Virus record (IMG/VR): IMGVR_UViG_3300037882_002614
Coordinates: 1-33,036 of that record
Reading direction: 5' to 3' (one strand)
Source: a virus
DNA length: 33,036 nucleotides
The first letter of the stretch is position 1; each line of letters starts with the position of its first letter. Under the pieces are notes generated by a model, which had not been told where the DNA came from, made no database searches, and was given only the letters and a program-made list of their open reading frames with translations. Shown here piece after piece: positions 1-33,036 of this stretch. The position numbers and the translations under genes were made by a program.

Positions 1-99
1 ACTCACTAAAGCAGAAGATTTAAAAGGGTTAGTCGTTGAGCTTTCAGAAAAACTCAATTTTCAAACAACAATTAATGCGGCGTTCACGTTGCTCATTAT
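1..99. repeat. Terminal 99-bp sequence identical to 32938..33036 (circular-contig overlap)
   Basis: Read directly: bases 1-99 (actcactaaagcag...gctcattat) recur exactly as the last 99 bases of the window. Unique length is therefore 32,937 bp. Confidence 0.97.
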
Positions 100-166
100 C
101 GCGGCTTTTGGATATATGATTTGGGAGCGTTACCGCAAGCCTGATATTCAGAAAGGCGGTGCATGA
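1..166 (+). CDS. 3' end of the endolysin gene that starts at 32279 (wrap-around): linker plus C-terminal transmembrane helix
   Basis: The frame continues from 32279 through the overlap (position 1 is a third codon base). It reads LTKAEDLKGLVVELSEKLNFQTTINAAFTLLIIAAFGYMIWERYRKPDIQKGGA. Stop TGA at 164-166 overlaps the next ATG (ATGA). Confidence 0.8.
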   Translation, partial: LTKAEDLKGLVVELSEKLNFQTTINAAFTLLIIAAFGYMIWERYRKPDIQKGGA

Positions 167-345
167 TGGAAAAAATCAAAGCGTTTTTCGATGGTGCGTT
201 TGAAGCTGTTCCGCTTGCACTGACACTTGTTAAATTGGTAATTCTTGCGGGTCTCGCTTGGGGCGTGTTCATGCTTGGCTGGAAAGCTAATGACTGGCGC
301 GATAGCTTTTGCTCGTTGCTTGTTATAGGGGGAATATGCCGGTGA
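163..345 (+). CDS. Small membrane protein, holin candidate (60 aa)
   Basis: ATGA-coupled to the endolysin stop. Hydrophobic stretch AVPLALTLVKLVILAGLAWGVFMLGW plus SFCSLLVIGGIC. Sits in the lysis cassette. Confidence 0.6.
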   Translation: MMEKIKAFFDGAFEAVPLALTLVKLVILAGLAWGVFMLGWKANDWRDSFCSLLVIGGICR

Positions 346-449
346 CTTTAAGTGTTATCGATATATTAGGTTACTTTATCGTTTTTGCCATGGCTTGTGG
401 CTTCTTTGCTATATTAAAGAGGGGTGGCTCTAGCGATGGAAAAAATTAA
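342..449 (+). CDS. Possible 35-aa hydrophobic peptide (second holin/antiholin-like component?)
   Basis: GTG at 342 overlaps the TGA stop at 343-345 (GTGA). Hand translation: VTLSVIDILGYFIVFAMACGFFAILKRGGSSDGKN. Below the ORF-track size cutoff. Confidence 0.3.
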   Translation: MTLSVIDILGYFIVFAMACGFFAILKRGGSSDGKN

Positions 450-684
450 CGGCACTGTCAGCATAGGCACTCGCCAGTCTTTAGCATTTGTGCTGGCTGT
501 GACGATTGCAGGAACTTACGCTTACACAACCTTCAATAACCGCCTTGAACACGTTGAAAAACACCTTGCGCAAACAAGAGATAAAAATGAACATTTAGAG
601 CGGAGTATCAACGATATAAAGCTCGCGAATGCAAGAATTGAAGCGACGTTATCCGCCGTTTTAGAAGCAGTAAAAAAAAGATAA
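424..684 (+). CDS. N-terminally anchored coiled-coil membrane protein (i-spanin-like or lysis accessory)
   Basis: TM segment LAFVLAVTIAGTYAYTTF followed by a charged helical region (EHVEKHLAQTRDKNEHLERSINDIKLANARIEA). Start uncertain: GTG 424 or ATG 436. No lipobox-bearing partner ORF was seen. Confidence 0.5.
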   Translation: MALAMEKINGTVSIGTRQSLAFVLAVTIAGTYAYTTFNNRLEHVEKHLAQTRDKNEHLERSINDIKLANARIEATLSAVLEAVKKR

Positions 685-695
685 AGGAGTTTGAA

Positions 696-935
696 ATGCA
701 AACACAAGGTATGGTTAAAAGTCCATCTGATGGTTGGGTGTCGTTAGGAACGGGTGAAATGCACATTTCTCTTAATGCAGGTGCTTGCCTCATAAGTATT
801 GGTGTGCAGCCAACGCTTGCGCAAGCTTATGGTCATTCACTGGTTCATGTCGGCGACACATTTTCTGCCTATTCAACCGATGAAAAGTGGTTGCTCGCCC
901 GTCACGATAACAGCTTATTTACGGTGTCGAAATGA
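696..935 (+). CDS. Hypothetical 79-aa protein, coupled to the downstream fibre gene
   Basis: RBS-like aaggag 8 nt upstream of the ATG. Its stop overlaps the ATG at 932 (ATGA). Confidence 0.6.
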   Translation: MQTQGMVKSPSDGWVSLGTGEMHISLNAGACLISIGVQPTLAQAYGHSLVHVGDTFSAYSTDEKWLLARHDNSLFTVSK

Positions 936-2269
936 AACATATTTCTATTGGTTCGCCTTCTCCAAGTATATTGTCGCCAGCTCTTCAGCAAGAGCTAAGT
1001 GATGCGAACGATGTTTTAGATTTCGCAAATTTTGCGAGTTTTCCTGCCGCTGGCGATGAGGGGAGGCTTTATAAAGATTTAGAAAAGCTTGCGGTCTATT
1101 CATGGAATGCAGCCTCGGGTGTTTATGAAGAGCTAGCTAAAAAACCTCAATCAACTGATGAGTTGGAAGAAGGTGATATTAATCTTTATTTTACCGCCGC
1201 ACGCGCAGGGGCTGCTTTGTCAAGCGAATTGGCTGGGAAGCTTAATAAAAGTGGCGGGGAGCTAACGGGGGCGTTAGTTTTAAGTGGAAATGCAGAGGCT
1301 GATTTAGAGCCAGTAACATTGTTGCAAATGAATGCAGCATTAGACGGAAAGCAGGATAGTTCTGAAAAAGGCGAGGCTGGTGGCTATGCGCCCTTAAATG
1401 TGGGTGGTGTTGTCCCAAATGTTCATATCCCCACACTAGCCAAAACAACAGTGATTGTTACAGCTTCATCAAATTACACCGCGCCAGCAAATGCAAAGCG
1501 TTTAAGGGTGATTTGTCTTGGCGGCGGTGGCGGTGGCGGTTCTGGTCGAAAAGGAGCAAGTGGAAGTACACGCGGCGGCGGCGGTGGCGGCGGCGCTGGT
1601 GGTTATAGTGAATATTCGTTTGAAGTGGGGGAGTTGGTGTTCCCTATCGCAATTACAATTCCATCTGGCGGGATTGGTGGCGCTTCTGTTGTTGCCGCCT
1701 CGACAAATGGCAGCGCTGGCAGTCCTGGTGGGGTGACAAAGTTTGGCGATTATTTGCAAGCCTTTGGTGGTCTCGGTGGACCAGGCGGCAGCGCGGGGGC
1801 TGCTAGCGGTGGCGTTGGCGGGGTTGGTGCGGTTGGTGTCTCAAATAATGGGGCAGCATCATCGCTCTCTGCAGGTGCTGTCGCAATCGTTAACGCAGGC
1901 AATGCTTGCGGGGCTGGCGGCAGTGGTGGGGCGCTAACATCTGCCAACGTTGCGAATTCGGGTGGGGCTGGCTCACCAGGGGCAAGAACTTTGCCTCAAT
2001 TTTTAACGCTTGGCGGCGCTGGCGGTGCTGTTGCTTTGGCTGGGCAAAATGGCGCAACGAGTTCTAGGTATGGCGGCGGTGGTGGAGGCGGTGGCTCTGG
2101 AAGTGCAGCAGCAGGTATAGGCGCGGCGGGGGGCAACGGCGGTCGCGGTGCTGGCGGCGGCGGTGGTGGAGGCGGTGGCGTCGATGTGTTGCTAGCCCCG
2201 CAGGGCGGCAATAGCGGCGCAGGTGGCGATGGCGGCGCGGGTGTCGTTATTATTGAGTGCTATTCGTAG
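932..2269 (+). CDS. Tail-fibre-like protein with a large glycine-rich C-terminal domain (445 aa)
   Basis: N-terminal fibre-type motifs DELEEGDINLYFTAARA and KSGGELTGALVLSGNAEADLEPVTLLQMNAALDGK. Then KRLRVICLGGGGGGGSG and repeated poly-Gly/Ala tracts run to the C-terminus. Confidence 0.7.
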   Translation: MKHISIGSPSPSILSPALQQELSDANDVLDFANFASFPAAGDEGRLYKDLEKLAVYSWNAASGVYEELAKKPQSTDELEEGDINLYFTAARAGAALSSELAGKLNKSGGELTGALVLSGNAEADLEPVTLLQMNAALDGKQDSSEKGEAGGYAPLNVGGVVPNVHIPTLAKTTVIVTASSNYTAPANAKRLRVICLGGGGGGGSGRKGASGSTRGGGGGGGAGGYSEYSFEVGELVFPIAITIPSGGIGGASVVAASTNGSAGSPGGVTKFGDYLQAFGGLGGPGGSAGAASGGVGGVGAVGVSNNGAASSLSAGAVAIVNAGNACGAGGSGGALTSANVANSGGAGSPGARTLPQFLTLGGAGGAVALAGQNGATSSRYGGGGGGGGSGSAAAGIGAAGGNGGRGAGGGGGGGGGVDVLLAPQGGNSGAGGDGGAGVVIIECYS

Positions 2270-2324
2270 TTTGCGCCTGTGCGCATATTCAAATTAACTA
2301 AACTTAACCTAAGGAGATGGCATT

Positions 2325-2618
2325 ATGCCTCAAGCAATCAAGAAAAAAAATGAAGTCGCTGAAGCGCAGGACCTGGCTTATAAAGTGTTAGACGCGTTGG
2401 AAAATTTAAAATCAAATATGCAAAAATTTGATGAAGGTGATTATAATTTCCAAGCGGGAACTGACCCTAATCAATGGGTTAATAAAGAGGCTGCAGACCG
2501 TGGCTTTGGCGATGTTGCTGATATGGATACGAAATTTAATGCAATGAAATCATTTATGTTAAACTTTGATTTTACTACGCTAGTTCCGCTACGCGCTTGT
2601 GCTAAGCCTTTAGTTTAG
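2325..2618 (+). CDS. Hypothetical 97-aa protein
   Basis: Strong RBS (taaggagatggcattATG). Stand-alone ORF after the fibre gene. No recognisable motif. Confidence 0.6.
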   Translation: MPQAIKKKNEVAEAQDLAYKVLDALENLKSNMQKFDEGDYNFQAGTDPNQWVNKEAADRGFGDVADMDTKFNAMKSFMLNFDFTTLVPLRACAKPLV

Positions 2619-2619
2619 T

Positions 2620-2666
2620 GTGCGACTTATTATTGTTTGTCGTCGCACGAGGCTACTTCGTGCGAC
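2620..2666. terminator. Alternative hairpins between convergent genes (putative bidirectional terminator)
   Basis: gtgcgac (2620-2626), gtcgcac (2642-2648) and tcgtgcgac (2658-2666). The middle element can pair with either flank; the 9-bp stem is gtcgcacga/tcgtgcgac. The flanks are not strongly T-rich. Confidence 0.4.
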
Positions 2667-2692
2667 GATGCGCTTAACTAAAAATACAGTTA

Positions 2693-3088
2693 TCATGTTG
2701 TTATATATATAAAAAAATATGATGAATTGAACATAATCATATCGCCATCAAGCCAGCCTGTCATTTTAAGCTTATCGTTATTGATTTGCTTGAAAAAGTT
2801 AAATTCATTCATTTCAACCCCTTCAACTGGAAGGCAATCTATAACATCTTCAAATTTTTTTTCCTTTTCTTTATCGGGAATTAAAATATCAAAACTATTA
2901 TAAGGGAAGGCTGGCTTGAGTTTTTCAATGCTTTTAAATGTCGGCATAGACTTCGATGTAAGGTCAAGCCATTTGTAAATTGTGCTGGCTGCCAGCCCTG
3001 TTTTTTTCTCTATATCAACGGGGCTTAGCCCATTGCGCTGCATTAATGTTTCAAGCCAAAGCTTAAATTCTTCTTTTTTCAAAAACAT
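2693..3088 (-). CDS. HTH repressor-like protein (CI-like, 131 aa) in an AT-rich island
   Basis: N-terminal HTH-like segment NGLSPVDIEKKTGLAASTIYKWL. Divergent from a Cro-like gene. The C-terminus (LKMTGWLDGDMIMF) resembles only the start of an S24 peptidase domain and then stops. Confidence 0.6.
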   Translation of the reverse strand: MFLKKEEFKLWLETLMQRNGLSPVDIEKKTGLAASTIYKWLDLTSKSMPTFKSIEKLKPAFPYNSFDILIPDKEKEKKFEDVIDCLPVEGVEMNEFNFFKQINNDKLKMTGWLDGDMIMFNSSYFFIYITT

Positions 3089-3238
3089 TTTATGTTTCCT
3101 TTCTATAAAAACGCTAGTCGCATCATTATAAAAAAGACTAAATTTTTTTGCATTTTTTATAAAATATAATTTGACATTATGTTTTTTTATATTTATTATA
3201 AAAAAATAGATAATTTATTAGCTAAAAAGAGAATTAAA
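3089..3238. promoter_or_regulatory. Divergent promoter/operator region of the immunity switch
   Basis: TTGACA (3171-3176), 17-nt spacer, TATTAT (3194-3199) on the + strand. TATAAT-like element on the - strand. The 10-mer TTATAAAAAA occurs at 3126-3135 and 3196-3205, and inverted at 3153-3162. Confidence 0.5.
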
Positions 3239-3490
3239 ATGTCAACTAACTCTTATCATCAGAAATTTTTAGAACTGTTTGAGCGTGCGCAAATTTTAAA
3301 TTTGCGTGTTTGCGATGTGGCTAGCGCAACCGGGGTAACAAATAGCGATATTCGTCATTTTAAGGCTTTCGTCCCAAAACAAGACAAGCGTCAAGTCAAC
3401 CTTGTTTCGGTTGTTGAAAAATTAGAGCCTTTCATCGTTGCTGAAGAAAATCGCATTTTAAGCACGTTTAAATCTCGGGGGCTGGTATGA
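3239..3490 (+). CDS. Small Cro/CII-like regulator (83 aa)
   Basis: First gene of the rightward operon. HTH-like LRVCDVASATGVTNSDIRHF. The internal ATG at 3239 is preferred over the track start at 3179, which lies inside the promoter. Confidence 0.55.
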   Translation: MSTNSYHQKFLELFERAQILNLRVCDVASATGVTNSDIRHFKAFVPKQDKRQVNLVSVVEKLEPFIVAEENRILSTFKSRGLV

Positions 3491-3885
3491 AAAGTAATGT
3501 CGTTCGTTTAAGCGATTATCAGCCTGCTGCAAATTTAGCAGACGCTAAATGCCGAGCTAATTTGCCTGCTCATTTTGATATTGCGATTTATAAAGGGCTA
3601 GAACGGCTCGTTTTAAAAGTGATGGATGTAAACCCGCTTGTTTATGAGACAACGCAAAAAAAGAATACTGAGCTGATGCGTGTGCGTCCTATCGTTCAAT
3701 ATGCTTTGATTACCTATTATGATTTTACCAATGCACGCATTGCCAAAATATTGAATATTTCGGCGGCTGCTGTGACGCAGGCTGTTGAAAAAGTAGCCGA
3801 TAAGCGCGACGATAGGCATGAGAGCCTTACTAAAATGCACGTTCAAGCTTTAGAGCGGGAAATATTCGGGAGGGTGTTCGCATGA
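3487..3885 (+). CDS. HTH DNA-binding protein resembling DnaA domain IV (possible origin-binding/initiator accessory)
   Basis: MRVRPIVQYALITYYDFTNARIAKILNISAAAVTQAVEKVADKRDD follows the pattern of the DnaA C-terminal HTH. ATGA-coupled on both sides. Confidence 0.45.
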   Translation: MKSNVVRLSDYQPAANLADAKCRANLPAHFDIAIYKGLERLVLKVMDVNPLVYETTQKKNTELMRVRPIVQYALITYYDFTNARIAKILNISAAAVTQAVEKVADKRDDRHESLTKMHVQALEREIFGRVFA

Positions 3886-4973
3886 CTTATAGCATTCATG
3901 ATATTAAATCCATGTTACTTGCCGATATTGAAGGGGTTGCTCAAACCTTAGCACCGCGTGGAAAAAAGATGGGTGGCTGGTATAAAGCACCTAACCCAAC
4001 ACGCGCTGGCGAAAAATCAGCAACGTCCTTTTCTATTAAGGTTAGTGGCGATAAAATTGGCAGCTGGAATGAGTTTGACAGTGGCGAAAAAGGCGATGTG
4101 TTTATGCTCATTGGCTATGTTTATAATTTAGACCATAGAAACCCTAAAGATATGGTGCAAATATTGGCGTGGGCTAAAAATTATTTGGGGCTTTCGCATG
4201 ACAAGCCAACCGCTTTACAGGTTAAGCAAAAAAAGCAAGAGCTTACGGCGCAACAGGCGGCGCGAAATAAAGATGAAGAAAAAGACCGTTTAAAACGGCG
4301 TGACCGCGCCCGTGAAATTTATTTCAATGCCAAGCCAAAAGGTGACGTTGCATGGGTTCTTGTTGAAACATATTTTCTCAACCGTGGCATAAATTACAGA
4401 AAAATAGAATACCCTGAAGATGATTTGCGGATTGCTCCACGGTTAAGACATTGGGCAAGTGATGAAAAGCGCTCGGTTCCTGCGATTGTTGCTCCTATTC
4501 GTCAAGCGAATGGCGAATATCACGGGGTTCATTGCACATTTTTAGAGCCTAATGGTGCAAGCAAGCTTAAAGTTTCAATGCCAAAGCTCATGCTTGGCGA
4601 GAAAAAAGGCGGGGTTGTTCGGCTTTCCAAAGGTGCGACAGGTTTGACGATTGAAGAATTGGCGGAGCAAGGGCTGCAAGACAAAGTAGTTTTGTGCGAA
4701 GGGCTGGAAACAGGGCTTTCGCTTGCTTTCGCCTTGCCTGAAGCGCGTGTTTTTGCCTGTTTAGATTTAGGTAATATTGGCAATTTTAGCCTGTTTGATT
4801 ACCCCATGATAAATGGCATTATTGTTGCCATTGATAAAGATACGAAAGAACATGCGATAAAGCAGCGTGAGGTTGTTTTAGAGGTGCTTCGGCAACAATG
4901 TGAGCTTTGTAATGCGAGCTTTGCCGTTTTGCAGCCGCAACTTGGTGATTTCAACGATGATTTGAGGGCGTGA
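3882..4973 (+). CDS. Toprim-domain primase-like protein (363 aa)
   Basis: C-terminal Toprim signature VVLCEGLETGLS ... IIVAIDKD. The N-terminus has the layout of a CHC2 primase zinc finger (SFSIKVSGDKIGSWNEFDSGEKGDVFMLIGYV) but lacks the Cys/His ligands. Confidence 0.7.
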   Translation: MTYSIHDIKSMLLADIEGVAQTLAPRGKKMGGWYKAPNPTRAGEKSATSFSIKVSGDKIGSWNEFDSGEKGDVFMLIGYVYNLDHRNPKDMVQILAWAKNYLGLSHDKPTALQVKQKKQELTAQQAARNKDEEKDRLKRRDRAREIYFNAKPKGDVAWVLVETYFLNRGINYRKIEYPEDDLRIAPRLRHWASDEKRSVPAIVAPIRQANGEYHGVHCTFLEPNGASKLKVSMPKLMLGEKKGGVVRLSKGATGLTIEELAEQGLQDKVVLCEGLETGLSLAFALPEARVFACLDLGNIGNFSLFDYPMINGIIVAIDKDTKEHAIKQREVVLEVLRQQCELCNASFAVLQPQLGDFNDDLRA

Positions 4974-5299
4974 TGATGGAAAATAAAGATATTATTGCCA
5001 CTGCGCAAGTTCTTGTTGATTTTGAATTTGGCTATTCAATCATTTTTGCGGTTGAGGCGCGATGCGTCGCAACAACGAAGAGCTGCGAGGGGCGTGAGCG
5101 TTTTTCAGAATTCTTAATATTTGCTTGCACGGGGAATTCACGCATTTATGCGATTTGGGATTTGGCAAAAAAAATGAAATTTGTTAGCAACCCTGCTTCT
5201 TACAACCAACTCTCAAATTTTGAGAAGCAGGCTTTTTTTGTTTTTGTTGAGCTTATACGCGCTACTTATAAATCAACCATTCTCTATCCTGAAAGATAA
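4970..5299 (+). CDS. Hypothetical 109-aa protein
   Basis: ATGA-coupled to the primase-like gene. No motif recognised. Confidence 0.5.
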   Translation: MMMENKDIIATAQVLVDFEFGYSIIFAVEARCVATTKSCEGRERFSEFLIFACTGNSRIYAIWDLAKKMKFVSNPASYNQLSNFEKQAFFVFVELIRATYKSTILYPER

Positions 5300-5303
5300 A
5301 CTC

Positions 5304-7157
5304 ATGGCACGCGGTGTTAACTCTATACGCGCGGCATGGCTTGACGTGCAAGAGGTTGTTGTTGCCGAAACACGGTTAAGCGACCCCGCACCTGGCGAAA
5401 AGCGTGATGGCATTGCAGCGGGTAAATGGCGCGACGATAAGTCTTTAGTTATTCTGCCTAAAAACTGCCCCGTCACCCCTTTAGGCATTAAGGGTGATGT
5501 CTGTTATTTAGTTGATACTTTGGGGCAAATCCAAGAGGTCAAATCCAGTGAGTGGAAAAATAAGCTCAAAATTCTGTTTGCTTTAACCCCTAATTTTCTA
5601 GGCTGGGCTTTCCCGCGCTTTTCTGAAAAGCATGTCGTTAAAATAGATGGTGAAACCTTCCCCGCCATAAACGGCGTTCAGAATGATGAGGCAACACAGG
5701 CACTTATTCAAGCCTGTGGTATGCGTGGATTGTTCGAGCTTCAAGACCGCGTTCGCGGGCGTGGTGCTTGGAAAGATAAAAGCGGGGGTTTTTTATGGCA
5801 TTCGGGCAAGCTGATTTATCGGCTTGAAAAAGGTAAAATGCAAGGAGCGTTGCCTTCTGAATATGATGGGATATTTTATCAGGCGATGCCTTCGGTTATC
5901 GCCCCCTATCAAACTGACGTTGATTATGATGATAGCCCTGCCAAAGATTTGCTTGCCTTGTTTAAAACGTGGAATTGGCAAAAACCTGCTTTAGACCCTG
6001 TTCTTGTGCTAGGCTGGATGGTCTGTAGCCTCATGGGCGCTTCGCTGGCTTGGCGTCCGCATCTTTTCATTACAGGTGACAAAGGAACGGGTAAATCAAC
6101 CCTGCAAGATGTGATAAAAAAGGTTTTGTCAAATACGTTGCTGCGTTCTGAAAATACAACGCCTGCAGGGCTATATCAGGTCATTCGGCAAGATTGCCTC
6201 GGGGTCGCTTTAGACGAATTTGAGGGTGAAGTTGATAACCGCAAGGCGCAAGGCGTGATTAATTTGGCGCGTGTTGCCGCTTCAGGCGGAACAATGAATA
6301 GAGGGGGTGCTGACCACAAAGGAACGGAATTTACGTTGCGGAGTGCGTTTATATTTTCAGCGATTAACCCGCCACCCCTTGCGCCCCAAGATAAAAGCCG
6401 CATGGCAATTCTCAACCTTGGTAAGCTTGGCAAGGTGAAGAAAAGCACTATTGCGATTAATGAAGATACGGCGGGGCGAATGCTCATTCGGCAAATCATG
6501 CAGCATTATGACGATTGGCAACGGCTGCTTGATATGTGGAAAGACGCCTTGCGTGATGCTAATATGGATGAACGCGGGTGCGACACTTACGGCACGTTGA
6601 TTGCCGCCGCGCATCTCGTTTTAGGTGACGAGCATATGGCTAATTCTGATGTCTATTCAGGCGAATTGCTTCATGATGCTCAAATTATTGCCGCTCTAAC
6701 AGCGGAAGAGCGGGCGGAAGCTGGCGAAAATTGGCGGCGGTGCATCAATCGGTTGTTAACAATCACAATTCACCAATTCAAAGCAGGCAATGCGCCAACG
6801 GTTGGCAAAATTTTAGAAGATTTCAAGCTAAAAGACCTTGACCTCAAACATGCGAGAGAACGGCTAAACCTCATTGGTTTAACGATAAAAGTTGACACGG
6901 CAACGCGGCGTGAAATGCTGTTTATCCCTAACGCTTCGCCGCATCTCGACAATGGTTTTCGTGACACCGTCTGGAATACTGGCGGCTGGGTCAATGCTTT
7001 GAAGCAAGCACCAAGCACAATTATTATTAAAGATAGAGGCAATGGTCAAAACATGATGGTTAATTCAAACTCGGTTCGTGGGTTGTTTCTTGACCTGTTT
7101 GAATTTGACAAGCTGACAGGCGAAGAAACAAAGGAGGCGGGTGACGATGAGCTTTAA
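5304..7157 (+). CDS. P-loop NTPase, SF3/D5- or VirE/DUF927-type replicative helicase-like (617 aa)
   Basis: Walker A ITGDKGTGKST and Walker B-like GVALDEFEGE. Start moved to ATG 5304 (MARGVNS...) because the track start at 5181 overlaps the upstream ORF. Confidence 0.7.
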   Translation: MARGVNSIRAAWLDVQEVVVAETRLSDPAPGEKRDGIAAGKWRDDKSLVILPKNCPVTPLGIKGDVCYLVDTLGQIQEVKSSEWKNKLKILFALTPNFLGWAFPRFSEKHVVKIDGETFPAINGVQNDEATQALIQACGMRGLFELQDRVRGRGAWKDKSGGFLWHSGKLIYRLEKGKMQGALPSEYDGIFYQAMPSVIAPYQTDVDYDDSPAKDLLALFKTWNWQKPALDPVLVLGWMVCSLMGASLAWRPHLFITGDKGTGKSTLQDVIKKVLSNTLLRSENTTPAGLYQVIRQDCLGVALDEFEGEVDNRKAQGVINLARVAASGGTMNRGGADHKGTEFTLRSAFIFSAINPPPLAPQDKSRMAILNLGKLGKVKKSTIAINEDTAGRMLIRQIMQHYDDWQRLLDMWKDALRDANMDERGCDTYGTLIAAAHLVLGDEHMANSDVYSGELLHDAQIIAALTAEERAEAGENWRRCINRLLTITIHQFKAGNAPTVGKILEDFKLKDLDLKHARERLNLIGLTIKVDTATRREMLFIPNASPHLDNGFRDTVWNTGGWVNALKQAPSTIIIKDRGNGQNMMVNSNSVRGLFLDLFEFDKLTGEETKEAGDDEL

Positions 7158-7470
7158 ACAAAACCCTAAGCGTTATTCGATTGAAATGTGCCGTGAGCAG
7201 TTAAAATCCGTTTTGGCTGAAAAAACAAAATTGCGCCAGCATAGCGCGGTTGATTGCCAAGTGGCAGGGCTGGCGCAAAGCATTAGAATATTCGATTTTT
7301 TAAGCCAGCATAGCAAGGCGTTTAAAGAATATGCAGGCATTATCGACGCCTCGCAAGAAAAGAAACGCGATAGGCTGAACCTCACTGTTCACCCGCCGCG
7401 CTCATCGAAAAAATTGAATGCCAAGTCACCCTTGCCTGAGGAGAAGAACAATGAACCACAAAACCCGTGA
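7147..7470 (+). CDS. Hypothetical protein (107 aa)
   Basis: AAGGAGG at 7131-7137 lies 9 nt before ATG 7147. Basic, low-complexity C-terminus. Confidence 0.55.
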   Translation: MSFKQNPKRYSIEMCREQLKSVLAEKTKLRQHSAVDCQVAGLAQSIRIFDFLSQHSKAFKEYAGIIDASQEKKRDRLNLTVHPPRSSKKLNAKSPLPEEKNNEPQNP

Positions 7471-7627
7471 TGAATTTATCGCCATGAGGAAGCGAATTAA
7501 AGAGCTTGAGGAAGAAAATAGCTTACTCCGCGCTGCAAATGACTTTCTGAGACGAAACAAATCTAGGGCGTTATCAGTTTTAGCATTAACCTATGTAAAA
7601 AATAACTTAGAGAAAGAAAAAATATGA
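7451..7627 (+). CDS. Small coiled-coil protein (58 aa)
   Basis: GAGGAG (7438-7443) lies 7 nt before ATG 7451. Heptad-like RKRIKELEEENSLLRAANDFLRR. Confidence 0.5.
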   Translation: MNHKTRDEFIAMRKRIKELEEENSLLRAANDFLRRNKSRALSVLALTYVKNNLEKEKI

Positions 7628-7770
7628 GTGAAATTATGACAAAAACAATGACGCACGCCGTTATCGACGGCAATAGACGCCATGAAATTCATTTGAAATA
7701 TTTGAATTTGATTGCTAACCTGCCCCTTAAACAGCGGCTTTTAACAACTGTTGCTTGGGTGAGGTTTTGA
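7624..7770 (+). CDS. Possible 48-aa protein
   Basis: ATGA overlap with the preceding stop. Hand translation: MSEIMTKTMTHAVIDGNRRHEIHLKYLNLIANLPLKQRLLTTVAWVRF. Confidence 0.35.
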   Translation: MSEIMTKTMTHAVIDGNRRHEIHLKYLNLIANLPLKQRLLTTVAWVRF

Positions 7771-7805
7771 GATGAGGGTGGGGCATGATAAGAAGGGTGG
7801 GTTTT

Positions 7806-7880
7806 TGGTTGCAGTGGCAGGAATTGAACCTGCTGCCTCATGGGTATGAACCAAGCGAGCTACCAATGCTCTACACTGCT
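7806..7880 (-). tRNA. tRNA with anticodon CAT (Met-type, or possibly initiator-like or Ile2)
   Basis: 75-nt cloverleaf on the - strand. Acceptor AGCAGTG/CACTGCA (6 bp plus an A1:A72 mismatch). D arm GAGC-ATTGGTA-GCTC. Anticodon arm CTTGG-TTCATAC-CCATG (one T:T). Variable loop AGGCA. T arm GCAGG-TTCAATT-CCTGC. Discriminator A and an encoded CCA. Confidence 0.8.
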
Positions 7881-7888
7881 TTAAAAAG

Positions 7889-7908
7889 AACCCCGCCTGC
7901 GCGGGGTT
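7889..7908. terminator. GC-rich hairpin with T-runs on both sides (bidirectional intrinsic terminator)
   Basis: aaccccgc-ctgc-gcggggtt. Followed by TTTAGTTTGTTT on the + strand and CTTTTTAA on the - strand. Confidence 0.7.
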
Positions 7909-8012
7909 TAGTTTGTTTAGGGAGGAAACGCCCAAAGAGGGCAACAATGGATGCCTAACACATCGTCTTGTAAATATTTAATAACACAGGTGATTTTTCG
8001 TTAAGCTGACTT

Positions 8013-8309
8013 TTATTTGTAAAATTTAAGAAAGGCTGTTGCAAGCGTAATAATGCCTGTTAAAAAAGCGGCGCTCATTGTAAATTTAACACTGAGCTTA
8101 TCAACACCCCGTTCAAGTGAGGTTAGGCGGGTTTCAATGCGTTCAAACCGCTCTTTGTTTTCTTTCCGCTCAATCTCAAAGCGTTCTCTGTCTTCTAAAC
8201 GTTGGGCGATAACCATTTCTGTAAGAATTTCAATGCGGGTGAGACGTGTTTCTTGGTTACTCATGGGCTTCCCTGCCGTTTTTTCATCAATTTTTTCAGC
8301 TAATGTCAT
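8013..8309 (-). CDS. Tail-anchored coiled-coil membrane protein (XhlA-like architecture, 98 aa)
   Basis: GAGGG lies 6 nt before ATG 8309. Charged heptad region (RLEDRERFEIERKENKERFERIETRLTSLERGVDKL) followed by a C-terminal TM (MSAAFLTGIITLATAFLKF). Lone minus-strand gene. Confidence 0.6.
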   Translation of the reverse strand: MTLAEKIDEKTAGKPMSNQETRLTRIEILTEMVIAQRLEDRERFEIERKENKERFERIETRLTSLERGVDKLSVKFTMSAAFLTGIITLATAFLKFYK

Positions 8310-8650
8310 GTTTGACCCTCGTTGGTGCAAGTTGCAGGATTTAACCTGATGATGCAATTATTTTTCTACCATAAATTTGAAAATAAAAAAGATTTTTTTT
8401 TATATTTAACTTGTAATTTACCATAAATGTGATAATTTCTGCTTGTTGTCGTAAAATCAACGATAATGCAGGGGTAGTAGCCTGCTTAATTGTCAACATG
8501 TAACACTCACTCCTTATGGTTGGGCGGTCGCGGTGGTGCTTTTGCACCCTTGATTACCTGTTGACAAGGCTACTAACGCTGCGATTCGCTCAACCACCAA
8601 CTTTAGTAGGTTGGTGTTGGGTTATATTAACTCAACAACAGGAGTTCACC

Positions 8651-9736
8651 ATGAGTGACCTAATTACCCATGTGTCATTTGACACAATAAAAATCCCATA
8701 TATCCTTTTAAACAATCAACCTCATGTTTCATTGCGCCCAATAGCCGAAGCTCTTTCTCTAAATTGGAAAAGCCAAAGCGAGAAGTTGGGAAATGATACG
8801 GTTTTAAATTCAGTTGTGGTGCAGAGCGCCTCAACTGGTGCGGATGGAAAGCAATATAAAATGCTCATGCTGCCGCTCAAATATCTCAACGGCTGGCTGT
8901 TTAAAGTCAACCCTGACCGCGTGAAGCCCGAAGCCCGTGACAAGGTGATTGCTTATCAACGCAATTGCTATGATGCGCTTTATGCGCATTTCTTCAATGC
9001 CACGCCTTCGGGGGTGCGTTTACCAAATGATGATTTTACATCGATGGGAACCTCAACCCTTGAAGAGGGCGAAGAAACGGGTGGTTTACTGCCAGCAGGC
9101 AGTTCTTTTTTAGCCCCAACTGAACAGGATAAGTTCGACCAACGCAGCTTTTCACTTAAATTACAGGCAGTTAACGCGGCTTCGCGCGTTTATGGGCAAA
9201 ATGCTGCTCGTAAAATGTGGGTGCAATTAGGTTTGCCTGAAATGCCCATCGATGCGACCTCGCCAGCCAGCCCCCGCGCCCTCGCGCGTCTGCATAAGCT
9301 CTCTCCTTTGCCTGAAAATGACTTGTCGCCTGCGCAAAGAGACGCGAATGAGTGTCTTTCGCATCTTTTGGCGTCAACTGCTTTGCTTAATGATAGCATT
9401 CCGCTTTGCGTTTATCTCATCGACCTCATGAATTCACGCGGTGACGAGGACTTCGATTATCAAGGCGTGATTGATATTGTCAAACGCGCGGGCATTCAAG
9501 TTGATTATGAGCAAAATTGCCTGAAAGTTGCCAATAAAAGCAAATGGCTTGATAGTCTTTACGCTGGAACGCGCTTTGCTGGCAAATATACGCTTTTCCT
9601 GCATAATTTGAAGGGTGTGCGGTGGGGTGGCAACCTTTATGTTGATGGGGCGGCTGTGGCGTGTAAATCTATCCCCATGAGTTACGCTTATGTTGCGGCA
9701 AAAGCCTATGATAACTTACGGAGGGCTTCGCTATGA
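8651..9736 (+). CDS. ant: Antirepressor with P22 Ant-type N-terminal domain (361 aa)
   Basis: MLMLPLKYLNGWLFKVNPDRVKPEARDKVIAYQRNCYDALYAHF matches the P22 Ant N-terminal pattern (LKKLNGWLFSINP...YQ.EC). CAGGAG RBS before ATG 8651. The track start at 8516 is rejected. Confidence 0.8.
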   Translation: MSDLITHVSFDTIKIPYILLNNQPHVSLRPIAEALSLNWKSQSEKLGNDTVLNSVVVQSASTGADGKQYKMLMLPLKYLNGWLFKVNPDRVKPEARDKVIAYQRNCYDALYAHFFNATPSGVRLPNDDFTSMGTSTLEEGEETGGLLPAGSSFLAPTEQDKFDQRSFSLKLQAVNAASRVYGQNAARKMWVQLGLPEMPIDATSPASPRALARLHKLSPLPENDLSPAQRDANECLSHLLASTALLNDSIPLCVYLIDLMNSRGDEDFDYQGVIDIVKRAGIQVDYEQNCLKVANKSKWLDSLYAGTRFAGKYTLFLHNLKGVRWGGNLYVDGAAVACKSIPMSYAYVAAKAYDNLRRASL

Positions 9737-9849
9737 TTGATTTCATTTTTTCACTTCAATTCATCGCTGGCGTTGGTGTTGGCGCGGCAATCGTTGGGCT
9801 TGTTGAGGCATTCATTGAACACTGTCGCCAAGGTGACGAGAGTTCATAA
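9733..9849 (+). CDS. Possible 38-aa transmembrane peptide coupled to ant
   Basis: ATGA overlap with the ant stop. Translation: MIDFIFSLQFIAGVGVGAAIVGLVEAFIEHCRQGDESS. Confidence 0.35.
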   Translation: MIDFIFSLQFIAGVGVGAAIVGLVEAFIEHCRQGDESS

Positions 9850-9881
9850 AGCCGCATAGCGTTTCGTTTCCATCGTTTTTT

Positions 9882-9907
9882 AAAGCCCCGTGAGGGGCTT
9901 TATTTTT
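9882..9907 (+). terminator. Rho-independent terminator of the ant operon
   Basis: aaagcccc-gtga-ggggcttt followed by ATTTTTAAT. Confidence 0.8.
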
Positions 9908-9964
9908 AATAAAAAAAATATTCTAGTGTGAAAACTCCACTTAACTCGCTGTTTTTTAACCCCC

Positions 9965-9993
9965 TTGACCATAGATTAACACGTTGAATAATA
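9965..9993 (+). promoter_or_regulatory. Sigma70-like promoter candidate
   Basis: TTGACC (9965-9970), 17-nt spacer, ATAATA (9988-9993). Confidence 0.3.
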
Positions 9994-10060
9994 ACAATAA
10001 ATTTTGTTAAACCACCTAAAGTTATCAACAGGCGCAACAGGCGCAAATTCACCCCCTCAA

Positions 10061-10095
10061 CCCCTTACCCCTACCCATTAGGTTAGGTTAAGGGG
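10061..10095. other. Imperfect C-tract/G-tract hairpin
   Basis: ccccttacccctaccc - atta - ggttaggttaagggg, with about 13 of 15 positions able to pair. Confidence 0.4.
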
Positions 10096-10253
10096 CAGAA
10101 TGAGGCTTCGCCTTAAGCGTGTGGGGTGTGTGGTATAAATCGATTAAGTCATGGTGCCGAAGGGTTCGGGTGTATATTTATTATGAAGGTTGCAAGGTCA
10201 TAATTTGCTCATAATATTTTATTTTATCTATTTTACAATGACTTAAACCCCAT

Positions 10254-10349
10254 TTATTATGTTATTATGTTATTATGAGCAATAGAGCTGTTTATGCGGT
10301 TGCGCGCGCGTATGAGGAAATACGTCATAATAACATAATAACATAATAA
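10254..10349. repeat. Perfect 25-bp inverted repeat built from 3x8-bp iterons (TTATTATG), 46-bp spacer
   Basis: 10254-10278 (ttattatgttattatgttattatga) is the exact reverse complement of 10325-10349. The spacer contains a (GC)4 run at 10302-10310. Confidence 0.95.
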
Positions 10350-10386
10350 TACTCTATAATATATTGATATATATAATAAAAAAGCT

Positions 10387-10408
10387 ATTATGCCGATATT
10401 ATGCCGAT
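10387..10408. repeat. Tandem 11-bp direct repeat ATTATGCCGAT x2
   Basis: 10387-10397 and 10398-10408 are identical. They share the TTATG core with the iterons and follow a nearly pure AT tract (10353-10385). Confidence 0.9.
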
Positions 10409-10539
10409 TTTCCAAACATAATAAATGGCGTTGATTTTGGGTGATTTCCGTTAAAACGAACAAAAACGCTGCAAATTTCAGATAATTGCTTAACGCCCGT
10501 TCTTCCAAGTTTATAAAACGAATATAGATTAGGGCAAAT

Positions 10540-11058
10540 ATGAACAAGTCGGCACTAGGCAATGAGATTGACCAATTGAGGGGTGTTGCGGATGGCACAC
10601 ACGCGCCCGCTGGTGGTGAAAATTTGGCAAGTGGCGCGGATTTTCAGCTTGATATGCTGATGAATGAGGAAGATGAGGCGTTGCTTTATCGTTCAGAGGT
10701 CGAGCGGTCACGGGGCAGACCAAAGGGGCGGGTCAATCGGTCAACCGAACAGATGCGCTCTTTCATCGCGAATAACGGGTTCAAAGACCCGCTTTTGTTT
10801 CTCGCAAGCACCTATTCGCGTGATATTGAGGAATTGGCGAAGGAGTTGGGTGTGTCGCGTGGTGAGGCGTTCAGCTTCATGCAACGTGCGGCGTTCTATG
10901 CCTTGCCCTATTTGCATCAGAAAACACCTACCGCGATTGAGTTGCCACCTGATACACCGCGCGGGCTTATCGTCATTGAGGGTGGTGAGTTCACAGCGCA
11001 TCGAACCGCAAGAGATGACGGTGTCATGTCCATTCATGAAAGTGAGCCATCGCCATGA
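10540..11058 (+). CDS. terS: Terminase small subunit candidate (172 aa)
   Basis: Lies upstream of terL. Basic RGRPKGRVNRSTEQ segment followed by a helical DNA-binding-like region (IEELAKELGVSRGEAFSFMQRAA). Confidence 0.5.
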   Translation: MNKSALGNEIDQLRGVADGTHAPAGGENLASGADFQLDMLMNEEDEALLYRSEVERSRGRPKGRVNRSTEQMRSFIANNGFKDPLLFLASTYSRDIEELAKELGVSRGEAFSFMQRAAFYALPYLHQKTPTAIELPPDTPRGLIVIEGGEFTAHRTARDDGVMSIHESEPSP

Positions 11059-11411
11059 AAAAATCATTGTTTTTCAATGTGTTAACACGGCGTAGAAATA
11101 GCAGTCGCACGCTTGACAGTCGCACAAAGCGCAAGTTTCCGTTTAAAATCAACGGGTTAGTATGTCTCATACCACTGATTAGAAATCAGTTGCGTTTCAC
11201 TTATAGGGGGGAGACATCGATAGACCCCCCCGCCCTTTCGCCTGCTGCGGCGCGAAATTTTTCCGCGAGTTTCAAAAATTCCAACCGCGCCCCCCTCCTA
11301 GGGGTGTTGCGTTTGACACACACGGGAGTTTGTCTTTTCAAAACGGCTGAAAAAAAAATCGAAATAAAAGGGGTGAGGGTTAAGGGTTTAGGGGGGGCGG
11401 GTCATGCGTGA
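11055..11411 (+). CDS. Doubtful ORF filling the terS-terL spacer (118 aa)
   Basis: ATGA start overlap, and the end overlaps the terL start. But the product is R/K/S/L-rich with few acidic residues, and the DNA is full of homopolymer runs and hairpins. It may be non-coding. Confidence 0.25.
   Translation: MKKSLFFNVLTRRRNSSRTLDSRTKRKFPFKINGLVCLIPLIRNQLRFTYRGETSIDPPALSPAAARNFSASFKNSNRAPLLGVLRLTHTGVCLFKTAEKKIEIKGVRVKGLGGAGHA
11370..11401 (+). other. Canonical G-quadruplex motif overlapping the terL ribosome-binding site
   Basis: GGGG-tga-GGG-ttaa-GGG-ttta-GGGGGGG-c-GGG ends 2 nt before ATG 11404. Confidence 0.6.
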
Positions 11412-13032
11412 AGATGTTAAGAAGGTTCTCGCTGAACTTGAAAAAGCCTATGATTTGAAATTTCCGCGTCAACAGCTTTATTCGCTTTCGTCTTACACCC
11501 CGCCAGGTCCTGTGTGTGCCGCTTATATTTATTCGGCAGGTCCTGTTGATATTATTTCGGGTCCAGGGGGTTCTGGTAAAACGATTGGGTCAATCTTCAA
11601 AATTATTCGTTACGCGGCGCAGGTCGCACCTGTTTGTAAAGACGGGCGAATTCGCGTGGCTGGTGTTGGCGTTAAGGATAATTACCGAACGCTTTACAGA
11701 ACAATGCTGCGCTCATGGCTGCACTTTTTCCCGCTTGATAAATATCCTGAATTTTCGGGTGGTCAAGATAGACCCGCAAAGCACGTTATCAAGCTTTCGA
11801 CTATTCGCAAAACCAATGTGCCGCCTGAATTTGCAGGCAAGGAATTGCCGATTGATATTAGCATGGACTTTTTCGCTTTGGGTGACCAAACGGTTGAAGA
11901 AGCGTTGAAGGGCTATGAGCCTTCGATTGGTTGGTTAAATGAAGGCGATACCATTTCGCCGCGCGCCATTCCGTTTCTTTATTCAAGAACGGGGCGTTAC
12001 CCGCCGCTTGATGATATTCACGAATATCATAAGCCTTATGAGGGTGTGCCGCGTATGGTTTGCGTTGATTTTAACCCTACCGATATTGACCACCCTTTAT
12101 GGGCTGCCTGTCAAAAGGGAACTTTCCAAGAAAACCTTCCTGAAGGTGCTAAGCGCATGGTGAATTTCTTTCACCAGCCTTCGGGTTTGTCGCCTGAAGG
12201 GGAGAACCGCAAGGGTAAGTCGCTGCAAAGCTATCAAGAAGACGCCGCTAGCATGACAGAAAATGACGTGCAAAGGTTCGTTCATGGGCTTCCTGCTTTT
12301 GCGCAAGATGGCAAGCCTGTCTATGGTGCTGAGTTTGATTTAAGAACACATGTGGCGCAAGAGCCGTTAAAGCCCGTTCCGAACATTCCATTGAACATTG
12401 GCTTTGACCAAGGCTTAAGACCTGCTGCGATATTCTTTCAAGACTTGCCATCGGGTCAAGTTCGTATTTACGATGAGCTTGCGCCTGAAGGTGGCACGGG
12501 TATTGAGCGATTTGTGCGCATGGTTTTATACGTCATGGAAACGCGTTTTAAAGGCTTGCCTAAGGGTAGGTATTATTCTGACCCTGCAGGCTTCTATGGG
12601 GCTGACACAGCCAATTCTGACCTCTCTTGGGCAACAGCGTTAGGCTTTGCGCTTGGCAACCCTGTAGAGCCTGCGCCTTCGCAAGAGCCGCTTGTGCGTC
12701 AAGAGGCGGTGCGCCATGCTTTGAATTACAAAATTGACGCAAAAACGGCGGGTTTAATTATCGACCCTTGTTGCAAGATGCTGATTGCAGGCTTTGCGGC
12801 GCATTATAAATATCGGCGGATAAAATCTGGGCAGGGTGATAGGTTTGAGGATAGACCTGAAAAAAACAAATATTCTAACCCGCATGATGCGCTGCAATAT
12901 GGCTTGCTGGGTGTGCGAGGGGTTAGTTCAGTGGTTAACTTGGCGGCGCGTGGTGGGCGCGGCAATTATTTTGAACCGCCAAATCAACAGGGTAACTCAC
13001 TCAATTTCGATGTTCATTCGTTATGGACGTAA
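11404..13032 (+). CDS. terL: Terminase large subunit (542 aa)
   Basis: Walker A GPGGSGKT near the N-terminus. Size and position immediately before the portal module. Confidence 0.85.
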   Translation: MREDVKKVLAELEKAYDLKFPRQQLYSLSSYTPPGPVCAAYIYSAGPVDIISGPGGSGKTIGSIFKIIRYAAQVAPVCKDGRIRVAGVGVKDNYRTLYRTMLRSWLHFFPLDKYPEFSGGQDRPAKHVIKLSTIRKTNVPPEFAGKELPIDISMDFFALGDQTVEEALKGYEPSIGWLNEGDTISPRAIPFLYSRTGRYPPLDDIHEYHKPYEGVPRMVCVDFNPTDIDHPLWAACQKGTFQENLPEGAKRMVNFFHQPSGLSPEGENRKGKSLQSYQEDAASMTENDVQRFVHGLPAFAQDGKPVYGAEFDLRTHVAQEPLKPVPNIPLNIGFDQGLRPAAIFFQDLPSGQVRIYDELAPEGGTGIERFVRMVLYVMETRFKGLPKGRYYSDPAGFYGADTANSDLSWATALGFALGNPVEPAPSQEPLVRQEAVRHALNYKIDAKTAGLIIDPCCKMLIAGFAAHYKYRRIKSGQGDRFEDRPEKNKYSNPHDALQYGLLGVRGVSSVVNLAARGGRGNYFEPPNQQGNSLNFDVHSLWT

Positions 13033-13436
13033 TAACCCCTGCGCCGTTTTTTGACATAATCGCGTTAAGTCAACGCTATGCAGGCTTAAAGCCGATGAAC
13101 CATCGCGTGTTAACCTATCAAGCAACCTGCGCTCATTCGGCGGCATTTGTTGATAGTAAGCGCGGAACATTAGCGGTTTTGCTTGCTATGCCCTTTCCTG
13201 AAGGCAATGTTTTTGAGGTGGCAACTTTAGGGCTTAACGCTGAAAGTTTGCAAAAAGATATGCTGGGCTTGGTGCGATTGGCTAACTTAACGCTGCAAAA
13301 ATGGCGGTATGAGTTAAATATTGAAAAATATAGGGCGCATGTTTTGAAGGGGAATGAAGCTGGGCAAAGATTGTGCCAGCTCATTCATTTCAAAAGAACG
13401 ACTGAACTTGACACTTATTTTGTTTACGAGGGGTAA
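13023..13436 (+). CDS. Hypothetical 137-aa protein (weak GNAT-like pattern)
   Basis: C-terminal AHVLKGNEAGQRLCQLIHFKRT resembles the GNAT N..A..lY..lGF segment. There is no clear acetyl-CoA glycine motif. Confidence 0.5.
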   Translation: MDVITPAPFFDIIALSQRYAGLKPMNHRVLTYQATCAHSAAFVDSKRGTLAVLLAMPFPEGNVFEVATLGLNAESLQKDMLGLVRLANLTLQKWRYELNIEKYRAHVLKGNEAGQRLCQLIHFKRTTELDTYFVYEG

Positions 13437-13438
13437 AA

Positions 13439-13693
13439 ATGGCACAGGTTTTAACACTAGCAGGCGCAGCAATGGGCTTATTTAGTAGTTTTTCGGGTGG
13501 CGGCGGCGATAATGGCGCTGCTGAAACAGCGCGCCAACAGCAACAGGTGGCACAAGCGCGACAAGAGCAGGTGGCGCAAGAAAACCAAGCCTTGCAGGCG
13601 CGAGATAGCGCGGGGCTTTTAGCACCTAAAACAGGTCGGCGTGCGCTTGTCTCGGGTGCTGATGGCGGGTTAACTGATAATACGTTAGGCTAA
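13439..13693 (+). CDS. Small Gln-rich protein with hydrophobic N-terminus (84 aa)
   Basis: MAQVLTLAGAAMGLFSSF followed by a QQQQVAQARQEQVAQENQ coil. Lies just before the portal gene. Confidence 0.55.
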   Translation: MAQVLTLAGAAMGLFSSFSGGGGDNGAAETARQQQQVAQARQEQVAQENQALQARDSAGLLAPKTGRRALVSGADGGLTDNTLG

Positions 13694-13696
13694 ACA

Positions 13697-15307
13697 ATGG
13701 ATTTTAAACGCTTAAAACAAAATAATACGGCGGCTTGGGCAGAGCGTGATGTTTGGCAACCAATTTATGACGAGTGCTATGCCTATTGTGTCCCGCAAAG
13801 AAATGTTTACGGTTCTTCAAACGCACATAAAAAACGTGAAATATTTGACGCGACAGCCATTAAAGCACTTTCAAAGTTTGCGGCGCAATTTCAGCAAGAT
13901 TTCTTTCCACCAGGTGAACCGTTTTTTAAATTGACGCTTGGTCCAATCGCAAGGCAGGCTCTTGGTCAAGAGGCTGCAGCTTATGACGCAAGTCTTGAAG
14001 AGATTTCAGACGTAATGCAGCCGTTCTTTTTGAAGGGGGGGTTTGATAATTGCGTTAATGAAATGGGTGTCGATTTAGCGATTGGCATGGCGGTGATGCT
14101 GATTGTTGAGCAACAAAGCGAAGATGACCCCATTCAGTTTTTAAATATTCCGATTGATCAATGCGCCGTGACGCTAAACAATGCGGGTGATACAAAGGCG
14201 GTTTATTGGAAAACCACATTCACCAAAAACCAAATCAAGGAAAATTACCCTGAAGGAAGCTTCCCCGCTGATTTTATGAAAGCCAATGGCGAAGACGGCA
14301 ATGAGAAGGTGACTTTGCACCAAGATTTTTATCAAGAAGGTAAGCAGTGGCGATTATGCGCCTATGTTGAAAAATCAGAAAAACCGATTGCCGAACAAAA
14401 ATTTGATGAGCAGCCGATTATTGCCGTTCCATTTTCTCGCATACCAGGTGAGAATATGGGGCGTGGTCCGTTGCTTAATGCTTTGCCTGATATTAAAACC
14501 TTAAACACTGCAAAAGAGATGATGTTAAAGGCTTCGGCTTTGTCGATGCTAGGGGTTTTTATTTATAAGGCAGGAGGTGCCTTCAACCCGAACACTGCGC
14601 CTTTATCGCCAGGTAAATTTTGGCCTGTGCAATATACGGGCGGCGTGATGGGGGCTGATGTTCAAAAGCTTGATTTAGGCGGCGGCAATAATATGCAGGT
14701 TGGGCAGTTGCTCACCAGTGAATTAAAACAATCGGTAAGTGATTTCTTATATGAAGATAATCTGCCTGAACGGGGAAAAACCCCGCTCTCCGCAAGCGAA
14801 GTTGTTTATCGTAAAACCAACGGGAAAGAAATTAGGTTTAACACCTTAACACGCTTTGTGCGACCGCTTAATACGTTTATCGTGCAGCGTGTCATGGGGG
14901 TGCTTTATCGTAAAAAGCTGATTGATAATAAGCTGAATATTGATTTGCTCATGCTTGGCATTGAGATTTTAAGCCCGCTTGCGCAAACATTAAAACTGAC
15001 GCGCTGGAAATCTGTTTTAGATTATCTGCAAGTCTTAAGCGCGAGTGGCGTTCCGCCACAAAGTCAAGTTGATGTGAACGGTATTTATAGCGAAATGGCG
15101 CGTGATTTTGATGTGCCTACACGGTTTATCATTACGGATGAACAGCGAAAACAGCAAGAACAGCAAGCGCAACAGCAAGCCGCCATGCAGCAAATGGCTG
15201 AATTTGTGACGCAAAATCCTGAAGCTTTAGGCGGCATGATGGGCGGTGGTGGGCAACCACAAGCGCAAGGGCAGCCTCAGCCTCAACCTCAACAGACGGT
15301 GATGTAA
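13697..15307 (+). CDS. Portal (head-tail connector) protein, T7 gp8-like (536 aa)
   Basis: Follows terL. Same length as T7 gp8, with a similar N-terminal pattern. Q/P-rich C-terminal tail. Confidence 0.8.
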   Translation: MDFKRLKQNNTAAWAERDVWQPIYDECYAYCVPQRNVYGSSNAHKKREIFDATAIKALSKFAAQFQQDFFPPGEPFFKLTLGPIARQALGQEAAAYDASLEEISDVMQPFFLKGGFDNCVNEMGVDLAIGMAVMLIVEQQSEDDPIQFLNIPIDQCAVTLNNAGDTKAVYWKTTFTKNQIKENYPEGSFPADFMKANGEDGNEKVTLHQDFYQEGKQWRLCAYVEKSEKPIAEQKFDEQPIIAVPFSRIPGENMGRGPLLNALPDIKTLNTAKEMMLKASALSMLGVFIYKAGGAFNPNTAPLSPGKFWPVQYTGGVMGADVQKLDLGGGNNMQVGQLLTSELKQSVSDFLYEDNLPERGKTPLSASEVVYRKTNGKEIRFNTLTRFVRPLNTFIVQRVMGVLYRKKLIDNKLNIDLLMLGIEILSPLAQTLKLTRWKSVLDYLQVLSASGVPPQSQVDVNGIYSEMARDFDVPTRFIITDEQRKQQEQQAQQQAAMQQMAEFVTQNPEALGGMMGGGGQPQAQGQPQPQPQQTVM

Positions 15308-15681
15308 TGGCTGATAAGATTTTAACGCCCCGTAAAAATGAAGAGCCATTTAACGCGCAGGCAACCTCAACGCTGTTAGAGCGGGCGGGTGGCTTTAATT
15401 TACAGGAGGCTTTGAGCAATTTAAACGCTAATGCCTCGTTTAGCCTTGATGATGTCAATCGCCTGCAAGCCAAAAGGGCGCGCGCGATTATGGCTGCAAA
15501 AGCTTTGATTAAAACCGAAGAATATTTAACCCTGCTTGATTTTTTAGCCGATAGCTCGGTTCGAACGCGTATTGATGCTGGCGGCTTGCCTTTAGAGCAA
15601 TTCGCTTTGCACCACGCAACCCATAACGGGCGGTGCGAAATGTTTAACTTTATACTTTCTCTTTCAACCTCAAAGGAATAA
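15307..15681 (+). CDS. Hypothetical 124-aa protein
   Basis: TAATG coupling to the portal stop. No motif recognised. Confidence 0.55.
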   Translation: MADKILTPRKNEEPFNAQATSTLLERAGGFNLQEALSNLNANASFSLDDVNRLQAKRARAIMAAKALIKTEEYLTLLDFLADSSVRTRIDAGGLPLEQFALHHATHNGRCEMFNFILSLSTSKE

Positions 15682-15684
15682 CCC

Positions 15685-16527
15685 ATGTCTGAACCTGTAA
15701 TGCCAGCAACACCTGAAATGCCCGCCGCTGATGCGCCGCCTCCAGCCGCGCCGCAAAATCCCGCTGCGCCTCCATCTGCGGATAGCCAGCCGCCTGCAAA
15801 TCCAGCGACGCCGCAAACTCCCGCCTCGCCTTCGTTTTATATGCCGAAAGATTTCCCTGACCATTTAAAGGGCAAAGACCAAAATGAAACGCTTGATAAG
15901 GCGTTTGCGGCTTGGTCTGGTGCTAGAAAAATCATTGGTGATAAGCCGCAAAATGCTGATGGTTATGAATTAACTGTCTCTGAAGCTTTAAAACCTTATG
16001 AGGCGGAATTAAAAGATAACGCTTTTTTGAAAGATATGAAAGGTTACGCCTTTGAAAACGGCATGTCTAAAACGCAGTTCAACGGGTTTTTAAATAAATC
16101 GATTGAACGCTTACAAAAAGAAGGCACATTAGCAGCTCCTTATAATATCGATGCTGAAATTAAAATCATTGCGCCTGATGCGCCAGATAACCAACGGAAA
16201 GGGCAAGCCGAAAAAGTTATCTCTGATAACAAAGCCTATTTAGACGGCATGGTGGCGCAAAAAGAAGTTTCCAAAGAAACGGCGGATTATATCAAGTCTA
16301 ACCTTAATATGGGGCATATGAATAATTTGTTGCTTGCAATGCGTGGCATGAACAAAGGCGATAACGTGATGGTTGGTGGTGCGGTTCATAACGGCATAAG
16401 CGAAGCTGAAATGGGGGCGATTATCAAAGACCCGCGCTATAATTCAAGTTCACCGCAATATGATAAGGATTGGCGGGCAGAACAAGATAAAAAAATGCAA
16501 GAGGCATTTGCTAAAAAATCTGCTTAA
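15685..16527 (+). CDS. Scaffolding protein candidate (280 aa)
   Basis: Lies between portal and capsid genes. Pro/Ala-rich N-terminus followed by a charged helical body. Confidence 0.55.
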   Translation: MSEPVMPATPEMPAADAPPPAAPQNPAAPPSADSQPPANPATPQTPASPSFYMPKDFPDHLKGKDQNETLDKAFAAWSGARKIIGDKPQNADGYELTVSEALKPYEAELKDNAFLKDMKGYAFENGMSKTQFNGFLNKSIERLQKEGTLAAPYNIDAEIKIIAPDAPDNQRKGQAEKVISDNKAYLDGMVAQKEVSKETADYIKSNLNMGHMNNLLLAMRGMNKGDNVMVGGAVHNGISEAEMGAIIKDPRYNSSSPQYDKDWRAEQDKKMQEAFAKKSA

Positions 16528-16547
16528 GGGTTTTTATTTAAGAATAT

Positions 16548-16593
16548 GGTGAGCCTTACAAAATTAAGGCTTACCCAAATAAGCGAGGCTTAT
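16548..16593 (+). terminator. Two hairpins between the scaffold and capsid genes (attenuator or RNA-processing site?)
   Basis: ggtgagcctta-caaaat-taaggcttacc (11-bp stem with one G:T), then ataagc-gag-gcttat followed by GTTTCAT. Confidence 0.35.
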
Positions 16594-16662
16594 GTTTCAT
16601 ACCCTCTGCTGTTTGGCATCTTTGGCTTAGTTTAACTTTAAACTTAACAAAGGAATAAACAA

Positions 16663-17556
16663 ATGGCAAATAAAGCCTCAGAATGGTTTACAACGTCTTA
16701 CCAAAAAGGCGTTATCCATGACCTACAATCAACAGGGTTTTTGTTGAAAGGCATGGCACAGCACGGTGTTAAAGTCACTGGTTCAAAAGTGCGTTGGATG
16801 CTAGCGCAAAAGCGCGAAGCGCAACGCAAATCTCAAGTCGTTGAAATGGTGCAAGCGGCAACCATTAACAAGTCTTACGAAGAAGCTGAGATGGAAGAAT
16901 GGGATGCTAGCTCTTGGATTTTGGCTGACGATTTAGAAAAAATGGACGTCAACCAAAAAGACGAAGAGCAAAGAGCTGCAGCAATGGCTTTAGGGCGTAA
17001 ATTTGACGAAATCCACATTAAAGAACTGTTGGCGGCGGCTTTGCCAGGTGGCAATATAATTAGCGCTCCAACGGCAAATATTAAATCAGAACACGCTTTA
17101 AAACTGGCGTCTATCGTTCGTTCAAAGGGGAATAATCATTTGAATGAAATTTATTGCCCGCTTCCTGCGCAAGCTTTTGACCAGCTCATGCTTTATAAAG
17201 AATTTTCTTCTTCTGATTATATCGGTGCTGATTTGCCTTTCGCGAAAATGACGCAAAAGAAAACATGGCGTGGCGTGAATTGGTTTGAAGTTCCTGATAG
17301 CCTTGTTCAGTTTGATAATGGCTTTGGGGAAGAAGCTGTTATTGGCGACGCGTCAAGCTTTACTGCCGTTCTTTGGTCTAAATCAGCTTTGGGGTTTGCG
17401 TGTAATTATGATTTAAAATCGATGATTACTTATGAAAATACTCATGCTGCGTGGCTTGCACGGAATTTCATGTCTGGCAAAGCTAAAGTGTTGTTGCCTG
17501 GTGCGATTGCTAAAGGCACATTCAAATTTAATGGTGCTTTAGAGCGCAATGTTTAA
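16663..17556 (+). CDS. Major capsid protein (297 aa)
   Basis: Position after the scaffold gene. Good RBS (aaaggaataaacaaATG). Size typical of an HK97-fold capsid protein. Confidence 0.75.
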   Translation: MANKASEWFTTSYQKGVIHDLQSTGFLLKGMAQHGVKVTGSKVRWMLAQKREAQRKSQVVEMVQAATINKSYEEAEMEEWDASSWILADDLEKMDVNQKDEEQRAAAMALGRKFDEIHIKELLAAALPGGNIISAPTANIKSEHALKLASIVRSKGNNHLNEIYCPLPAQAFDQLMLYKEFSSSDYIGADLPFAKMTQKKTWRGVNWFEVPDSLVQFDNGFGEEAVIGDASSFTAVLWSKSALGFACNYDLKSMITYENTHAAWLARNFMSGKAKVLLPGAIAKGTFKFNGALERNV

Positions 17557-17576
17557 AACAGAAAAGGATAAAGCTC

Positions 17577-17840
17577 ATGGCTTATGATAAGCAAGCATTA
17601 AGACGGGGTATCTCTACAGAACCCACAACAGGCAAGACATTGTCGCGGTATTTTTACGCTAGCAATGATGCTGCTGCAGCAATCATTGCGGCTGGTTATT
17701 TTAACGATGCGCGCGACAAGCTTCGGAAGGGTGACCATATTGATATTACCGCTGTTAAAGATGGCATTCCTGTTGGTAAATCAGTCGTTGTTACCGCCGT
17801 TCCGCTTACGGGTGATGTAACGGTTGCCGCTTTCGCATGA
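17577..17840 (+). CDS. Small virion-module protein (87 aa)
   Basis: Lies between the capsid and gp11-like genes. RBS aaaggataaagctcATG. Confidence 0.5.
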   Translation: MAYDKQALRRGISTEPTTGKTLSRYFYASNDAAAAIIAAGYFNDARDKLRKGDHIDITAVKDGIPVGKSVVVTAVPLTGDVTVAAFA

Positions 17841-18454
17841 TGATTGATAAACCAACGATAATTAATAATGCACTGGTGAGACTTGGTGTCTCACCAGTGC
17901 TTTCGTTTGACGATGAAAGCGACATTGGCGAGACGGCTTCTCGCATTTATGAAAGCGAAATCAATGGTTTGCTTTCTTCTTATCATTGGAATTTCTGCTC
18001 ATTTCTTGTTGAACTCGACAGGCTTGACCCTAACGCTGCGGAAGGTTTTCCTTATCGTTTCGGGTTGCCTTCAAACGCTCTAATTTATAACCCGCGTGCG
18101 CTTTATGGTTCTTCAACTGCTTCTGAGCCGCTCCGCGATTATCGGTTTATTAACGGCGAAATTAGATGCGGTTACACGAAATTATGGGGTGAATTTAAAC
18201 TTCGCCCCAATGAAAATGAATTACCCGCTTACTTTGTTAATGCCTTTGAACATGTTTTAGCTGGCGCGCTTGCTGTGCCTTTAACCGATAGACCAAACAT
18301 TGCGGAATATTGGAATGCGGCGGCTTACGGTAGTGCTAAAGAAAATCGACAAGGCGGCTTAGTTGGGCGTGCAATCACTTTAGACGCAAATTCTGCGCCT
18401 CACCTTCATTCTATCGCTAACGGCGTTTCCCTTTATCAGTCACGCCAAACTTAA
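17837..18454 (+). CDS. Tail tubular protein A / adaptor, T7 gp11-like (205 aa)
   Basis: IINNALVRLGVSPVLSFDDESDIGETASRIYESEINGLLSSYHWNF parallels T7 gp11 VNDILASIGEPPVSTLEGD...RQIQSRGWTFN. Confidence 0.8.
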   Translation: MMIDKPTIINNALVRLGVSPVLSFDDESDIGETASRIYESEINGLLSSYHWNFCSFLVELDRLDPNAAEGFPYRFGLPSNALIYNPRALYGSSTASEPLRDYRFINGEIRCGYTKLWGEFKLRPNENELPAYFVNAFEHVLAGALAVPLTDRPNIAEYWNAAAYGSAKENRQGGLVGRAITLDANSAPHLHSIANGVSLYQSRQT

Positions 18455-18465
18455 GGGTATGACGC

Positions 18466-20883
18466 ATGATACCGCGCTCTGGAACATATCAACTTTCTTT
18501 CAATTCGGGTGAAATTGCCGAAGAGCTTTACGCAAGAACTGACGTTAAAAGCTTCTATGCTTCTTGCGCCAAAATGTCGCGCTTTGAACCTGTGCCGCAA
18601 GGCGGGTTTAAACTGATGGACGGAACGCGCCATTGTGGTTATGCGGGGCGAAGTGTTGCGCTGGGCGCAACTGGTGCTTTAACAACGCAAACAAGCTTTA
18701 ATGCGAATGACGTTGTTTTGACTGTTGCACTTTCTAGCGTTGTTAAACATTGCGGGGCAGATATAACCTTTAAGTTAACCGCCAGCGTCAATGATGCTTT
18801 GCGTCTGCAAGCTTTTAACCTCTTGACCAATCAATGGGAAAATATTAATGTGCCGATAGATGGTGATGAGAAAGAACGGAAACGCCGTCTCGTTCTGCCG
18901 CCTAAAAAAGATATTTTCGCAACGCAAATTCGCCTTGTCGCGCTTGCAGCTTGCACGGTTGTTTCGGCGTCAATGAGAGCTTTGCAAGAAACCTCTGCAT
19001 CGATGTCGCGTTTAAAGGCATTCAAATATGATTTAGATGAAAGCTATGTGTTTGTTTTATCGCCTTTTCATGTCGATATTTGGCGTGATGGCGTGTTTGT
19101 TGGGGCTTCAAGCCTTCCTCATACTGCTTCGCAAGTTCAATCGATGACCTTTACGCAACGCCTCGATGTGTTGATTTTATGGCATCACGATGTTGAGCCA
19201 ACGCAAATCAAGCGCGTTCGGGGTGATAATGAATGGCAAACAAGCGCGGTTGCTTTTAAGAATTTGCCTGAAGTTGATTATGGGGGTTCATATACCCATA
19301 TTTCAGAACAGCATTATTTAAACTTTCAATGGGAAGCTTCTGTTGCTGGCTCTGTTCACTTCTTCACTATCACGGTTAACACCGAAGAAACGGAAGCCGT
19401 TGAAATTCCAAACCCGTTTGATTGGGCGGTGACAGCGGCAGAACTTCAGACAAAATTATTGGCTTTGCAGGGTATAGAAGCGGGGGTAACTGTTACCGTT
19501 GTTACAACTGGAACGACCCCAACGTCACAAAGTTTACTGATTGATTTTGCAGGCGACAATGCAGGCGGAAAATATATTGTCACTGGGCGCTTCACCTCAA
19601 CCTCAAAGGCGGCTATCACAACGGGGCGTAAACGGGCAGGTAAACGCGGCGGTGAGGCGGTTATGTCAGCGTTGCGCGGTTACCCTTCATGTGGAACATT
19701 CTTTCAAGAGCGTCTCATCATGGGTGGTTTCAAATCAAAGCGTTCGGCTTGGTTGGCTTCTGTCACAGGTGATTATTTTGATTTTAACGCAACGGCGGAA
19801 AGTGCCAGTAGTGCTATCCTCATCGGTCTCGATACAGACGGCGCGGAACAGATTTTACAAATCAAGGTTGGGCGTCATTTGGTGTTTTTCACCGATAGCG
19901 GTTCTTATTACCTTTCAAATCAAGTTTTAGCCAAAACGATCGCCCCATCGTTGGTTAAGAATTCTACTGATGGCGTCTCGCAACGTGTGCCTGTTTTTGA
20001 AAATGAAGGCGGGTTAATTTTTGTTAATCAACGCCGAACACAGGTTTTTTCGGCTTCTTTCACGGCGGTTGCGGAAGCTTACGCGATTAGCCCTTTGTCT
20101 TTGTTGGCGACACATTTAATTGATAATATTGTGGGGGCAGATATTCAAAGGTCAAACGCTGATAATGATGCAACTCGCTATCTCTTGGTAAGAGATGACG
20201 GCGTTTTGGTTGTCGCAACCCTTATTCAAGGGCAAGATGTTTTGTCGTTTTCGCGTTGGGAAACACACGGCAAAGTTAAAGATATTGCCGTTGATGGCTC
20301 TGAAGCTATTTATGTTTTGGTTGAACGCGAGGTCAATGGCGTTGATACCTTGTTTTTAGAGCGCTTTGAAAAAGGCTTGTGGCTAGATAACGCGATCACT
20401 TTGCCTATTAACAATTCGGTTAATGTCATGGGCTTAGAAGCTTTTGAAGGGCAAGAGGTTTATGTTATTAATGATGGCTTTGTTGAAAAACCAAAAACCG
20501 TTGCTGCAGGCGAAATTACGCTTGATTACGAATGTTTGGAAAGCGTGACAGTTGGGCTATGGCAAGCACCAATTTTGGAAACCTTGCCTCTGCCACGTGA
20601 AATTGGAACGCGAACTGTTAACCGCCGTAAGGGGCGCATTACGACGGTTCAAGCCTTCGTTTTGAATAGCACGTCTATTGCTTTGGGGGCGAACAACGAA
20701 AGCCCGCGCAATCAACCGCTTTATTATACGGGTGTGCCCGTTGACGTGCCGCTTGCGCCACAAAGCCGTAAGGTTGAAGTCAACGGCTTAAGGGGCTTTA
20801 CTTATGAGCCGCAGGCGGTTTTCACGCAAATTTCACCAGGCGCATTGCAAGTGCGCGATATAACATTAACAGCAAGTTTATGA
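18466..20883 (+). CDS. Tail tubular protein B / nozzle, T7 gp12-like (805 aa)
   Basis: Size (T7 gp12 is 794 aa) and position directly after the gp11-like gene. Confidence 0.7.
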   Translation: MIPRSGTYQLSFNSGEIAEELYARTDVKSFYASCAKMSRFEPVPQGGFKLMDGTRHCGYAGRSVALGATGALTTQTSFNANDVVLTVALSSVVKHCGADITFKLTASVNDALRLQAFNLLTNQWENINVPIDGDEKERKRRLVLPPKKDIFATQIRLVALAACTVVSASMRALQETSASMSRLKAFKYDLDESYVFVLSPFHVDIWRDGVFVGASSLPHTASQVQSMTFTQRLDVLILWHHDVEPTQIKRVRGDNEWQTSAVAFKNLPEVDYGGSYTHISEQHYLNFQWEASVAGSVHFFTITVNTEETEAVEIPNPFDWAVTAAELQTKLLALQGIEAGVTVTVVTTGTTPTSQSLLIDFAGDNAGGKYIVTGRFTSTSKAAITTGRKRAGKRGGEAVMSALRGYPSCGTFFQERLIMGGFKSKRSAWLASVTGDYFDFNATAESASSAILIGLDTDGAEQILQIKVGRHLVFFTDSGSYYLSNQVLAKTIAPSLVKNSTDGVSQRVPVFENEGGLIFVNQRRTQVFSASFTAVAEAYAISPLSLLATHLIDNIVGADIQRSNADNDATRYLLVRDDGVLVVATLIQGQDVLSFSRWETHGKVKDIAVDGSEAIYVLVEREVNGVDTLFLERFEKGLWLDNAITLPINNSVNVMGLEAFEGQEVYVINDGFVEKPKTVAAGEITLDYECLESVTVGLWQAPILETLPLPREIGTRTVNRRKGRITTVQAFVLNSTSIALGANNESPRNQPLYYTGVPVDVPLAPQSRKVEVNGLRGFTYEPQAVFTQISPGALQVRDITLTASL

Positions 20884-20890
20884 GGTCATC

Positions 20891-21451
20891 ATGGAATTAA
20901 TGCAAACCGCTTGGTCTTCGCTTACGACAGGGGCAGCAACCGCCGCCGCGCCTGTGGCTGGTGCTGCCACAACCGCCGCGCCATTCTCGCTATTTGGCGG
21001 GGGTGGTTTTGGTTCAACGCTTTTGCAAGGAACGCAAAGCCTCATGGGGGCGATGTCGTCGATAAGGGCGGGTGACGCCAAAGCGAAGGCTTTAGAAGAG
21101 CAAGCAAGACAAGCCGAATTTGAAGCGGGGCAGGAAGCCATTAAAGGCGTTGAACGCCGTGTTTCTTTAAAGCAACAGCTTTATAAAAACTTAGGTGAGC
21201 AATCGGTTTCATATGCCTCTGGTGGGGTTGATTTGTCGTTTGGCACACCGCAACAGGCACAAAATGCAGCGATTGATGATGCTAACCGCGCCTTGACGCT
21301 TGATGGTGGCAACGAAGAGATTAAGCGCAGTGGCTTAAAAACCCGCGCCGCAGCTTATCGTTCGGCGGCTTCCGAAACGCAAGATGGCGCACTATTTGGC
21401 GCAGTGTCGCCTTTGTTTAATTTCGCACTTAGCCTGAATAGAAGGGGTTAA
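20891..21451 (+). CDS. Internal virion protein, gp14-like (186 aa)
   Basis: Ala/Gly-rich hydrophobic N-terminus. Size and position match T7 gp14. Confidence 0.55.
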   Translation: MELMQTAWSSLTTGAATAAAPVAGAATTAAPFSLFGGGGFGSTLLQGTQSLMGAMSSIRAGDAKAKALEEQARQAEFEAGQEAIKGVERRVSLKQQLYKNLGEQSVSYASGGVDLSFGTPQQAQNAAIDDANRALTLDGGNEEIKRSGLKTRAAAYRSAASETQDGALFGAVSPLFNFALSLNRRG

Positions 21452-21453
21452 TA

Positions 21454-24198
21454 ATGAGCAATCGTCGCCCAAAAGATATTGGAATTCCAAGCTTCGCCAC
21501 TAAGGTTGATATTGCGACAGGCAATGAAACGGCGGGGGTGAATATTTCGCAGGCAGGGGCTGGCTATGAAAGCGCGGCTAAGTTTTTTAATGAAAGCGCG
21601 GCTAGGGCTGGTGCTTATGCGGATGAACAAGCGCAATTAGAAGGAACGCGTGCGGGCAAAATTGCGGCTGGTCAAGAGGGTTATAAGCCAACAGAGCAAG
21701 AAATGAGTGATACGTCGCTTTATGGGCGAAGTAAAAGTCAAGCGGCTAGTGCACTTTATGCCCAAAACGTGCAAGCAAGTTTTGGTTCTGATGTTGATAA
21801 GCTTTATGAAACCTCGAAAGACGACCCCGTTAAGTTTCAATCTGGCATGAAGGCTTTAAAGCAACGGTATGAGCAAGACCATCTAGTGCCTGAAATGGGG
21901 GCGGCTTTTAATGCGCATTTCACCTCAACGCTTAGCTCAAAATTAAGGGCGGTGAATGCGGCTAAAGAGGCAAATGACAAGAATGAGAGTGTTGCTTCGC
22001 TTTATCGACAAACAAACGAAAACGACACCAACCGCGCCCGTTTGTTGATGGGCAACCCGAATGACCCCGCAACGATAGCTGCAGCTGAACAAAAAACTGC
22101 AACCAACCTTAATGCGATTGCAGCTCTTCGTGATGCGGGGAATATCACACCGCAGCAAGCTGAAAAAATGATTGCCGATGAAAAGGTAAATGCGCGAACG
22201 CAAATTGTCACCGCCCAAACGGCGCGAATGAATGGTGAAGAAATTCTCACCTATCAACAAAATTTCCGTGACAAGTTTCAAAAAGGTGAATTGAAAGATG
22301 TTGATGCGTCATTATTTAAAACGATTGACGATAGTTTAACGCAAACCGCCAAGCGTCAAGATGTTGCGGGCATGAAGTTGCAAACGGACTTGCGCAATAA
22401 ATGGAACGATGTGATTGAGCGCGCCCGTAATGGCTTGCCAGCAACACAGGCGGAACTTGCCGCGCTCGAGGGCGAAGCGCAAAAGCTAGGCGCGGGTGGC
22501 GTTGATATTATGAACAATTCAAAGAAAAAACTTGAATTCGTTCGGCATTTAAACACGCTATCGCCCAAAGAGGCTGAGGCAGAAATTCAGAAATATGAGC
22601 AATCCGCAAGAGGCTATAATGTTATTGATAAAATTATCGGCGTAGAAAGCGCAGGTAAGGCAAATGCTCAAAACAGCCGCTCTAGCGCGGGTGGTTTAGG
22701 GCAGTTCATTGATAGCACGTGGGTGCAAATGCTTAGAAAACATCGTCCTGACGTAGCTGATGGTAAAAGTGATGCGGCATTAATAGACATGAAATATAAC
22801 GCCTCGTTGTCGCGTGAAATGACAACGCGATATGCAGAAGAAAATGAAAGAGGCTTAAAGAGTTATGGCATAACCCCAACCGCTGGTAATGTGTATTTAG
22901 CGCACTTTGCAGGTTTAGGCGGGGCGCAAAGGCTTCACTCTAATCCTTCTGGCGATGCGGCTTTAGTCATGGCGGGTGGTGATGCTAATAAGGCTGAAGG
23001 CATTAGAGAGGCGAATGGTTTTTTACGAGGAAAATCAGCTCAAGATGTAATTAATTGGGCGGCGCGAAAAATGGGTGGAGCAAGTGGCGATGTTGGCATT
23101 TCTAAACAGCACGCTGAAGACAGTCTTTTCATGCGCAATCATTTAAAATCGCAACAGCAAACGCTTTCAACCGATGCTTTGCAGGCGGCGCGGTCACGCA
23201 ATCTCATTCTTGATATAACGCCATTTTCGGCTTCTGCTCCTGTTGAAACTATTGGGCAACAAATTCAAAGCCGTATCGCGCAGCAAGATGCGGTTGCCAC
23301 ACATTTTAAGCAAGATTTGCAAATTTTGCGCCCGCAAGAGAAAGATGAAATTAACACCGTTCTTAAAAAGGGCGGGGCTGAAGCCTTGCCGATGATGCAG
23401 GCTTTGTTGCAAGGTTCGGGGGCTAAAAACAAAACGCTCGTTAAAGAGCTTTTAGGCGAAGATAATGAAGCTGGCAAAATTGCCATGCTCATGATGGGCG
23501 GGGCAAGTAAACAGACCATTAGTGACATGGCGGAATATGCCAAGGTCAAAGAAGTCGAAAATGTCAAAATGAACAACCCGCCGCCTGAAAAGATGGAAAC
23601 AATCCAAGATGTAATCGGCTTGTCACTTGACCATCACCCCGAAGATAAGGCGCGCATTATTGCGATGGCGGATAGTGTTTACAAGGTTCGGGCGTTTCGC
23701 TTTAATGTTCAAGGAAAAGATAAAGAGGCAACAACACTTTATCGTGACGCCTTGCAAGATGCGATGGGTGCGAACCGCGTTGAAGGGGCGCAGGTTGGCG
23801 GCTTTGTTAAATACAAGGGCTATTCTACCATTGTTCCGCAAGGCGTGATTGCCGATAAATTCACGTCGATTATTTCGTCTTTGACGCAAAAAGACTTACA
23901 GGCAATGCCAATTCCACCGATTGCAGAAAGTGGTTATCCCTATGCAATTTCCGCCATTCATAATGCAACGCCTGTTAAATTTGGGGCTGGTTATCGCTTC
24001 ATTGCAGGTGACCCGCACGCCGCAACGCCGCAATATATTCGGGGGAAGGATGGCAACCCGTTTGTTATGCCGTTTGATGATATGCGTGAAATGCTTGAAC
24101 GGCGTGTGCCTGCGGCTTTTGTTGGCGGCATGATGGCTGAAAGGAAACGCCAGCAAGATTTTATGGATACTTATAAAAATATGAATTCAGCGCGATAG
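21454..24198 (+). CDS. Internal virion/ejection protein with a lytic transglycosylase (SLT) domain (914 aa)
   Basis: IIGVESAGKANAQNSRSSAGGLGQFIDSTWV ... YLAHFAGLGGAQRL. Catalytic Glu codon at 22645-22647. Confidence 0.8.
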   Translation: MSNRRPKDIGIPSFATKVDIATGNETAGVNISQAGAGYESAAKFFNESAARAGAYADEQAQLEGTRAGKIAAGQEGYKPTEQEMSDTSLYGRSKSQAASALYAQNVQASFGSDVDKLYETSKDDPVKFQSGMKALKQRYEQDHLVPEMGAAFNAHFTSTLSSKLRAVNAAKEANDKNESVASLYRQTNENDTNRARLLMGNPNDPATIAAAEQKTATNLNAIAALRDAGNITPQQAEKMIADEKVNARTQIVTAQTARMNGEEILTYQQNFRDKFQKGELKDVDASLFKTIDDSLTQTAKRQDVAGMKLQTDLRNKWNDVIERARNGLPATQAELAALEGEAQKLGAGGVDIMNNSKKKLEFVRHLNTLSPKEAEAEIQKYEQSARGYNVIDKIIGVESAGKANAQNSRSSAGGLGQFIDSTWVQMLRKHRPDVADGKSDAALIDMKYNASLSREMTTRYAEENERGLKSYGITPTAGNVYLAHFAGLGGAQRLHSNPSGDAALVMAGGDANKAEGIREANGFLRGKSAQDVINWAARKMGGASGDVGISKQHAEDSLFMRNHLKSQQQTLSTDALQAARSRNLILDITPFSASAPVETIGQQIQSRIAQQDAVATHFKQDLQILRPQEKDEINTVLKKGGAEALPMMQALLQGSGAKNKTLVKELLGEDNEAGKIAMLMMGGASKQTISDMAEYAKVKEVENVKMNNPPPEKMETIQDVIGLSLDHHPEDKARIIAMADSVYKVRAFRFNVQGKDKEATTLYRDALQDAMGANRVEGAQVGGFVKYKGYSTIVPQGVIADKFTSIISSLTQKDLQAMPIPPIAESGYPYAISAIHNATPVKFGAGYRFIAGDPHAATPQYIRGKDGNPFVMPFDDMREMLERRVPAAFVGGMMAERKRQQDFMDTYKNMNSAR

Positions 24199-24207
24199 GA
24201 GAGTGGC

Positions 24208-26637
24208 ATGTTTTTAGATGAACCCACAGAACGCCAGTTCAATTTTGCAAAAGCCGATGATGGCGCGACAGGGCATTGGTTAAAAGACCTTGTGACCCTG
24301 CCTTTTGATTTAGCCAACCCCGAAAAGCGGAAAGCCGTTTCAGAAACATTCAACGCCCATGAACAGCAAACCCGCTTGGTTGATAGCTCAAATTCGCGAA
24401 GAATTGCACAGCTACAAGTGTTTGACACAATGATAGAACAGGTTCAAAAAAACACAGGCGTTAAGCTTGAAAACCCGCTTGTTGGCGCGCCAATGGCAGA
24501 TTATAGCAACTATGACCCCCATCTTGATTATAAAGAAGAATGGGAAAATATTAACAGGCAAGCAAGCGAAAAAGTTGATGGCTTCATTGAACAGATTACG
24601 GCTTTAAAGCAAGCGCACCCTGATAAGTTAGGGAAGCTTGATTTAAACACGGCATTTGAAAGACAAGCGCAACAGCTAGCGTTCAATGCTGATAAATCGG
24701 TTGAAAAAAACGATAATCGCGATGAGATGAATAACTTCATGTGGCTTGGCGGCATGCTTGGCGGTGCTGTTTGGGGTGCGCGTTATGACCCGATAACCTA
24801 TGCGTCTTTGCTCGTAAACCCTTCGGGTGGCGCAGGCAAAACAGCTTTAACCCGCATTGCAAGCGGGGCTTTTAAAGCGGGCGCGATTAATGCCGCCGCC
24901 ACCGTTCCTGTTCAATTTGCTGTTCAAGATTGGCGTGATGAGGCGGCGTTAGAGCATGGTTTTAAGCAGGGTGCGCTTAATGTATTGGCGGCGGGTGCAT
25001 TAGGCGCAGGCATTGGCGGCGCGGCGCAAGGCGTTAAAGAGGTTGCGCCTTCACTACGCCGCGCTTTGAAAAATGTCTATGATGGCAAGGCGACAGCCAG
25101 CGAGACGCTTGATGTTTCGTTAAAGCTTAATCCTGATTTAAGTGAAGGCGATATTTCGTTTTTGAAGGGCATGGCGGAAAAAGAGAAGTTTAACGCCGCT
25201 TTAGAAGGGGGCGATGCAACGTTTAAATCGCCGCTTGTTCAAGAAAAAATTGAACAGCATATAGATTATTTGCAAAGCAAGAAAGCACCGCTTCCTGAAC
25301 CAATTTTAGATTTGCCGCCGCCGCCCAATGAGCCAAACTTGATGCGTTTGATGAGCGAAGAAATCTCTCCTCGTGATGAGGCTTTAAAAATATTCGGGAA
25401 GCCTGTTCATTTTGAAGGCGTTGACGCAGCTTCATTAAAAGCGGATGCCGCAACATTTCAATATAAGGGCGGCGGCGATGCAACGGGTGTTTCAGAACGG
25501 CTTCGCGATGTGCGCCAATGGGACGCAACAGCCTCTGGCAAAGCTTTCTTCTTTGAGGGCAAAGACGGGCAACGCTTTATCGCTGATGGTCACCAAAGGC
25601 TGGGGCTAGCCTCGCGTTTGCTGAATGAGAAGCTTGAAGATAAAATCAATATTGATGGGTATGTTTTTAAAGAAGCAGATGGCTGGTTGCCGCGTGAAGT
25701 TCGGGTGCTTGCAGCTAAAAAGAACATTCAAGAAGGCAGTGGAAGCGCGATTGACACGGCGCGTATTTTAAAGGAAATGCCTGAATTGCTTGATAGCACT
25801 GTTGGGCAATCGTCACAGACCATTAAAACGGGCGTGTGGCTTTCAAAGCTTGACGACGAGGCTTTAGGTTTTGTGGTCAATGGCATTGTGCCTGAAAGGC
25901 AAGCGGCTTTTGTGGCGCAAGCAACCAATAACCCGCAAGAGCAAATGGCGATTATGAAGGTTCTCGCTGAATTGAAGCCTGAAACAGAACGCCAAGCAGG
26001 CATTTTAGTGCGCGATGTTTTGCAATCGGGTTTTGCCAAAGAAGAGCAATTTGATATGTTCGGTTCGCGCCTTATGGCTTCCGCCCTCTATGAAGAACGC
26101 ATGAAGGTTTTAGATGATGTGTTGCGTGAATTGGCAAGCGATAAAAAGATTTTTGGCTTGCTCAATCGTGAAGCCGCTAAAATTGAAAGTGCAGGCAATG
26201 TTTTAAACGAGGCGGTTAATAATCAATCTGCCATGACAGCAGGGCAAGTGCGTGAGTTAATCGAACGATTGGCGCAATCGAAAAGCCCTGTCTCAGATAT
26301 GCTGAATGACTATGCGCTAGCTGTGCAACAAGGCATGAAGGTGAAAGAGGCGTCGCGTCAATTTATCGATAAATTCACCAAAGACTTTGAAGAAAACGGC
26401 TTGGCATTTTTGAATAAAGAAGAGCCGCGTTTAAAGCCATTTGAGGCGGGTGAACCTTCAAGTAAACAGTTAGCCCGTAAAGCTGATGAGGTTATGCCGA
26501 ATGAGGAGCAAACGCTTTCGCTATTCGATGAACCAACCCCACAAACCTCGCCACTTGAAACATTGCCAAAACTGGCTAAAGATACGCCTGTTGAAGTGAT
26601 TGCCAGTGATTTAGCGAGAGCCTGCAAAGCGATATAA
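24208..26637 (+). CDS. Internal virion/ejection protein carrying a ParB/Srx-like domain (809 aa)
   Basis: Position in the core-protein block. Gly/Ala-rich membrane-type segments in the N-terminal third. Central motif GKDGQRFIADGHQRLGLASRL (DGHQR at 25584-25598). Confidence 0.6.
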   Translation: MFLDEPTERQFNFAKADDGATGHWLKDLVTLPFDLANPEKRKAVSETFNAHEQQTRLVDSSNSRRIAQLQVFDTMIEQVQKNTGVKLENPLVGAPMADYSNYDPHLDYKEEWENINRQASEKVDGFIEQITALKQAHPDKLGKLDLNTAFERQAQQLAFNADKSVEKNDNRDEMNNFMWLGGMLGGAVWGARYDPITYASLLVNPSGGAGKTALTRIASGAFKAGAINAAATVPVQFAVQDWRDEAALEHGFKQGALNVLAAGALGAGIGGAAQGVKEVAPSLRRALKNVYDGKATASETLDVSLKLNPDLSEGDISFLKGMAEKEKFNAALEGGDATFKSPLVQEKIEQHIDYLQSKKAPLPEPILDLPPPPNEPNLMRLMSEEISPRDEALKIFGKPVHFEGVDAASLKADAATFQYKGGGDATGVSERLRDVRQWDATASGKAFFFEGKDGQRFIADGHQRLGLASRLLNEKLEDKINIDGYVFKEADGWLPREVRVLAAKKNIQEGSGSAIDTARILKEMPELLDSTVGQSSQTIKTGVWLSKLDDEALGFVVNGIVPERQAAFVAQATNNPQEQMAIMKVLAELKPETERQAGILVRDVLQSGFAKEEQFDMFGSRLMASALYEERMKVLDDVLRELASDKKIFGLLNREAAKIESAGNVLNEAVNNQSAMTAGQVRELIERLAQSKSPVSDMLNDYALAVQQGMKVKEASRQFIDKFTKDFEENGLAFLNKEEPRLKPFEAGEPSSKQLARKADEVMPNEEQTLSLFDEPTPQTSPLETLPKLAKDTPVEVIASDLARACKAI

Positions 26638-26647
26638 GGAGTTTGAC

Positions 26648-29182
26648 ATGAGCATTAAAGATTGTCTTGATAGCGCGGTGGCGCAAGGCGTGGTTGATGA
26701 AAAAACCGCGAATAAAATGTATGAAGATTTTCAAGAATTTTACGCCCAAAAGCGCCTTAATATGGGTGACACCGAAGCTTTAGGCTCTGCAAAAGAAGCG
26801 TGGGTTAAAAAATATGATGCTGAAAAAATTGAAAGTCAACGCCGCGCCGCCTTAACGCGGGGCGCTATCCAACGGGTTAATGACCATTTAAGCAATTATA
26901 CCAACCCATGGGGCAAACATGATATTTATGAAGCCTCTATGCGGTTGCTTGAAAATTACGGTTATTCTGAAACCTCTAGCGTTGTTGGTAAAACTAAAAC
27001 ATTGATTGGGTTAGCGCATAGCGAAATTTCAAACGCCTTGTTAGCGCATCGCCGCAAGTTCTTTTCAATCTCGGGCAAACGTGAAGACCAGGACGGCATT
27101 GAAAATATCGTCAAAGAATTGTTTAGCCATGATAGCGGTGACGCTGTCGCCAAAGAAGGTGCTAAATCAGTAGCGGAAGTCTTTGAAACCTTGCGCCAAC
27201 GTTATAATGTTGCGGGCGGCGCGATTGGAAAGCTGGAAAGCTATGGCTTGCCGCAAAAGCATGACGCTGTTAAACTGCTGGCACTTAAGGGCGATATTGC
27301 CGAAAAACGGGCGCAATGGAAAGAGTTTATTAAACCGTTGCTCAACAAAGAGCGCATGGTTGACCCCTTAACCAATGAGCCATTAACGGCGGCGCGTTTT
27401 GAACAAGTGTTAGATTATTCGTTTGATAGCATCACCACAGGCGGCATGAATAAAGTGACACCGTCTTTGCAAGATTTGCAAAAGGGTTCGCTGGCAACGC
27501 AACGGGCAGAACACCGCTTTTTGCATTTTAAAGATTACGAAGGTTGGAAAGCCTATAGCGACAAATTCGGTTCGGGTGATGCTTGGGCGGATATTTCTAG
27601 CCATATCAATTCGATGGCGGGTGATATAGCTGCAATGGAAGTGTTAGGACCTAACCCTGATGCAATGATAAATTATTTAAAATCAAGCGTTCAAAGCCAA
27701 TGGGCGTTAGCGATGAAAGGGCAGGCGTCAAAATTCAACCTTGACCCTAGCGAGATTAATGTTGATGCTCATTCACATTTCTTTTCTAAAACCGCAAAAC
27801 TTGAAAGCCTGTGGCAATCAATCCGTGGGCGTGAAATGGCAAATGCCAATTTAGCGCAAGGCTTCGCAACGGCGCGTAATTTTATCACTTCGGCAAAATT
27901 GGGCGGTGCAGCGGTTCTAGCAGGAACGACAGACCCTTTCGTTGATGCAAGTGCGCGTAAAATTTCGGGCTTGCCTGTCACAAAGGCTTTTGGCGTGATT
28001 TTTCAAACATTTAATAAAGGTTTAAAAGAAGATGCAGTTCGCGCTGGCATCATATTAGATGATGCGGTGAATATGTTGCATGAGGGTGGGCAACAGTCTT
28101 TAAAGCTGATGGGCAGTCAATGGTCAAAAATCGCGGCTGACCGCACGGTTCAATGGTCGTTTTTAGAGCCGATGACACAAGCCCGCCGCCATGTTTTTGC
28201 GATGGATTTTATGGCGGTTGCGGCTGATCATAAAAAGCTTGAATGGGGTGCGTTAAAAACGCAAAACCCCTATTATGCGCGAACCCTAGAGGGGTATGGC
28301 TTTAAACAAGGTCATTGGGACGCATTAAGAAGTGCTGAAGTATTTTCAACTGACCGCGCTTCATCGGGCATTCTTCGTCCTGTCGATGTTCGGAAATCGT
28401 CAAACATTTATGCGGTTGAAGCCAGTGAAAAGTTTTTAGAGGCAATCTTGCAGCAAACGGAACGGGCTGTGCCAACAGGAACACACCGTTCGCGCTCATT
28501 GTTAACAGGAAGCACAGCACGCGGAACTGTTCTAGGTGAAATGGTCGAAAGTGGCTTGCAGTTTAAATCATATGGCTTGTCACTTACCATGTTGCAATTA
28601 GAAGCCATTCAAAATGAGTTTGCGCGTGGCGGTGTTAACGGCGCAGTCTATGCGGGGTCACTTTTATTGTCGCTTACGCTTGGGGGTGCTTTGGCAATGC
28701 AGCTTAAAAATGTGATTAATGGCAAAGATATGCAAGACATAACTGACCATAAATTTTTAATTGCCGCCATGAAAACTGGCGGCGGCTTAGGCATTCTTGG
28801 TGATTATCTGTTTGATGATTGGTCGCGCTTTGGGCATAGCTTGCCTGTTACCCTGATGGGTCCAACAGCAGGCGTTGCTAATGATTTGCTAAAGCTCACA
28901 CTTGGCAATACAATGAAAGCGGCTGATGGTAAAAAAACGTATTTTAAACGTGATAGCGTTGATTTTTTAAGTAAAAATACGCCCGTTGCTTCAACTTTAT
29001 TTTATTCTAAGCTTGCGATGCAGCGCATGGTTTTTGACCAAATGCAACATTTAGCAGACCCTGATAGCCATCGCCGCTTTGCCGATAGGGCGCGTAAAAT
29101 GAGAAAAGAAACAGGTCAAGAATTTTGGTGGCAACCCGGTGATGCGTTTCCAACGCAAGCCCCAAATTATTCACCAAAATAA
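26648..29182 (+). CDS. Internal virion/ejection protein (844 aa)
   Basis: Last large gene before the tailspike. Hydrophobic segments GAVYAGSLLLSLTLGGALAMQL and TGGGLGILGDYLF. Confidence 0.6.
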   Translation: MSIKDCLDSAVAQGVVDEKTANKMYEDFQEFYAQKRLNMGDTEALGSAKEAWVKKYDAEKIESQRRAALTRGAIQRVNDHLSNYTNPWGKHDIYEASMRLLENYGYSETSSVVGKTKTLIGLAHSEISNALLAHRRKFFSISGKREDQDGIENIVKELFSHDSGDAVAKEGAKSVAEVFETLRQRYNVAGGAIGKLESYGLPQKHDAVKLLALKGDIAEKRAQWKEFIKPLLNKERMVDPLTNEPLTAARFEQVLDYSFDSITTGGMNKVTPSLQDLQKGSLATQRAEHRFLHFKDYEGWKAYSDKFGSGDAWADISSHINSMAGDIAAMEVLGPNPDAMINYLKSSVQSQWALAMKGQASKFNLDPSEINVDAHSHFFSKTAKLESLWQSIRGREMANANLAQGFATARNFITSAKLGGAAVLAGTTDPFVDASARKISGLPVTKAFGVIFQTFNKGLKEDAVRAGIILDDAVNMLHEGGQQSLKLMGSQWSKIAADRTVQWSFLEPMTQARRHVFAMDFMAVAADHKKLEWGALKTQNPYYARTLEGYGFKQGHWDALRSAEVFSTDRASSGILRPVDVRKSSNIYAVEASEKFLEAILQQTERAVPTGTHRSRSLLTGSTARGTVLGEMVESGLQFKSYGLSLTMLQLEAIQNEFARGGVNGAVYAGSLLLSLTLGGALAMQLKNVINGKDMQDITDHKFLIAAMKTGGGLGILGDYLFDDWSRFGHSLPVTLMGPTAGVANDLLKLTLGNTMKAADGKKTYFKRDSVDFLSKNTPVASTLFYSKLAMQRMVFDQMQHLADPDSHRRFADRARKMRKETGQEFWWQPGDAFPTQAPNYSPK

Positions 29183-29236
29183 CACTTAACGACAAAAAAT
29201 CACCCTTAATAATGAGCCTAACAAGCAAGGCTTATC

Positions 29237-32152
29237 ATGTCTATTTTAAACCCCATTAACCGTGATTATCGTTCTCGTGATATTATTTGCGCGCCAAATC
29301 AAACGGTGTTTAGCTTGCCCGTTTATGTTTACGACGTGCAAGATATTGTGGTTTATAAAAAGCAAGGCAGTCCCTCATTCTTTTCAACCGTCGCTTCTTC
29401 AGCTTATACTGTAGCGATTAACCCGATAACTCGTCATGCAACTATCACCTTTATCGTCTCACCTTATTTGGCAGTTGTGCCAGTTGTTATTCGGATAAAA
29501 AGCGCAAGGCTTGCTTCTAGAGTGACAGACGTTACGCGCAATCAAGTTTTAGTGGCGAAATCGCTAGAAAAAGAATTAGATGTTCAAACAACGACAGACC
29601 AAGAGCTACGCCGTGATATTGACGAATTTGCGCTTGCCGCAAGTGAAATTTTTGAGGCGCGTGATGAGGCTGCAGCAAGTGCATCTGAAGCTGCAGCAAG
29701 CGCATTAGCGGCTGCCGCTAGCGCAGATGAGACGGAAGGTTATGCTCAAATTGTTATTACAAATCAGCCTATCGCTCCTGTTCCATTTTTTACTGTAATA
29801 AGTTCATTGACCTTTCCAGTTGGTTTGCAAACCATAAGAACCAATGGCTATTATGCTGTCAATGATGGCGGTGGGGCAACTTATAAGCGCCTTTCTGCAA
29901 TCCCTTCACCTTTAAAACCGTGGCACGTTTTAAGCAATGGTGGCGCGGTTGCTTGGCAAATGCTCGAACGAGAATTTATCCCTCAGCAATTTGGAGCGAA
30001 AGGTGACGGCGTGACTGACGATACTGCTGTTTTCAATGCAGTTCCTCCAGAGTTGCTGGGCAGTCGCATTGATCTGAAAGGCTTTGCCTACAAAGTCGCA
30101 GCTATTCCAAAAAATGCCCGCTATTTCAACGGCGATTTTGTCACGCCAGGTGGCGCTGTAAGCTTGCGCCGAAATCCGCTGGACAACCCAATCGACGGAA
30201 ATTCGATTGTTGCGATGGGCGATGGTCTACAGCACTACTGGTGTTTTGACGCTATCACTTTGCTTAACAAACAAGTGATGGCGCTGGTTAAGCCAGCACA
30301 CCGCCATGACCGCAGCGCTGGCAGCCCGATCTTTGCCATGTACAGCGAAGACTCTGGTGTGACATTTAGCAAGCAAGTGACTGTCCACAGCTACCCTGAT
30401 GCTGATATTGCCGACTTAAAAATCGTCGATATGGGCGATCGGGTCGGTGTCTTGGTCACTGTGATTCCATTCAACACGGCGCTGTCACCACGCACTGATT
30501 TCTGGTACACCACAGAACTGATTAGCACTTGGACGATTCTTGAAAACGTCGCACCCTATGTTTTTGTATATGGTCCATCTCAGCCATTAGTAAGCGGCAC
30601 GCCAGGTCAGTCATACATTTGCTACGGTTACGCGAGTAATGAAAGTTATTCTCTTGTCACAAACGACAAGGGTCTGACATGGACACGTCAGACAATGTCA
30701 GGCTTGCTGGGTGTTGAACCGTATGTTGTGCGGGTCGGCACAGAAAACAAGTGGATTGCTTTTGTGCGCGGTGCAGCGAATCTGCGCATTAGCACGTCCG
30801 TCGATCAGGTCAACTGGTCTGCACTAGTAGATACTGGCGTTCCGCTTGGTAATCACCCTGTTCAAGCAATCGTTGATCGTGGTCGGCTATTTGTGTACCT
30901 TTTTGCGCGTGACTTTACGCCTGCAACAATTGAATTTGAGAACCGCTGCACTGTCATCGAAGACGATCCGCAGTATGTTTTTGCAAACAAGATGTTTAAA
31001 AACAAAGCTGGTCGGACGGCGCTAAAAGGTGCTAACCGTAGTCTTGGTTATATGACGATCATTCCTGATGGTCGCGCTGAAGATGAGTTTATCTACTTTG
31101 TAAACGCTTCTGAGACTGACAACAGCACGACACAGCCGTCAGTTTCGCATGTGTATGTTGGGCATACAGCGCGTCACATGATGCTGCCACGTTCGCTGCA
31201 CGCAGGTGAGAATTTGCTACACAATCCCACGTTTGATTTCTGGGATCGTGGTGACAGTTTTCCCGCAACAGGCATTAGCACAATCTCGACTGCAAACCGC
31301 TGGCGGTTCAACCCGTCAGGCAGTGTGGCGAATGTGGAAAAAGTCAGTCTGACAATGAACCAATCGAAGTTGCTGCCATTCCGTGGTCAGTACGGCTACA
31401 AGATCACAGCGACGGCTGAAGACTTTATCGGGCTTGAGCAGCGACACTTTAACCGTGACTTGTTTTTTAAGGTGCAGGAAAATACTATTCTTTTCCAGAT
31501 CTGGGGGATGGGCAATCCACCAAACACGTTGCGTTTCCAGTGTGTCCGAGATGCAGACAACGGTGATGCGCCGGTCAGTGCTTCGCAGTTAGTCGTGACC
31601 ACAACGCAACCCGCGAACGGGATCTGGAAAGCCACCGCCCGACTTGTCGTTGTGCCAATCTTTAGTACGCTTGCTGCGCCTAAGACCGTCGGTGCAAACC
31701 CGAGTGTGACTTTTAGCTTGTCGAGCTTCCTAAGCACAGCGATGGACTTTACGATTCTGGGCATGAAAGCCGAGCTTGGGCAAGAATTTACGCCGTTTGC
31801 GCCGACTGACGTCATTTCTGAGCGCGTAAAGTGTGCAAACCATATGCAAGTGTTTAGCTATGATGCGTTCACCGCGATTGCGAACGGCTATGTGCTGGAC
31901 ACTGTGACCGGCGAATACTTTTTCGAATATCCCGAAATGGTTAAAACCCCGTCGGTCCAGTTCAGCGCGATTGGTAGTAATTTGACGGTGTATCCTCAGA
32001 ATCAAGACGTTACAGCGCTGACGGCATCGTCGGTTCGACGGTCATCAGGCATCTTGATTGCGACGAAATCGAGCAGTGTGCTGGCGTTCGCGCCTAGTTT
32101 TCTGCGTGTAAAAAGCGGCGGATCGTTCAAGATTTATCTTGAATGTGTGTGA
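29237..32152 (+). CDS. Tailspike/tail fibre: gp17-like N-terminus, Ala-rich coil, glycosidase-like C-terminal region with Asp-box motifs (971 aa)
   Basis: The N-terminal ~130 aa follow the T7 gp17 adaptor pattern. AASASEAAASALAAAASA coil. FGAKGDGVTDDTAVFNA (29990-30040). Asp boxes SEDSGVTFSK (about 30344), TNDKGLTWTR (about 30659) and the degenerate STSVDQVNWS (about 30791). Confidence 0.8.
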   Translation: MSILNPINRDYRSRDIICAPNQTVFSLPVYVYDVQDIVVYKKQGSPSFFSTVASSAYTVAINPITRHATITFIVSPYLAVVPVVIRIKSARLASRVTDVTRNQVLVAKSLEKELDVQTTTDQELRRDIDEFALAASEIFEARDEAAASASEAAASALAAAASADETEGYAQIVITNQPIAPVPFFTVISSLTFPVGLQTIRTNGYYAVNDGGGATYKRLSAIPSPLKPWHVLSNGGAVAWQMLEREFIPQQFGAKGDGVTDDTAVFNAVPPELLGSRIDLKGFAYKVAAIPKNARYFNGDFVTPGGAVSLRRNPLDNPIDGNSIVAMGDGLQHYWCFDAITLLNKQVMALVKPAHRHDRSAGSPIFAMYSEDSGVTFSKQVTVHSYPDADIADLKIVDMGDRVGVLVTVIPFNTALSPRTDFWYTTELISTWTILENVAPYVFVYGPSQPLVSGTPGQSYICYGYASNESYSLVTNDKGLTWTRQTMSGLLGVEPYVVRVGTENKWIAFVRGAANLRISTSVDQVNWSALVDTGVPLGNHPVQAIVDRGRLFVYLFARDFTPATIEFENRCTVIEDDPQYVFANKMFKNKAGRTALKGANRSLGYMTIIPDGRAEDEFIYFVNASETDNSTTQPSVSHVYVGHTARHMMLPRSLHAGENLLHNPTFDFWDRGDSFPATGISTISTANRWRFNPSGSVANVEKVSLTMNQSKLLPFRGQYGYKITATAEDFIGLEQRHFNRDLFFKVQENTILFQIWGMGNPPNTLRFQCVRDADNGDAPVSASQLVVTTTQPANGIWKATARLVVVPIFSTLAAPKTVGANPSVTFSLSSFLSTAMDFTILGMKAELGQEFTPFAPTDVISERVKCANHMQVFSYDAFTAIANGYVLDTVTGEYFFEYPEMVKTPSVQFSAIGSNLTVYPQNQDVTALTASSVRRSSGILIATKSSSVLAFAPSFLRVKSGGSFKIYLECV

Positions 32153-32289
32153 GGTCTTATGAGAAGCCGCAATTTGAACGCCCATTAGCCGAAAAAAAAG
32201 TTAATGAAGCGGCAAATCTGGCTAATAAAATCGAAAAGCTTAAAGAAGGTTTTGAGTTAGCTTTAAAAGGAATTAAAGATGCTATCTAA
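32143..32289 (+). CDS. Possible 48-aa helical protein between the tailspike and endolysin genes
   Basis: Hand translation: MVVRSYEKPQFERPLAEKKVNEAANLANKIEKLKEGFELALKGIKDAI. It overlaps both neighbours. Start ambiguous: ATG 32143, GTG 32146 or GTG 32149. Confidence 0.3.
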   Translation: MCVRSYEKPQFERPLAEKKVNEAANLANKIEKLKEGFELALKGIKDAI

Positions 32290-33036
32290 TGAATTTTATC
32301 AAGTAATCCGCAGAAAACTAGGTCACGGCACGCTTAGTCAAGGGTTCGTTGACGGTTGCGATATTATCGCTAAGACGTGGGTTGAAGATGGGGGCGCGTT
32401 GATAGACCGCAAGCTCGCTTATGTGCTGGCTACTTCTTATCATGAAACAGCTTTCACAATGCAGCCGATTGAAGAACGCGGCAGGGGGCAAGGTTACCCA
32501 TATGGGCAACCGAAAGATAATGGGCAAATTTATTATGGGCGCGGTTTTGTGCAGCTCACCCATGATTATAATTATCTCAAGGCAGGAAAAGCGTTAAACC
32601 TTCCTCTCTATGATAACCCAAGCCTTGCGCTTGATATTGGTATTTCTGCTAAAATCCTTGTTTTAGGCATGAAACAGGGGTGGTTCACCACTAAAAAACT
32701 TAGCGAATTTAACGACTTTAAGCAGATGAGACGTATTGTTAACAGCATGGATAAGGCGGCAACGATAGCGGGCTATGCTGAAATTTTCAACGAAGCTTTG
32801 AAGTCGCAAAATGTTGAAATGCCTGTGAAAACAGTCGCTCAATCTACAACAATTCAAGCTGGCGGTGCTGGCGTTATTGTGACTACTGCAAACGGTTCTA
32901 CTTCTATTATTGAAGTGGCAAAAACCGCTAAGGAAGCACTCACTAAAGCAGAAGATTTAAAAGGGTTAGTCGTTGAGCTTTCAGAAAAACTCAATTTTCA
33001 AACAACAATTAATGCGGCGTTCACGTTGCTCATTAT
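32279..33036 (+). CDS. Glycoside hydrolase family 19 endolysin (runs off the window end and continues at 1..166)
   Basis: Hand translation: MLSNEFYQVIRRKLGHGTLSQGFVDG...LATSYHETAFTMQPIEE...IYYGRGFVQLTHDYNY, the GH19 catalytic-core pattern. Absent from the ORF track because there is no stop inside the window. Confidence 0.85.
   Translation, partial: MLSNEFYQVIRRKLGHGTLSQGFVDGCDIIAKTWVEDGGALIDRKLAYVLATSYHETAFTMQPIEERGRGQGYPYGQPKDNGQIYYGRGFVQLTHDYNYLKAGKALNLPLYDNPSLALDIGISAKILVLGMKQGWFTTKKLSEFNDFKQMRRIVNSMDKAATIAGYAEIFNEALKSQNVEMPVKTVAQSTTIQAGGAGVIVTTANGSTSIIEVAKTAKEALTKAEDLKGLVVELSEKLNFQTTINAAFTLLI
32938..33036. repeat. Second copy of the 99-bp terminal overlap
   Basis: Exact match to 1..99. 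It lies inside the endolysin reading frame. Confidence 0.97.

Follow-up and report, generated by a model that had tools for sequence, protein, structure and literature searches.

ParB-superfamily domains of the DdrB-like type have been predicted in injected phage proteins associated with the virion (Iyer, Burroughs, Anand, de Souza and Aravind, 2017; PMC5512222). The gene studied here resembles this system, represented by P1 DdrB (PF18763), in having a ParB/Srx-superfamily domain in large phage proteins among late or virion genes, proteins for which packaging and delivery are predicted or known. The accompanying domains are also alike (ART, PBECR, RelA/SpoT, SNF2, MTase, LPD, and fusions to lysozyme or transglycosylase), and both have a Q-x-R/K box and a G-x-x-R box, which in P1 DdrB read LQPRDR and SGNGR. 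The motif differs, however, being GNGR there and DGHQR here with no sequence-level match, and a second, HTH-derived helical domain is kept here, as in canonical ParB. In P1, a myovirus, the Dar proteins are internal to the head, whereas the present gene occupies a podophage core-protein slot.

The CTP-dependent clamps ParB/Spo0J, Noc and KorB (7nfu, 6sdk, 6t1f, 7bnk and 8qa9) are the best structural matches over both domains and have their three sequence boxes in the same order. Identity to the present protein is only 14-19%, however. In the latter, H takes the place of a glutamate in box II and K that of another in box III, the HTH-like domain is acidic and has lost its first helix, and the module lies inside an 809-aa protein of the virion block. 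A ParB C-terminal dimerisation domain, ParA and parS are not apparent. The Srx, Osa, DndB/DGQHR and GmrS/DUF262 families have the same core fold and a D/G-G-x-x-R loop that runs into a helix, but none was matched by HMM in Pfam, NCBIfam or PADLOC, and in DGQHR proteins the order of H and Q is reversed. Srx structures were found by Foldseek at E values of 7e-3 to 1e-1, weaker than ParB, Noc and KorB.

Gene order and layout of the 809-aa protein

The window, that is, the whole 33,036-nt stretch of viral DNA that was analysed, has a T7-type gene order of portal, scaffold, capsid and tail tubes, followed by the gene of interest. This gene lies between the tail tubular and tailspike genes and adjoins that of a transglycosylase-bearing protein; it starts 9 nt past the upstream stop and ends 10 nt ahead of the next start. 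The features are as follows.

20891-21451, plus strand: small ORF of 186 aa in the small-core-protein position, assigned by position alone
21454-24198, plus strand: protein of 914 aa that includes an SLT/lytic transglycosylase segment (aa ~385-580), from PHROG and Pfam
24208-26637, plus strand: ORF of 809 aa whose product is a putative internal virion protein of the core/ejection slot, with a ParB-like module at its centre
24718-25107, plus strand: Gly/Ala-rich, moderately hydrophobic helical region, aa 171-300, from composition and model
25390-25746, plus strand: predicted ParB/Srx-fold N-terminal-type domain, aa 395-513, from AF2, Foldseek and, from aa 446, hhalign
25456-25467, plus strand: box I-like F-Q-Y-K, aa 417-420, counterpart of ParB QPR by element order
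25585-25599, plus strand: box II-like D-G-H-Q-R, aa 460-464, aligned by hhalign to ParB G-E-R-R
25717-25734, plus strand: box III-like K-K-N-I-Q-E, aa 504-509, aligned by hhalign to ParB L-E-N-L-Q-R
25747-26052, plus strand: degenerate helical domain resembling the HTH DNA-binding domain of ParB/Noc/KorB, aa 514-615, from Foldseek and hhalign
26053-26427, plus strand: C-terminal helical region co-conserved with the ParB module, aa 616-740, from tblastn, PHROG and model
26515-26637, plus strand: conserved tail at the C-terminus with a Cys close to its end, aa 770-809 (...LFDEP...VIASDLARACKAI), and stop codon, from family conservation
26648-29182, plus strand: 844-aa virion structural or putative internal virion protein, from phrog_684

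The original prediction had set the gene among those of core or ejection-type proteins, and this is mostly right. The upstream 914-aa protein matched the phrog_4067 transglycosylase (E 2e-22) and, weakly, the Pfam SLT model (E 0.01), and the downstream 844-aa protein matched phrog_684, 'virion structural protein', at E 2e-139. Homologues of the latter were found in 120 phage records, some labelled 'virion structural protein' or 'putative internal virion protein', and the tailspike gene comes after it. The 186-aa upstream ORF had no match in Pfam or NCBIfam. The same gene order is found in L005, Dunaliella viridis virus SI2 and P-SCSP1c.

The 809-aa protein, identical to family member P0001, matched phrog_10691 (E 7e-45), phrog_342 (E 1e-11) and phrog_21. 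Of these, phrog_342, annotated as 'internal virion protein with endolysin domain', is the sole link to characterised internal virion proteins. When homology to characterised core proteins such as T7 gp14, gp15 and gp16 was sought, the only high-probability matches in the PDB by Foldseek were members of the ParB superfamily, and the N-terminal 380 aa had no high-probability match there when the full model was used. Megablast of the gene against isolated phages gave no match, and tblastn found only three lineages. On the minus strand, two ORFs lie within the gene (25223-25528 and 25728-26039), but nothing supports them and they are regarded as mechanical.

Gly-rich segments of membrane type had been proposed for the N-terminal third. 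A Gly/Ala-rich region does exist: aa 171-300 are 35% Gly+Ala and helical in the predicted model, and G186 is invariant across the family. Its hydrophobicity is moderate: the highest Kyte-Doolittle 19-residue mean, 1.41, is reached near aa 264 and falls short of the value usually required of a transmembrane segment, and a transmembrane reading was not accepted on this ground. At the other end, tblastn and PHROG matches extend the conserved block to about aa 730-750, with model helices over 628-736. C806 is conserved in at least 90% of the family, and a Cys occurs within the last 12 residues in 134 of the 174 long family proteins, including those with inserted toxin domains.

The ParB-like module and its pocket

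A ParB/sulfiredoxin-like domain had been predicted at nt 25360-25800, which corresponds to aa 385-531. SLKADAATFQYK begins at aa 409 (nt 25432), within ORF 24208-26637, and the quoted peptide and the DGHQR motif are present verbatim, both inside that range. The proposed comparison with PF02195 and DGQHR/DndB models by HMMER came out negative: even with E values of up to 10 allowed, neither ParBc (PF02195) nor ddrB-ParB nor DndB was matched in Pfam, whether the query was the full-length protein, the isolated domain or any of 16 family members, and the NCBIfam and PADLOC models gave no ParB or DGQHR/DndB-type match. The only Pfam signal over the DGHQR area was DUF1015, sub-threshold at E 0.17-0.3. 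PDB sequence searches with the protein and with the family profile returned nothing relevant. Membership of the DdrB-like ParB family was rejected, as the PF18763 model, which matched P1 DdrB at 2e-39 as a control, missed the protein and hhalign against P1 DdrB gave a probability of 0.2. Similarity to ParB is visible only at the level of structure and of profile-profile comparison.

At that level the predicted fold was borne out. The AF2 model of aa 388-615 had a pLDDT of 88.8 and a pTM of 0.81, with pLDDT mostly above 90 over aa 395-513. Strands at 398-406, 446-450, 456-460 and 481-488 and helices at 462-473 and 495-508 are modelled, and the AlphaFold models contain the proposed order of ParB/Srx elements, namely a strand, Q-x-K, a short helix, two strands and DGHQR leading into a helix. 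When the domain model was searched against the PDB with Foldseek, the top 50 matches all belonged to the ParB superfamily (Noc, ParB, KorB, Spo0J, pNOB8 ParB, PadC, sulfiredoxin and the ParB-fold protein Atu1540), 18 matches having E values of 1e-3 or less; the full-length model agreed. The best match was Noc 7nfu (E 5e-6, TM ~0.5, ~218 columns), and alignments of about 215 columns covered both the ParB N-terminal domain and the helical DNA-binding-like domain. TM-scores were modest, ~0.5 at best with rmsd of 6-13 Å, partly because the two subdomains differ in orientation; identity was 14-19%. BFVD matches included phage ParB/Spo0J and 'DdrB-like domain-containing' proteins.

Profile comparison pointed the same way. 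The profile of 179 family sequences aligned by hhalign with ParB over 146-147 columns in the expected register (P 0.0016-0.0027), pairing GHQR with GERR and KN with EN; the score of 28.5 compares with 13.2±2.3 (maximum 19.9) for 150 column shuffles. The P-value is modest because the ParB profile was shallow (Neff ~1.8), which in turn reflects that the search seeded with B. subtilis Spo0J yielded only Bacillus sequences at 80% identity or more. Together, the models and alignments indicate that aa 395-615 are a highly divergent ParB-superfamily module, consisting of a ParB/Srx-fold domain and a degenerate HTH-derived helical domain.

That chromosomal and plasmid partition proteins head the structural matches could suggest a conventional partition ParB or a plasmid or prophage maintenance protein, or else the DGxxR motif might have arisen by chance. 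Both are hardly credible. The module is part of an 809-aa protein encoded within the block of structural genes, the protein has no ParBc, HTH or ParB C-terminal-domain match in Pfam, and no ParA gene was seen among the larger ORFs of the window. Chance is contradicted by conservation of the motif in 179 of 179 relatives.

Conservation in the 179-sequence alignment is concentrated in the equivalents of the three ParB boxes, a sign that selection acts on the pocket. Q418, K420, G427, W438, D460, Q463, R464, L467, G492 and N506 are invariant, and G461 and H462 (99%) and K505 (97%) nearly so. The DGHQR box is paired by hhalign with GERR of B. subtilis, M. xanthus and T. thermophilus ParB, such that R464, the active-site arginine of GxxR, falls on the last R. 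The pairing of FQYK with QPR follows from element order after strand 1, this stretch lying outside the hhalign alignment. Relative to ParB, Q418, G461, R464 and N506 are kept, whereas K420 and H462 replace R and E, and Q463 and K505 likewise replace R and E.

Such a pattern bears on whether the fold is a purely structural remnant, a block of the core or ejection channel or a docking platform for effectors that neither binds a ligand nor catalyses. This would fit the degenerate HTH, the dissimilarity at HMM level to active ParB families and the constant association of the module with conserved flanking helical regions and the C-terminal tail. We consider it unlikely, since the invariant polar and charged residues map exactly onto the three nucleotide-pocket motifs of ParB, and residues of this kind (Q418, K420, D460, H462, Q463, R464, K505 and N506) typify a ligand or catalytic site, not a packing interface.

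The helical domain is more altered. Here hhalign matches WLSKLDDEALGFVVNGIVPERQAA with LRLLTLPENIQQLIAEGTLSMGHGR of ParB, and both the alignment and the AF2 model have a Pro-containing loop in place of the first HTH helix. Net charge of aa 514-615 is -5, with a family mean of -3.2 for the HTH-like half, and the recognition-helix region carries -1 as compared to +3 in B. subtilis ParB. These properties weaken the DNA-clamp idea of the original prediction. One form that a clamp could take is that of an NTP-gated clamp like ParB, Noc or KorB: two copies would dimerise through nucleotide-bound N-terminal domains and C-terminal helices and close round the incoming DNA end to protect, anchor or draw it in. 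Consistent with a clamp, the best structural matches are CTP-dependent clamps over both N-terminal and DNA-binding domains, the box I Q, the box II R and the box III N are invariant, with the box II G at 99%, and the helical region after the module could, on the model, dimerise. In T7, moreover, each virion contains several copies of the core proteins. Besides the lost helix and acidic charge, however, H462 and K505 stand where boxes II and III of ParB have acidic residues, and an unsystematic look identified no parS-like site or ParA partner; a clamp seems quite unlikely. In ParB CTPases the glutamates of GERR and ENLQR have been implicated in the hydrolysis of CTP, and because these positions are occupied by H462 and K505, hydrolysis of the ParB type is not assured.

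A large family of relatives with inserted effectors

A word-indexed homologue search with the domain profile gave only short fragments lacking Pfam annotation. An exhaustive search of representatives found the domain in at least 3,606 clusters (50% identity) at E of 1e-3 or less, with 1,146 representatives at 1e-30 or less. They come mostly from Alphaproteobacteria, with Melainabacteria, Bacteroidota and other MAGs also represented. Homologues carry ART-PolyVal, Zeta toxin, PBECR3, RelA_SpoT, SNF2, MTase, GNAT, LPD1, LPD23 and LPD38 domains, in keeping with the likeness to polyvalent virion proteins that had been proposed; the window protein itself has a single recognisable effector-type domain, whereas polyvalent proteins in the sense of Iyer et al. 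(2017) combine at least two in one phage or mobile-element polypeptide, often together with LPD domains. The Ruegeria phage 45A6 relative is a giant protein of 3,912 aa, and that of Prochlorococcus phage P-SCSP1c, with 2,571 aa, lies in the core-protein slot.

The conserved chassis of this very large family is a Gly/Ala-rich helical N-terminus, the ParB module and a Cys-containing tail. Into it, related phages and prophages insert cytoplasm-acting effectors (ADP-ribosyltransferase, Zeta kinase, RNase, RelA/SpoT and helicase/methylase), placed ahead of the conserved C-terminal tail and not simply appended. The logic of a conserved virion chassis, swappable effectors and delivery before gene expression is shared with MuF toxins, P1 DarB and polyvalent proteins of the N4 vRNAP type (concept in PMC5512222), from which the family differs in the make-up of its chassis and in the site of effector insertion.

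Two gene fusions link the family to neighbouring virion genes. In member P0040 an SLT domain is fused in, with the same SLT motif as the upstream 914-aa protein, and in P0103 homologues of the 809-aa protein and of the downstream virion protein form a single polypeptide (E 2e-122). A homologue bearing a Zeta toxin sits in the same synteny; for the Stappia homologue no record of the encoding contig was found.

These observations can be set against the reading that the protein is no virion component, being instead a late cytoplasmic factor that acts in genome processing or packaging, or on host DNA, and is merely encoded in the structural module. ParB-like nucleases can act on DNA inside the producing cell, and no proteomic data for family members were found in the literature searched. 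We nevertheless regard this as very unlikely: the gene keeps a conserved slot, with tail tube B and the SLT protein on one side and a virion structural protein of wide conservation on the other, fusions to an SLT domain and to the downstream virion protein occur among relatives, and the toxin domains of relatives would harm the producing cell unless sequestered and exported. The P-SCSP1 cryo-EM and genome papers contain no core-protein structure or proteomics and merely speculate that the corresponding genes encode internal virion proteins.

Proposed role and significance

From the synteny, from the fused genes and from the toxin domains of relatives, which act in the cytoplasm, we infer that the 809-aa protein is packaged and ejected; the ParB pocket probably has an activity of nucleotide-binding or nuclease type. 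The reading that we favour, by somewhat better than an even chance, is that of a packaged and ejected podophage core-slot protein whose divergent ParB pocket acts as an NTPase and/or non-specific DNA-nicking enzyme. The protein would be packaged in the capsid and exit via the tail alongside the other core proteins, with at least its C-terminal two-thirds reaching the host cytoplasm at DNA entry. There the invariant pocket (Q418/K420, D460-G-H-Q-R464 and K505/N506) would bind nucleotide, and the protein would then act as the NTPase and/or nicking enzyme, an early effector of the sort that has been suggested for DdrB-like ParB domains in polyvalent proteins.

A rather improbable variant is a virion-delivered, nucleotide-gated switch of ParB type acting on the phage's own incoming genome. 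It would close on the leading DNA end leaving the ejection channel and either shield that end from exonucleases and defence nucleases or ratchet the DNA in. If true, the ParB-CTPase clamp principle would have a second use, outside partition, with the clamp entering ready-made together with the DNA.

The combination had been thought uncharacterised. Searches for literature on ParB-like domains in internal virion or ejection proteins found nothing specific to these, and the family stands outside the PF18763 model; ParB-superfamily domains in injected phage proteins had, however, already been predicted (PMC5512222). The family is a variant on the ParB-in-polyvalent-protein theme of Iyer et al. 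(2017) that is not covered by the corresponding Pfam model.

The module shared by at least 3,606 clusters of phage and prophage proteins is recognised by no standard HMM library, and the family represents an annotation blind spot; among its members are giant proteins of Prochlorococcus phage P-SCSP1 and Ruegeria phage 45A6 that carry no annotation. Recognition of the module gives a functional lead on an unannotated core-slot gene of abundant marine and soil podophages and identifies a reusable chassis of a polyvalent effector-delivery family. The FQYK, DGHQR and KN pocket is strictly conserved, yet the two acidic residues linked to CTP hydrolysis are missing from it, which makes it a natural test of ParB-fold function outside partition. 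With a profile made from the family, thousands of virion-module genes now called 'hypothetical' would gain an annotation, and toxin cargo inserted in them would be flagged.

Fold of the DGHQR-containing module

The original prediction placed a ParB/sulfiredoxin-like DGHQR domain at 25360-25800, within an ejected internal-virion protein. The peptide it quoted is present verbatim in the ORF at 24208-26637 (+), which encodes 809 aa; SLKADAATFQYK starts at aa 409 (nt 25432) and DGHQR occupies aa 460-464 (nt 25585-25599). The predicted range corresponds to aa 385-531 and spans the N-terminal half of a two-part module (aa 395-615), in which a ParB/Srx-fold domain is followed by an HTH-like helical half. 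Across 179 aligned family members, Q418, K420, G427, W438, D460, Q463, R464, L467, G492 and N506 were invariant, and G461 and H462 (99%) and K505 (97%) nearly so. Judged by this conservation, DGHQR is not a chance match.

The full-protein AlphaFold2 model, built from a 25-sequence alignment, was confident across aa 390-610, and a model of aa 388-615 alone reached a mean pLDDT of 88.8 and a pTM of 0.81. When the domain model was compared with the PDB by Foldseek, the top 50 matches were all ParB-superfamily structures, 18 of them at E <= 1e-3; the full-length model gave the same picture. The best match was Noc (7nfu; E 5e-6, TM about 0.5, 218 columns), and others in the top 50 included M. xanthus, B. 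subtilis and C. crescentus ParB, KorB, pNOB8 ParB, Spo0J, PadC, sulfiredoxin and the ParB-fold protein Atu1540 (2hwj). Alignments of ~215 columns extended beyond the Srx-like core, across the N-terminal domain of ParB, Noc and KorB that binds nucleotide and the helical DNA-binding domain next to it. TM-scores peaked for open or apo conformations, and rmsd to the remaining structures was large because the inter-domain angle differs.

A 179-sequence module profile was also aligned by hhalign with B. subtilis, M. xanthus and T. thermophilus ParB (sequences verified against the PDB), giving P 0.0016-0.0027 over 146-147 columns. The score of 28.5 compares with 13.2±2.3 (maximum 19.9) in 150 column-shuffled controls and 17.8 for a reversed alignment. 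The register was that expected from the fold, with D-G-H-Q-R on (A)-G-E-R-R, K-K-N-I-Q-E on L-E-N-L-Q-R, and WLSKLDDEALGFVVNGIVPERQAA of the target paired with LRLLTLPENIQQLIAEGTLSMGHGR of ParB. From the order of elements, F-Q-Y-K after strand 1, outside the hhalign alignment, would be the counterpart of ParB Q-P-R. The predicted ParB/Srx fold was thus borne out by structure comparison and by profile-profile alignment, and on these two grounds we assign it to the module. Canonical two-domain ParB, Noc and KorB are the nearest structural relatives of the modeled domain. Despite this kinship, it is scarcely credible that the protein is an ordinary partition ParB or the motif fortuitous, the latter being opposed by conservation of DGHQR across the 179 aligned members.

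Library searches did not recover this relationship. HMMER searches with PF02195 and DGQHR/DndB models, which the original prediction had proposed as a check, found no match, and Pfam searches at E up to 10 with the whole protein, the isolated domain and 16 family members returned no ParB-clan match; the sole Pfam overlap with the DGHQR area was a sub-threshold DUF1015 (E 0.17-0.3). NCBIfam and PADLOC searches returned nothing, and phmmer and hmmsearch against all PDB sequences nothing relevant. The ddrB-ParB model in the Pfam copy searched matched P1 DdrB at 2e-39 and left the target unmatched; hhalign of the target family against DdrB was negative.

Family architecture and distribution

When 1.84 billion representative proteins were searched exhaustively with an HMM of aa 395-560, 3,606 module clusters were recovered at E <= 1e-3 and 1,146 at E <= 1e-30. 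Protein lengths ranged from 330 to about 3,000 aa, with the domain mostly near residue 400 and in others near residue 40. Full-length homologues are about 800 aa long and 24-38% identical. Common to them are a helical N-terminal region, a stretch rich in Gly and Ala, the ParB-like module together with the helices after it, and a short C-terminal tail. In many ENA metagenome gene calls (P0046-P0071), some on contigs of 20-48 kb, the module occurs in short ORFs (100-280 aa), which may be fragmented gene calls (e.g. recoded stop codons, frameshifts) or true stand-alone forms.

Scanning a single genome for each species with the pattern DGHQR[LR][GA]LA identified 64 loci, mostly in Alphaproteobacteria (Hyphomicrobiales, Stappia, Aureimonas, Brevundimonas, Sphingomonadales, Rhodobacterales), with the remainder in Gastranaerophilales/Melainabacteria, Flavobacteriaceae, Dehalococcoidia, Elusimicrobia and actinomycete MAGs. 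Several target homologues sit in bacterial chromosomes, and several pattern loci, on Mb-scale contigs, are likely prophages. As the nearest loci (48-51% identical) belong to Hyphomicrobiales, Stappia and Bradyrhizobium, an alphaproteobacterial host is suggested for this phage.

Longer relatives, denoted by P-numbers, carry additional domains.

Additional domains in longer relatives of the 809-aa protein
ART-PolyVal: P0015, P0098, P0103
Zeta toxin: P0027, P0043
PBECR3 RNase: P0032
RelA/SpoT: P0042, P0196
SNF2 helicase: P0196
LPD1 and LPD23: P0098, P0182, P0127

Two giant module proteins stand unannotated in published phages: a 3,912-aa protein of Ruegeria phage 45A6 (L001:6808-18546), in which SNF2 helicase, methyltransferase, GNAT and LPD38 domains form a DarB-like combination, and a 2,571-aa protein of Prochlorococcus phage P-SCSP1c (L004:7717-15432). 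The additional domains in these relatives are hallmarks of the polyvalent proteins of Iyer et al. 2017 (PMC5512222), in line with the likeness drawn in the original prediction. Their point of insertion lies ahead of the Cys-containing C-terminal tail, so that the tail is kept:

26515-26637 (+), aa 770-809: C-terminal tail with LFD..., an amphipathic helix, and A/S-C-K/R-D/E in the last 12 residues

A near-terminal Cys was present in 134 of 174 long family proteins, and the tail may serve as an anchor for assembly or packaging, or be a place where the protein is processed or cross-linked.

Genomic setting and putative virion location

Every large ORF in the window is encoded on the + strand, and GC skew stays positive from end to end. 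The structural module is of T7 type, comprising portal (PF12236), a T7-scaffold-like protein, capsid, and tail tubular proteins A and B, after which come a 186-aa ORF and the following genes:

21454-24198 (+): 914-aa protein with a lytic transglycosylase segment in mid-protein (aa ~385-580), not terminal
24208-26637 (+): the 809-aa target, putative internal virion protein
26648-29182 (+): 844-aa protein, phrog_684 'virion structural protein'
29237-32152: 971-aa tailspike candidate, with an endosialidase N-terminal extension (PF12218, E 3e-8) and a weak BNR/sialidase-like signal

The match of the 914-aa protein to phrog_4067 was clear (E 2e-22) and that to Pfam SLT marginal (E 0.01). The domains of the tailspike candidate suggest a polysaccharide-degrading receptor-binding protein. 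Elsewhere in the window are a DUF7146/Toprim primase with a 658-aa P-loop protein after it (3882-7157) and a protein with a P22-type antirepressor N-terminal domain (8516-9736; PF10547, E 4.5e-36). Neither an RNA polymerase nor a DNA polymerase turned up in the scanned ORFs. With several target homologues in bacterial chromosomes, this may be a temperate or polymerase-less phage, not a classical T7-like virus. A 542-aa ORF directly upstream of the portal gene (11404-13032) had no Pfam or PHROG match; its position would suit a divergent large terminase. A 445-aa ORF at 932-2269 has a Gly_rich_2 domain (PF21722) and tail-fibre-type PHROG matches, and its location at the opposite contig end from the tailspike fits a genome that is circularly permuted or nearly complete.

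Homologues of the 844-aa protein occur in 120 isolated-phage records, including epsilon15-like Salmonella and E. coli phages, Vibrio VP2-like phages, Burkholderia BcepC6B and pelagiphages, and some are labelled 'putative internal virion protein'. The target, in contrast, was found in just three isolate lineages, and its gene therefore looks like a variable cargo slot adjoining a conserved core protein. The same gene order surrounds a Zeta-toxin-bearing homologue on a 36-kb soil contig and recurs in 'Dunaliella viridis virus SI2' and in P-SCSP1c; for the related P-SCSP1a, assignment of g20/g21 as internal virion proteins is its authors' guess only (PMC9860041). In P0040 the SLT motif of the neighbour (GAGQFIESTW...) is fused in. 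In P0103 (2,995 aa) a homologue of the target, with its ParB-like module at aa 417-578 and an ART-PolyVal segment, is joined to a homologue of the entire 844-aa protein (aa 2145-2987; 32% identity, E 2e-122), which points to a functional link between the two adjacent genes.

The inserted toxins (UNAG kinase-type Zeta, NAD-dependent ART, RNase, (p)ppGpp-synthetase-type) need cytoplasmic substrates, and we infer that at least the C-terminal part of toxin-bearing relatives enters the host cytoplasm. Two results count against virion location: the N-terminal 380 aa matched no solved core protein in the PDB, and of the Gly-rich, membrane-type segments originally described, the Gly/Ala-rich region is present but only moderately hydrophobic. 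With the gene order and fusions on the other side, we regard a late cytoplasmic, non-virion protein as unlikely.

Nucleotide pocket and proposed function

In ParB CTPases the residues that line the CTP site are box I Q, box II G and last R, and box III N, and the glutamates of GERR and ENLQR are implicated in hydrolysis. The lining set is invariant in the target family, whereas H462 and K505 occupy the positions of the two glutamates. Residue conservation thus makes a nucleotide-binding pocket plausible, but ParB-type CTP hydrolysis is not assured. The HTH-like half also departs from ParB: a Pro-containing loop takes the place of the first HTH helix, net charge is -5 in the window protein (family mean -3.2), and the recognition-helix region carries -1, compared with +3 in B. 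subtilis ParB. Glutamate loss, the missing helix and acidity argue against sequence-specific, ParB-like DNA binding. A true nucleotide-gated clamp on the incoming genome, to which the fold and lining residues would lend themselves, is consequently quite unlikely. A structural remnant that neither binds ligand nor catalyzes, which the degenerate HTH-like half would fit, we consider doubtful given the invariant pocket.

We lean, somewhat, toward a protein packaged in the core/ejection slot, whose conserved ParB-type pocket would bind nucleotide and which would, once it reaches the cell, work as an NTPase, a non-specific nicking enzyme or both. A matching role, as NTP-regulated DNases or NTP sensors early in infection, has been proposed for DdrB-like ParB domains, another ParB family in packaged phage proteins (PMC5512222). 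ParB-superfamily domains in capsid-delivered proteins are thus already published, and the finding is not categorically new; the original suggestion that the combination was uncharacterized holds for the family itself, as no paper describing it was found in the literature on ParB-like domains in internal virion or ejection proteins. What is new is a very large family outside Pfam, NCBIfam and PADLOC coverage, with a module structurally nearer to canonical two-domain ParB, Noc and KorB than to DdrB-like ParB. The module occupies the core-protein slot of podophages with T7-type structural modules, including an abundant cyanophage lineage, and the best-supported reading is that related phages deliver toxin cargo on this chassis.
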